Shown: in pieces, positions 1 to 64,000 of the stretch
Position numbering within the stretch: the stretch's first letter is position 1
How the letters are laid out: each line of letters opens with the position of its first letter
Assembly (NCBI GenBank): GCA_964035575.1
Contig: OZ037842.1
Location: 372,001 to 436,000, forward strand
Source of the DNA: Rhynchopus sp. YZ270_cl-10
Taxonomy: Eukaryota
Reading direction: 5' to 3'
DNA length: 64,000 nt
The notes under the pieces: generated by a model
What the model was told of the DNA's origin: nothing
The model's input: only the letters and a program-made list of their open reading frames with translations
The model's database searches: none
Position numbers and translations under genes: made by a program

Positions 1-1099
1 GTCACCGTTTGCCTCTCGGCACACAATGACAGCGGGGAACCACTGACCCTGGAACATGGCGTCAACGGCGTCGTTCTCATGGTACTCAGTCACCAACGGG
101 ACGGGGTCTCTCGCAGCAGGTGGCGAGACATGTCCTGGGGCACCAGGAGCTGGGCTCAACTCTTGCAGAACATTGTGCGCATTTTCCTAAAGCAATATTT
201 GTTGTAGAATTGAGGGAAAGAAGAGGAGGTGAATGCATACCATGTTACCGCCACAGTCCTCGAGAATGCCTTTGATGACCTTTCTGTCGACGTTCGGGTA
301 CACCTCGCTAAGCTGCTCGAGTGATGCCTGTGGAGGGGGGGTTGGGACAGATGTGGGGGTGAAGAGGAAGCATACATATTGCTGCAGTTCCAGGATCTCG
401 TTTGTTTTGTGGTGGTTTTCGCGTGGGGTCACGAGAGGGCCGTCCTGTGAATGGTGTGGTGTGTTGCTTTGCTTGCATTGAGCTCATACTTCTTCCTCCT
501 CCTGCGGAGGCCGGTATCCCGGTGCCTGGGACGGTGGGGGGCTTTGGTAGTGACCCTGCTGTTGGTAGGAGTTGTTGTTGTTGTAGCCGTGCCCTTGGTT
601 GGCTTGGTTCTGGCTGACCTGTGTTGTGGGGGGGGTTTTTACGGCAATACTATGTGAGGGAAAGACGCAAACAATATGCTCCGATAGCAATAGAGCAATA
701 GAGCAATAGAGCAATAGAGCAATAGAGCAATAGAGCAATAGAGCAATAGAGCAATAGAGCAATAGAGCAATAGAGCAATAGAGCAATAGAGCAATAGAGC
801 AATAGAGCAATAGAGCAATAGAGCAATAGAGCAATAGAGCAATAGCATACCAGCAGGATTGCCGCATCGACCTCCCTCTGCTCTCTCTGGCTGCGCTGCT
901 GATTTCTGTAGTCTTGTTGGTGATATTGCTGTCCCTGTGGGGGTGGGGACGAGTACTGCACCGCCCCGCCCTGGTAACCCCCTTGGTTGTACCCGCCTTG
1001 TCCGCCGTGCTGGTATGTGCCCCCGTGTGGTGGGGGGTTTTGTCTGCTCTGTGGCGCCTGCCCTCCTGCTGGACGGTCTTTGCTTCCACTGCAGCCCAT
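1..1099 (-). CDS. N-acylated Gln/Pro-rich CUE-domain protein with a probable Agenet/Tudor-like domain; spliced, 3' end runs off the window
   Basis: Exons 1099-851, 618-490, 444-376, 327-241 and 186-<1 are joined by four phase-0 GTATG..AG introns (850-619, 489-445, 375-328, 240-187) into one open frame. MGCSGSK is a myristoylation/palmitoylation-type start. ASLEQLSEVYPNVDRKVIKGILEDCGGNM/ENAHNVLQEL is CUE-like. YHENDAVDAMFQGQWFPAVI resembles the start of an Agenet/Tudor domain. Confidence 0.8.
685..846. repeat. Tandem 8-mer (GAGCAATA)n, ~19-20 units, inside intron 1 of the CUE gene
   Basis: Perfect 8-bp period read directly; it starts a few bases inside the GTATG donor. Confidence 0.97.
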
Positions 1100-1760
1100 G
1101 GTGTTGTGTGTTTTGTTGTCTTGTGTTGTGTTGTGTTGTGCCCTGGGTAGGAAGAGCTATTGTATAAGTTTGGTGAAATCGTGAATTTTTGACATATTTT
1201 AGTTTGTACGGAATACACCGATTAAAGCGAAAGAGGAAGAGGGCATCTAAGACAGCAAGGCTGAAAAGCCACTTTTTTGTTGATTGGTTGCATTACGTAA
1301 TGCCAAAGGGTGTGCGTTCAGGTTTATGCGGCTGAAATAATAACATTTCTTTTTCCAAAATCGGCAATAGACAAACCTAATCCTCTCGTGGTTCGCCCCG
1401 AAAGAGAAAGATTCCAAAGATAAAAAAGATAAAAAAGGGGGGGTTTTGGTAAGATCCTAGGTCTTTCATTGATTCGTCATTGGGCGGAGGCTGGTGAAAA
1501 TATGAGGGAAGGGGGGTTTTTTTCTCGGTGCATCCAAGTTGTAATGGATACTCTCCCTCAAGCAAAAGGAGAAAAGATTGGTAACATTAAGCCTCAATGT
1601 GCTTCGTCTTACCAAAGAAGGGAAACTAAGAAGAGCCAGAAAGATGAATGCAGCTCGCCTTTTTGTGAAGTTGACAGTGCAAAAAAGGAAAAAAAGGCCC
1701 CAAGGAAGGCAGGCACTGATGCTCCATGGGCTATCGAACCCCCTAAAAAAAAATATTGAG

Positions 1761-2194
1761 GGATCAATGTGCCTCATGTGCACAACATCTTGAAAAAGTG
1801 TATTGCAGAGAGACAAAGGGAAAATGGTCTGTTTTGTATGACAGAAAGAGAGGAAAAAGGAAGTTGAAAAACGGTGAGGTACAGACAAAAGAAAGTTTTG
1901 TCGGATACACCTAAGCCTGTGCTTAGTCACCTTCAATCATCTTTGAAAAAAGAAAAGAAAAGTTTAAGATGACCTAAGCTTCTCGTGCTTAGTCACCTAA
2001 AAAAGGGGGACCCCTTTCGACCAACGTGAATTTTTGAAAGAAAACACCTCGACGGATGTCACAAACATTGTTTCATATACTAACTATTCTACTGAATAGA
2101 AGTGTATAATAGGGTGCACTAAATGTACCCAAACTTTCACAAATAAAAAAGAAAAACTTGAAAGATGAATGTGCCCCTCTCTGTACACGTATCT
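1761..2194 (-). repeat. Cluster of four short hairpin elements (R1 copies at 1903-1932 and 1966-1998; R2 copies at 1761-1790 and 2161-2194)
   Basis: Matches to the window-wide consensuses AAGATGACCTAAGCCTCTCGTGCTTAGTCACCT and AAGATGAATGTG(T/C)CTCTCGTGCAC(A)CATCT, each preceded on + by an A-rich tract. Confidence 0.8.
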
Positions 2195-3042
2195 TTTACT
2201 ACAGCTGGGTTTGATGGGCTGTCTCTTTGTCAATAAAAAAAAATGCCACCTTTAAAAAAAAAGGGGTTAGGGTATTGGGGCATTCCTCGTCACACTGCTG
2301 CGAGCCTTTTGGAATGTTGATGGAAATATGCAAATACAGGTTGGGCAAGTCTACTAAGATATGCGCAAGGCACTCTGCAAAGCTACTTGACCAAGAAAAG
2401 AAATTCTTGGATAAGATTGGTGTGACACTTTCTTTTGATTTCTTTTGATACTTGTTAAAAAGATTCATTGGGGTTGAGTGGGGGGGAAGGGCGCAAAGCG
2501 CGGAACGTTTTTTTTGTTTTGTTTTTGAACAGACACTTACCTCAGCCACAAAAAGAGAAAAAAAGACAAAAAATAAAATAAAATAAAAGAAGGGAAAAAA
2601 AGGAGCGAGTGTGAAACATAGAATGGCAGACAGGCGAATCACAAAAAAAGAGAAAAAAAATTAGTTTGGTTCGAGACAGGAAGATTGACACCTATGCCTG
2701 ATAGTACGGATAGTGTCAGTTTTTGTGGTTATCACTCAATGTCAATAGACACGGTTTGGACAAAAAAAAAAAAAAGTGTGTCACCCCTGGGAAGAATGCG
2801 GGTGCAAAACAATTTTAGACACCTGCAGAGCAAGGTAAAAAAATTCCACCCACACAAAGGGTTTTTTTTTGACGCTCACACCCGGACATATGAGGGGAAT
2901 TCATGACAACAATGCAGGACAAAAGGAAAAATGGGCGGCCAGGATTTATTTTAGATTTGCCGTCTTCACTGCTGCTGTATTTTTTTTTTTTCTTTCTTTC
3001 TTTCTTTTCGTGTATTTTGTCGTTTTCTCATGGGGGGGGGGG

Positions 3043-4236
3043 TAGGGGGGGGGCAAAACCTTCAGGACGGGTGAGGCATTTTTGGAAAAAGTGGTTTTGT
3101 GAGCAAAAAACCTGTGAGCACCCCTCATACCCACCCAGAAATGGGTCAGAAACACCCTGTGACCCGAAAATCCATGATTAGGGCACCTCAGAATATGAAA
3201 AAATGCAAAAAAAATAGTGAAAAAGTGGCTTTTTGACGGTTTTGGCCATGTTGGGTAAAATGGCCATTTTTTGGTGAAAAAAATAAAAAAAACAGCAAAA
3301 TTTCGACATCATGACAGCTGCTTGGGCACGAAACTACCCCAGGGAGGTCCTGTGAGTCCATTCCGACGTGTTTTGGACACTTTAGGCACTTGTTTTGGCC
3401 GTTTTTTGACGTTTTTATGGTTAACGTCATGCACTGTCCATACCCCGTCCATACCCCGTCCAAGTCATGCGCCCTGCTTTTAGACCCACTCTGGGCCAAA
3501 AAATGGGCGAAAACCTCCGAAAAAGCACTCCGGGAGCCCAGATAGTTCCAAATTTCCACCGCACACCCTCAAAAACACCTCCAAAACATGTCAGAAAAAC
3601 ATTTTCAAAAACACACATTTTCAAATAAGTCATTATGGAACCTTCCCAGATGAACTTTTTGAAAAAAGTGTGTTTTTGAAAATATTTTTCTGGCATGTTT
3701 TTGAGGTGTTTGGGTGGGTTTCTGGTGGATACTTGGAACTATCTGGGTTCCCAGAGTGCTTTTTCGGGGGTTTTCACCCATTTTTTGGCCCAGAGTAGGT
3801 CTGAAAGCAGGGCGCATGACTTGGACGGGGTATGGACGGGGTATGGACGGGGTATGATTTCGACCACAAAAACACCAAAAAACGGCCAAAAAAAGTACCC
3901 AAAGTGTCCAAAACAGGTCGGAATGGACTCACAGGACCTCCCTGGGGTAGTTTTGTGCCCAAGCAGCCGTCATGATGTCGAAATTTTGCTGTTTTTTTGA
4001 TTTTTTTCACCAAAAATGGCCATTTTACCCAACATGGCCAAAACCGTCAAAAAGCCACTTTTTCACTATTTTTTTGCATTTTTTCATATTCTGAGTCGCC
4101 CTTAGCATGAATTTTCGGGTCACAGGGTGTTTCTGACCCATTTCTGGGTGGGTATGAGGGGTGGTTTGTACGTACGTTGCGCGGAAGTCCAAAAAAGTCA
4201 AATGCCTCAAAAAAATAGGGGTTTTGCCCCCACCTA
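3043..4236. mobile_element. Non-autonomous foldback DNA transposon B (hAT-like TAGG termini, ~500-bp inverted arms)
   Basis: Left end TAGGGGGGGGGCAAAACC, right end GGTTTTGCCCCCACCTA. Arms ~3117-3615 and ~3660-4162 are inverted copies. Preceded by G11. No transposase ORF. Confidence 0.8.
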
Positions 4237-4238
4237 GG

Positions 4239-5050
4239 CATACTGTGCGGGCGAGTAAAAAAAACTCGCCTACTCGCCAAAAACTCGCCTAAAACTCGCC
4301 CATTTTTGGGGGGCGAGTTTTGGCGAGTTTTTTTTTTGGGTAGGGATTTTACCTTGGGAAAAGTGTACACACGAAAATATGAGGGAAATTTGAGTTTTGA
4401 AGAGAAAATTTTTTTCGTTCCACTTGAACAAGACCTCTACAGTTTGCTTTGTAGGCTTCCACAACCAGTACCACCAGTCCAGCTGTAGCTTCTGCGGATC
4501 CATGAAGCTTGCACAGATGGGTGCGATGTAGTCGTGGGGGAATACCGCCAAGGGGTGGCCTGCAGGGTTGCCATTTACTGGCATGGCGAGGACATTGTTG
4601 TATAGCGAGTGTAGCCCCGGCTCATGTCTTCGTCATCCTCCGGATTGTAGCACGTCTTGTCCCCCGGGATCTATGGATCTTCCCCTGGAGCAAATGTTTA
4701 CATACATGCCTGTCAGCCACTGCCGTGACATGGTTGCCGTTAGACGTACAAGTGACACAATTTCAATTTTTTTTGTGTGTTTTCGAGTGGCATGTTGTCA
4801 TCAGTCACCCCCGCCCTCCATTTTCACATCCTGGTGCACATTTTCACCCCCAAGGTGCGTATGTGCACCAGGATTTGCACCCAAATTGGGGCGAGTTTAG
4901 GCGAGTTTTTGGCGAGTTTAGGCGAGTTTTGGCGAGTTTTTGGCGAGTAATAGGCGAGTAATGGGCGAGTAGGGCGAGTTTTTGGCGAGTTTTTCCTGAA
5001 AATCAGGAAAACGAAAAACTCGCCTAAAAACGGCTCGCCTGCACAGTATG
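4239..5050. mobile_element. MITE-like element A1 (CATACTGTGC..GCACAGTATG) flanked by CCTAGG on both sides
   Basis: TIR CATACTGTGCRGGCGAG. CCTAGG at 4233-4238 and 5051-5056. Dense subterminal GGCGAGT/ACTCGCC repeats. Near-identical inverted copy at 6111-6921. Confidence 0.9.
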
Positions 5051-5065
5051 CCTAGGGGGGGGGGG

Positions 5066-6108
5066 TAGGGGGTGCGATGAGGCCGTTTTTTCTGTAACAC
5101 ACCCGAAAAAATCATAAAAAGTGTAAAAAAAATCAGTCGAAAACACAAAATCACCCCAGGAAACACATTTGGTGGACTATTCCTTACTTTTTGGTGCCTT
5201 TTTGGCACTTTCTGGCACTTTCCCCCCCGATTTTTTGACACTTTTTGTCGCATTTTCACCCAATTTCCCCCTTTTCTGAGGGTATTTGATACAGGGCGAT
5301 TTATCAAAAAATTCAAAAATTTAAAATAGTCCAAAACAAGAGGAAAAGTGGATTTTTCCAGTCATATGTGTGCACAGAGTGATTTCCGTGGGGTTTTGGG
5401 GCCAAAAGTCCATTTTTCTTTATGTCTTCGCTGAAAATTTTGAATTTTTTTTATACACAAAAACCACATTTTAGCCGGGAGGAGAAAGTGTTGCAAAAGT
5501 GTTGCAAGAGGGGTTTTTGACCTGCAGGCACCAAAATCGACCAAAAAGTGGTCGCAAATATGATTTTCCACCCCTCCTGGGGTGGGGAGGGTAACTCCTG
5601 GGGGTTTTTGTGACCTCTGTGGACCTTTGGGTGGAGTTTTTTGGGTTCTCAGGTACGGAACAAGTCTGGAAACTACTAATGTATAGGTGATTTTTAGCGT
5701 TGCACCCGACGAAACACCTCTTGGAGACCCAACCTGGACCCCTAAAAGTCACAAAAACCACATAATTCCACCCTGGGACCCCATATGAGGGCGAATGGAG
5801 TGTTTTTTTTGGTGTTTGGAGGGTTTTCTGGGGGCTCGGGAGAGTATTTTCGAAAGTGTTGCATTTCGGCCAAGACGTGTTACATTTTTGTTACATGTTT
5901 TTCGTGATTTTTTCAGAAAAAATGCATTTTTTTTGGGTAGGAAAGCTCCTGTGGTGATCGTCCGGTATTTTACTGGGATATTTTGCTGGTCCCCAGGCGG
6001 ATTTGCGGCCAGGTACGCCCTTTTTAGTGGGATTTTTGACCTAAATTTCAAAAAAATGGGTTTGTTACACTAATTCCTTAAGGATTTCTACTACCGTTGC
6101 ACCCCCTA
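5066..6108. mobile_element. Non-autonomous DNA transposon C (TAGGGGGTGC..GCACCCCCTA), hAT-like
   Basis: 10-bp perfect TIR, subterminal TGTAACA/TGTTACA, preceded by G11 (5055-5065); non-coding interior. Confidence 0.7.
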
Positions 6109-6110
6109 GG

Positions 6111-6921
6111 CATACTGTGCAGGCGAGCCGTTTTTAGGCGAGTTTTTCGTTTTCCTGATTTTCAGGAAAAACTCGCCAAAAACTCGCCCTACTCGCCCAT
6201 TACTCGCCAAAACTCGCCAAAAACTCGCCTAAACTCGCCAAAAACTCGCCTAAACTCGCCTAAACTCGCCCACATTTGGGTGCAAATCCCGGTGCACATA
6301 CGCACCTTGGGGGTGAAAATGTGCACCAGGATGTGAAAATGGAGGGCGGGGGTGACTGATGACAACATGCCACTCGAAAACACACAAAAAAATTGAAATT
6401 GTGTCACTTGTACGTCTAACGGCAACCATGTCACGGCAGTGGCTGGCAGGCATGTATGTAACCATTTGCTCCAGGGGAAGATCCATAGATCCCGGGGGAC
6501 AAGACGTGTTACAATCCGGAGGATGACGAAGACATGAGCCGGGGCTACACTCGCTATACAACAATGTCCTCGTCATGCCGGTAAATGGCAACCCTGCAGG
6601 CCACCCCTTGGCGGTATTCCCCCACGACTACATCACACCCATCTGTGCAAGCTTCATGGATCCGCAGAAGGTACAGCTGGACTGGTGGTACTGGTTGTGG
6701 AAGCCTACAAAGCAAACTGCAGAGGTCTTGTTCAAGTGGAACGAAAAAAATTTTCTCTTCAAAACTCAAATTTCCCTCATATTTTCGTGTGTACACTTTT
6801 CCCAAGGTAAAATCCCTACCAAAAAAAAAAAACTCGCCAAAACTCGCCCCCCAAAAATGGGCGAGTTTTAGGCGAGTTTTTGGCGAGTAGGCGAGTTTTT
6901 TTTACTCGCCTGCACAGTATG
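6111..6921. mobile_element. MITE-like element A2, inverted near-identical copy of A1, flanked by CCTAGG
   Basis: Same TIRs and internal sequence as A1 in the opposite orientation; CCTAGG at 6105-6110 and 6922-6927. Confidence 0.9.
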
Positions 6922-6925
6922 CCTA

Positions 6926-6965
<40 letters not shown>

Positions 6966-6970
<5 letters not shown>

Positions 6971-7987
6971 TTGGCAGAGTACGTGTACGTTGTACTTTTT
7001 GTACTTTGTACTTTTGTACTTTTTGACGTACTTTTTGGCGCCCAAATCCGTACTTTATGACCCTATATTTTACCCTGGGAATTCGAAGCAAAATCCGTAT
7101 TTCCCCTCTCTTCACCCCAATCACACTCAAAAAAGGTTTTTTGTTATTCAATGGTGTTCCGGAGAGGGCCCATATTGACATGTCCTTGACATGTCCCCGA
7201 CAGTGGGGGGTGTCATTTTGTAATTTGCTTAAGAGTGGGTTTTGTTTTTGCCCGGGAAAATCACCCACTAAGGAAGTGGTAGTGCTCAAAACCGCCCGAA
7301 GTCTGGAAGTGGCCGTCTTCTGGGCTATGTAGGCATCATAGGTGGTGCCTACTAGTGGTCTGAGCACACGGAGTTGCGACAACTCGGCCATAGTACCATA
7401 GTACCATAGTACCATAGTACCATAGTACCATAGTACCATAGTACCATAGTACCATAGTACCATAGTACCATAGTACCATAGTACCATAGTACCATAGTAC
7501 CATAGTACCATAGTACCATAGTACCATAGTACCATAGTACCATAGTACCATAGTACCATAGTACCATAGTACCATAGTACCATAGTACCATAGTACCATA
7601 GTACCATAGTACCATAGTACCATAGTACCATAGTACCATAGTACCATAGTACCATAGTACCATAGTACCATAGTACCATAGTACCATAGTACCATAGTAC
7701 CATAGTACCATAGTACCATAGTACCATAAGGTCGCCCAGAGCCCACCACGCGCACATTCTTGAGAAGCCGTTTATAGCTCTGTGCACTGAGCATTTTCCG
7801 TACTGCCAACACTGCCCCCAAACCTTTTTTTTTGCCCCCACACTGGTACACCAGCTGCACAAACCCGGCCACAAACCCAGATGTACTTTTTGTGTATTTT
7901 TTGTACTTTTTACGTACTTTTTGTACTATTGTACTATTGTACTTTTTACGTACTTTTTGAAATTGGACACGTACTCTGCCAACACTG
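6966..7987. mobile_element. hAT-like non-autonomous element E (TIR CAGTGTTGGCAGAGTACGTGT) inserted in poly-G
   Basis: 21-bp perfect TIR, flanked by G40 (6926-6965) and G18 (7988-8005), compatible with a G8 TSD. Subterminal GTACTTTT repeats. An extra internal end-like copy CTGCCAACACTGCCCCC lies at 7803-7819. Confidence 0.88.
7389..7728. repeat. Tandem 8-mer (CATAGTAC)n, ~42 units, inside element E
   Basis: Perfect 8-bp period read directly. Confidence 0.97.
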
Positions 7988-8622
7988 GGGGGGGGGGGGG
8001 GGGGGTAGGGGCAGCGACTCCCGAAGGAATTTTTGTCACTTTTATTATTTTTGGTGTTTTGGGCCATTTCCTGGTCACCTCTGGTCGGAAAACCCCCCAG
8101 AAATGGGTCAGAAACACCCTGTGACCCGAAAATTCATGCTAAGGGCGACCCAGAATATGATAAAATGCAAAAAAATAGTGAAAAAGTGGCTTTTTGACGG
8201 TTTTGGCCATGTTGGGTAAAATGGCCATTTTTGGTGAAAAAAATCAAAAAAACAGCAAAATTTTGACATCATGACAGCTGCTTGGGCACAAAATTGCCCC
8301 AGGGAGGTCCTGTGAGTCCATTCCGACCTGTTTTGCTTTTTTTGGCCGTTTTTTGGTGTTTTTGTGGTCAAAAAACAGGTCTGAAAATACCCTACTCATA
8401 CCCTACTCAGTAACATCGCAAGCCTGTAATCACTTTCTGGGTCGGTTTTTTCGTGAAAAGCGGCTGAAAAGTCACTCCGGGAGCCCAGATAGTTCCAAAT
8501 TTCCACCAGACACCCATAAAAACACCTCAAAAGCATGCCCGGAAAACATTTTTAAAAACACACTTTTTTCAAAAAGGTCATCTGGGCAGGTTCTATAATG
8601 GCCTTTTTGAAAAAAGGCCATT

Positions 8623-9309
8623 ATGGGACAAGAGAGCGGCTACTCCACCACACATTCAGCCCTCCCTACTCCGGTCGCGTCCTCGGTGCCCCCTGTCGCA
8701 CAAGCAGTTGCCCGTCCCGGCGCCTCTGCGCAGACACACCCTGGTTCGGACGGGGCAACACAACCTCAGACCGGTACGGAGAGTGGCTTCTCAAACACCC
8801 ACTCAGCCCTCCCCGTATCTTCTTCCTCTGAGGCAGTTCCCTCTTCCGTCCACCCGAGAGAGCAGCCGCCCGCCGCATCGCAGGGCAGCGAGTTCTCTAT
8901 GGACCTCATCGACGAATCAGAACTCGCAGTCCCCATGTCTGACGCCACTTCGGCCCCCAGCACGTACACGCAATCGGAGAGTGGCTCTCAACCCGCACCT
9001 ACAGCCCTCCCGACCAACGTGCCGTTCTATGCCGGTATGGCGCCCTGCCCAGGATTCAACAACATGGGGTGTCCAGCGACCGCCGAGGCGTGGAAGGACA
9101 CGTTCTACCCGAACACGCTTCAGCACCAGTCGCTGGCAGCGGGAGGGGATTGGCAGTCGGTGGATGACGCCCTCACCTGCCTCTACCTGTGGAAAGAAGC
9201 GAAGAAGCCGTCGATGAGCTCCGACGAGGTGGAAGAGGCTTACACCCTCTACAACCGTCTGCGGGGCCTAAAGCGGAGCAGGAACTCGCGGCCGTCCCAG
9301 AGCACTTGA
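8623..9309 (+). CDS. Hypothetical 228-aa ORF inside the D insert (Ser/Pro-rich N-terminus, small globular C-terminus); possibly a 5'-truncated retrocopy
   Basis: GC-rich codon usage like the host genes, with a sharp drop to T-rich sequence after the stop. Internal peptide repeats ESGYSTTHSALP / ESGFSNTHSALP / ESGSQPAPTALP. No domain recognised. Confidence 0.5.
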   Translation: MGQESGYSTTHSALPTPVASSVPPVAQAVARPGASAQTHPGSDGATQPQTGTESGFSNTHSALPVSSSSEAVPSSVHPREQPPAASQGSEFSMDLIDESELAVPMSDATSAPSTYTQSESGSQPAPTALPTNVPFYAGMAPCPGFNNMGCPATAEAWKDTFYPNTLQHQSLAAGGDWQSVDDALTCLYLWKEAKKPSMSSDEVEEAYTLYNRLRGLKRSRNSRPSQST

Positions 9310-9624
9310 GTTTTTCTTTTTCATTCTTTACTTTTGTTTGGCTTTTAGCCTCCCCCCTCCCCCTTTGCCTATTGGTTTTATTTTATTTTATTTTTAGAAT
9401 TAGAGTGTACAGCTAGGTAGGACCAGACGTCGTTAACAGCTATGAACCAAAGAGGTTCTCAGTGTCGTCGGCCAAGCCCCTTCACCAAAAAAGACTACAA
9501 CAAGAAAACAAACACACAGAAAAAAAAGTAAAAGAATGCCCTTCCTCAGTCCGGAAGTATCACCTCAACCGGTCACACCTGCCGTAAAATAGAGAGAGGT
9601 TACAGAATACAGATTATTAAAAAA

Positions 9625-11900
9625 AAAAAGTATTTTCATCATATGCAATCAATAAATTGATAGTATATGGTGAGGGATCAACAAAAATGGTCCCATCTTT
9701 CTTTTTATGTTGTGTGTTTTGCAAAACGTAGAAAAGAAAAGTAAAATGCTTCGTGCACAAGTTGAAACTTCAGTAGATTGGTTTCTGATATTAACCCTGT
9801 TTCAGTCCTAAGAATCATACAGTTGTATTCAAAAGGGTGGACATCTTCAGTGATTTCCCTTTAAATGGTGGGTGAATATCGTGAAACCGATGTTCGTGTG
9901 AACATTTGGTACCTTCTACTTCAGTTTTTTGTTTCGGGAATACACAAAATACAAAAGTTTTTTTTTTCTTTTTTCTTATTCCTTTCTCTGTCCTTACTGG
10001 ATGTAATGTCTGATCACCAGGAGGAAGAGTAACCTAAAGAGTCTTGGTCTTGATGGCTGCCGTGTATACGTAAAGTATTCCGTGCAATAATTGCTACCAA
10101 TCCAAACAAATACCAACACATCCTGTCTGTGTATCAGATAGAAAACCTCAGCAAACACACAAGAAAGAGAAATAAAATAAAAGTAAAAAATAGAAAAGTG
10201 AAAAACATACTGAATTTTCTGGACTTAGTAGTTCGCCGTCCAAGCAATGATTAAAACCAGTTTAATCATCCATTGTCCATTGTATTGAAACACCTACACA
10301 AAGACTAGAGTAGTACAAAGAGATAGCAAAACGTGCATTGCAAACAATTTAATATGTGTCCTGGAGTCTTAGTCTCAAGGCTATTGTCCCTTTAAAAATG
10401 GGAAAGCTAAGATGCCCACCAAGACCAAATCGCTCCTGCGAGAAAAATACTCATCACTAGTGACATAGTACGCGTTGAGTACAACCATATAAACTGCGTC
10501 GTGGACATTACCATTGGTAAACCACGACCAAATTACTACTGCGATATACCTATTATCTTCGTTCTTTTTTTTTTCCAAAGTTTTGCGGTTTTTGTAGTAG
10601 GCCTACAGACTGCACAGCTTACCCAGGGTGTGGCAATGTAATACATTGGTCTGACGTCTCACTGAAAGGGTCAAGTACGAGGTCTAGTCCCTTCCAGTGG
10701 TGAAAAAGAGTTTTTTTTTCTTTTTATTTGGTTTGTTGAAAAAAAGTAAAAATAAAAGTGGTGTTTGTTTGTGGGAATTCTTTGAAATAGGACCTTTATC
10801 TAGATTCATTGGCTTCATGAACATATATAGCCTAGAATCGCTCGCTTATTTTTTTCAGAATGCACTGAGCTGCTTCTGGTAGTCTTTAACGTTGACACCA
10901 TAAACGGACACATTTTTTTTATTGGGGTTTCGGTGTCGTCAACCTACTTTAAATAACCTACTTGCTCTCCCTTGTTATTATATCATTTTTTTTTTGGTCT
11001 CTTTTTCTGCTGTTTTTTTTTTTTTTTTTTTAATTTTGATTTCTTTTTTGACTGTTTCAAAGAGGTAGGGAGGGGGTGGGGTGTAGTGCGAAGTTCACAG
11101 GACAGCTGTATTGTGTGCTTCGACTTTCTGTTAACTCCTTTGTAATTATGAGTAAACAAAGCATAGTGCAGCAGTAGAATATATCTATAAATATAAACTA
11201 GTTTGCACTATGTGTTTAGCTTTTTAGGGCTAATGTACTAGAGACCATTCCGCAACATACTCTAAGCGAGGCTCAGTTTTTCACAGCATGTCTGGAGGCA
11301 CTTGTAAATAAAAAGTATTTTCATCATATGCAATCAATAAATTGATAGTATATGGTGAGGGATCAACAAAAATGGTCCCATCTTTCTTTTTATGTTGTGT
11401 GTTTTGCAAAACGTAGAAAAGAAAAGTAAAATGCTTCGTGCACAAGTTGAAACTTCAGTAGATTGGTTTCTGATATTAACCCTGTTTCAGTCCTAAGAAT
11501 CATACAGTTGTATTCAAAAGGGTGGACATCTTCAGTGATTTCCCTTTAAATGGTGGGTGAATATCGTGAAACCGATGTTCGTGTGAACATTTGGTACCTT
11601 CTACTTCAGTTTTTTGTTTCGGGAATACACAAAATACAAAAGTTTTTTTTTTCTTTTTTCTTATTCCTTTCTCTGTCCTTACTGGATGTAATGTCTGATC
11701 ACCAGGAGGAAGAGTAACCTAAAGAGTCTTGGTCTTGATGGCTGCCGTGTATACGTAAAGTATTCCGTGCAATAATTGCTACCAATCCAAACAAATACCA
11801 ACACATCCTGTCTGTGTATCAGATAGAAAACCTCAGCAAACACACAAGAAAGAGAAATAAAATAAAAGTAAAAAATAGAAAAGTGAAAAACATACTGAAT
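9625..11900. repeat. 591-bp direct repeat pair (9625-10215 and 11310-11900)
   Basis: The two copies appear identical by eye, offset 1685 bp; the second runs directly into the poly-A. Confidence 0.93.
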
Positions 11901-11919
11901 AAAAAAAAAAAAAAAAAAA

Positions 11920-13084
11920 GGGTAAATTGCGATAACACGTATACTTTTTTTTTCGATTTGCGATAACACGTACACAAAAAGTATACGTGTTATCGCGAAA
12001 AAGTGTACGTGTTTTCGCGAACAAAAACGTACGTGTTTTCCCAGGTACCCAGGTACCCAGGTACCCAGGTACCCAGGTACCCAGGTTTGTCAAGGAAACC
12101 AAACTTTTTGTCACGGAAAAAGTCGTGACAGGGCACTGGGTACTGGGTACACTGTGTACAAGGATAAAAGTCGTGAAAGAGCAACCACAGCTCCACATGA
12201 CAAACACAAAAGTGTCCAGTCACGTGGGGCATTCATGCACTGAGGAGATAATGATCCAACAATTTACAAGAAAGATTACTTAACCTACTGCTGGAAGTTG
12301 CCAGGTCGTAGTAACACACAAAGTGTGCCTCCGTTCGGGAATACCGGATATTCTAGAGACCAAAAAGGCCTCTTCCGCTAGTCAAGGTATAACCGAATGA
12401 ACGGCCCAAGACCCCCGTGGAGAAGTTAAATGTTGTAATGATATCAAGTACAAACTGCGACCACTGTCTTACCCTCCTCAATGCATGGTGGAAGATGTCT
12501 TTGACAACAAATATCCTGTACCCAGGTACCCATATTCCCAGACCCACGCAGTACCACGTCGCAGTACTACGCAAAATTTACCACCAGACCCTGTGTTCGT
12601 GCACCTTAAGTACGTAAGTCTGGTTCCCAGACCCACGCAGTGGCACATGACCGCAAGTGTGAGTGACCCACACAGAGGGATACGCAAAATTTACCACCAG
12701 ACCCTGTCTTCTGAATGTCACACGTACATTTTTTTGAACACTTTTCGCGATAACACGTACATATTTCGCTAAAAAACGGGGTGCTCGCAACCGCGTTCTA
12801 GACCCCCACAGATGCTCAAAAGTGCCAAAATTTGCTTTGAATGTCCTCAAATCGTCGAAATTAGCCATTTTTGGGGCCCAAAAAAAAAAATTCGAGGGTC
12901 TAGGTATGGAGAGCGAGCACCTTAGAAGAAGGAAACACGTACATTTTTGTTCGCGATAACACGTATACTTTTTTGACCACTTTTCGCGATAACACGTACA
13001 CTTTTTCGCGATAACACGTATACTTTTTGTGTACGTGTTATCGCAAATGGAAACAAAAAGTATACGTGTTATCGCAATTTGCCC
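11920..13084. mobile_element. Non-autonomous element F with MULE-like termini (GGGYAAATTGCGATAACACGTATACTTTT) inserted in poly-A
   Basis: ~29-bp TIR with one mismatch, flanked by A19 and A18. Multiple subterminal GCGATAACACGTA repeats. Internal (CCAGGTAC)5 at 12041-12085. Confidence 0.85.
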
Positions 13085-13662
13085 AAAAAAAAAAAAAAAA
13101 AAGTGTGTTTTTAAAAATGTTTTCCGGGCATGCTTTTGAGGTGTTTTTATGGGTGTCTGGTGGAAATTTGGAACTATCTGGGCTCCCGGAGTGACTTTTC
13201 AGCCGCTTTTCACGAAAAAACCGACCCAGAAAGTGATTACAGGCTTGCGATGTTACTGAGTAGGGTATGAGTAGGGTATTTTCAGACCTGTTTTTTGACC
13301 ACAAAAACACCAAAAAACGGCCAAAAAAAGCAAAACAGGTCGGAATGGACTCACAGGACCTCCCTGGGGCAATTTTGTGCCCAAGCAGCTGTCATGATGT
13401 CAAAATTTTGCTGTTTTTTTGATTTTTTTCACCAAAAATGGCCATTTTACCCAACATGGCCAAAACCGTCAAAAAGCCACTTTTTCACTATTTTTTTGCA
13501 TTTTATCATATTCTGGGTCGCCCTTAGCATGAATTTTCGGGTCACAGGGTGTTTCTGACCCATTTCTGGGGTGTTTTCCGACCAGAGGTGACCAGGAAAT
13601 GGCCCAAAACACCAAAAATAATAAAAGTGACAAAAATTCCTTCGGGAGTCGCTGCCCCTAGG

Positions 13663-14412
13663 CATAGGTGCCCGGCGAGTTAAAACAACTCGGCAACTCG
13701 CCCAAATTCGGCCAACAACTCGCCCATTTTTTTTGGGCGAGTTGTTTTTTTTTGGGATTTTTTATGGCTACAAAAACACAGGTACACAGGTACACAGGTA
13801 CACAGGTACACAGGTACACAGGTACACCACATCACGTTTTATCTTGTGCATCCCACGCTTCACAGCTGGTCTGTGAATGTGCGCTTTGTGTGGTTTTGTG
13901 TATCCCAAAGGAAGTCGTCGCCCAAAGCATTTTGACTAAACGTGTGAACGTTGTGAACCTGGAATCGATAGCAGACAGGAAAAGAGGATGGGCAGGCAGC
14001 GCCTGCCCGACCTGTGTGAAGTGAATCCCCCCAGCAATTACCAAAAACCGTGAGTGTGCACGGTGGCCCATGGACCACCACGACCTAGTTACCACCTATG
14101 ACTAGTCATATGACAAGGTGCATGTAATGAGTGGCGTTTGGCCTTAGCCCTGGTTGTTTTTCTTGAGATTATGTGTTGTACCAACGTTACATGTGTGTAA
14201 CCTTACAACGTCACCTCCCATCCCTGTATGTTTTTGCCTGTAAAAATGGGCGAGTTGTGGCCGAGTTGTGGCCGAGTTGTGCCGAGTATAGGGCGAGTTG
14301 TGCCGAGTATAGGGCGAGTTGTGGCCGAGTTGTCCGAGTTTTTGGGCGAGTTGTTAGGTGAAATCGTAAAGTTCCGACAACTCGCCCAAAAACGACTCGG
14401 CGGGCACCTATG
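13663..14412. mobile_element. MITE-like element A3 (CATAGGTGCCCG..CGGGCACCTATG), relative of A1/A2, flanked by CCTAGG
   Basis: 12-bp perfect TIR. CCTAGG at 13657-13662 and 14413-14418. Subterminal (G/C)CGAGTT repeats. Internal (CAGGTACA)6 at ~13779-13826. Followed by G25. Confidence 0.87.
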
Positions 14413-14597
14413 CCTAGGGGGGGGGGGGGGGGGGGGGGGGGTTTTGGTTTCGATTACTGCAAAGATATTTACACTAGAGAGAAATGTCCTGAAAAAAAAA
14501 AAATATAAAGATCGAGCTTTCTGGACATTCATCCGGATGCATCCGCATTTTTGTTTTTTCCGAATCGCTCAACAGGGTGGTAGACTTCCAACCTCCC

Positions 14598-15817
14598 TCA
14601 GCCGCTTAATGCCCGCAAACTTTCATGTACTCGCAGCTGTAAAATTTTTTTTTTAAAATCACACACACACATCAATACATACCAAATCTCTCCCTTGCTC
14701 CATCACCATTTTTACCACCTCTTCATCTACCTTGGGGAAGAGCCTCATCAGAACCTCTGGGGGGCAGTTCGCGAGCAACTCTACACGCTCTTGCAAGGGA
14801 ATGTGCTCCAGCCCGGCTACGGGGAAGCCACCGTCCCAGATGACCTCACCACCTCCATCACGAGGCGGGGTCACATCCCGCACCCGCGTTGCTTCAAACC
14901 CTGCTCCCCTTGCTTCCACACCCTGCATCGTGTCCAACGGTGTCTCTGGACTCTCGTTGTCCCCTTCCGATGGATGTTCTTCCTCTCTCATGGGTGCCTC
15001 GGCTGTAGGGGGGAGTGGTGCAGCATTCTTGGGTGGCGGGTCGTTGTAGGTCCCATCAGGATTGCGGAGTGTCGGGTCGCTGTGTGTTGGTGCTGCGATA
15101 GGAACGTTCCCGCCCTCGAGGGGGCTGCAGGCGACGGGGCCGTTGTTGTGTGGTGGGGAGGGGGTGGTGTACTGCGGGGAGTTGTACTGTGTGGGTGCGA
15201 GGGGGTCGTAGGTGGGGTTGGCCTGGCGTGTGGAGGAGAAGCGTGTGGGTGCGAGGGGGTCGACCTCGTCGTAGCGTGGCGCACCGTTGCTGGGCTGTGC
15301 GTAGTGTGGTTGTGTTGTGTTGTGTGCGTACTGTGGGTGGTGAGGGTGAGGGGGCTCTTCGTAGCGTGGTTGTGCGTAAGGTGATGGATCGTATGCAGGT
15401 GCAGGTGGTGCGGATCCGTAGTTGTCTGTGCCATGCGGAGGTGCAGTGCTCCTCCGATTGTTATACTGTGCACCATTCTGCATCTGCGCATTCCACTGCG
15501 GTGCAGATGAGCGGTGGGGTGCTTCGCGGATCTGAAGGGGGAGGTGGTGTAATAAAAGAAGTTGGCTGGAATAAAGTGAAGTTGATAGTGAATAAAAGTA
15601 AAAGTGGTTTTTCGAGTGGGGTGTGAATGGTTCGCCCCTTTTATTGGTGCGGAGACGTGCATACCACCACGGAACTCGCATTGCGATCGTCCTGCTTCGT
15701 CGTAGAGGTGTAGGTGTTGTTGTTGCTGTTGTTGGTGTTGTTGTTGTTGCCGGCCCTTCTTATCGGCGCGTCTGGCGGTGCTGTGTCCCGTGGGGGGGTA
15801 TGCCCGCAGTTTCCCAT
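14598..15817 (-). CDS. N-acylated Pro/Tyr-rich protein with a C-terminal CUE-like domain
   Basis: Exons 15817-15665, 15531-14683 and 14636-14598, joined by two phase-0 GTATG..CAG introns. MGNCG start. PEVLMRLFPKVDEEVVKMVMEQGRDL/LRVHESLRALSG* is CUE-like. Confidence 0.8.
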
Positions 15818-16412
15818 TGTTGTGTTGTGTCCTACCTTCCTGCCTGTGTGCAGAGGCAATGTGACTGCGGTGTGGTGTAGAGGTACTGGTGTTGGGGGAG
15901 AGGGGAGAGGGGAGAGGGGCGGGGGAGATCAAATAAAATTTCGCGCGCTATTTTTTTTCCGAAAAAAGGTGCTAAAAAGTTGGCTCTCGACGTCCCAACC
16001 GAAGCAGGGGGAATCTTTCAGAGACTATCATGCAATATCTGCGGACAGACAAACGCTCACCCACTACGCCACGCATGCATGTGATACGAGTCTCGTAACT
16101 CATTTGTTCTGAAGTTCTTTTCTGAAGAAAACTGGGGGGGTCAGGGGAGAGTTCGCCGGTGATGTGTTCTTCTTCTTCAAAGGCACCGGGTTGTGTCCTA
16201 GCAAGGACGGGCATATTAAAATGAGAGTGTGGAACATATCAGGAGCAACATAGCTCGAACGGAGGTGGGATGGGGGACACAACACAAATCACACGAAGAC
16301 ACAAACGTAAAACAATCATATAAAAAACCTATCGTACAAACTTTGATAAACGTAGTTTTATAATGCGTAGTGATCTTCTCCTTAAAGTGCACTCAAAACT
16401 ACCACAACCGAC

Positions 16413-17534
16413 TTAGTTAGTCTTGTCGCAGATGTACACACCAGCGGGAAGCTTCTTCGAGTCCTCAAGAGTCCAGCACTTGCTCGGGAGAGCACCACAC
16501 TTGCACCAGGTGCATCCAGCGTCGGCGTCGCAGCTGTCCTGGTCGGGCTCGCTGCATGCGTCCTTGACAGCGACAGGTGCCGGAGGGGAAGGGGCAGAGG
16601 TCTTGTCGCAGATGTACACACCAGCAGGGAGCTTCTTCGAGTCCTCAAGAGTCCAGCACTTGCTCGGGAGGGCACCGCACAGGCACCAGGTGCATCCAGC
16701 GTCGGCGTCGCAGCTGTCCTGGCTAGAGTAGGTGCACGCGTCCTTCACAGCAACAGGTGCCGGAGGGGCAGAGGTCTTGTCGCAGATGTACACTCCAGCA
16801 GGGAGCTTCTTCGAGTCCTCAAGGGTCCAGCACTTGCTCGGGAGAGCACCACACTTGCACCAGGTGCATCCGGCGTCAGCGTTGCAGCTGTCCTCGTCGG
16901 ACTCGCTGCACGCGTCCTTCACGGCAACAGGTGCCGGAGGGGAAGGGGCAGAGGTCTTGTCGCAGATGTACACTCCAGCTGGGAGCTTCTTCGAGTCCTC
17001 AAGAGTCCAGCACTTGCTCGGGAGAGCACCACACTTGCACCAGGTGCACCCAGCGTCGGCGTTACAGCTGTCCTCATCGGGCTCGCTGCACGCATCCTTG
17101 ACAGCAACAGGTGCCGGAGGGGCAGAGGTCTTGTCGCAGATGTACACTCCAGCTGGGAGCTTCTTCGAGTCCTCAAGAGTCCAGCACTTGCTCGGGAGAG
17201 CACCACACTTGCACCAGGTGCATCCGGCGTCAGCGTTGCAGCTGTCCTCGTCGGACTCGCTGCACGCGTCCTTCACGGCAACAGGTGCCGGAGGGGAAGG
17301 GGCAGAGGTCTTGTCGCAGATGTACACACCAGCGGGAAGCTTCTTCGAGTCCTCAAGAGTCCAGCACTTGCTCGGGAGAGCACCACACAGGCACCAGGTG
17401 CATCCAGCGTCGGCGTCGCAGCTATCCTGGCTAGAGTAGGTGCATGCTTCGTAGTCGTTCTTGAGTCCGAGGGAGCGGACCTCGACCTGTGCAGCAACGC
17501 ACACAGGCAAGACAGCGAGGACGAGACGCAGCAT
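16413..17534 (-). CDS. Secreted Cys-rich tandem-repeat protein (373 aa, six PSI-like repeats)
   Basis: Signal-peptide-like MLRLVLAVLPVCVAA from the ATG at 17534. Six near-identical units containing CxxxxxxxCxADAGCTWCxCGALPSKCWTLEDSKKLPAGVYIC. No TM or GPI tail; intronless. Confidence 0.88.
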   Translation of the reverse strand: MLRLVLAVLPVCVAAQVEVRSLGLKNDYEACTYSSQDSCDADAGCTWCLCGALPSKCWTLEDSKKLPAGVYICDKTSAPSPPAPVAVKDACSESDEDSCNADAGCTWCKCGALPSKCWTLEDSKKLPAGVYICDKTSAPPAPVAVKDACSEPDEDSCNADAGCTWCKCGALPSKCWTLEDSKKLPAGVYICDKTSAPSPPAPVAVKDACSESDEDSCNADAGCTWCKCGALPSKCWTLEDSKKLPAGVYICDKTSAPPAPVAVKDACTYSSQDSCDADAGCTWCLCGALPSKCWTLEDSKKLPAGVYICDKTSAPSPPAPVAVKDACSEPDQDSCDADAGCTWCKCGALPSKCWTLEDSKKLPAGVYICDKTN

Positions 17535-17689
17535 TATGCTTCTTATTTCTGCAGTGGCATTGCGTGGGGCGGGAGAGGGGAGAGGGGAGGGGAGGTGCAC
17601 AGCAACACTGTGCAAAGAGCATGGAGATAAGACATGAGGCCCAAGTTTTCAAACTGTTCTTCTTTTCCGTTCTTTTGTTGTTCTTATTT

Positions 17690-17750
17690 TTTGTTTTTTT
17701 TTGAAAACTTGGTTGTATTAGTGTAGACACCCGAGGATGAACTCCACTAT
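17690..17750 (-). repeat. Short dispersed repeat R4 (hairpin plus A-rich tail on minus); other copies at ~37832-37893 and ~47003-47043
   Basis: TTGAAAACTTGGTTGTATTAGTGTAGACACCCGAGGATGAACTCCACTAT is identical at 17.7 kb and 37.9 kb and degenerate at 47.0 kb. Confidence 0.85.
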
Positions 17751-18800
17751 TTTGTTTTTTTTGTTGTTTTGAACCCAAAAGATGGGACACATAATGGCGC
17801 ATGGCACCTTGGTAAGGGTGGGACCTGGGGGGGGTTGCTTTGCTGTGGGGAACCATTTATTTTTTTCTGGCTTGGAGGAGGAAAGAAGCATTTTAAAATG
17901 AACGACAGGGTTGGGATCGAGACGTGTATCGGGTTTCTTTTTCATTGAACCCAACCCGAATGTAGTTTACTTTGCTCTTCTGAGGGGAGTTTTTTTTCTT
18001 TTTTTTTTTTTTGCGGCACACATTTTGTGTAAGTCAGTGTAACTGGAAATAGGGCGAAGGGGGGTGGGAGAAGCAAAACATGGATGAATGGAAAGAAAAT
18101 GCCATTCTTTATGGGGCGTGGGATGTGGGAAGAGGGGACGAGGTTAAAGCACAAGGAATGATGGGGAGAAGGGGGGAGGGAAGGAGCAGTGGGGAAAATG
18201 GGTGTAAAAATAAAAAGAAAATAAACGAAGGAGGAACCTCAGAATTTTTCCCCACTAAAAAAAAATCAGGCTCTCCTATCAAATAGGGAACCTGTGCTTA
18301 TGTGATACTGTTCGTATCTTTTTTAACGACCAACTTTTTTATCTACAATCACCCCCCAAAAAAGGACGGTATTGCACTCAATGTCAGCCAAAAGGGTTTG
18401 GGTATTAAAGCGGTCGTATTTCACAATTACCCTAGCCAATATTGATGTACACGATGCAATCTTGCACAACCGTTTCGGGTTGCGCTCCGAATGTATCGGG
18501 TATCCTTTTTTTGTTCTGTTGGCAATCTGATAGTAATGTAGCGTGCCCATTCGGATAGTCTTTGCACTATCAAATTTTTGTGTTGACGATCCGGAATTTT
18601 CCTTGGATTTTTTTTTAGGGGAATTGTAAAGTAAAAACCCCGTTCGTCTTTTGTTTGGTATGCTACCTACTTCATACACAAAATAAAAAATAAAAATGGG
18701 GGTGTATCGTGCATGCACCTCCAAAAAAGGGTGGGGGGGATCGAGGGGGTTTTTGTCTCTCTTTTTTTTTCGTTCTCGCAGTATCCTCGACCTTCGTCTT

Positions 18801-21800
18801 CTACTCCACTGTACACAGCAAGCAGGCTCCGCGCAGCTGTTATAAAAAATGTTGATTTTAAAATTTTTCCAGAGAAAAAAAAATGCATACCTGCCAATGG
18901 TGTTTTTCTTCTTCACAGCTGAGGGAGACGTCGAAGATCCAGTTGATGTCATTTCTTCTGGGATATTTGTAGCACGGGCAGTCGAACTTGTTGATGACCT
19001 GTTTGTTCTGCCTTTGCCCGGGCTGCTTTTTGCCGTCGTCCTGCTGCACGGCGGTGACGTACAACACGGGCAGCTCTTTCGGCGGTTCCTTGGGCAGTGG
19101 GTCCTTCAGCCTCTGGCGGGCCTTATCCCATCCGGCACCTTCCAGATAGAGTCCGAACACGTACACACCTTCCGAGGGCGGTCTGTCGACCTCATGCTTC
19201 TCCATCTTCTGCACCTCTGTTTTGAGCACGACGTCATCCAGCGCCCATCCTTCGTTCTTGTGCCCTCTGGTCACCTCCTGCCGCACAGAGGTCAAGAACC
19301 CTTGCGGGTTGTAAAACCCGGTCAGCCAGAATTTCGGGGGACGGTCCTCCTTCGTCCACGAGTCGAGCTGGCGTTGTCTTGACAGAACCTCTTCAAACCA
19401 CATTCCCATAGTAGGCGATGGCCACGAAACAATCTCCCAGCGGGGTGGCACCTTCGCGTCGTAGATGGAGTCTCTTGCCTCCTGGAGGTTGGCAGTCATC
19501 ACAACGACACCAGCGATGGCAAGCTTGAGGTCCTTCAGGGTGCTTCTGATCAGCTTGATGCAGATGTTAAGACGTTCGATCTCCTGTCTGCAGAAGATGT
19601 TCAACGGAAGCTGTGCGTTAATCTTCTTCAACATGTCGCGCACCACATCCAAACGCCACTCTGCCGGGAGACGCTTCAGGAAGTCGTTGGCCATTTCCAC
19701 CACCACCTCGTCGGGGGACTTTCCGCCACCTCCTCCGGATCCTCTGGGCTGGATGTCAAGGATCTTACCCAGGGTCTGCTGGCACTGTCTCGTTCTGTAG
19801 ATGATGTCTGCGTTGGAGTGCAGACCAAACACCTCCGGTGGGTCGACCTCAGGGTAGTTGTCGAGGAACTCCTTGTGCTTCACGTACTCCTCGAAGTTGG
19901 GAATGCCGTAGCCCACCCCGCCATTGGGGAACTGGTAGAATTTGTAGTCCGGCTGCAGGATCTTGTCGTTCATGCACACCTCGCAGATCGTGTTGAACAT
20001 GACACGATCCTTGTTGTCGGTGATTCTCCCTCCGTATTGGATCTCAGAGATCATGTACCTGCAGGTGATCCACGAAACGGACGCACCCTTCTTCACGTCG
20101 TCACCAATCGCGGTCATGTGGTTCTGCAAGAACTGCACCGACGCCTGCCAGTCGCCCTGGTTGAACTCGTAGGGAATGCAGAACCCGATCGGCCCGAACT
20201 TCCTCCTCTCCACAACGTTGCTGTGGATGAAGCACTGCGCGAAGAGCATCGGCTTCCACTCTGGGCGGCGGTATGAGTCGAGCATCTCTTGGTTGAACCA
20301 TCCGTACGACCTCTTGATGCCTGCCTTGATGCCGGGTGGGGGTTCGTTCGTCAGCTTGATGGACATTTGGAGGAGACCGATCGGGAACTTCGGGTGGGGT
20401 TCACTGGTAATCAGCACACGGGCCTCTTCTCCCACAATATCTGGGTCCACCTTAACAAGCGTGTCCTCCAGGTCTGCCAAGAACTTCAGTCCTAAATGGC
20501 AGTTCTGCAGCAACGCCCATTCACCTGACCCGACGAAGGACTGCATGGTAGCCTCCATGGCGGCCTGCTCCTGACCCTGACCCATGGAGATACCTCCTTG
20601 CGGGATGATCTGCTTCTTGCGCTTCTTCGCAGATGCTTCAATGAGTGCAGACGGGTCGGAACCCTGCGACAGCAGGAAGATGATCGGGGTGAGCCCTGTG
20701 GTCTGGTCGATGACGGCCTCGAAGTCGAGCTGCAGGGGCTCTGCGAAGTCCTTCCCGAGCACAGTGCCCACGTAGTTGAGTGCGGCAAGCATTGCACGGT
20801 CCTCGCGCAGTGCACGTACCACAAGGAGGCGGTCAAAGGGCTCCAGCTTGTCGTCAATCTCGGGTACAGGTGTCGCCTCAGGGCATTCAATGTCGTACCA
20901 CTCCTTCCATGGCCGCTCAGACCTCGCAATGCAGTCGGGAAGCATCTTGAACGCCTTCGGTGCCCCCTCGGAAAGCGCAATAATGTTCAGCCACGCCTTG
21001 TCCGGCAGCCACTGGAACGGCTTCACTCTGCTCTCCGCAATCGACAGCGCAGCTCCTCCCTTCAAAAGTGTTTGGAACGCTTCGTGCGACAGCTTGCTTG
21101 TGTCGCGCGAGTTGAGCTTGATCTTGCACGCCATGGTCAGCACAAAGAGAAGACGATGCGCAGAGAAGAGACCACGTGTCATGTACTCGAACACAATCTT
21201 GGTCATGAGGTTGATGACGTTCGTGATACGCTTTGCTGTGAGCTGTGCCTTCTCGGAGTACTTGATGGCGTCGTGGAAGAGACCCAGGAACTGCGGGAGC
21301 GAGGTCTGGTACATGTTGCTGACGTTTGACATGTCGACGATTAGGAAATAAAGAACGGACCCTCTCAGGGCAACGGGACGGTACTCCTCAGAAGCGGAGT
21401 TGATGCGCTTCCTTGTCTCCTGCGCAACAGCAAGCTTCTCCTTGATTTCAGCAGACGCCTTCTTCGCGTCTGCCAGCGTCGCAATCAGCTCGTCGTCGTC
21501 AATCAGGTTCCCCTTCGACGCTGCAAGCTGTGCCAGCAGACGGTCCTCAAACTCCTTCAAACGCTTCTCGTTGTTGTTGACCTCCTCAATCAGCTTCGCA
21601 CGCTCCTCTTCCAATTCGTGCTTCTCCTTTCCAATGACCTGGCCAAGGAGTTGCTGCTCGAGTCCTCCCATGGTCACAGTCATGTCAATCACAAGCGTCT
21701 TCGCGAAGAGCTCGGGAGTGAACAGTGGGTTGGGGAGACGTGTGGTCAGCACCATCTTGAACTCCTCGTCGTAGTCGTGCGGCTTGTCGTTGATCATGAT

Positions 21801-24800
21801 GTTCAGCATGCGTCCCTGCTTCACAATGGCCTTGTCCAGGACAGGGTCCACAATTGGGTCAATCTCCTCTACACAGTTCTCGCAGATGATCGTCTGTCCG
21901 TCACGCAGCTGGCACGCAAGCTGGTCGCCAAAGCGCTTGTCCGTGAACTGCGTCACGATCACACCAGCTGCGAACTTCGACCGCAGCCACTTCAGCCCCT
22001 GCCCCTGCGGATCCACGATCAGCGGGAACTTCCCTGTCTTCTTGTTGTTCAGGTTGCTGGTGATCATGATGGCGTTCTGCACGGAGTGGTCGTCCGAGGG
22101 GAGACCTTCGATCTGCCAGTCGGTGATCTGCGACTCTGTGGTCAGGAACTTCACGACAGAGATGTTTTCTGTGACGGGGATCTTGAGCTTGATGCACATG
22201 TTGTAGTAGTGCTCGTTGAGGAGGGTGTGGCGGAACTCTGCGTTGAAGGGTCCGCAGTAGGAGATGAACGCGCACGAGAGGGCGACGTCGCCGACGAGCC
22301 TGCGCACACGCTCTTTGAACTCGTTGGATTGTTGTGTCCAACGTTCCCTCTCGCCGGAGAGCGCGTCAATAAGGCCGTTGGCGGCGTCCATTCTCTTCTT
22401 TGTTGCGAGCGCATCGTCCTCAAGGGCTTGCTTCTTAGACTTCGCACCGTCGAGCTTGGACTGGCACTTCGCACGGTCCTGCTGCACAATGCTCAGCTCC
22501 GCCTCCTTCTCCTCAAGCTTTCTGTTGGCAACACGCAGCTCGGCCTCGGCACCACGCAAAGTCTCCATCTTCGGCTGCACGAACTTCGCAATGCCAATGT
22601 AGTCGTACATCGCACGCACCCACATGCACAGCCCGGCAACATCCTTCGCAGACTTCGTCGCCTGCTCCGTCGTCCACACCTCCATGTACAAGTACGGCAG
22701 CAGCAGCTCGCACGTCTCCTCGTTAATCTGATCCTTGCGGCCCAGTCCTCCTTCGTCCTTCCCCTTGAAGTGAATCAAACGCTCAATAGCCTTCATGTCA
22801 GACAGGAAGCGGCGACCTGCGTCCCACGAGTCGCGGATCCAGAGCCCGCCCTTCTCGGGGACGGCCTCGCAGTGTTTGTTCTCCAGCGGGTCGTGGAGCA
22901 GAATGCACACACCGTCGAGGATACGCTTGACAAGGGCAGGTGGGTTCGCCAGCTTCTTCACATTCTGCAGGGCTTTGGGGTCGATGGAGTCCAACGCCTT
23001 GTTCGCTGCCTCAAGCATAGGCTTTGCTGCTGCCAGGTCCTGCTCGGCGTCGTCCTTCACTGCCTTCACCTTCTTCGCGTCGCGCATCAGCATTTCCTTG
23101 ACAGCACCCACCTCAGACTCCTTCTTCTCTGCCACACCTGTGGCCTCAGTGATCTCCAGCAGCAGTGCGTCTGTCTCCTTGGTCGCCACCTGCAGGTTGA
23201 TCTCCTTCTCCGCAAGGTTGATCTTCATGAGGCGGACGTCCTCTCCTGCCTGGTGCAGCTTCTTCAGACCTCCACCAATGTTCTCAGCAAGCACGTCAAT
23301 CTGGGAGAACTTCTCCTGGTACACAACAAGGTACGACTCAAGGAAGGAGAGGTACGACTTCGGTGTAGAGAACACGGAGCGTCTGAACCGCACGAAGTAC
23401 TCCTCACTCATCTGAAGCATGAGTCTGTGCAGTGCTGCCATGAACTCCATCAGGCGCTGCTTCGTCTGAGCGTCTGTCTCCATCTTGAAGTTCTCAATCC
23501 TCTGCTTGCTGACGTCCAGCAACGCAGCCTCGGGCCAAGGGAAGAACCAGTTGATCACACACCCGGACACCAGCGAAGGGAACTTCCTTGCACGCACACG
23601 GAACTTGTCCCCCACAGGCGACATGCACAGCACGAAGTGCAGGTTCGACCGCACACGGTTTACGAAGAATCTCCACAGCCACTCGCCAGTGTCTTGGAAG
23701 TCCTTGCCAGACTCCTTCTTCGCTGTGATACGGATGTCGTTGATGGCCGAGTCCTTTTCGTCTGTGGAGTACAGCCCGGGGATCTCTCCTGACGACAAGA
23801 AACCGTTGATGTACTCAAGGAAGGATTCGTTCTTGATCTCGGAGTCTGTGAAGATGAAGCACACAGGCCCCTTTGTCCCTGCGTGGGTGTACTGCTCCCT
23901 GAGGTCGTCGAACAGGTTGTTGACGGAGTAGTGCTTGGACACAGTGATCTGGAAGGTCTTGTAGGCGTGGATCGATGCGGAGAGACGTGTTAGACTCTGC
24001 TTTCCTGAACCACCAACACCCACGAGCAGGATGTTCCCACGCTTTGTTGTGAGCACACGCACGATACGGATGATGTGCTTGAGGGCTGCGTGGAAGAGCA
24101 CGAGAGAGAGCTTGCGTGTCTTGTTCTCGCTGGACTCGTTGTAGCGTTGCATGCGCAACTCGAGCTTCTCCTTGAGCGTATCGAGCGAGAGCACCTTCTC
24201 GTAGACCTGCGGTGCTGCCTGCGGCTCGCTGTCCTCCTCAGCCTCCTCCGCATCACGCAGGAAGTCGCACCAGTACGAAGGTGCCTCAACCTGCTGCAAC
24301 ACAGCATCGCCAAGGAACTCTCCAATCGTGATATTCACGTTTTTGTCGTACCACGCCTTGTCATCGTCCGCATTCAGCTTGTCGGAAAACACTCTGCAGC
24401 ATTCGTGCTTCCAAAGGTGCACCAGAGTGATCTCGTCATTAATAGTCGAACGCTCTGTCTTGCAAATACCCTGCACAATATTCGTCAGATCACGCAAGTT
24501 GAAGTTGTAATGGAACTTTGCCGGTGTCGGAAGCATCCTCGCCTGAATCTTCTTCCAGAACGAAATGCTCATCTCCGTCAGCTTGTCTGCTGTGTCCTTC
24601 ACTGCCTGTCCGTAGTTCCCGCATGCACCCGACTGGTGGAACCTGGAGCCCAAGATGACGCCGAAGATCATGTTCAGGGAGGACTCTGCCGGCAGAGGGC
24701 AGCAGAAGATGGCGAAGTGGCGCTTGAGACGGTTGGGGATGTCGTTCTTTCCTCCACCGGGGATAAGCATCGCGCCTGCGTACTGCATGTCCACCAGGTG

Positions 24801-27800
24801 GAAGGACTCGCCGGGCTTCTCAAGCGAGTAGAGACGGCCTTCCTCCACCACCTGGCGCACGATCTCGTTTGTGATCTGGTCCTGCCACTCGTTGATCTCG
24901 GGCATGGCAGTGTCATCGATGAAGAGCGTCAGCTTCTTGTTGCGCTTCGGGCCGTGGTACTTACCCTGACGCTTCTCGACGCAGTCCTGCAGCGCACTCT
25001 GGAACAGCCCAGGCGACGTCATGAACGAGAAGTTGATCTTCTTGAACGTCATCAGCTCGCGGACCTCCTGCTCGATGCGCTCCTGGTTCCCGATGCCGAG
25101 CAAGAAGTTCTCGATGTTGACAGTCTTGGCAGTTCCTGAGCCACCCATGAGCAGGAAGGGTCTCTTGTTCAGGAAGTTCTGGAGCATGAGGAACGACAGT
25201 CTTGTGGAGTCTACGGTCGGGATGAAGAGCGTTGCGAAGTCGTCCGAGATCTTGGCATCGCCGGGGTACGTCCAATCGGGGGTGATGGTCTTCCAGTGCA
25301 CCCAAGAGTCGGACTTCACGTCGACCTTGTACTCAAAGATGGAGTCGTCTTCTGGAATGGCCTTGCAGTGCATGCGCACGAAGCCGTCGGAGAACTTCTC
25401 TCTGTCGGCAGACTCAAGCAGACCTCCAAAGGACCATGTAATAGAGAACCAGAACAGCTTCTCGCACAGACTCTTCGGTGGCACGCCGTCCGTCTCCTCA
25501 AGCAGCGCCACCAGCAAGAAGTACGAGTTGATGAGCATGTGTGCACACCCCGTGGGCATCACAACGGTGCAGTTCTTCGTGTAGAACTTCAGGCAGGCGT
25601 CTGTGTGCTTCTCGTACAGCCCCATGAAGATGTCCGCTGTGTCCTTGTTCAGGACTACCGGGCAGTCCGACGGCACAATCTTCTCCTCTTTGCGCGAGGC
25701 GTACAGCTTCGCACGGATGACAGGGTCCCATGGCTTCCACTCTCCACGCCCGACACCACCTCCAAGCTCTGCATCAGAGACGAACACGATACCTGCCCTG
25801 GAGACTGTTGCAGGGGACGCGTTGTTCAGGTTCTCCGGTTCGAAGCAGACCTTCATGTTGTCTGTCATGTTCAGCCTGTCGCCGGAGGCAAGCGTGAGCA
25901 GCTTGTTGTCGTCGAGCACGGTGTTCAGGTTCTCAATCCAGATGGCGTCGACAGGTCCGTCGCAGACGAGCCACACGGAGATGGGCTTCTTGCCTTCCTG
26001 CTTGCGTGTCTTCGTGCAGGCCTGGCGCCAGAGGGCGGAGAAGATACCGTCGTGCCAGTCGCCGGTTCCTGCATCAAGCTTTCCAAACATTTGGGGTGCG
26101 GTGATGGCCTTCGGGTTCATGCGCATCTCGGAGTGCTTCATACCACCAAGCTTCTCCTCGAGGTCGCACAGCGTCTTCAGGATCATCGAGTAGATCATGG
26201 TCTTCCCGACACCTGCGGGTCCGACAACCATGAGACCGTGGCGCACAAGCTTCGTCTCGTAGAGCTGCACACACTTCGCAACCCACGGCGGGTGGTAGAT
26301 CAGACCTGAGTCAAGGCAGTAGAACTTCATCACCTTCTCAAGCTCCACGTGCACGTTCTTCTCAGGGTTCTTCTTAGGGAACAGATCCTCAAGCAAAGAG
26401 TTGAACAAATCAATGTCATCAAAGACAAGCTTGCTCATGTTCATGTCACGCAGCGTTCTCATGAAGAGGAACGGCTCGTCCTTCACATTCGCCTTCCGCA
26501 GCACAGACCCTGCAGTTCTCAGGACGGAGAGAATGTTGCGCAGCCCAAAGTCGTAGTGGCGCTGCTTCGACAGCTGCTGCTCGCAAAGGTTGTACAGCAG
26601 GAAGAACTTCTGCGACAGCAGGTCGTCCTCTTTGTACCCCTGACCACCCAGCTTCACCTTCATGATAGCCTGTCTGTCGGGAACCATCATGGTAACACCT
26701 CTGAACAGAATCTTCAGGTTCTCAGGCAGCTCCTGTCTCCCGGCGTAACCGGGGTTCATGGTGATGAAGAATCCGACACCAGGCTTGAGGCCGACAATGT
26801 CCTTGTCGGGGAAGACGAACTCGGTTTTGTGCGCCTTCAGTCCGTTCAGGACGGACTGCACCTGCTGTGCGACAACAGACAGCACAGGCAGATCGATTCT
26901 GTTGAACTCGTCGAAGCACCCCCACGCGTTCGCCTGCGACAGCCCCTTGATGATCTTGCCCATGGCTTTGTAGTCCAGCTGGTCAGAGCAGTTCGTCACA
27001 ATGCAGAGCTTTCCGTACGTTCTCGCCAAATCCTTTGTGGTCTCGGTCTTTCCTGTTCCTGCGGGCCCAGCGGGGGCACCACCAAGCTTCATCGCCAAGG
27101 CCTGCGACAACGTGATGTAGCATCTGTCGGTCAACGGGGTGATCACAAGACGCTCCTTCACACCAAGGTATTCATTGCAGTACAGCGTGTCGGCGTCCGC
27201 AATCTGGATGATGACTTCCTCCTTTTCGGGCCTGAAGTAGAAACGTGCTTGCTTGAGCCAGTCGAACGAGGTTCCGTCACGGAGCTTCTTCAGGGGGGTG
27301 TCACCTTTGCCGGGTGGTGCACGCCAGACATCCTGCTGATGGACGTGGATGGTGATGAGGGTCTCGACGTTGGTCCGCTCCATCTTGGTGAGGTCTGTGC
27401 GTGTCAGGTCGATGAGAAGCTCCTTAAGATCGTTGATGCGGTGGTCGGCGTCCTCGCGGAGCTTCTTCTGTTCCATCTTGGATCCGGAGAGGAAGTCTTG
27501 CACGTCTGTCGTCCAGAGGATCTGCACAAGGAGCAAAGAGATCTGTGCGACGTACGTCTTGAGACAAACTGTCTCAAAGTGCTTCAGCTGCTGCTGCAGT
27601 GTCGGCACCTCTGCTGCCGCACGCTTCGCAACTTCCTTCACTGTCAGGCACATCTGGTCGACCAACGCAAGCAGCCAGCACTCCACATTCCCAACACACG
27701 GCACCGCCTCGAGCAATGAGATCGACTCTCCTTCGGGTGAGTGCAGCCACGTAATCTTGATGACACCCGACCCAGACTCACCCTTCGCAGGCTTGAACCG

Positions 27801-30800
27801 CTCAAAGGACACAGACGTAACTCCATCAAAGATGGACTGGATGTTGCCTTGGATTGCAGTCGGGTCAGACGCCTGCGACAGAATGTCCAGCAGCACAGTC
27901 TCAGAGACGAAGTAGAACCGAGGGAAGGCACGTCTCTTCGTCTCAAGGTACGACTGCAGCTGCTTCTGGCATTGGTCGAGCTGGTCCTTCAGGTTGGGCA
28001 GCAGGTCAAGCAGCTCGTTGTCGTAGCAGAAGCCGATGACGTTCTTCTGCTCAGCTGCCTTTGTCATGATCTTGACCCACGTCTTGTCGATCTGTGCAAA
28101 ACGCTTTGCCTCAGCGGGCAGCTGCTTCATGATATCACCACCAGCAAACACCGCCTCAAGCCACACCCATGCAGACTGCACCTCCTGCCAGAGACCCAGC
28201 TTCTCGGACACGGAGGAAAGCTTCGTCATCCATTCGGTGACCTCAGGTCTGAACGGGGCGACGAACCTCGAGGCAAGCATACTCCCCACCTGCAGCTGCG
28301 ACTCCTCAAGGGACTCCTTGATCTGGTTCGTCTCCTCTCCACGCAGGACAAGCTGCCCACGGTGCTTGAACTCACCGAGGACAAGCTCGGTGTCCTTCCA
28401 GTTGCGCTCAATCTCCTTGTACTTGCGCTCGATGTCGGCCTCCTTCTGTGCGGACATCGTGACGTCCTGCACTTCCTCCTCGAAGTTGAGCAGCTTCGCC
28501 TCCAAGATGTTGCCCAACTTGAAGAGATCTTCGTCCAGCTTCCACGACGTGCCGGTGACCTGCATGATCGTCTTCCAGTGGCGCTCACGCATGGCAGGGT
28601 GTGCTAGGGCAGAGATCATCTCCTCAAGACCAAGGAAGTCGTCGATGTACTTCTTCAGTTCCAGGTACGCGTCCCAGGTCTTCAGCGCCTTCGGGAGCTT
28701 GGAAGCCTGCGTCTGGAAGCGGTTGACCTCCTCCACAAGAGAGGCAAAGCCCGCACCACCGCCCTGCTTGAGGTCGATCCACAGCGTCTCGGCGTAGCCC
28801 CTGATCTTCTGGATCACCTTCACGTACAGCAGGTACAGCTTCTCCAGGAGCGACAGCTGCTTCTCCGTCTGTGCCAGCTCGGGGTACTGGTGTACAGGCA
28901 TCCCGAACAGCTCCTCACCAGCCTGGAACGTCGTCCACGAACGCTTGTGGTCTTCGAACAGACGTTGGTATTTGTTGAGGCGCTCCATAGCATCGGAGGG
29001 TGTGATGCCGTCGCACATCGGGCCGTTCTCGTCGAAGTCCTTGCGGAAGTTGACAACAACAGACTGGAACTGGTCGACTTCACGCGTCAGTCTGCTCTTG
29101 AAGCCGTTCTGCAGCTTCGAGATCTCATCGTTGCGCTTCTGTGCCTTGACACGCAGGTTGCGCCAGTGGTGCCAGAGCTCGCCCACCTGCTCCTCCTCGT
29201 CCTTGGGGATCTGCGCGTTGTTCGATTTGAGCATTGCGTAGTTCTCCTGGACAGGTTCAAAGAGGAGGTCCACTTCGGACTCACGTTCGCGGATTTCCTT
29301 CAGCGTGTACATCATCATACGGAGGTCCTCAAGCGAGTCGTCCTCCTTGATGGGGTTCTGCAGGGCTTTGTCGTTCTCGTCCATCTGTGCCTGGATACGT
29401 GCGAGGTCGCGCGATGCCTGCTGGTGGAGGTTCTTTGCGTACTGCGACTTCCAGTCCTGCGACTCGCGTTTGAGGGCGGTCTTGAGGCGTGCCGTGTCAA
29501 GGGAGAGGGAGCCAATGACGTAGGACGGCTGGATGCCCTCGACATCATCTTCCACTGCCTTGTAGCGCTTGAGCTCCTGCTCGAACATCGCAAGGGTAGG
29601 CTCCTGCTCAAGGAACTTCTCGTACTCCTCCTGCTTGTCCAGCACCCACAGGTACTCATAGCGCTTGAAGCTGTTGAGGTAGTCCATGACCTGCTTGTTC
29701 AGTCCGTGGATGCCGCCGGTAAGCAGCAGCACCACCTTCACAATCTCCTTGTTCTTCGCAATCTTCTCAAAGAACGATTCAGTGCCTTCGACGCCGTCCC
29801 AAGGGGAGATGTACTTCGAGCACTTCAAGACTGCCGTTGCAGACTGGTTGATCGCACGCTGCACCTCTTCCAGCGAGGGGTGGAGCAGAACGTGCGGTGG
29901 CGACAGCTCAACGTGGACGTCAAAGAAGGGCTTCCCCACCTGCATGAAGTCGGTGCGGTTGCCACGTGTCCCGACACGCTTCTTGATGAGGTTGAGCGAG
30001 CGTGTGGTCGTCGTGAGGATGGCCTTGAACATCAGGTTGTTGAAGTGCGACTTCAGTGCGACAACGGACGCGGCGCACTCCTCCCTGTTGGGCTGCTCGT
30101 CGGTGGGGTTCGCCTTCTGGCCGGAGAGGATTGTGTTGATGACGTCGTCGGAGGCCTTCTCCACCTCGCAGTTCTTGATGTCCATGATCTCGGACTGCGA
30201 CTTGATGTGCTTCTCCTGCAGCGTCACGAACTGCTCCAACGAGAACGACTGGTTCTCTGGCAGGTTCACCAGCAGGGTCGAAGAGATGAACTTCAGGTTC
30301 GCCTGGATTCTGTTCTGCACGATGTTGTTCACCTGCGTGACGACGACATCGAGCTTGGCGAGCCCTGCGTGCACACGCGCAATGTACCCATCGATGTTCA
30401 TGGACGTCCAGGTCAAGGAGATCTCTCCTGGGCGGATGATGGCGTCAAGCTTCTCAAGGTTCTTCGCCATCAGGCTCTTTGTGACAGGAATGATCCTGTA
30501 CACTACGCGCTCGTACTCCTTGATGGCGTGCGTGAGCTGCCCGTAGAACTTCTTGAACTTGCCCTCCTGCATGAGAACCATCTTCGCCCCTGCCGGAATC
30601 GACACCTCCATCCGCATCAGCGCACGCGTCTCACGGATCAGCTGCAGGATCTCGATGTCGAAGTTGACGTACAGCTTCCCCTCAGAGCGGACCAGCAGCG
30701 TTGCTTGGAGCCCGCTCTTCATGGACGAGATTGACTGCTTCCATGCGTTCAGCCACACAGTCTCGAACTCAATCAGCGCGCGTGCAATCTTGTTGTATGT

Positions 30801-32795
30801 ACGGATGATCTTCTTCGACTCCTTCTGCGAGCCCATGATGCTTTTGTTCTCCTTGAAGTTCTGCATTGGCGACTCAATCCTGCGCAGCAGCTGCCGTCCC
30901 CATGTGATCGACCCAGACACGGGTGTGATGTTGCGCACCATAGGTGGTGCGTGCTTCTGCCTGTCGTACGTCTTCTGCACGTTCTCAAGGTCGAGTCCGT
31001 AGTTGTGGAAGATCACCATGTACTTCGACTCCAAGTCTGACCGCAGCGTCTTCCTGTTCAGGATCAGCTGGAACTTCTTCAGCAGCGCAAGCGCATTCTC
31101 AGTAGACGTGATGTTCTCAAACGAGGAGTTGATAAAGACCTGCAGAGAGCACTCCAGCTCAGCAATGTTCTTGTTGAACTCGATGAAGGCCTTGTCGAAG
31201 GTGGGTGTCGACTGGTCGAGGGGGTCGTGCGACGCCTTCTTCTTGAGCTCCTCGACGTGCTCAAAGAAACGGTCGATGAGACTCTTCATACCATCGATGT
31301 TGTACTCCGAGAGCGACTGGAACTGTTCGATGGTGTCGAAAATCTCAATCAGTTTGTGGACTCTTTTGCAGAAAAGCTCGAACTTTCCGAAGATGTGCAG
31401 CACATTCAACGACGAAAACTGCGGCCCACCGGACTTCTGCTTGAGCTTGTCGGATGCACGCTGGAACTCCTCTTGGTACTTTGCGTTCAGTGAGATACAC
31501 GCCTGGAGCCTTTCGATGAGCGCACGCAGCTGCTCTGCGTCGGTGGTCTGCCCCCAGAGGTGTGCTGCACTTTGCGATCCGTGCTGGCGGATGTCGTTCT
31601 TGCAGGCGAGGATAAGCTGGTTCGTGATCTTGCAGAAGAGCACCATCATATGCGTTTCGGTGCTGTAGTAGCGGGCAATGGTGTACATCATTTTAATGTT
31701 ATTCACAAGCGCGTGCAGCAGGTTGATGATCACTGTCGGCGACTCTTTGTCGAGCGCCTCGAAGTACGACTCCAGGGACGACAGGTAGCGTACGTTCTCC
31801 TTTGCCTCGTTGGACGCGTCGGTCAGCTTTGTGTCTGTCTCGCGCCACGCCTTCACAAACGACGAACGCGCCGCAGTGAGCACACCAATCACCACCTTGA
31901 CCTCCGGTGCCTGCAGCTGCTCTGTCAGGGTGTTGAACTTCGCACAGCGCTCCTTCCACCAGCGCAGCTCTGTGATGGGACCCACCTCCTCCGGGATGTT
32001 CTGCGGCTCTTGGTCTGCGTGGCGGGGACGCTCCTCGATGAGGCGCGTGGAGACGTTGATCCAGTTCTCAACACACGTCTCGACATGACGCACGAGCTTG
32101 ACATCTGACGCTGCCTTGTTGTAGTGCATGCCTGGCGGCAGCGCCTTCATGAAGCTTGCCTCGGGCATGATGACACGCTCAGCATCGACTTGGTCTGTCA
32201 TGAGTTCATCCAACTTCTCGGAGTGGTCCTGGATGCAGAGCTGGAACTGATCGCGTTGCTGTTCACTGGCTTTGCCCCACTTTCCTTGCCTGCGAAGAAT
32301 CGGCTGGTAAATAGCCTCAAGCAGCTGTTTGTGGTAATCCAGGAAGGTGATGTTCGATTTGCCGCTTTTATTGACCTCAAGAATGCCGACGGTGAGCTCC
32401 TGCAGGAAGTCGCTCTCCTTTTGTGCGACGGGTTTGGGGACGCCTTTCTTTGGGTCGTTCGCGGTGCTGCGGATGACGTAGGCTCCGCGTTCCTTCATGA
32501 CGATGGCTTCGCCTGTTGTGACGGTGACTTCGTACTTTCCTTTTGAGATTTCTTCGTGGAAGAAGAGAAGCGTTGCTGGGGTTGCCTTTGGCTTGCCGTC
32601 AATGACTTCACTGGAGCGAAGAAAGTTCTCAATGAGACGGTTATACTCCGCGTTGTCCGCCACAGCAGTCTCCACCTCCTTCAAGGCATCCTTAAAGCCG
32701 GCGTCGTTCTCGGGGCTGGCAGAAACAACGCCAAGAATATCCGCTACTCGCGAGAGCAAATATTTCTTGGCCCCATCAGATATCGGTGCCGTCAT
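18801..32795 (-). CDS. DNAH5: Axonemal outer-arm dynein heavy chain, DNAH5/DNAH8 (gamma/ODA2) type, 4646 aa
   Basis: Four P-loops GPAGTGKT, GPAGVGKT, GGSGTAKT and GVGGSGKQ, plus CFDEFNRI, a stalk coiled coil and QYGGRITD. Exon 1 is 32795-18891, then a phase-0 GTATG..CAG intron (18890-18837), then exon 2 (18836-18801), giving the expected C-terminus HWQ/LRGACLLCTVE*. Confidence 0.95.
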
Positions 32796-35700
32796 TGTAA
32801 AATGGTGTGCTTATTTATTTTAGAATGGGGAAAGAAAAGAGAGAGAAAGAGTGAAGGGAACAGAATTGGGTTAAAAAAAGATACGTCGATTTTTTGGTTT
32901 TTTTGCAAAAAAAAGTCAACGGTTTCAAAAAAAAAAAGGGTAGAAAAAAAAAATGTGGGGTAAATGTGTGCCTGGAGGGTGTTTGACGGTGAGGGGGTAC
33001 AGAAAGGTAATGTGGTGTAGGAGGAATGAGGGTACAACTGCGGCCTCCACTTCTCGGTTGACACATTTTTCCACTAGATGTCTACAGTGAAATGCCAATC
33101 TGGAACTGTGTTTTGTTGTGTTTTGTCGAAGATTGCGATTGTTTACTTAAACCACAGCATGCTTCTGGTGAGTGCCCCTGAAGGTGAAGAACTGCGAAAA
33201 AATGAGTAAAAAAAAGGGGATATTTTGTTTGTTTTTTATTTGTTTTGTTGTTTTTTTTTTTTGTTTTTTGTCTTTTTTTTTTGAGTGGGGGAAAGGGTCG
33301 GGTTTTAAAAAGATCGTGTTTATAAAATATTGGGATAAAATAAGGATGTTTGGTGATGATGTACATTGGGTAAATTTTTGAAAAACTTGGTGATATTAGT
33401 TGCATCGGTGTTTGGGCTCACGAAGATGAGATCCACTATGCCATTTTGTTGTGTCGACAATCACCTAAAACCACCCACCTGAGTAGGTTTTTTACTATTT
33501 GCTCTGCTTTTTGCTTTTCAACAAAAAATGATTTTGAGTTGAATCACTTAGAAATAGCGAAGGCCAACCAAGCTCTCTTTCCTTCTCTTTTCCGCAACAA
33601 TTTTTCTGACTATTAGTATTCCGAAAATTTTGGCAATCAATCTACTCAAGCAGAAAAGCACATTGTTCCAAAAAGAGTGACCAGAAAAGTCCCCCACCAC
33701 CCCCAACATTTTATAAACACAGTTTTTTTTTTTTTTTTGTGCCATTTGCTGGCTTTGCTTTTTTATTGTGAAGATTTCTTTTTTTTAGAGAGTGGATTTT
33801 AAAAAAAACGGCAACATTCACTACTGGGGAAGATCAATGTGGTTTACTATTTTTGTTTGTTTTTCTTGTTTATAAAATTGAATGTTGCAAAAATTTCGCG
33901 CACACAGAACCTAAGGTCTCATTAGGGATACCAATGCACTGGAAGGTGCTCTATGATACATCTCTAGTTCATATCACTGCATATTCCTCCACAATTTCTG
34001 CTGCATGTCATCAACAATAGAACCTGTCTTCGGGATACAAAGGCAGAAGCCAAATAACAAGAGGGAAAAAAGGGGTGGGGTGGGGAGGGGGGATTTTTTT
34101 TTCCAACTATTGCAGGGTACTCCCTTCCGTCATTTATATTTCCCATTTTAAGAATTTTGTGCAAAGAAAAAAAAAGGGGAAAAGAAAAAAAGGAAACAAA
34201 AATAAATACAACACAAACCACAAGAGGGAGAAAAGAGAGTCGGGGGGGGGCACAAATGGGAAACGCCGTTTTTTTTTCCTTCTGAGAAAATCTAAAGAAA
34301 ATCTGTGTTTTTTTTTTTAAATAAACCCCATAATCTGGCTTGGTTTTGGGTAGATCTTTCACAAGAAAAAAAAAACAATGATGTTCTTCTCCCCCACCCC
34401 TTGTGTCTCTCTTACCCCCTCTCTCTCATTTCTGTTGTCGTCCCCCTCCCAATTTCCATTTTTGTTGTTATTTGCTTCCCCCCTGGAAAATCGTCACCTC
34501 ACTGCCCACTTCTTTCACTTCATTTTTTTTTTAAATTTCTTTTGAAGACTTGATAGCAGGGAGGGGGCACAGGGGATGCAGGAGTGTCGTGTGAGTCATA
34601 AGGTATTTTTTTTTTCAATATATTTGTTTTGTTTTTTTTGTTTTTTATTTTATAAAAGTAAAAAAAAGGACGAGAAATGCACTCCCCTCCCCATCTCCCA
34701 TTCCCCCACCCCCCACCTTGCTCCCAAAATTAAATAACACAAAAAAAAAGACAAAGACATCCCTCCCGAATACGAGACGAGATTCGTGGAACAAAAAACC
34801 TACCCCGCAAATCCCCCTCCAATGGTTTCACTAAAAAAAGAGAGAGAAAGACGGCTACCACCGTGACTGTACTTAAAAAGAGAAAATTTTTGAAGAAAAA
34901 AAAATTATAATTTGAACTTGAAAGTGTAAACGCTCTTTTGGGAGACACATACATACCACCAAATAAAAGCACTTAAACAACCCCTGAAACATACTACTTT
35001 TTGAGTGGATATTTTGTTTACACTCACTTCCACCAAAAGAAAATACTGTTTTTTTTTTTTTTTTTTTACCCACTCTTTTCACAAGTGAAAACTTTTGAGT
35101 TCAGTGCATGCGTGCATGCACGCATGGGGGGACCTTCACTGGTAGACCCTTGTTGGGAAACACTTCGCAGGTCCACCCCATATTTTTTTGACAAAAAAAA
35201 AAAAAAAAAAAGTCGTGACAGAAAGAAAAAAGAAAGAGAGAGAGAGAGAGGGGGTGAACTAACCAGAATATATTCAACTCAAAAAAAAAAAAAAAAGAAA
35301 AGAAAAACAAGGACTGACAGAACCCAATATGGGGAGGGGAGGGAAAGGGGGGGGGCGATTGAGGGTTGGGATGGGGGGCCTGTTGCGGCAAATACACAAA
35401 AAAGGAGCGAGAGAAAAAACCTCAGGCAAAAAGAAGTTTTTTTTTTCTTCTTTTTTTGAAAAATTGATATACGCGCAGTCACATTGATTTTTTTTTTCTC
35501 TTGTGATTGTCACGCAGACTTTCAAAAACTTCCCTTATTTTTTAAAAAGGGGAAAATGGTTGAATGGGAAACGACCCGGTACGGGGTTACTCCCCATCTT
35601 CCATTTTTTCACTAATTTTTTTAAAAAGGGGACAGTAAACATAATGTGAAAGGAAGAGGAAAAGAGAACTTGACAAGATGAATGTGTCTGACTGTGCACA

Positions 35701-36391
35701 CCTTGGGGGGGGTGGGAGGTGGAATGGGCGTTTTATTCACTCGCAGGTCTGTTGTGCAAACTCAATAACCTACATCAACAACCGCCCCCTTCAGGCTAGC
35801 TCAACTTCATAGTAAATTTGCTTCGACAGAAAAAAACACAGTTGATGATTGAGTATTTCCTCTAACTAAAAGAATGGAAAAAAAAAATCTGCGTTTTTTT
35901 TTTTTTTTTTTTTTTTTTTTTCATTTTATCTGTCCAACACATCACCAAAGATACTGGGTGGAAAATGTACTGGAAATCAGAAAATTGAAGATCTTTTAAA
36001 AAAATGAAGGTAGCAAAAAGAATACTGAAGAACTCTGGCAAGCAAATACAAAAAAAACTTTGTGAGGAAGAACGAAAAGAGGGGGAGAAAAAGGTGCGGA
36101 TCGAGCGGTGAGGAAGATGAAGGGGGAAAATGTCTGTACAACCAGCATTCCCACCCTACACCATGAGAACCCACTCACCACTGATACTGTGGGTTATCCC
36201 TGCGAAGTCGGAATATCACGCATGGAGGGGGGGCGCTCACGTCACAGTTGATAACCCTGAGGTCATTTTCTGTGGTGAAACACTATATATTTGACGCTGA
36301 CTGCTCTCTTCAGTCTTCAGCTCAAATTGCAAACTCAAAGAGGCTGTCCGCATGCTCTTACCCCCTGGGTGCCCCTACCTTCACACTGCGG

Positions 36392-36528
36392 ACTAGTCAG
36401 AGAAGACTACTAGTAGTGCTACTCGTCCAAATGACTAGTGTTTTACAACTAGTGTTACGCCAGTAACACCACCAGTGTAGCACTAGTCGTTACGACTAGT
36501 AGTTTCACTAGTAGTTCACCTGACTAGT
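36392..36528. repeat. Cluster of eight ACTAGT palindromes, probably a transposon subterminal remnant
   Basis: ACTAGT at 36392, 36409, 36434, 36448, 36482, 36495, 36507 and 36523. Confidence 0.6.
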
Positions 36529-38144
36529 CCGCCGTGCAGCCTCCAAACCCACTCATCAACAGAGCACCACTGCTTTGCGTAGTGGGGCTCGCTCCGGGGG
36601 AGGGTCTAGGGTGGACCATCTCCAAGGGAAAAGTCGATGAGTTTGTGGTGTGCTGTTTCCTCTATCCTGTTGCCATGCAGTATGACAACGAGGGTGTGTA
36701 CATTTGGCTTTACTGTTTGTGGTGTGATTTTTGAACTAACTTAGCAAAAAAATAATAAAATACTGACTCACTAACAAATAATGAACTACTGTGGGGGAGA
36801 AAGGGATAAGGGAAAGGTGGGGGAAGGAGTAGGAAATACGCAGTGTGACAAAGAGTAATGTAGAAAGTACCAACCCGATTCTGAGGGCGCAGGCACCAAA
36901 TATTTGTGCCCTCAACACGTGTTGTGCTGTTTTCGTTATCCCATTTTTCGCGCGTTACTCAATACTCGAAATTGGAACCTAATACATAAAAACCCAAGGA
37001 CACAGACGCACTGTCCATCCTCGTGTCATCGAACCAGAGAGGGTGTACTTTCATTCGTGTATACACTAAAAAAACGCCCCTGGCTCCACTGAGCGGTTTT
37101 TTTTTTTTCAAATACACTTTTTTTTATCAAAAAACAGTACCCCTCGTAACTCATGGTCCGGTCGGGGGGGGGGTAATACTTTGGGCGTGTGTGTGGAGGG
37201 GGATGGAAACTACGCAAGAAAAAAAGAGCTATTTATTAACAAATAATAGCCCCATATTGGCGTTGATGAGGTGATTTTATTGCATTTTTTGGTGACAATT
37301 TTGAGCACTTTGAGCACCTAAGGTTTTGTTGTATTGCATTTTATGAACAAAAATCCTGAGGGAAATATAATATTATTCTAGATGCGCAAAACTGCCGAAT
37401 TCATACATTTTTTTTTGGCGTTTTTGGATGATTTTTGAGGTCCACGAATTATTTTTGATAAGTACATTGCTGTCTTCAGGTGGATTTTATTCTCTACACA
37501 AAATAGCCGGGGAGTGAATGGAGTGCGAAAAAAAAATTGTCACCAATGCAATAAAAAGTGTTTACTTTTTTGTTCGGAAATACAGGCAGTTCTGTGTGTT
37601 CTGCCCGAGATGGAGGGGGTGTTTTTTTTTTGAAAAATTTTGATGTGTAGTCACCACCCCAATGTGAATACCACGCTTTTGTGTTGTGTGTTCCCCACAA
37701 CGAAAGAAAAAGGTCAGAGCTTTTGAACAGAAAAAAGAAAACAAAAAAGGCCGAGTGGAAAAAAAAATGCAGTTCGGAATAAAGAGAACCAGGGCATGAA
37801 GTATCCTGAATCAATACGACACTATCTGTGTTTTTTGTTTTTTTTGAAAACTTGGTTGTATTAGTGTAGACACCCGAGGATGAACTCCACTATATTTTTT
37901 TTTTTTGTTTTCCCCCTCCCCCGCCGTTCATTAGGGCGATGGTGTTTCGCTATGCACCAGGGGAGAAAGCACATTTTACCCAGTTGTTTCAGTTGCTCCT
38001 TCAGGTCAAGAATTATTCAAGAAAGCATCTTTTGAACAGAGAAACGGGAAGGTTACAAGATGGACCTAAGCCTTCTCTCATGCATAGCCTACTATACTAT
38101 ACTTTTCGATTACAATTCTGATATATACCACGAAGTCTTTCATC

Positions 38145-38303
38145 CTTACACGACGGTGAAGTAACGGGTATTACAAGTGGAGTTACATGTAATGTTACAT
38201 GTACCACCACCAAAAACCACTGAACTTCACCTAATTTCAGGAAAAATCAGGTGGTGTACATGTAACTTCGCTTGTAATGTAACATGCTTCACCGTCGTGT
38301 AAG
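38145..38303. mobile_element. Small MITE (inverted repeat CTTACACGACGGTGAAG; possibly a TA TSD with CACG termini)
   Basis: 17-bp perfect terminal IR plus internal inverted GTTACATGTAC/GTACATGTAAC arms. Confidence 0.75.
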
Positions 38304-39681
38304 TGTGCAGAGATGAAAGAAAAGTAGACTTGAAATACAAAGCCCTCTCGTGACAGTGTACCTCTCAAAGAAAAGTTAAAAGATGAATGTGTCTCTCGTA
38401 CACATACACATTGAAATGAAGAATTATGCCTTCTGATCGAACCGTCCCAGACTTGACGACTGTGAAGAAGTTGTGTGGAGAGGGGTGTTCGAGGAGCAAA
38501 AGAAGAACTTTTTGTGAAATATGCTTCCTTGTGCATACCAAAAAAAACAAAAAAAAAACACACACAAAAAAGAAAGGGTTCGCGCTGGCCACTGTATCGC
38601 AAATGAAAAGGGAAAAAAACCGAATACTTCCACTGTACTGAGGGAAACACAACAGAGAGAAGGAAATAAAATAAAAACGAGAGAGTGCTGAAACACACAC
38701 TGAGATGCCTGCGGTGCGTAATAATACAACAATGGTGCTACGGCTCGAAGCCTGCACTATACACATCACTGAGACCCATGCAGGCGTGTTCGTGAGTAAC
38801 TGTTGTGGCGAAGAAAAGGGGTACGGCAAGGGAGGTGAGAAGTGGATAGGGGAGAAGCTTGTAAGACGTCAGAACACCTCATACACATTTTGCGGAACAA
38901 AAAGGAAAAAAAGAAAAAATGCTCGAGAGACTCGTTACTCTTTGCTTGTTGCTCAAAAGGATAAAAAGGGGAAGAGGAAAAATTTTGGTTGTTTGTTGTT
39001 CGCTTCCACCGAAAAAAAAAATCATAAAATTCCGAGTAAATGATTTCCTCCCAAGAGCGCAAATCAATCGCTCACTGTGGCGCTCATATAGGGAGCGTAT
39101 TGTACCCCAGAAGTAATTGATCATTAACTTGCGGAAGAAGACCGAGAATAAAAAGTTTGCTGTGACCCTAAGCCTCTCGTGCTTAGTCTGATTAGCTTCA
39201 CGCCACCTTGGGGAAAAGGTGTACAAAGCCAAGTTGGCTGAAAATACTATCAAATCTGCCCCAAATGCGGTCAAACACAACTCTTTGCAACGAAGACATC
39301 AAGCGTTTCAAGCGCATCAAGGAAAACTTTAAAATATGAACGTGCCTTCACATCTGAGAGGGCATTACATTACTTCAACCTGGAAAAATATCACAATGAG
39401 AAAAAAGTTTAGAAGATGAACCTAACTTAGTCACCTTGAATCACATTTAAAAATGCATGCGAGGAGGGGCAGAAAAAACCGCCATTTTTGAGGAAAGATG
39501 GAAAAACAAAACAAAACAAAGAGAAAAAAAAAAATCCCATCCTGTATGGGCCGAATCTATAATAGAGTTGTTGGATCGACCACCTAAGGTGTTTTCTTCT
39601 ATGCTCAAATGCCACCCAAAAGGGCTTCAAAAGACACACAGTGGACAGTAGGTGCGAAGACTGGTGGGTCACCTGGTGGGG

Positions 39682-39741
39682 TCGACAGGTGAAATCTGTC
39701 GAGTTGACAAGGTTACACCTGTCGTCAATTTCACCTGTCGA
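39682..39741. repeat. Short inverted repeat TCGACAGGTGAAAT..ATTTCACCTGTCGA (MITE remnant)
   Basis: 14-bp perfect IR with internal TGTCG motifs. Confidence 0.55.
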
Positions 39742-40453
39742 GTCCACTAGTGGTTTCGCCTACTGGTACACTGTGGTCCTAGTGTCCACCTTGGGACCAG
39801 AGTATGTGCCCATTATTCAGATAAAATTTGGAAGAGGGTTGCCACGTTTTGTGCAACGCCAAAAAGAAAACTACACTTTTTTGAAGAAGAAAAAAAAGAG
39901 AGAGGCCAGGGGGAAAAGACCCTGCAAAAAAAGAGAGAGAAATTGAAACAAGGATACTTTTTTGCTGTGAGGAGCATGAGACGAAGACGTTTTCGTTACT
40001 GTGTTTTTTTGTTTTTTTGTTTTTTTGTTTTCTTCATTCTGTTGGCTTTTCACGCCTTTTTCCCCCCATTTTGCCAAAAAAAAATATGAACATTTCATGC
40101 TGTCCTAGTGACGAGACCCTTTTTGAGCTTATTCGTCGAATTTTGCTTTTTTTTTAAATTAAGATTGATGAACATTTCGCCTTTGCGGGTAGTTTGCTCT
40201 ACCTTTCTCAAAGAAAAAAAAAGAAGGAAAAACGTAACAAATGAAAGTGTTTTGGAGTGAACACACATTGACACCATTGTAAGATGAACCTAAGCCTCAC
40301 TGTGCTTAGCCACCTCAATCATGTGTGTTGGCAGAAAGATGGGGATAAAAGGAAGCTCGGGGTGTGATAATGTAGACGAGCAGCGTTTGCCACGGCAAAC
40401 TTTAACTTATTTTTTGGTGCTACATCTTTTTGTTTTTTTTTTTCTCTCGCAAA

Positions 40454-40552
40454 TTAACCACCTGATTCAGACCTGCAGATCCGGAGTATCGGGGAATTTC
40501 GGGGAGTTTCCGGTCTGCAAAACTCATTTTTGATCCGTATCAGGTGGATTAA
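40454..40552. mobile_element. Tiny TTAA-flanked inverted-repeat element (piggyBac/Kolobok-like remnant)
   Basis: TTAACCACCTGAT ... ATCAGGTGGATTAA. Confidence 0.4.
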
Positions 40553-41946
40553 GAGAAAAGAAAAGAAACAAAGACGGCCAGGGGGGGATTTTTTTTGACG
40601 AGAAAGTTCACAATTGTTTGTCAAGCGGGAGGGAGTGGATGGGTTGGGGGGGGGGTGGTACTAAAAATAATAGAAAAGAAACATGCTGTGGTAAAAATAT
40701 AAAGTTAGATTCATATACTTTCAGTTCACAGAATTGAAAGTATTTGAAAAAATATAAAGATACCTATGCGTCATGGGCCTACCTTTCGAAAAAAAATTTT
40801 GCCCTATATACTCTGGAATGCCAAAAAAAAAAAAACGGCAGACAGCGTGTCGGAGGAATGTGGACGGAAACCCAAAGAAATGACGAAGGGTGGTTGAAAT
40901 GTGCTAAAATGCAGCTCGTTAGAGCTCATGCACTCCCCCCGTGTGCAAGAAGCTGGCCTGACTCCAAGAAAAATATTGGTGATTTTTTTGTTGTAAGCCT
41001 GTGCTTTTTGTCATCCTAAGAGAAACAAAGGCGATTTTGAAAAATACATTTTACGCAAAGCAACGTTTCTTCACTCTAAAAATCCCCTTTTTTTCTTCTC
41101 AGAATCTCTGAGTTGATATAAAGGGGAAGGGAGGGGATGAACGGGAAGGGTAAAAAAAACAAAATGGGATATATTATGGGTAAATTGAACCCATTTTGTT
41201 GGAGCATTTTTTAGCAAGTTTGAAGAAAAAAAACCCCCCCAAAAAAAAAATCGCCCCTTTTATTTTGCAAAACCTTGGTATTCCAGAATTGCAAAAAAAA
41301 ATATGGGGTAAGATAAATCGGAACTAACTAACTGGTGAGGTTATGGGGTTTTTTTTTACTTTTACTTTTTGTGTTTTTTTTTTTCCGTGTGGTGGGACTT
41401 TTGGGGTTGTAGAGAAAAGCAGAGAAAGAATCTACAGAAAACCAAAAAAAAAAAGGGAAAAGAAACATAGTTTGAAAGATAAATCACTCTAAGCCTCAAA
41501 AGAGCTTAGCCACCTTTTAAAAAAAGAGAGAAAATTTGAAAGATGAATGTGTCTCTAGTGTCTAGACCCTGCTGATTCATCACTTGTGGAACACAAAAAA
41601 ACAAAAACAAAAAATGGGATCCAGGCAATACATGAGCATCAGTCACCCCTACTCAGTCACCTGATGAAAACATGCATGAAACTCACAAACACAACTTTTT
41701 TTTTTTATAATCTGGCATTTAGGACAAACCTCTTCAAAAATAAAAGGGTATTTTTGTGTGTGCGTTTTCCTGTCCCCCCCCACCCATTCCCCAATAATAA
41801 AAACACAATAACCTAAGGAACGGATCTGAACCCCCACCCACCCCCACCCCCCTCCCTCCCTTATCCTCTTCCCCACCTTATTCCCCCAGATAAACGCCCA
41901 ATTTTAAATGGAAATGTACCTGAAGGGGAGGGCAAAAAATAGGCGT

Positions 41947-44368
41947 TTATCTTCCGTCATCGAAGTCCAGCCTGCGTGCCGCGTGGGAGTACCCTGCCCC
42001 TGGTGGGTAGGCCTGCCCTGTTGATTCCATCGCCGACATCGCGGTACCAGTCGTGGTTGTCACTTGATGGAGACTCCAACCTGTTTTTTTTTGCATTGTT
42101 TTGTAGTTTTGGTAGTGGAAAATTAATACAACTTGGAGATCAAAACACCAATGTGGACTGTTCAAACAGGCGCGGGGGGAAAAAAAATGATTTTTTTAGC
42201 CTCCCCCATCCGACCCTCATCAACCCACGATTCCCCAAAAGTTAGAGGCCTGTTTTCATGATACACAAAAGAACTCACTATGGTTCCTCCATACCACTAT
42301 TTGATGCGTTCGAAGGCTGCACACCATTCCCCTGCGTGAACACCCCTGGCCCACGCTGTGACGGACTGCAGCAGGGCATTGCGCCTCCTGGGTACGACGC
42401 AAAGGGGATAGGGTGGCTACGGTGAACGGGCTTGCGCATTGTTTGGGGCGAGCCTGGTGGCGCGCCGAGGAAGGGTGGCGAATGCACGCTGAGGGGGACG
42501 TGGTGTGGGATCATATGAGGCCCGTAGTACATCCCTACGTGGTGGTGGTGATGGTGACGAGAGTGCGGATGTGGATGCGGATGTGGCACATAGATGCCAT
42601 GCTGTGGCACAGCCATGCCACGCTCATCGCGAGGCGCCTCCAAAGCATCTGCAGCGCTCCACATGCATTCAGTGTTCTCAACATCCTTGCCCCCCTGCAC
42701 GCGGCCTGGTGCTGCGCGTAGGTCCATCATGGACTGCCTGCCCCCTGCCGTCGTGTCTCTCTCCGCCTCAGGAAGCGTCAACGGCGCCTTCGACATGAAC
42801 AAAACCTGTTGCGGGTTTTCGTGAGTGTCGGAAGGGGACGGCATCGGTCCGGGTGGGTGCTGCCGCTCGCGTGAGTCATAGCCAATGGGGCTGCGCATCT
42901 TGGGTGTGATAGGGGCAGATGATGCGCTTGTTGCTTTCTGTTGGGGGGGTTTTGTCAAATTAATTGGGGGAAAAAGGTTGAAACACACCTCATCCGTCGC
43001 ACGGTGCTGCGATGCTGACAGCGCCGACGTCAATGTCGATGTCGACGGCATATCCTGCGGCGCACTGCCTGCCCGCCACAGCGTTGTCACCTCCTTCAGG
43101 ATCGACGCCACATGCCTCCTGACTACCAACTCCACCAGCCATGCCTGGTAGTCCCCCTCCCCTCCGCAGGTCACTCCGACCACCAGCGCTGCTGCTGCTG
43201 CCACTGCTGCGCACGCAGCACGCCTCTTCACCACAACCCTGACAGGCTCCCTCCTCTGAATCGGCGTCAACGGCGCAGCATGCGTCCCTCCCCCACCCCC
43301 ACCCCCTCGCCTCACCGACCGAGCAGCCGCACGCTCCAACGGCCCCCCACGACGATGATGATGCGCTGGCTGGGACGCTGCACGCAACCTCTCTGGTCGT
43401 TCCATATTACCCGACGACGACGGTGTGGTCGCAGCGGACGACAGCGACGCCACCCTCACTGCACAGGGACTCCCTCCTCCTGCGTCAAGGTTCCTTGCAA
43501 CGTTCCTTCCATTTGAGGATGGCGTCGTCACGGTAGACCCTACTGGCGGCGGTGGAGGGGGTTGGTGCTGCGGATGTCTGCGCATGGTGGAGTTGCTGCG
43601 GCTCTGCTGCGTCCGTTTTTTTGTCCGACTGCAGCTTTTGCGTGGCTCTGTTTTGTTCTCCCCATCAGATTGCAGTGGCGGCGCAGACTGCGACCGCGGG
43701 AGACGGCGCAGCGGAGTGGATGCTTGAGCATTGTTGTGTCTCCTCCCCACACTGCTTGTTGTTCTCCTCTTCGTTGCGGGTGGTGCTGCAGCAAAGTTCT
43801 CTGCTCTCACATTCGGAGGTGTCGCCACCACCCCTTGCCCCATCTCCAATAACGGCGAGATCGGCGGGGTGACCCGCTCCTGATGTGTTGTGGTGGTTGT
43901 GGTAGTGATTGTCGGAGGAAGCGACGCCCCGTCTTCCTCCCCTCTCATTGTCCCTGGGTATTGTTCTGTCAAAATCGCGGCCAGGCTTTCAATTGTTCGC
44001 GACGACGGTGTTTCGGTGGACAAAGCTGATAACGTAGGGTGTCCATTATTCCCCAGAGAATTGTCTGTCGACGACGACCATTTCTTGCGAAGAGGCAACG
44101 GAGGAGGAGCAGCTTTCACCGGAGCGCTGGCAGAAGGCTTCCTTGGAGAGCCTCGCGCCCGACGAGCAGGTGGTGGTTGTTGTTGTGGCTGTTGCTGTGG
44201 CTGTGCTGGGTCCAAATGAGACCCTCTCGTAACCCCTCCATTCCGCGAACTCCGAGCACCCTTCGAAGGGGGACACCCACCCCCAGTCTCCATCTTCTGC
44301 CATTCACTCCGAAGAAATTGCACATAAGTATCCCTCTCACGTGCCGACACTGACTTCTTTACTTCCAT
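41947..44368 (-). CDS. Hypothetical low-complexity (Pro/Ser/Thr/His-rich) protein
   Basis: 696-codon GC-rich ORF. Probable 51-bp in-frame GTGTG..CAG intron at 42988-42938. A phase-1 GTATG..CAG intron (42294-42081) leads to terminal exon 42080-41947 (WSLHQVTTTT..RRLDFDDGR*). The ATG directly follows an AG downstream of a long C-rich tract. Confidence 0.7.
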
Positions 44369-44393
44369 CTTAACAAAATTAGGGGGAAATATG

Positions 44394-44477
44394 GGGGAGA
44401 GGAGGAGGAGGGGGGAGAGGAGGAGGAGGGGGAGGGGGAGGAGGAGGGGGGGGGAGGAGGAGGGGGAGGAGGGGGGG
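44394..44477 (-). promoter_or_regulatory. Long C/T polypyrimidine tract upstream of the AG|ATG at 44368; candidate (trans-)splice signal
   Basis: (CCT/CCCC)n on minus; similar shorter tracts precede the genes starting at 15817 (15895-15927) and 17534 (17566-17594). Confidence 0.45.
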
Positions 44478-44839
44478 AAAGGAAAAACCGGTTAAGCAAA
44501 AGCGTCAAATGTGCTGTTACTCTTCCATTGAAGGGTTTTTTTTTTGGGGGGTGGTATGTGGTGTGGGTAAGTGTGGAGTGTATTTCTGTGGGTGGTTTGG
44601 GTGGTGTTGCCTCTGCAAAGTTCCGCTATAAGGAGAGAAAAGTAGAATTGAAATACAAAGCCCTCTCGTGAACAGTGTACCGTGGTACAAATGACCGGCT
44701 GTACCGTGGGTGGTGGACAACCTTACCATTCAATCCTACCTCCATTTCGTGGTTTACATCTGATATATCACACATTCTCCGAAATTGCGTATCATTTTTC
44801 AGATTTTTCACTCACTCGGCCCAGATGCATATTTTTTAT

Positions 44840-45655
44840 CGTCCGACCCCGGAATTGAACGTTTCGAAACCGCGCTTTCAAAAGAAATAAAAATCTCAAA
44901 AAAATAAAAAAAATCTTTTTTCTGAAATCACCGTGAGAGTTTTTACCTCCTAATCTCAGCAACAGGTGAGAAAAGGACAGATGCATAATTCTGTCTGAAA
45001 ATGCGCGGAATGGTGTTTCCGGACTCCAAACTTTTCAAAGAAAAAAAAATCGAGCAATTTAGTCAAAAAACTATTAAATTGGATTGGCTCCATTGTAGAA
45101 CACCCATATACAGGGCAATTTGGCTGCAATTTGTGTGTAAAAATGGGGTTGGCTCCACCGAAACCTGGCTGACACATAGTATTTTTCCGGCGGAAAAAAA
45201 TCGTCAGAATTGAAAGAATTGTTGAAAATAATTCCAAAGAAAAAAAAATTGGCAACTTTTGATAAAAACGTTTTTAGTGGAATAAGTCACCGAAGACCAC
45301 CCAAAAAGGGGTTTCTAACCTGATCTCTTAGGAAAGTACAGGGAATACCTGAAAACGCCCCTCCCTCCCAAAATCCTTTGCGACATGAAGAGAGGCATAA
45401 AAAAAATCGTCCGACCCCGGAATTGAACGTTTTCACACCCGATCTTTCAAAATAAAAATAAAAATATTTTTTTTGGGGCGCGAGAAATTAGTAGGATCCA
45501 CCCGTCAACGCACACAGACGTTTAATGACCTCAGGGTGCAATATTTTTTTGCAAAAAGGCGCGGAATGGCATTTCCGGAGCGATCTGAAAAAATTCCGGG
45601 GTCGGAGAATTTTTTTAGTGGAAAAATAGTCACTTTAAATTGGCTCCATGGTTGG
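44840..45655. repeat. Degenerate ~570-bp-period duplication with an inverted copy of its leading motif
   Basis: CGTCCGACCCCGGAATTGAACGTTT at 44840 and 45408. GCGCGGAATGGYRTTTCCGGA at ~45003 and ~45559. Inverted AATTCCGGGGTCGGA at 45592. Confidence 0.65.
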
Positions 45656-47593
45656 TCACAAGTGATACGCAGTTTCGGAGAATGTGTGATATAGGAAATG
45701 GAGAGGAAATGGGGAGGAGTAGAACATAAAAATCTGTCCCTTTTTTTTGCATTTTTTTTTTTTGTTAAAGTGAATTTTTTTGCAGAAGGGAAGGGAATCG
45801 GGGTAGGGTAGGGAGTTGTTGTGAATAGGTGAGTGAATCCGTTACAGAACGGTTGAAAACACATCATATATCGCAAACAAAAGTTTTTCTTTTCAATAAT
45901 AAAAAGTTCATAACGTGCAGACACCTCTTTGGATGCAAGAACGTACAAAAAAAAAAAAGGGCAAATTTTCAAATTTGAGTTGAGGGTGAAACAACTCATA
46001 CACAAAAAAAAAAGAGAGGGGGTCACTTCACTCAGGCGTGGAGCGCCATTTTTTCCCCACAATACAACGCATCACACCTGCATTTCTGTTCCTTTTTTTG
46101 CATCCCATATAACACGCACCTTTTTTGGTGCATTTTATTGTTCAAAAAAATTTTTTTTGGGTGCATCCTCCACAATTCATTTGTTTTATTTCTTTTCGAT
46201 TGACGACATAAAGGACAGTGTTCACCCATGGTGAATACCCTGCCATTTTTTTGGGGGTTGGGAAAGGGGGAATTCATTTCGAACACAATAGTGAAGTAAA
46301 CGACTTTACTTGTGGTTTTACTTTTTGCGGTTTTCACCATTGGCTTACAAACAGTGAAACCACAAGTCAAGACATTTACTTCACCATCATGAAGAGACAG
46401 GCAATGCAACTGAATGATCACCAACTCATTTTCCTTTTTGAAAGACAAAGAAAAAAGAAAAAGAGGGTGATCACACGCAGGGAAGAATCGAGTAAGTGTG
46501 AAGCACAATGTAATACTCAATTCCAGGGGGGAGAATCACACTCAGGATGTGTGGAGGGGTTAAATTTTTAACTCTAAACACCCCAACCCATTACGACGGG
46601 TGATAGGGTTAAAAGCAAGTCAAAATAGAAATCAGTCGGGCTAAAAAGAAAAAAGAAAAAAATTTGCAATCCCAAGCCTCGCATGCTTCGTCAAAGAATG
46701 AATATTGCATCCAAATCGGGTTGAGGAGAACACCCGATGAGACCGCAGGAAGGAAAGGAGGAGAAGTTGAAAGTGCAGAACGCCTTCACCGTTTCTCGGC
46801 GAACCGCAGGCAGTGGAAAGAAAGCTTTGATAAGAGGACAGCCTCACAGCGCTGAGCCACCTTTCTGGAAAATACTGAAAAAAAATGTTGAAACACTTCA
46901 TTAGAACGGAGAAAGAACGGCGGTCACCATGTGTTTTGCAAAAGAAATAGTGGGGTTTAATTTAATGCAAACCGATACGGTGCTTGCCTAGGCTCAGGAC
47001 GTTGGTGGTTATGTGTAAAACACCCGAGGATGAGCTCCACTAACTTTTTCTCATTTCTTTTGTCACCAAATCTTAATGTTTTGTGCTGAAACCTCAGTAA
47101 TAATCATCAAACCAAATGCAAAGTCTATTTACACCAAACCGGCTAACCCACATTTATTGGACTGCCGGAGGGTATGAAAACAAAAGGAGGAAATCTCAAA
47201 AGCAAAATGTTAGCAATAATCAGGTCTCATTTTCTCGCACCGGCACTTGCAGAAACAACGCGGGTGAAGAAGAAAAAAAAAATAAGGGATGAAGTTGGAA
47301 TGTGCACAAAGCCTCCAGGATGCAATTGTGTATGGTGGTTTTCCCTTCTGCCTTTCTACTCTACCACAAATTTTTGTGGTTCCAACAGAAAACACACCTC
47401 ACAGCCCCATCGGCACAGCGCTGGTCAAAAAACAGAAAAGGAGAGCAACAAAAAGGAGTAACCTGCAAAGAGTAGTACGTTAAAATCTTATTTGAAAAAA
47501 AAAAAAAACAAAAACAAACAAACAAACAATGTGCACAGCTTGAGTGTCACCCTTTGAGGAGGTGCACTTTTCACTATAAAAAAAAGCGTTATT

Positions 47594-48126
47594 GAGGCTA
47601 TTCAGGGGGGATCCCATCACAACTTTTCGCAAAAAAAAAAAAAAAAAAAAAAAAAAAATTCTTCCTCTCACGTATGGCAAATGATAATTTTTTATGCGCC
47701 ATTATGAGATCTCATAATACCGGTGATATTATGCGCTATTATGTGCTATTATGCGCTATTATGAGATATTATGCGCTATTATGAGCAAATTATGCGGTGT
47801 TATGTGCTAATTATGTGCCGTCACGTCGTTGCACACCACACGATTGGCGGGGTCGGGGAACAAAAAAAATTTTTCCAGGCCCAAAAAAAAAAAAAATTTT
47901 TTTTTTGCTCTCCCCCCTGCTTTAATGCCTATTTTGGCATTATGCGATTATTATGAGGGCGCATAATAGCGCATAATAATCACATAATTTATTATGAGAT
48001 CTCATAATAAATTATCATTTGCCATACGTGTCCTCTTCGCAATTTTTCACAATTCTCCACAGTGACTGCATTGTGAATTTTTTTTTTTTGGAAAAGTTGT
48101 GACGGTACCCCTCCCCGAGTAGCCCC
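47594..48126. mobile_element. Older degenerate inverted-repeat element hosting the 47669-48030 insertion
   Basis: GAGGCTATTCAGGGGGGATCCCATCACAACTTTT..(A)n is an imperfect inverted match to (T)n..AAAAGTTGTGACGGTACCCCTCCCCGAGTAGCCCC. Confidence 0.55.
47669..48030. mobile_element. 362-bp MITE, TIR CACGTATGGCAAATGATAATTT, 6-bp TSD TCCTCT
   Basis: 22-bp perfect TIR. TCCTCT at 47663-47668 and 48031-48036. Internal ATTATG repeats. Confidence 0.9.
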
Positions 48127-48330
48127 AGTTATGGTTCTTAATATCCAAAAGAAGGCGCCAAGTAGCAAAGTGTTATTATGTTAGTTAGGTAGGTTGGGTT
48201 GGGAATGGGTGTTGCATTGCGAGTTTGTTTGTTTAAATAATTTGACAACATCTGTCCACTGTGATCAAGTGGGCCACACGTTGTTGTGTTGGGGAGGGTG
48301 GTTTGGTGGTTGGGGGGCTGAAAAATAAGA

Positions 48331-48900
48331 AAGAAAAGTTTATAAGATGACCTAAGCCTCGCGTGCTTAGTCACCAAATAACAAAGGGGGGAAATTTGTC
48401 AAGTGAACCTATGCTGAGTTACCTGACCAAAGGTGAAAAAGAAGAAAAAAAAAAACAACAAAATATAGGGAGAGAGAAAAAGTAAGAACAAAAAAACCCC
48501 CCCTCTGCCACCTGTAAAGATGTCAAAAGAATTGTTTTTTTTTGCTTTTTTCCTCCCATTTTTCTTCTTCTTTTCTTTCTCTAAATACAGCATTTTTTGT
48601 CTATTTTCTCTTTTGTGCTATTCTAGCATTTCCTTATTCTTACATCATTTTCTCCTTCCAAATTAATTATCGTTATCGCACTCATTGTCACCGTTCTTTT
48701 TTATCTTCCAAAAACTTCTATTTGAGAACCCTCCCTAAATCACACAGGTCCCTTGGTTGTCAGTGGAGGTAGGAGAAATCTCGGTCATGTTTACAAGGGT
48801 ATGGCGGTCGTTCTGTGAGAAGATGTATTAAATTGTACAAACAATCCAAAACAAAGAAAAGTTTATAAGATGATCCTAAGCCTCTCGTGCTTAGTCACCT
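48331..48900 (-). repeat. Two well-preserved R1 hairpin elements (48344-48375 and 48867-48900)
   Basis: AAAGAAAAGTTTATAAGATGA(T)CCTAAGCCTC(G/T)CGTGCTTAGTCACC is present in both. Confidence 0.85.
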
Positions 48901-49145
48901 TATCATATTCGTTATCGCACAGCATCAGCTGCGCTGGCTTCTACAAGTTTGTTGTCAGGGATGATGTCAAACAAAGTTGAATAGTGCAAAACACCCCGGA
49001 CGCAGGGAACTGACACCCCGCGGGGTATATCGGAACCCCCCCCGGAATGTTGCATACATAAAAAAAAGGTGCAAATACCTTACATATTTCATTTACCACA
49101 CAATGTTTCCCCTAAAATAACCCCTTTTCCAACCCTTAAACATAC

Positions 49146-52100
49146 CTCAGAATATCCTTGTTGTGGTACACCGCGGGCTGCGACTGAGTCGTATTTGAGG
49201 GAACGGTCTTTGATACACTTTGCGTAGAAGACATAAAGGAGGAGACCTGCGAGGGCAAGCGCCACGAAGATGCCGATCATCTTGGTGACCCCTCCTGCTT
49301 GGGGGTCATCGAGGGCGGGGAGGACACGATGTGTTGGGGTAGGGGTGGTTATGCCATGGGTTGGGAAGAACTGCCGCCACCTCTCCCCCAGATGTGCCTG
49401 CGAGAGCTGTGACATCAACGCATCCAGCCGTCCTGGAACCGCAGAGGCAGTCGCGAGGTGCAACACCACCTCGATACCTCCTTCTCCTAATACCCCAGCA
49501 GTCGCAGTCATTGTCGTTTCCTTGGGCATATTGTCTCCCGCTATTTCGCGGATATGCGCGATAAAATCGTCGGTAAGAGGGTTAAATTCGCTAAGATGCA
49601 TATTCAAATAGAATTTTACAACAGTATTCGCACCAAGCGGGGTGAGTTCTACTGCATAGAGGTGGTCTACATCTTGGATTTTCGCGTAGGAAGCGTAAAA
49701 TGAGTCGACCGGGAAGGTCCCGCTGTCGTATTTAAAGGCGTCGCGGTGGAGGCCAACGAGCTTTGCTTTGGTTTCGTCTTTGATATTGTCGAATAGGGAG
49801 ATATCGGATATGCTGGCAACAGAATTTTCAAAGGCATCGCTTACCTTTAGGATGAGGGAGACCGCACCATGTCTTGGTCGGTTTGTTCTTATGTTAGGAT
49901 CGGTTGGAGATAACCCAATTTCAAGGTGAAATCCAGGCAAATCAGTATGCGTATCAACATGCAACCCCCGCACCGCCCCTTCAGCGAACCTCAACGCATC
50001 CACCACCTTAGGCGCAAACCCTTCTCCCAATGTGTCCCCCTTCTCAGGAAACCCTACCAACACCCCTGCCTCTACACTGTGCACCTTGGGGTCTGTGCAT
50101 GCCGTCACAGCAACATCCAACGCGCATCCAAAAAATAGAATACGATTTTCCGGACCGCCTGCACCAATAAGAGTCTTTCTGAAAAACCCAAAGAGAATAC
50201 CATCACTTCTGCGGGCACCTACATAATGGAAGGAAGGGTGTGCAAGAAGGGCGCCATATGCCCCAGAGTACAGCCCTGACGCTGCGAAGGAAGCGATAGG
50301 GATGGTGGTGTCGGTTGCACGGCGGAGCTCGAGGGAGGCGGTGTCGTAAAGCTCGAAGGAGCGGGCGAATTCGAGGGAACGTTCGATATGCATTTTGAGG
50401 TTTTTGGCGCGCGTTTCGGAGGAGAAAACGAGGAGTTCTCCGTAGTCACCTGCCACGTCTTCAACGTTGCCTGCCATGAGAACGTAGAGCGGTGTGTAGC
50501 CTTTGATGTAGGAGACGAAGATGCGGCCGTGGTCAATCATTTCTGTGCGTATGTCGCCAGCGAGGCGTGCAGAGGTTGTGGTGGTCTGGGTAGCGGCGAA
50601 CCTGCCTTGGATTGTGCCAAAGATGGAGTCCCCCGGTACGCCTAGGGTCGTAGAAGTGTCGCTGCAGGAGGTGGCGTGCAGATGATGTACAGTGTTGCGT
50701 TTGCTGAAGATGGCAGCGCAGTTCTTAGAGGCAAGTCGGTCGCGTGTGCGGGAAAATTCGGAAAGTTCGGAAGAAAGAGCATTAGTCCGCTTACCAACAC
50801 AAATATCCAACAAAACCGTCTCGCTGCCATCCAAGGCAGGCAGCTTCGCACCATACGCAACAAAGTCGTCGTCCAAAAAGGCATGTGCCCGCTTCTCCCC
50901 AAAGCCTTCGAAGAAGCACCCCGCAGCCTCCCCGATGTTCTCCCCAGTAACGGTTTCGATGGGCGCTCCGTCGCCTCGGTCGATGTCCAAACCGATCTCC
51001 GGTGTGCCAGAGATGGAGATGATGGGTGCATGCGGCGCCTTTCTGTACAGGGCAAAGGTCTCCTTGTCGGGGGTCGTGATCTCAATGCTCGAGATGCGTT
51101 CGTTGCGTTCAAACATGCGGGTAATCTGCGGGATGAGTGACGTCAGCACAGACCCTGCCTGCTTCACAGCAATGTTCGGCAGGCTGGGCACCACTGCAGT
51201 TGCCTCTGCTTTGAAAGCTCCGTGGAAAAGAGGCCAACCGACAGACACTGTGTTCGCAGTCGTATTCACAGCACCTCCACGGGTGAACACAGGCACCTCA
51301 CCCTGGTACAGTGTGAACTGGATGGGTGTCGCAGTCCGTGCAAACTCCCGCTCTGTCAGTTGGTGCTGCAGTTCATCGACGGTCACACCAATGGTCGCAA
51401 ACACTTCATACTCAGAGTGGTGCAAAATCACCCTTGTGTTGGAGAAGCCGTCAAACACACCGTAGTGGTCGAAGTACATACTCTCCTCAAAGGACTTCCC
51501 TGCCAAAGGCAGCGCGGAGTAGAGCTTCTTGAAGAGTGTGCCGTCGTTTGCACTGTAGACGCGTGTGTCAGAGGCTCCTGTTGAGCTTGCGTTGACGACC
51601 TCTAGTTGCTTGCATTTGGTCGGGTCTGCTGCCTCCACGTCTGCGCATGAGATGTGGTAGACAGCGAACTCAGATGGGTTGTGCACGCTGCGCTCGCGGT
51701 ACACTCCTACACGCCAGTTGTGGTTGGTTTCGAAGAAGGCGTAGGACGCAGTGCTCTTGAAGAGGAAGCGCTCAAGAAGCTTGATGGTGTTGTGCTGGTG
51801 CATCAGCATCGGCGCAAGACGTGTGGGGATGTGCTTGATGTCGAGGTTCGCGCTCTCCAGCGCCGCAAAGATGTACTCCAGGTTCGTGGCGGTCAGTTCG
51901 AACATATTGACGACAGACTTGCGCAGTGCCTCCTTGAGCACACCCTCGCAGTTGGTCGTGCGCACACAGCTGCTTTCCTTTGTCGCCGTCCCATTCACAT
52001 CAGCCCCTGCGGACACGATGATGTCCTCGGTTTCGATTGCCTGTGTGTATGCAGAGAAGACAAACAAATTGAACGGGATCTTGTTCACGTTGGACACCAT

Positions 52101-55100
52101 GTTGTGGTCTGCGTTGCGCTCTGCGAAGAGGAAGGGCAGTGCTGTGGCGGTAAGCGTCTTGTTGTAGCGGGGGTGCACACGCACCTTCGAGGGCGAGTAC
52201 AACGCGACGTCTGGGGACCGTGTGCGCTTGCGGTGTGCTTGGTACCTGCTTGAGACGGTGGTGCCGTCAGAGACGATGTCGCCACTGGAGTCAACGAGGG
52301 CTACGGAGACAGGCCCGGCGGTGGTGCCGAGGGCGAGGAGGGCCCTGTGCACAAGCCCGTCCAAGACACGGCCCGACTCAAAGGAGGCAGACACGTAGAA
52401 GCGCGGCACACCGTTGCGCTTGACACGGAAGAAAACTTCAAAACCAAAGCCCGTGCCGTTGAGACTGTCGCGCACGAACACATCCCACCCCTCCCTGCTC
52501 CGCTCCCGCAGCAACTCCTGCATCACAGGGTCTGTCGTCACCGCAGTCTGGAACCGTGCACTGTGCGACACTTCTGCCTTGTTCCCCGTCTCCAGAGAGT
52601 ACACACCAAGCGAATGGCACGCCCCTTGGATGCGCCGCAGCGACGTCGACAGTGCAGGGAACAGACGTTTGATGTTCGACTCGTCTTGAATCGACATTGC
52701 GAGAGGGCTTTTCGAGCGGCGTGGGATCAGTCCAATGAAGTCTACCCCAGCCAGGGGCGTGGAGACAAGAGAGAAGGCCTGGCCCTTGTAGCCGCAGGAG
52801 CTGCGGATGTGGCTCTGTTCGTATAGAAGCTTGCGTGCGCAGCGCTGTGTGATCTGCGTCTGTGTGTCGGCCGAGAGTGCGTCGCTGCTACTGAATTTGA
52901 TGACGTCAGAGGTGTCGCTGTTCACAACGAACATCTCACCTCCCACAGGTGCCTGCTGCACAAGCTCTGTCATGCCCGCATCAATAAGGTCCATCCCAAA
53001 GTCGAATTGGATGTAGTCAGGCGCCGTGCCCACATCCAACAGATCCTTGACAGCAGGCGCCCCGCCGCTCACCTTCATGCACACCCCATACTCGCCAGTG
53101 ATGCCAATGTTGCTCTGCACGCGGTTGCTCGGGGTGAATACATCCTCTGGTGAAAGCTGCAGGCGTTTGTGCAGAACCGAGAACCGCGGAAGCAGCGCAC
53201 CCACACCATCCTCACCTTCACAGCCCTCATCCCCGCAGGTGAAGAAGACGTGCCTTCCGTTGTGCCGGAGCACGCCAGCATAGCTGTGGTTTGTGTTGTT
53301 TGTGTAGATGAAGTGTTTCAGGTCCAGGATTTCGACCCTTTTGATGATCTGTTCGGGCGACATCAGGCTCACCACTGGCCAGGAAAGCTGCTTCCGCACG
53401 AACCAAGCACGCTTCGCACCCACCGCAAAGGTGTGCAGCTGGGTGTGGATCGCTGTGAGGAGAGCTCCGTACGGTGCCTGCTGCTCCTCCTTCTTGCACT
53501 GGCATTGGGCCACAGTGAAGCACCCCACGTCCCTGGGGGGCTCCCACTGCACCCAGTTGTGCGAATAGAGGTTCAACGACCATGAGTTGTGCCCGACGGC
53601 GGGAATTGCCACTGTGATTTCCTCCTGCCTTTTGTAGTTCTTTGCCCTGTCTGTCGTCGCCCAGTACGTCTTGCCGTGGTTCTTTAGTGCAATGCCAAAC
53701 TTGGACGAAGGCGAAATGCTGTGGAAAACCTCTGGTGACAGCTTCATTGCGAGGTGCCCACCCTTCGGAAGGGGACGGGTGATGTACACATAGCCCCCGT
53801 CATTGTCTGCCTTGAGCCAATGCACAGGGGACTCTGGGCTGTACTCTTCATCGGGAACCCATGTCTTGCCGTTGTGCGTCTGCCTCCGTGTGACTACAAA
53901 CCCGTCCTCCCCTGTGTGGCCTGCAATGAAGGACCGTCCAAAGCGGTGGTGGTGGCGGCGGCACGAGAGAATGTGCTTCCCGTCGTACCACCCCACCTCG
54001 GAGTCGGTGTACGGCTGTTCGTCTGCCTCGCAGAGGAAGGTCGGGTCTGGGGATGGCACGTCCCTGTCGTTGTCGATCACGTAGTTGTTCTCAACGATCT
54101 GTTGGTACAGAAGCTCGAGCTTTTGTTTGTACTGTGTCACTACTGCGTCGAGGGCGAGCTTCGCTGATGTCAATGCGAGATGGATTCCTTGAAACTTTTC
54201 GACGTCCTTTTCGCAGTCTACAGCACAGTTTTGCACCCCCGAGACAGGAATGTATGATGAAACGTGGGAGGCGGTGATAACAATGTTTGCAGACACTTTG
54301 ATGTACGACTGCTGCGAATCGGTTGCGACGTGGAGTTGGAAGCGTTCTGCACCGCCCGCTTCATGCTGGATGACACCAAGCTTGGCATCACGGTAGAGTT
54401 GGTTTTGCTGCCGGAACTTTGCGTTCGTTTCGTCACCTAGATCACGGAAGGCAATGTGGCAGATCTCTTGGGGCACCCCCGCTGTGAAGAAGCTTATTTG
54501 CACACCACTCAAGAGGTTCCCAGACCTCCGCAAAATAAAACCATCCGAGACAACAAACACCGCATCCCCTTCGACAACACGCACTGCTATCTTCAACACC
54601 ACACTACCACCAGGACGGTACACTCCAATATGCTTGCATGGGTGCGCTGCAGTCATATTCTCGATGCATCTGGTTTGGTAGATTTCTGTTGATAGGATCT
54701 CACCGTTTGCTTCAAAGGTTTTAAACGCGAAGTATCCTGACAACTGATGCGTCAGATCTGCGATAAATGTCATATGCTTTGCCGAGAGGATTTGGGCACG
54801 GATGGGCACGTCTTCTGACACGGAAAGGAGTTCTTGCATTCCAACCTTCACCTCTTGGCTTACGTGGGTGAGAGTTGTATCGAGAAGCCCCATCTCCGCT
54901 TGGTCCACCTTAACCCGACACGACGCCCAGGTCACGCAAGCATAGGTCGGGGCGACTGCAGGGTAGCTGTTCTCATGTAAATCCTTCTCCATGCTTCCCA
55001 CCACAAAGGAGAGGGGACCCCATTGGATCAGACGAAGGTCGAGTGAGCATTCATTGAGCGACGCTACCGCTGTGTCGTGGAGAAGTGCGTGAAGGAGGAC

Positions 55101-58100
55101 TGTGTCCTCGAGGGGCGCGACATCGCAGACAGTGTTGGTGACGACATGTGTTCCATCTGTTTTGAGGACAACCCCAGAGAAGGGTCCCAGGCAGTTGCTC
55201 TTAAGAGTGGCTTCATCGGCAAGAAGGGTCAACACCCCGGCATGTGTTTTCTTAAAGGCGGCGATGCTGCTGTCGTGGATTTCCCATTGTGTTTCCTTGC
55301 CAAGATGGGTTGGGATCGTGAAGCCCTGTCCCATCTGTTTGACAGCGCTGCTTGGTGTAGTGAAATTCCCGGTGGCGCTGCGATAGTAGACGCCACTGCT
55401 GTTGTGGAAGATTATCTCGCGGGAGGGGAGGGTGAGAAGAGAGTTGTCGCCGGAGGTGAATCTGATGGCAGAGAGGACGTTGCGTTTCTGCTCCATGAGT
55501 GCAATGATTTCGGTGATGATCGGGTTGTGTTCGTCGTAAGAAGAAGGGAACACAGTCACATCCCCATCAAACGCAACAGACAGCGCAGAATCCTCGATGG
55601 ACTTCAAAAAGTTGCGCGACCGCTGTTCAATGAAGTGCGCCTTCGTGGAGTACGTCAGCTCCTTGAGGCGGGCCACTTCTGCTTCGCAGAACCCTTGCTC
55701 CGCACAGATGTCATCATGCGCAAACCCAACATCAAAAGAGGTAATCACCGTCGGATCTGTGTTCGTCTTCTTAAACACCCCAACCAAGAGCCCCTTTGTA
55801 AACCCAAGGTACATATGAAAGTGTGCACCCATATAGGTAAAGTTGTGCTTCCCTAAATCATTACTGACCAACGAAATGTGTTTGTTGCGGAGCCACCTGC
55901 CGAGGGCGTTGCCGGCTTGGATGAAGAGTTTGCTTGCTTGGTCGCGGTTGGCTGCAATGATAGTTGGGACACGTCCATCGGTGACGGTGGCGACAATGAT
56001 GTTGGTTTCAATGGGGACCTGAAAGCTTCGAAGGAGATGCGTCAAAGTGTGCTGCGAATACCCATAGGAGGTAACGTTGAGTCCCGTAGAACGGTCGACG
56101 CGAGAGATGAAGAGTTCGGAGCGGCGCTTCATGTAGGACTCAAAGCCGTTTTTGTCGACCCCATCCTTTGCGTTGAACGGCGCGAAGTCTACTGTAGTAG
56201 GCACACCACGCGTTCCTTTCGACGTCACTGCATAGATCCTGCAGGTCCTGCCACGACATTCCAACATCGCAAAGTTCTGATAGTCAGCAGCAAACGACTC
56301 TCTCACAGTAAAGTCGGTGTACACATTGGACTTTCTAAACACAGCAATAAAATGCGACGATTGGTCGACCCCAATGCTCAACCCATCGATCTGAGAGTAC
56401 AACGACAGCTGCGCCACCATATACCGCCTCAGCCCGAACAGCTCCGACTCTGACCAGCTACGCACCGCGTCTTCATAGCGTGGGGTGAACTCATGGGTGG
56501 CCGCTGCGTGCACAATCTCATACGCCTCGCCTATCGAATCCATTACGTTCCACCACAACTGCGAGGACAGCTTCTCTGACCGAGCGCGGAGGTGCTCCCT
56601 GCACTCCAACGTCTCTAGGCAGGTCACCTCCGCTCTGTCATCAATGGTAAGGAACAACCACTGCACCCACGACGGGGTTGCAGAGGTCCCTGCCTTCCAC
56701 GACCTCCATGCAGGAGAAGTGTGTCGATACGCTAGACCTGAAATCGTTGTTTTGTGGTCCTCTCCGCTTGCGTGTGCAACCTTAGGGCGTTTTACCATCC
56801 ACGGCGCCGCTGCAAGCTTTGTGTATGAAGGGTTCACCGCTAAAAACCGCTTCGCAGCTTCCCTCGCCTCAAACGCGTCTAGCTTCTCAGAGGTGAAGAG
56901 CACCTCCCCTGCGTGGTCCACGACGAAGCTCTTGCCGCGGGTTTCTCTCATGACGTGGCGCTGTAGTGTCGTAAGGGAAACGCCAGCGACAAAGATGTAT
57001 TCAAGCACCCCGTCCTTCGCCTTGGGGCGTACTGCGGTGAGGACCTCGTGGCGGAAGATTTCGGTCGCCTCCGTCCAGGACCAGAGATGTTCCTGCTCGA
57101 CCACGCTGTGGTGTGCAAGCATGCCCGCTGCAAGGTGCAGAATCTCACGAACATGAGTGTTGTCGTGCAGCTCAGCGTTGGTCGCCTCCTCTGTGTACGG
57201 TGTTGCACCGTGGAAGTCAAATCCGTCGTCCTCTGTACGCACAAAGACGCCGCACCATGCTAGCGCAGGTTCTGCGCGGATCTCGTTGTAAGCATGCGCA
57301 GCATACTCTGTGACATTGTCGCTGAGTGCCCCAGCCTCGAGATAGGACTCAAACGCAAGAAGAACGCGTGGAGGCAGAGAGAGAATGGCGTTCGCTTCGT
57401 CGGTCATCCCGCGGAGGGTTTGGACGCGAGATTCGACAGCGATGTCTGCATCGATGCATGTATCGCAGGTTGTGTTATCACGGAGGACTGCAAGCCCATG
57501 AAGATTGTTCTTTGCACGTTGGTGGCGACTGCGAACAGTTGCAAGGATGAGAAATCTTGGCGAATGCCTCTGCTGTTGATGTCCACCACTAAAGGTCAGC
57601 ATTTTATAGTCCATGTCATACGTCTCGTTCTTATCTGTGGTGACAAAGAGCTCTGCACGGCGGAGGCTTGCGTCATTGATGAACTTCACCTTGTTGGCAA
57701 TCTCCTTGCGTGCTGCGACCACCACTGCACTGTCTGCCACTCCCTTGGGATGCGCCGCAACAAAATTCGCAGAACTATCCGCCAAAAACGACACCGTACC
57801 CAGTGGGTTCTCCCCTTGCAGGTGTGCCGATAACACTGTCGCATCCACCCCAACGTTCACCACGTAGTCGCTGTTTGCATCACGGTATAACAATGAAACG
57901 GACGGCACTTCCGCGAAAGAGTATACTACAGGGTTCAGCATGAACGCCCCTGGGAGGAGGCCTTCATATACCCCACTGTCGGGGGCCGCAAACTCACGAA
58001 CGGTGATGTGGATTTCCCCCTCGCGGAGATAGGCGACACCACTGCTTTCGTTGGGTCTGACTTCGTTGAAAACGATTCTTCCGGTGGGTTCGCGTTCGAC

Positions 58101-59756
58101 CCCGTGCAGACGTTTGGCCTTAGTGTCGTAGAAGTGGATGTGGGAGACTGTGGAGTAAACTGCTAGCTTGTCAAGAAGGTATTCAAAGGGAAGGTCTCGG
58201 GAGAGGGATGGGAGGTCCAGGGCGATGGAGCGAAGGCAACGTTCGACGGCGTGGATTGTGAAGGCCATGCTTTCTTCAATGAAGCGTGCTTGGGAGCTGC
58301 GCCAGAGGAGGATGTCGCCACCACGCATCGCATTGCATGAGGCCACGGTGGGGCATGGTTTGTGGCTGAAAGTGTCGCGCTTGGTGCGTGGTAGAAAGTC
58401 ATCACTCTGCGCGACAACGTGAACGACAGTCCATTTCAACCCAGTCAGATCGTCATCAATCAATTCCTCCACCGCTTTAACCTCTACATGATGCGTCGTA
58501 CCATCATATTCCATAGCAAAAGCACGACCCCTCTCCAACTCGCTTCTCTCCAAAACCTGCTCTTCAGGGTTTAAAATAGAAGGGAACGTCAAAATCGCTC
58601 TTTCCGCAACCTCCCGGAGTGTGGCGATACCGATGTCCTGGTATTCCAAGGGGTGTCCATCTTTGACCACGGAGAGTTGGTTTGAAGCTACAACTTGGCC
58701 TCGGCTGTTTAAGACGAAGACCGGGTTTTTGCCGTGCTGGTTGTTTTCAAATTGGTCGACATAAGTGTGTGATATTCCGTTCAAATAGAAGTCGATCCCG
58801 ATGACCAAACCTTTCTGTGAATGTGAGAGGTAGGACACACCGACCTGGTGTGCCTGCGGCGGGGAGAACGTGTAGAGTGGTGTCCACGTCGACTGCAGGG
58901 ACGATTCTTCGAGGGTGTTGTACCATACTGTGCTCTCCATGGACCAGGTCGTGTCCTCCTCCACCAGCTCGTGGCGAGGGACAGTGAAGAACTTCATCGA
59001 ATGCTGTGTTCCTTCAGTGTACAGCAGGTCCGACCGCCCAACGACGCGTTTGAAGCCAACAAACTTCTTGCGTGGAACGTCCACCGCATAGATCCAGTAG
59101 ATCTTGCTGTCCTCGAGAATTTTTTCGTGCAAATATTTCTTGGTCACATCGTCGTCAGCATCCTCAGAGATGATCGCATTCTTGAACGCAGTTTTGATGT
59201 CAAAAACGGTCTTCGTTGCCAACGAAAAGGGGTTGGTGAATGCGCGAGACAGCCGCTCCAGTTGAATTTTTTCGTATGATTCTTGGATTTTGGTTTTGCG
59301 GCAGGATTCGACACAGGCTGCTTTGGTTGTGTTGGTTTGCGCGTTGCGGTGGAAGATGCAGAAGTCTGTATCGATGACTGGCTCGTCTATGTCGAGATCG
59401 ATGCTGTTGAGGGTGTCCTCTACTAGTAGTTTGGAGACTTCACGACTGGCGGGGCCGAAGACGCTGTCGTGTATACTTTTGGAGATACGCTCTGCTTGCG
59501 CCTCATGTGCACGTGTCTTGATCGAGTCCACCTGCCCAGTGCAAAGCGTTGCAGGCACGCTCTCGCCTTGGCCGCAAGTGCCTTTCTCTGCCTCAACCCC
59601 TTGCAAGTCCAACGCCACACCCTCCATCTCCTGCAACACCTGTGCCCCAAATCCCACCCCACTCTCCGAGATATCCTGCACAACGTCGCTCAATTGCACT
59701 GCAGCGCATTGAGCCCAGAGGAGCACGACTGCGACAGCGGGGCGGCAGCGGATCAT
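49146..59756 (-). CDS. Giant type-I membrane protein (>3537 aa) with tandem degenerate Cache-like extracellular modules; last exon uncertain
   Basis: N-terminal signal peptide and a single TM (MIGIFVALALAGLLLYVFYA) near the C-terminus. The first module has dCache-type motifs WY..WTPLYTF..GVSY..VIGIDFYLNGIS..VFVLNSRGQVVAS..WTVVHVV. A phase-0 GTATG donor lies at 49145. Confidence 0.8.
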
Positions 59757-59897
59757 GGTCAGAATGTTTTGTAAACCTGGTGTGTTTTATATGAGAGAAA
59801 ATATGCATTGTGCCGTAAAGAAAAGTTCGGAGGCGGGAGTCATCTTTTTTGTTAAAACGTTTGCCAAATGGGGGGTTATTTTTTTGAAACATTAGCT

Positions 59898-61120
59898 TCA
59901 CGCAGATCTCGCATCCGGAAACATTTCATCGACGCTGTCCGATGCAAGCGCCGGTGAGATAGTCATCCCTCTGCCCGCAAGACAGGTCATGACCTTTACG
60001 TTGTCGCTGATATCATAGCTGAGGCGTTTGTTGTCCGGTGTGTTGCAGTACGTTGCGAGCCAGGTACGTTGCAGCTGCCACGACGGCAGGTCGAACACCT
60101 TCCTCGCCTCTTGCAGGAGCCTTTCCACTATCGCCGACTCTGTGTCAAAGCTGAGCGCACCCTCCCACACCTCCTCGGACTCATGGCTCCCTGCAATGAT
60201 CACACTCCCGCTCTCCGTCTGCTTAAACATGCAATGAATCCCATGACTCGTCAACCCCGGATCCTCCCTCGCCTTCACCCTTTCATACGAAGGCAACCCT
60301 TTGAACGCATCAAACCTACGGATCGACAGCCCACAGAACACAGGACCACTACTAGGCGAGATGCTGTACGATGGGTCCTGCGGAACAGTCTCGAGAACAT
60401 GCAGTTTGCTGACCTGTTTTAGAAGAATTTTTTTTCCCCCCTAACAATAGACAAAGAAAGCCATACCCTCATCCCCTTCTCCTTAAAGAGCTGTGGGTAC
60501 AACGTTGTGTCGTGCCCATTGCAGATCACGATCTTTTCAGCAGAGTACTCCTCACCTGTGTTTGTGAGCACACCTGCGGCACCCTGCATCGTTGCGGTCA
60601 TGATGACGTGTGTACCACCATGGTACTCCAAGCCTTTCCCCACTAGATACTCCGCTAGCCTATGCACCATGGTACGCGGGTCGAACACTGCTTCAGGCAC
60701 GGTCAACCCACCCACCGCATTTCGTACCCCTTGGAACTGCGCGCACTCTGCCCCCGAGAGCAGCTGAGCAGGGTACGGATTCTCCAACCGCCCCAACTTC
60801 TGTTGATACTCTTGTAATAGCTGTAGTTCTTCTTCATCAAACGCAAGAAACGCGGTATCAGCGGAAGTGATGAGCCCTGGAATATCCCGTTCAATTTGTT
60901 TATAAACTGCGTGAGAACGACGTCCCAACTCGCGATCAGCATCGCCCCAACCCGAAGGCATGACGCACCCAATATTGCGTACGCTAGCATCTTGCGGGCG
61001 GGTGTTCTTTTCAAAGATCTTTACACGAAGCCCTCTGCGAAGACCTTCGTACGCATGAAACAGGCCCAGCACCCCACCACCTACGATAATCAAATCTGCG
61101 CTGTGTTTGGCCTTTTGCAT
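59898..61120 (-). CDS. FAD-dependent oxidoreductase, TIGR03364-like (DAO superfamily), 389 aa
   Basis: Motifs IIVGGGVLG, ASVRNIGCVMPSG, VSKLHVLETVPQ, GLSIRRFDAF, GIHCMFKQ..GSVIIAGSHE and GRGMTISPALA. Exons 61120-60467 and 60413-59898 are joined by a 53-bp phase-0 GTATG..CAG intron. Confidence 0.88.
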
Positions 61121-62959
61121 TTTATTTTTGTGTATTTGGTGTGGCTGAAGAGGGGTGCTATTTTGTGCTATTTTGTGCTATTTTATGCGATTTGCTGCTA
61201 TTTTGGGGTAGTCTCGGTCGACCACAGTATTTCTATTTAAATTCGTTAGAGAGGGTTAGGGTGAAATAAATAGAATGGTTAGAAGGGGGCTTTTGTCTAT
61301 TTCATTCAAAAAACGAAAAAACCATACTGAAAGAGGGAAGTCTTGATAGTGCAAAACGCCTCATTCATCGATCACACTCTTATAGGCGGACGCAAGGCAC
61401 TGAAGAAAAAAAGAAAAAGAAAAGAAAGAATTGAAGGATGAGTGGACAGCACGCAGTCGTTTCAAGTTCAACTAATCAAAAAGGGGGCAGGGGAGAGGGG
61501 GGCATGGTCATTTGAGGCCATACTTCCCATTTCTGTGGTGAAGTGCTGACACCTCAATGGATGCGGGCAACAGCAACAACAACAGGGAGGTGTCGTTTTA
61601 AAATATATAAAAAAGTATATGGCAATAGCAAGAACGGGTGTGGAGAAAGAAAAATCGGAAAGTGTGATACTAAGCCTCTGATGGTGTATATTATTTGTTT
61701 TTGTTTTTTTTTTTTTTTTTGCCATTCTTGGCTAAGCAAAGAAGAGGAATCTGCAGTGCCCGTGAGGGAGAGTGACGCTCACCAAATTGCTACCAAATGG
61801 TAGTTGGTCCTATCCATGTGAAGAAAGAAAAAATTCACCCGGATCTCTAAAAATTGAAAAAGGTACAGCCTCCGCTCAGTAACCTTCGATATAAAAGAGA
61901 AAATACAATACCAGCCACGGCTTTTCTTGTGAATATGGTGCTATACGGGGGGCGAGGTTTCACATCCACATAGTCACTTTTCACACCCACATAGCTGTGA
62001 AAAGTTGTGAAACCAGAATAGCACCAGAATAGGTAACTAGATGAATCAGGAAAGGGAAAAGGAAAGGGAAAGGGACAGGCAACGGAAGAAAGAACGTTTG
62101 AAAGATGCAAACTGGGTCAACAGAACAACAAAAAATCCCCGCACCCAGAATACAGTGCTGTGAAGCTTGCAGTATCAATGAATATGAAAACCAAATAAAG
62201 CAAAAGAAAAACTAACACAACTACGCATAACGCAAAAAAGCATCAAAAAAGAAGACGAAAGGTGGAAAGATGAATGTGCGTCTCACGCACACATCTTGGA
62301 GAACGAAAGGTTGGGAATATTTTCTTCCACTGAACCGGAGGCTGAGAAAAAATAATCTTACGCAGACACATTTGCATTTTTTTTTTCCCACTACGGAATG
62401 ATGCATTTTATTTTAGTTTATTTTGTGTCGGCACAGAACAGATCGTTAAATATATCGGACCTTACCCCGCTGTAACAAGAGTTTGCATGGGTTTGTGTCC
62501 TTCTCGTTAGATTTCTTTTTTTTTTTTTTTCTCACTGTAACCTCCCACGAGGTGTGACGCTGACTCCCGGTAATTTTCGGCAGCCGCGCTAATGAATTGA
62601 TTTTTTTTTTAGTGACCAAACAATCAGAGAGATAGCGCTGTCCTGACTTGCTATGTGTCACCCGTGTCTCACAATAAATGATTAAGATATTCTTTTCAAT
62701 CGAAAGATGGAGTTTTGTCCACCACAATAAAAAAAAAACACTGCAGTGCCGTACGTTTGCCTCCCTTTTGAAAAAGATACTAGAGACCCGATATCTTTGA
62801 AGGCGGGCTTGTGGCAGTGGTACTGTACTGTATGCAGGAGGTTTAGTTTCGTTTTATAGATATACTTTTTTGTGTCAATATCAAGGAAATAATGACGCAT
62901 ACGGAAGCAGGGGTGCTGCATTTCGCATAAAGGAGGAAACAAGAAGGTGCAAGATTATT

Positions 62960-63130
62960 TTTTTTTTTTGTTGTATCGACAATCACCAAGTAATCCCACC
63001 AGGTGGGAGAATTCGGTTCTGTATTCAATGCTGGCCGAAGCCTTTGTACTTTTTTTGCTGTGTCGACAATCACTTCGCTCCAAAAACGGAACAAAGTTCT
63101 GTACTCAAAGTTGGCTTTGTATTTTTTTTT
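62960..63130 (-). repeat. Two tandem degenerate copies (~90 bp) of short repeat R5; a third partial copy at ~33444-33488
   Basis: TTTTG(T/C)TGT(A/G)TCGACAATCAC ... GTTCTGTA(T/C)TCAA..G(C/T)TGG..CTTTGTA occurs twice. Confidence 0.7.
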
Positions 63131-63728
63131 TGAAAGAATGGCGATAAAGCCCTCTCATGTCTTGCCACCTACGAAAAAAGAAAAAGAAGAAAAAGAAAGT
63201 TAATAATATGAACCCAATTCTAGTCACCTAACTAAAGCTGACAGTAGAAAAACAAACAAACGCCTCTGCTGAGCTCTCTGTAGTTATGGACAAAAAAGGG
63301 GACCGATGGATGTGTTTCCATAATATCCCTTACTCATCTGCTTGACTTAAAACTGCAAGGCAAGCAGCGAGCAACTTCAACCAAAAAAAGACATACAAGG
63401 AAACACACCCCGATCACCTCACACACTTCAGTTGCAAGTCAAGGCGTCCACAAAATAAAAAAACATAAAACCACAGAACAAAATAATGGGTTGTGCAAAA
63501 AAAATACAATTGCAAGACGCATAAGACTCACGTTCATACACAACTTTGCTTTAGATACAGTCTTAGAGCAAACATCGGAGGGTCAATAACTAAAGTGAAT
63601 TTTTTTTCTCAGATTTCTAAAATGCTAAAAGGAGGGATGTATTGGACCTACGATGCTATTGCGGTAAAAATTATCGACCGTAAAAAAGGTCGAACTTCCA
63701 GAAAAAAAATCCTGAAAAGGTCGAACAT

Positions 63729-64000
63729 CATGGATGTCCAAAGTACTTGAAGTACTTTTTTCGGATTTTTTATGGTACTTGAAGTACTTGACCCCCCTTT
63801 TTTTTCCTCTCAAAATGACAGTCAAGTACTTGAAGATTGATCAAGTACTTGACAGAAATCAAGTACTTGATACCCTATTTTTTTTTCTCGTACTTTTTTA
63901 CTTTTTTACCCTCTGGCAGAGTCTGTCAAGTACTTGTTTTCGCAAAAAAAACGTCAAGTACTTGATCAAGTACCCACTTTTTTTTTGTACTTGATCAAGT
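63729..64000. mobile_element. Left end of a hAT-like non-autonomous element, truncated by the window edge
   Basis: Abrupt start CATGGATGTCC followed by many (C)AAGTACTT(G) palindromic subterminal repeats. Confidence 0.55.

Follow-up and report, generated by a model that had tools for sequence, protein, structure and literature searches.

Layout of the stack

The window, meaning the whole stretch of 64,000 nucleotides that we analysed, carries near its left end a stack of elements separated by G-runs, whose order as read from the sequence is G11-B-A1-G11-C-A2-G40-E-G18-D-A3-G25. Elements B, C, D and E are non-coding elements with terminal inverted repeats (TIRs), and each of them starts directly after a G-run and has inverted termini. 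The features are as follows:

3032..3042, + strand: G11 run, left edge of the stack
3043..4236, unstranded: element B, high-copy foldback of 1194 bp, termini TAGGGGGGGGGCAAAACC and the reverse complement of TAGGTGGGGGCAAAACC
4237..5052, unstranded: body of element A1, GGCATA...TATGCC, 19-bp TIR with one mismatch, target CCTAGG
5055..5065, + strand: G11 run between A1 and C
5066..6108, unstranded: element C, 1043 bp, multi-copy, 10-bp perfect TIR TAGGGGGTGC
6109..6923, unstranded: body of element A2, flanked by TA, target CCTAGG
6926..6965, + strand: G40 run between A2 and E
6966..7987, unstranded: element E, 1022 bp, perfect 21-bp TIR starting CAGTGTTGG
7988..8005, + strand: G18 run between E and D (19 counting the terminal G of E)
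8006..13660, unstranded: element D, foldback related to B, termini TAGGGGCAGCGACTCCC
8616..11919, + strand: insert at the central A6 of D (8610-8615), with part of a reverse transcriptase (RT) element, 3′ extent presumed
11920..13084, unstranded: element F, 1165 bp, GGG...CCC termini, 102-bp TIR (96 %)
13661..14414, unstranded: body of element A3, flanked by TA, target CCTAGG
14417..14441, + strand: G25 run, right edge of the stack

The original prediction had given the same order of elements and runs, had placed B, C, D and E directly behind pure G-runs, and had stated that TTCTCAT(G)nTTTTGG is left when all elements are removed. The run coordinates and element boundaries agree with this for all four elements, and the outer flanks read exactly TTCTCAT(G)n on the left and (G)nTTTTGG on the right. 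The five runs sum to 105 G, while in the remaining 52.6 kb of the window G-runs reach a maximum of 10. Away from the termini, runs of G or C within the elements reach 7 at most, a limit passed only at the left terminus of B. An Rfam search returned 0 matches, and no empty allele was seen.

The arms of B are 90 % identical over approximately 520 bp each, and the boundaries of C coincide with the points where public contigs begin (5066) and stop (6108). Within element E lie a (GTACCATA)x42 array (7388-7728) and a second motif, internal to the element, that resembles its right end and ends at 7814. Element D is 80-83 % identical to B, has a near-perfect TIR of 564 bp, and its native parts (8006-8615 and 13103-13660) amount to approximately 1.17 kb. 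Its 4.5-kb interior is secondary and consists of a 5′-truncated RT element and element F; these nested inserts, which the original prediction had not mentioned, account for the size of D. The insert opens with a 9-bp inverted filler, and positions 8626-9309 correspond to the final 227 codons of a non-LTR element that encodes an RT, the ORF being identical at 226 of 229 amino acids to the C-terminus of P0121. This full-length relative carries RVT_1 followed by C..C..H..C, RHD and KPADI. This is the layout of CRE/SLACS-type elements, where a CCHC knuckle comes after the RT, together with a restriction-like endonuclease motif; the clade name is one that we assume from the motifs. The rest of the insert, presumably the 3′ region, contains a 595-bp duplication as well as an A19 tail, and element F sits between A19 and A18; the LINE and element F would have used A-runs within D at a later time. 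We also considered D as a 5.6-kb element with captured host DNA, and rejected this because its ORF encodes the final part of an RT protein.

The A1 body is bounded by TA at 4235-4236 and at 5053-5054. A2 is 97 % identical to A1 in the opposite orientation, and A3 resembles both at 73-75 % identity in the ends only. A1, A2 and A3 are not free neighbours, as each has one TA in common with the right end of its partner (B, C and D, respectively). As flanking direct repeats TA, CTAG and CCTAGG all fit, in 3/3 copies. Family A occupies all three CCTAGG sites of the stack, which holds 521 TA and 16 CTAG, and the three CCTAGG sites outside the stack are empty. This occupation of the CCTAGG site at the ends of the host elements is absent from the original prediction. 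We consider it likely that family A is a second, TA-duplicating tier. IS630 duplicates TA within CTAG (PMC2577343 Table 1; PMC2170065, available parts), and family A resembles IS630-Tc1-mariner elements in sitting at TA within CCTAGG 3/3 times; it differs in that its target site duplication (TSD) may equally be CTAG or CCTAGG and in having no coding remnant. The available parts of PMC4495683 (Submariner) and bioRxiv 2024.01.21.576519 contain nothing on CTAG targets, and the A-terminus pattern had no match in metagenome contigs.

Element flanks at other loci

Flanks at other loci were taken from public-run contigs aligned to the element termini, with 12 of 20 loose-end rows listed. In at least six other flanks, the right end of E or a D-type end adjoins a G-run, or C10 when read from the opposite strand. 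Among the rows listed, three, with two contigs each, show the E end, approximately 14-17 letters matching G and then other sequence; three more, representing two distinct flanks, show other sequence, approximately 15-16 letters matching G and a D-type end; and in one row C10 stands against the D end with no A element there. These alignments tolerate up to 3 mismatches, so some of the flanking G-runs may be interrupted, and they favour G-flanked contigs, since each extra G is one more matching letter.

One contig (from run X2, 7960-7996) consists of the E end and 9 G, exact, at a depth of 764. The E right end has a depth of 3620 in the same run, so that 9 G or more follow in approximately 21 % of it (764/3620, one strand, one run); the background for such a continuation is 7e-5 to 1.3e-4 (approximately 0.01 %). 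Flanks are seen for that share of the depth only, and depth is not copy number. Copies in the opposite orientation explain at most part of the other 79 %. The public runs may include the sample of the assembly itself. The E-terminus pattern had no match in metagenome or viral contigs. Contigs of C branch at the first base outside its termini, and we dropped this as evidence against G targeting, because copies in the opposite orientation are expected to show the letter C there.

Among the possible objections named by the original prediction was that the G-runs could be part of the element ends. We rejected this reading, since the runs are direct, same-strand flanks lying outside the TIRs; in E, a perfect 21-bp TIR is bordered by G at either end, which supports the runs as target and not terminus. 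Because E and D-type ends border G-runs elsewhere, they likely target poly-G, and from these flanks such targeting appears supported beyond the stack locus. The claim that several families target homopolymeric G holds to this extent; for B and C the data are only consistent with it.

Affinity, mechanism and alternatives

The termini of hAT elements follow a (T/C)A(A/G)NG-type consensus, which is matched by TAGGG/TAGGT in B, C and D and by CAGTG in E. The usual hAT TIRs are 5-27 bp long (PMC4316626, available part), a range that includes E (21 bp) and C (10 bp) and is exceeded by the 520-560 bp arms of B and D. The hATm group has 5′-TAGGGTG...CACCCTA-3′ termini and TIRs of 417-575 bp (PMC6004678, available part). 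The elements resemble hAT and hATm (PMC6004678, PMC4316626 and PMC3942097, available parts) in their TAGGG-like and CAGTG termini and in the hATm-length TIRs of B and D, but B (TAGGTGG/TAGGGGG), C (TAGGGGG) and D (TAGGGGC) lack the exact TAGGGTG. Pfam recovered no transposase or hAT domain (PF05699) in 36 stack frames, 41 intergenic frames and 11 larger ORFs. Ac-type TSDs, as partly seen in the literature, carry a T at position 2 and an A at position 7, which is impossible in G8. TSD length is unreadable in homopolymer flanks, and for E any length from 1 to 12 fits. From the hAT assignment of the original prediction we therefore keep the TAGGG/CAGTG-type termini, while its 8-bp TSD is unreadable and the scanned ORFs showed no transposase. 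Judged by the termini, membership of the elements in hAT is plausible.

In the reading that we prefer (probability about 0.65), hAT-like transposases encoded elsewhere would have inserted B-E into poly(dG), and family A would later have filled the CCTAGG formed where TAG-ended elements meet the run. A transposase would pick a G-run, as seen for E and D-type ends elsewhere and as may also hold for B and C. Staggered cuts would then duplicate part of the run, and slippage during repair of the homopolymer gap would lengthen both daughter runs. The proposed regeneration of the target by G8 duplication is alone insufficient for the run lengths, as four 8-bp duplications account for 32 of the 105 G and leave 73, and this makes growth by slippage likely. 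Later arrivals would land between elements, because the element interiors have no run above 7 G or C (the left terminus of B aside), and the enlarged target would feed back on further insertion. Finally, a right end ...CCTA followed by GG makes a palindrome, which is filled by the TA-duplicating family at 3/3 sites, probably after the first tier was in place.

The roles could be reversed, with A (TAGGCATA termini) and E targeting G-runs and B, C and D being GG...CC elements that duplicate TA at the left terminus of A. The owner of the shared TA is indistinguishable, a TA direct repeat emerges for B, C and D once two bases are trimmed, the right ends of A adjoin G-runs in 3/3 cases, and the TAGGC ends of A presumably also fit hAT-type ends. 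We nevertheless find this unlikely, as three end types would have to choose the non-palindromic GGTAGG end 3/3 times and never the palindromic CCTAGG end, although targets are as a rule palindromic (PMC2577343 Table 1, available part), and a D end stands directly against G10 at another locus, where only the near side is seen. A related possibility, that all of A-D duplicate TA and hit pre-existing TA in a tract G11-TA-G11-TA-Gn-TA-G25, agrees with the TA direct repeats readable for all four. It seems very improbable: it requires three TA spacers within one G tract, each hit twice, it leaves out E, where the TA is missing, and D-type ends at other long G-runs would each require the same rare motif.

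It is also rather improbable that specificity is weak, i.e. that a general preference for G/C-rich DNA or open chromatin makes G-runs a frequent but minority target and the locus a local hot spot. This would suit the mere 21 % of E right-end depth shown to enter 9 G, the branching of C contigs and the plant SaTar families, with 0-24 % non-targeted copies and rSaTar3 mostly non-targeted (PMC5907723, available part). Against it, the enrichment is approximately 1,700-3,200-fold over the window background, the contig is unbranched from G3 to G9, opposite orientation predicts the branching of C anyway, and none of the 12 listed loose-end rows has ordinary sequence directly at the terminus, in alignments that favour G flanks. 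An assembly or sequencing artefact joining repeats via poly-G has a very small chance in our view. Two-colour chemistry is known to produce poly-G artefacts, depth over the G-run and D-type end differs approximately 7-fold between two runs, and none of the public contigs listed spans the stack, so that its physical order rests on the assembly. However, all elements are complete with both termini in register, two of the G-runs are just 11 G, the window is part of a 642,955-bp contig, and G-run flanks extend into contigs of 934-944 nt with single-locus depth in both runs; an error at the stack locus would leave the other loci standing.

Comparison with known targeted transposons

The TAG/CAG termini of these elements are, we assume, not usual MULE ends. 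The closest known system is that of the plant SaTar/MuTAnT MULEs, which stack in (TA)n. SaTar elements, described from guayule and rice and comprising Micron and TAFTA among others, are non-autonomous, 0.4-1.7 kb long and carry TIRs. Members of unrelated families lie next to each other, joined by the simple repeat that they target, and the flanking repeats expand after insertion (TAFTA, cited in PMC5907723). Their target is for the most part (TA)n, they belong to the MULEs, to be recognised by TSDs of 9-10 bp at non-targeted copies and by TIRs in common with autonomous MULEs, and one does not interrupt another (PMC5907723, available part). Like them, the array described here mixes families linked by the target repeat, with B, C, E and D joined by G11, G40 and G18. 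It differs in its target, mononucleotide G instead of (TA)n or a di- or oligonucleotide microsatellite, in its TAG/CAG termini, in its protist host, which is likely a diplonemid, and in that the elements are interrupted by other families (A, the LINE and F). In guayule 62-95 % of SaTar family copies are flanked by the repeat (same source); for E, 21 % or more of the depth at the right end enters a G-run, as read from one strand in a single run. MuTAnT (PMC4486113) and the pineapple Ac-mMITEs (PMC8449440) are further DNA transposons or MITEs preferring a simple repeat, and the latter also cluster by adjacent insertion; as far as the available parts of these sources go, they differ in their TA microsatellite target and Mutator affinity, and an autonomous partner is known for MuTAnT. 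Target-specific DNA transposons are few, with Pokey, CryptonV and Dada named in PMC8869645. These likewise use repeated, harmless targets, namely RNA genes, rDNA or microsatellites, and homopolymeric G is not mentioned in the available part of that source. Titles and abstract openings, Repbase and most subscription papers aside, yielded no poly-G-targeting DNA transposon among the matches listed. What is likely new here is poly-G as the target, a twist on plant microsatellite-targeted arrays, and the novelty is limited because the array architecture is already known from plants.

Palindromes are the general rule among cut-and-paste targets, and A/T occurs in most of those in PMC2577343 Table 1 (available part). 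With more reservation, as a possibility that we hold below even odds, a radiation of diplonemid hAT-related transposases may strictly read poly(dG)-poly(dC), or a putative four-stranded form of it, and build self-extending stacks, with a second family on the CCCCTAGGGG palindrome. If true, the target would be non-palindromic and AT-free, each insertion would lengthen the run and the stack would be a two-tier transposon niche. In the available part of the D. papillatum genome paper, only TATE, MULE and Helitron ORFs are named, and 'hAT', 'MULE' and 'MITE' are absent as whole words from seven supplementary files of PMC10161547. A set of families choosing homopolymeric G would extend the rules by which targets are captured. 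It would also offer a testable case of insertion-driven repeat growth and a starting point for tools of site-directed insertion in diplonemids, where TIR elements are barely described.

Structure of the poly-G stack

The stack is a genuine feature of the assembly, and its order, G11-B-A1-G11-C-A2-G40-E-G18-D-A3-G25 (letters other than G denote non-coding transposon-like elements), is the one originally described.

Features of the stack (G runs read from the sequence)
3032 (start), + strand, G11 run
3043-4236, B, foldback element with arms 90% alike
5055 (start), + strand, G11 run
5066-6108, C, element with a 10-bp TIR
6926 (start), + strand, G40 run
6966-7987, E, element with a perfect 21-bp TIR starting CAGTGTTGG
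7988 (start), + strand, G18 run
8006-13660, D, B-related element with a native part of ~1.17 kb
11920-13084, F, element nested in D, GGG...CCC termini, 102-bp TIR, between A19 and A18
14417 (start), + strand, G25 run

The five runs comprise 105 G in total; the rest of the window has G runs of at most 10 and C runs of at most 8, and inside the elements no run exceeds 7 except at the terminus of B. B, C, E and D all start straight after G runs, as had been claimed, and all four have inverted termini. D matches B at 80-83% across ~540 bp of each arm and its native part is comparable in size to B. At the blastn threshold used, C resembled neither B nor D beyond its 10-bp TIR. Since G borders E left and right on one and the same strand, the G runs are target and not terminus, which answers the objection that they might belong to the element ends.

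Within E, a second right-end-like motif (7803-7814) is followed by C5 and AAACC, and E may be a composite or may contain the end of a related element, with the run polarity reversed. Perfect 8-bp tandem arrays were seen inside E (42 copies of CCATAGTA, 7388-7728) and at 686-845 (20 copies of AGCAATAG); shorter ones lie within F and A3, which have a CAGGTACC/CAGGTACA-type array in common.

Copies at other loci

In five public runs from two studies, all available as Logan contigs, 96-100% of the dynein-stretch words are present; one of these runs may be the assembly's own sample. No contig bridging the stack was found among the contigs listed, and no empty allele in those compared. Region 3660-6112 was compared with contigs of four runs (24 loose ends, i.e. 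contig parts continuing past the match, were listed; there were 463 more). Summed depth of B and A was 1e4-1e6 versus ~100-600 for single-locus contigs, which marks both as high-copy; here and below, contig depth does not equal copy number. Contigs beginning at 5066 and ending at 6108 confirm the boundaries of C.

Region 7935-8060 was compared with X1 and X2, two runs from one study, and we describe 12 of the 20 loose-end rows, beside which there were 232 further pieces. Contigs of the right end of E terminate at 7987 with depths of 4100 and 3620 (X1, X2), against 70-93 for long single-locus contigs. Among these 12 of 20 rows, at least three (two contigs each) run from the E end through ~14-17 G-matching letters into other sequence, at least three, with two distinct flanks, run from other sequence through ~15-16 G-matching letters into a D-type end, and in at least one the D end adjoins C10 and lacks an A element; two are the left end of E and three are sister families with D's first 16-17 bases. 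Altogether, E and D-type ends have at least six G-run (in one case C10) flanks besides the stack locus, bearing in mind that placement favours G flanks, as G adds matching letters, and that up to three mismatches were tolerated, so the runs counted may be interrupted. The prediction that several families target homopolymeric G is supported for E and D-type ends; flanks of C elsewhere lie outside the loose ends listed.

An exact 37-nt X2 contig (E end plus 9 G) has a depth of 764, or 21% of the E right end, a figure escaped by opposite-orientation copies, which would adjoin C rather than G; the background is 1.3e-4 in intergenic sequence, or 7e-5 when everything in the window except the stack is counted. 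Depth over the G run plus D-type end differs ~7-fold between X1 and X2. The sister families diverge from D after its first 16-17 bases (loose ends at 8021-8022 and 8006). A second stack may exist at one locus, where G10 and then another TAG-starting sequence come after a D end.

Inserts in D, family A and the rest of the window

An ORF inside D (8611-9309) matches in 226/229 residues the C-terminus of P0121, a full-length RT protein of 1579 aa in which a CCHC knuckle and endonuclease-like motifs come after the RT domain; therefore D's central A6 (8610-8615) received a 5′-truncated non-LTR element, whose 5′ junction carries a 9-bp inverted filler. The insert (8616-11919) encodes a protein near-identical to members of the P0121 cluster (44 members; all 15 listed are from ENA), and its presumed 3′ region holds a 595-bp duplication (9621-10215 and 11306-11900, 99.8%). 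F likely sits in the tail of this element; with A19 on one side and A18 on the other, it may target an A-run, in parallel to the G-run families.

A1 and A2 are 97% identical in opposite orientations, and A3 is ~74% like them at its ends. Each A and the right end of its neighbour (B, C or D) have a single TA in common; the direct repeats around A are TA, CTAG or CCTAGG, according to where its end is drawn. With the A bodies discounted, G11, G40 and G25 stand right of B, C and D. Family A occupies all three CCTAGG sites of the stack, a placement with a chance, if sites are equal, of 4e-8 (521 TA) or 0.002 (16 CTAG); the window's three CCTAGG sites outside the stack have no insertion. Family A is a probable second tier of the array. 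IS630, with a 2-bp TSD in CTAG (Table 1 of PMC2577343; a reference title in PMC2170065), is, as far as these parts go, a precedent for the target type and not proof of membership.

The host is likely a diplonemid; its dynein gene (18861-32810) shows 96% identity (341 residues searched) to a EukProt protein with the label 'Rhum', which probably stands for Rhynchopus humris, and at most 78% to kinetoplastid proteins. The contig that carries the window's own protein measures 642,955 bp. Outside the stack the + strand has 18 G versus 4 C runs of at least 7, and because the identified genes are on the - strand, the coding strand is rich in C runs. Other features are three small inverted-repeat elements adjoining no G-runs (36384-36536, 38145-38303, 47669-48030), a ~50-70 bp dispersed repeat in three copies of 85-94% identity (1944-2009, 48319-48390, 48853-48900), an open frame of 3565 aa (49092-59786) without a Pfam match at E 0.01, and a DAO-family FAD-dependent oxidoreductase (59901-61177) in two frames, whose break near 60420-60440, beside short T and C runs, is an intron, a frameshift or an assembly error.

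Proposed insertion into poly(dG) and comparable systems

Our preferred mechanism, to which we give about two chances in three, is that hAT-like transposases, acting in trans, inserted the elements by cut-and-paste into duplex poly(dG). What we observed is G runs next to E and next to D-type ends at several loci, the side-by-side order, elements free of internal runs above 7 save at B's terminus, and A at 3/3 host ends; transposase type, TSD length, event order and slippage are parts that we infer. The original prediction let G8 duplication regenerate the target, and as the sole source of run lengths this fails: four 8-bp duplications give 32 of the 105 G. As the 73 left over far exceed the window's other runs, the runs would also have to grow, through polymerase slippage during gap repair or repeated excision footprints. 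Nothing observed requires G4 recognition, and a run of 11 G falls short of what a three-tier intramolecular quadruplex needs (lengths at the time of insertion may differ).

The termini of the elements resemble hAT ends. B, C and D approach, without matching, the hATm features given in the consulted part of PMC6004678 (TAGGGTG ends, TIRs of 417-575 bp), and G8 cannot carry the T2 and A7 of Ac-type TSDs as excerpted from PMC4316626. Passages of PMC5907723 describe SaTar, unrelated families of non-autonomous MULEs that form side-by-side stacks within microsatellites, in most cases (TA)n, and cite maize TAFTA for repeat expansion following insertion; such targeting also appears, in the portions consulted, in Medicago and pineapple (PMC4486113, PMC8449440). 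The stack works like a SaTar array as outlined there, but its target is mononucleotide G. A section of PMC12621601 suggests that hemistasiid introns bearing inverted G-rich and C-rich ends have MITE-like origins. Titles and abstract starts in the literature searched revealed no DNA transposon targeting poly-G. The array type itself is known; new here is a microsatellite-targeted array whose target is mononucleotide G and which probably has a second tier.

Follow-up and report, generated by a model that had tools for sequence, protein, structure and literature searches.

Element content of the locus

The window, i.e. the whole 64,000-nucleotide stretch of diplonemid DNA analyzed here, contains a hotspot of mobile elements bounded by G tracts (Table 1). 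The TAGG...CCTA hosts B, C, and D, together with their relatives, and element E are located in G homopolymers, and these elements may actively choose such tracts. The ends of host C are matched exactly by further copies, which start at 5066 and stop at 6108. Element F adjoins a 595-bp duplication (9621-10215 and 11306-11900).

Table 1. Features of the insertion hotspot and of one additional element in the window (tract lengths are possibly imprecise).
Feature	Position	Strand	Description
G11 tract	3032..3042	+	Left boundary of the insertion hotspot
Host B	3043..4236	.	TAGG...CCTA foldback, non-coding, high copy; ~90% self-inverted over 3119-4163; TIR ~500 bp at 90%
CCTAGG	4233..4238	.	Terminal CCTA of B plus GG; left copy of the A1 target duplication
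A1	4239..5050	+	CATA...TATG non-autonomous TIR element, 812 bp, subterminal CTCGCC repeats
Right CCTAGG duplication of A1, into G11	5051..5065	+	
Host C	5066..6108	.	TAGG...CCTA, 10-bp perfect TIR
A2	6111..6921	-	Inverted copy of the A1 family (97%); CCTAGG at 6105 and 6922
G40 tract	6926..6965	+	
Element E	6966..7987	.	CAG...CTG, 21-bp TIR, within pure poly-G; internal 8-bp tandem repeat
Host D	8006..13660	.	TAGG...CCTA; TIR of 564 bp at 99.8%, subterminally related to that of B
Open frame of D	8611-9309		232 aa; no Pfam match
Element F	11920..13084	.	Nested within D; GGG...CCC, ~100-bp TIR at 96%, in poly-A (A19/A18)
A3	13663..14412	+	Second A-type family; 12-bp perfect TIR starting CATAGG; CCTAGG at 13657 and 14413
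G25 tract	14417..14441	+	Right boundary of the hotspot
Element H	47669..48030	.	CACG...CGTG, 22-bp TIR, 6-bp duplication TCCTCT

The A-type elements are present in high copy and possess perfect TIRs of 10-17 bp and many CTCGCC/CTCGG repeats. The first-pass annotation had described A1 and A2 as near-identical, inverted copies attached to unrelated hosts, and A3 as having a different interior. The element comparisons agree (791 of 814 columns identical between A1 and the reverse complement of A2; 463 of 835 between A1 and A3). The hosts, however, are not all unrelated: B and D have ~540 bp of subterminal TIR in common (80-83%), and B and C are the only host pair with no match to each other.

CCTAGG junctions within the window

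Nine CCTAGG sites are present in the window, six of which flank A1, A2, and A3 while three (1456, 46987, and 50641) are empty; outside the locus the motif occurs only three times in 52.5 kb, and the background frequency of CCTA is 0.0014 per position. As the first-pass annotation had reported from the same letters, each A-type element has CCTAGG on both sides and lies between the right end of a host (...CCCCTA) and a G run. These runs are G11, G40, or G25, and among the first 10 positions past CCTAGG, 9-10 are G at each of the three sites. The left junctions of the hosts read GGTAGG in three of three cases and none is occupied, such that occupancy in the window is 3/3 for host right junctions, 0/3 for left junctions, and 0/3 for ordinary CCTAGG sites. 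Element E, which does not end in CCTA, does not create CCTAGG and lacks an A partner. These descriptive claims stood; by themselves the three empty ordinary sites are a poor control, and the main support comes from other loci.

A-type copies at other loci

Flanks elsewhere were read off spurious open reading frames on A copies that run past the element end, a procedure in which the DNA letters are inferred from peptides and one flank is visible per copy. A total of 33 A-related predicted proteins were obtained. Flanks were sought in 29 of them, and 17 of these extend past the element end; one of the 17 was truncated, leaving 16 intact ends. One further candidate, P0007, was discarded as unrelated (29% identity, repetitive). 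Fifteen of the 16 carry Pro-Arg, corresponding to CCT AGG; what comes next is a B-type end in five, a D-like end in one, an A-type element in one, and at least two Gly codons (a G run) in eight. The background frequency of two Gly codons after a random position is 0.007, giving P = 4e-14 for eight or more of 15, although the eight G-run flanks are indistinguishable from hosts that open with long G runs and the five B-type flanks are possibly non-independent. The B- and D-type flank peptides align with the host ends of the window beginning at codon one (tblastn, E values between 1e-10 and 1e-15). Pro-Thr-Pro, the reading of a C tract, occurred at none of the 16 ends, consistent with the left junctions being unused. 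Beyond each of the 15 CCT-AGG pairs the reading enters either a G run or the end of a TE, which lends the core inference of the first-pass annotation support from further loci.

Individual copies were informative beyond these counts. In P0130 a third A-type element lies between two CCTAGG-compatible codon pairs, i.e. a tandem A-CCTAGG-A'-CCTAGG-G-tract arrangement, and the TIR of this A' is compatible over 19 nt, whereas none of 3000 random pairs exceeded 12. P0147 contains an A' element without CCTAGG on its left, and P0151 shows a D-like end running straight into a G tract, the junction being free of A. The single exception to Pro-Arg, P0001, reads Pro-Thr, and its flank is not G-rich and does not correspond to any recognised TE end.

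In short-read contigs (four runs from three studies) A ends run into G5 to G17, a comparison that is biased toward G flanks because the reference itself has G11 and in which 20 of 35 ends are loose. One diverged A relative departs from the reference after CCTAG, and one C copy lies against a C tract, its junction there reading CTTAGG and being unoccupied by A. Depth at 5060-5062 relative to the peak was 0.25-0.57, compared with 0.00-0.02 for simulated random flanks; the placement rule of this simulation was guessed, and it separates the junction model neither from A entering G tracts alone nor from the reverse order of insertion, order being distinguished by the flank peptides. Runs X7-X11, which contained almost none of the words searched for, and run X5 were left out of contig depth, and summed contig depth was not taken as copy number. 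The ending of unitigs at 5054 was dropped as boundary evidence since it fits ordinary variant bubbles equally well. A sequencing artefact as the source of the poly-G flanks was ruled out, as the G runs go on into unique sequence in long contigs.

Proposed mechanism of target formation

The A-type elements are probably small non-autonomous TIR transposons located at CCTAGG beside a G run, a site that was likely built by TAG...CTA hosts entering poly-G and likely cut by a putative sequence-selective transposase. The CCTA end of a host and the G residues that follow it together read CCTAGG plus a G run, while the opposite junction reads GGTAGG. Three A-type families are found at the former and not the latter, directly in the window and via flank peptides elsewhere. 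The putative transposase likely reads the palindromic core together with a G-rich stretch to one or both sides and would cut symmetrically. The CCTAGG regenerated by insertion could then be struck again, yielding tandem A-A' pairs, of which one case was read from a flank peptide, and residence within TE clusters may provide A with a safe haven. Under this junction-targeting model, A copies commonly reading G-tract-TAGGCATA on one side are not expected.

The two-tier targeting of the earlier proposal is supported by the placement of A at CCTAGG between host end and G tract and by 15 of the 16 ends elsewhere; three of its points lack support or call for revision. Hitch-hiking of A with its host is conjectural. 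P0001 and the one diverged relative depart from CCTAGG on the outer side. The supposed requirement for C-rich DNA on one side and G-rich DNA on the other does not hold for A' of P0130, which has another A on one side of CCTAGG; one palindrome arm can suffice as a target.

The length of the duplication is constrained less tightly than its position. CCTAGG is exact at three of three sites yet palindromic, and duplications of 0, 2, 4, or 6 bp therefore all fit. Duplication of all six bases is the reading we favor, with some reserve, and TA, CTAG, or a blunt cut also fit the letters. A 6-bp duplication would give A the CA..TG termini noted in the first-pass annotation for the element at 47669, and element H confirms that such ends with 6-bp duplications do exist in this genome. 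P0001 and the diverged relative retain CCTA with changed outer bases, as a TA duplication would leave them, and thereby appear to keep the TA reading alive.

Alternative explanations

An ordinary double insertion at a common hotspot is unlikely; in this reading A, B, C, and D are all GG...CC elements duplicating TA (PHIS/PHISTA-like or Tc1/mariner-like), the hosts hitting TA in a G tract and A reusing the duplicated TA, with A still preferring the CC-TA-GG copy. The letters fit at all three window sites, and both departures from CCTAGG elsewhere vary only beyond CCTA. Furthermore, TA-duplicating relatives of Harbinger are described in the available portion of PMC12730594, and in Drosophila, according to the part consulted of PMC5932611, preferred sites commonly receive a second insertion. 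However, three prior TA interruptions in one G tract would be needed, each struck by a host and then by A, whereas E lies in pure poly-G without TA and the 6-bp duplication of H, with its CA..TG ends, is non-palindromic. Random flanks constrained by TA alone are also rejected by depth (0.00-0.01 against the observed values), and none of the 16 ends has a C tract.

That inheritance accounts for most of the association, a single or a few TAGG...CCTA-bounded composites of host and A having been copied whole by hitch-hiking or segmental duplication without strong junction preference of A, is quite improbable. The first-pass annotation had suggested looking for shared composites: in five ENA contigs A adjoins one and the same variant of the B-family end, with a single A haplotype common to three of them. 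Two A haplotypes are nonetheless represented among these loci, and both are also seen beside other flanks. Moreover, the three A-type families occur in either orientation and next to hosts of the B, C, and D types, and the A-side end of a composite has only ~4 terminal bases in common with the host TIR.

There is little to recommend the proposal that A enters any CCTAGG and survives only in TE clusters, insertions elsewhere being purged. The flank of P0001 is compatible with it, as is the empty site at 50641, located in coding DNA within the 49089-59786 frame, but the sites at 1456 and 46987 are likewise empty, and 15 of 16 ends meet a G run or TE end with single-base exactness, a precision that selection against gene disruption does not need. 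The reverse order, with A as a TAGG...CCTA element entering G tracts and B, C, and D as GG...CC elements entering the TA of its left terminus, fits the window letters equally well and is compatible with the depth profile, but it is the least probable reading and already largely refuted, since under it many A ends should be flanked by C tracts (0/16 seen), it cannot yield the tandem A-CCTAGG-A' junction of P0130, and it is at odds with the C copy beside a C tract that has no A at that end.

Relationship to known elements

The check for an autonomous transposase proposed in the first-pass annotation yielded none among Pfam, Atlas, or protein matches of the element frames. Pfam gave no match for seven element frames (including one of D and one of F) or four A-derived proteins, and in the Atlas search the D frame had no usable match and the A frame a best score of 0.85. 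Close matches of the internal A frames are other A copies, and the one synonymous and four non-synonymous changes between A1 and A2 give no sign of coding constraint in this frame. Exact-pattern scans returned nothing in viral contigs, metagenome contigs, or prokaryote genomes; a PDB search of a neighboring gene was also empty and is irrelevant to A. No precedent for a target made at a junction and used by three eukaryotic element families was found in a literature search that covered few subscription journals or Repbase Reports.

The closest analogy is with IS4321/IS5075 of the IS1111 family, for which a conserved end of another mobile element, the Tn21-family TIR, is the target, termed a safe harbour in the available text of PMC8269217; these are bacterial elements with a DEDD-type enzyme (PMC11187229, in part). 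Their target lies within the TIR, whereas that of A exists only after host insertion and is half host terminus and half genomic G tract. A also uses several host families and has TIRs and a flanking duplication. Being located at the outer boundary of the host with a duplicated motif, and with no DEDD enzyme found among the element frames, A is analogous to IS1111-type elements and not a member. Dada elements are eukaryotic DNA transposons; their target choice is strict, their duplications measure 6-7 bp, and their tandem copies are split by one duplication, as far as described in the sections available of PMC3706591. The same sections give Dada as lacking TIRs and targeting small RNA genes, whereas A has TIRs and its flanks are TE ends and G tracts. 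Tandem dimers of the P element, hobo, and R1, in which a second element enters the site of the first and a single duplication remains at the junction, resemble the A-A' pair of P0130; in the accessible part of PMC5932611 such dimers are of the same family and use a pre-existing target, while the partner of A is a different element supplying part of the target.

Strict target choice is almost confined to non-LTR retrotransposons and rare in eukaryotic DNA transposons, according to the portion seen of the Dada paper (PMC3706591). In this diplonemid, a marine flagellate, insertion of one mobile element likely creates the site at which another lands. A family landing on a half-TE-made site would show TE-TE dependence through DNA sequence alone and would help explain the growth of dense TE blocks between diplonemid gene clusters from homopolymer seeds, and its targeting points to a putative sequence-selective transposase. 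Tentatively, these elements may represent a diplonemid DNA-transposon lineage of at least three non-autonomous families almost wholly dependent on TE-made homopolymer-junction targets, a two-tier parasite that may ride in composites of host and A. Such palindromic junctions admit several parsings, which makes them relevant for annotation.

hAT6 elements have a short TIR with subterminal repeats, as does A. In the available part of PMC12730594, hAT6 and IS3EU are given 6-bp duplications and PHISTA a TA duplication, providing precedent for either reading of A; no transposase ties A to any of these, and no junction targeting is described for them there. IS3EU has TAYGG..CCRTA ends and a TIR >30 bp (PMC12730594, same part), whereas A begins CATA (or TAGGC) and the hosts begin TAGGG. 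The letters of A and the hosts fit the GG...CC ends and TA duplication of PHIS/PHISTA; the 3-bp TWA form fails because flanks would read GTA on the left and TAG on the right. PHIS/PHISTA prefer AT-rich targets (PMC4482050), while the targets of A are G-rich. MULE and foldback elements have long TIRs and 9-11 bp duplications; long TIRs are present in B, D, and F, and the host duplication length is unreadable since the flanks are homopolymers. MULE-like open reading frames are reported for Diplonema papillatum in the available text of PMC10161547.

Layout of the insertion block

Re-reading of the sequence bore out the layout described in the first-pass annotation, namely the CCTAGG flanks of A1, A2 and A3, the termini of the host elements (B, C and D) and of element E, and the empty sites. 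The three small non-autonomous A elements share a CATA start, a TATG terminus and CCTAGG at either side; their flanks make up six of the nine CCTAGG sites in the window, and the remaining three are empty. In alignment, A1 is identical to inverted A2 in 791 of 814 columns and to A3 in 463 of 835. One point is corrected: B and D have in common a subterminal terminal inverted repeat (TIR) of ~540 bp at 80-83%.

Features of the window (window positions)
Feature	Position	Strand	Description
Insertion block	3032-14441		G11 - B - A1 - G11 - C - A2 - G40 - E - G18 - D - A3 - G25
B	3043-4236		starts TAGG, terminates CCTA
C	5066-6108		starts TAGG, terminates CCTA
E	6966-7987		starts CAG, terminates CTG
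D	8006-13660		starts TAGG, terminates CCTA
Open frame in D	8611-9309		232 aa; low-complexity front, compact C-terminal part
F	11920-13084		GGG...CCC, TIR ~100 bp
H	47669-48030		CA..TG termini, 6-bp duplication
Cys-rich protein	16416-17648	-	411 aa; signal-peptide-like start, ~7 Cys-rich repeats of ~59 aa
Dispersed intergenic repeat	1944-2009, 48319-48390, 48850-48900, similar sites		short; small hairpin CCTAAGC...GCTTAG
Small inverted-repeat elements	36384-36536, 38145-38303, 47593-48127		
Long frame	49089-59786	-	unbroken, 3565 aa; predicted signal peptide, C-terminal membrane segment
FAD-dependent oxidoreductase	59901-61174	-	two frames; Pfam DAO, E 4.7e-29, upstream frame

Flanks of other A copies

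Spurious gene calls on other A copies were matched using A's internal open frame as query. The reading frame across an A end gives His-Ser-Met, then Pro-Arg where CCT AGG follows. Among 33 A-related proteins (P0007 excluded), 29 were read, four short members of a cluster ending within A being left out; 12 end within A and 17, one of them truncated, pass its end. Fifteen of the 16 intact ends read Pro-Arg and one Pro-Thr. These ends lie on 15 ENA contigs that all differ in length, presumably of one assembly, none of which is the contig bearing the window's dynein. Beyond Pro-Arg come a B-type right end (five), a D-like end (one), another A-type element (one) or at least two Gly (eight, three of them with at least six), the background frequency of two Gly codons after a random position being 0.007. 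The B-type and D-like flanks align to the window's host ends from codon one (E 1e-10 to 1e-15). The first two protein searches drew their scores almost wholly from sequence inside A and so should not favour these flanks; a third contained Pro-Arg and yielded no new protein. The earlier claim that A occupies CCTAGG at junctions made by another transposon extends beyond the window; the occupancy is seen directly within the window and is read from flank peptides at other loci. The junction feature is real, and the support from other loci, though indirect, is consistent.

In protein P0130, A is followed by CCTAGG, then a short element of a third A type, a second CCTAGG and a G tract, the TIR of this short element being compatible over 19 nt (maximum 12 among 3000 random pairs). 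As read from this flank peptide, P0130 shows that a single G-rich arm would suffice as a target and that the duplicated CCTAGG would be reusable. Of the proposed C-rich-CCTAGG-G-rich target, CCTAGG and the G arm are therefore retained and the requirement for a C-rich arm is dropped, P0130 having a G-rich arm on one side only. In P0151 a D-like end runs straight into a G tract and that junction carries no A. In P0147 the left side of an A-type element follows directly from a G tract without CCTAGG, speculatively a host excision footprint or deletion. The third A-type family (~200-230 bp, TIR at least 19 nt) occurs in P0130 and P0147, where A1-type copies stand in tandem with it or nearby.

Short-read contigs

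The region is present in short-read contigs of six runs from three studies. Among contigs aligned to 4100-6160, summed depth over A is far above that over C's interior, and further C copies match exactly from 5066 and as far as 6108, then diverge. On 5009-5098, among the 20 of 35 loose ends listed, other A ends diverge after 5 to at least 11 G's, one extending to G17, and one diverged relative departs from the reference after one G. Depth at 5060-5062 relative to the element end was 0.25, 0.38 and 0.57 in runs X3, X2 and X4, with the reference G11 biasing alignment toward G-flanked contigs. Simulation under a guessed contig-alignment rule gave 0.00-0.02 for random flanks after CCTAGG, 0.00-0.01 for TA-only flanks and 0.28-0.81 for G-tract models. 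All four runs contain a C copy whose end is preceded by a C tract plus an additional T, so that the junction reads CTTAGG, and no A is there. Past the C tract adjoining a C copy other than the window's (contig before 5066), the sequence terminates in CTA, possibly the end of an additional TAG...CTA element within the same tract.

A is joined to one B variant in five contigs, in two A haplotypes (two and three copies), both of which recur next to other flanks, so at least two independent insertions are required. Three of the five loci would be compatible with composite movement or duplication.

Order of insertion

Because the junction is palindromic, three insertion histories fit the same letters, and the window on its own cannot decide among them. 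In the first, TAG...CTA hosts would insert into poly-G and A then into the resulting CCTAGG junction; host ends and G runs occur beyond Pro-Arg in about equal numbers, as this history predicts. In the second history every element is GG...CC with a duplicated TA, consistent with the retention of CCTA in both CCTAGG departures found elsewhere. It survives, weakened, as it requires three TA interruptions within one tract, yet E lies in pure poly-G, and the termini and 6-bp duplications of H speak against it; even so, the CC preferred by A would still be host-supplied. The third, with A as a TAGG...CCTA element in poly-G and hosts inserting at the TA of its end, is allowed by the letters and comes out like the first in the depth simulation, but under it, as under insertion at GGTAGG junctions, many A ends should read Pro-Thr-Pro, a C tract, which is seen at 0 of 16, and it cannot produce the A-CCTAGG-A type of junction in P0130. 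We consider it probable that A targets the host-end/G-tract junction.

Mechanism and comparison with known systems

Under insertion of hosts first and A second, a sequence-selective cut-and-paste transposase would most likely recognise CCTAGG plus G-rich DNA and cut symmetrically. Ordinary DNA is poor in such targets, and each TAG...CTA host landing in poly-G creates one; we infer the enzyme, its cut and the benefit. A 14-bp motif around the duplication is reported for P/hAT transposases in the portion of the source covered, the same scale as A's target would need (PMC3706591). No transposase was found by Pfam on element frames and A-derived proteins, by Atlas on the frames of D and A, or by protein search with the A frame.

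As far as the available text of the sources goes, A resembles IS4321/IS5075, which target Tn21 ends (PMC8269217), Dada in its strict targeting (PMC3706591), and tandem double insertion (PMC5932611); by the tests run it belongs to none of these. Its superfamily candidates lie between hAT6-like and TA-duplicating groups (excerpts of PMC12730594, PMC4482050). A at host junctions is a novel form of TE-targeting transposition; no direct precedent was found in the portions of the literature covered, a scope outside which lie most subscription journals, Repbase Reports and the Diplonema supplements, where the section on repeats could be relevant. The available text on the Diplonema papillatum genome gives 52% repeats and MULE-like ORFs, and its authors say that rigorous TE identification is yet to come (PMC10161547).

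Other features of the window

Element F occupies a poly-A tract where D's right TIR stops on its inner side, and a 595-bp direct duplication adjoins it; a second homopolymer thus also serves as a landing site in this genome. The open frame in D has no Pfam or Atlas match and may be a captured gene piece. The arms of the third small inverted-repeat element surround H, which is thus apparently nested within another element. Over 401 residues, the dynein heavy chain encoded in the window shares 95% identity with a transcript bearing the label 'Rhum', which we take to be the diplonemid Rhynchopus humris, and ~70% with kinetoplastid proteins; a diplonemid is therefore the most likely source of the window. 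Pfam matches of the Cys-rich protein appear to be low-complexity artefacts. The oxidoreductase is likely interrupted by one short intron.
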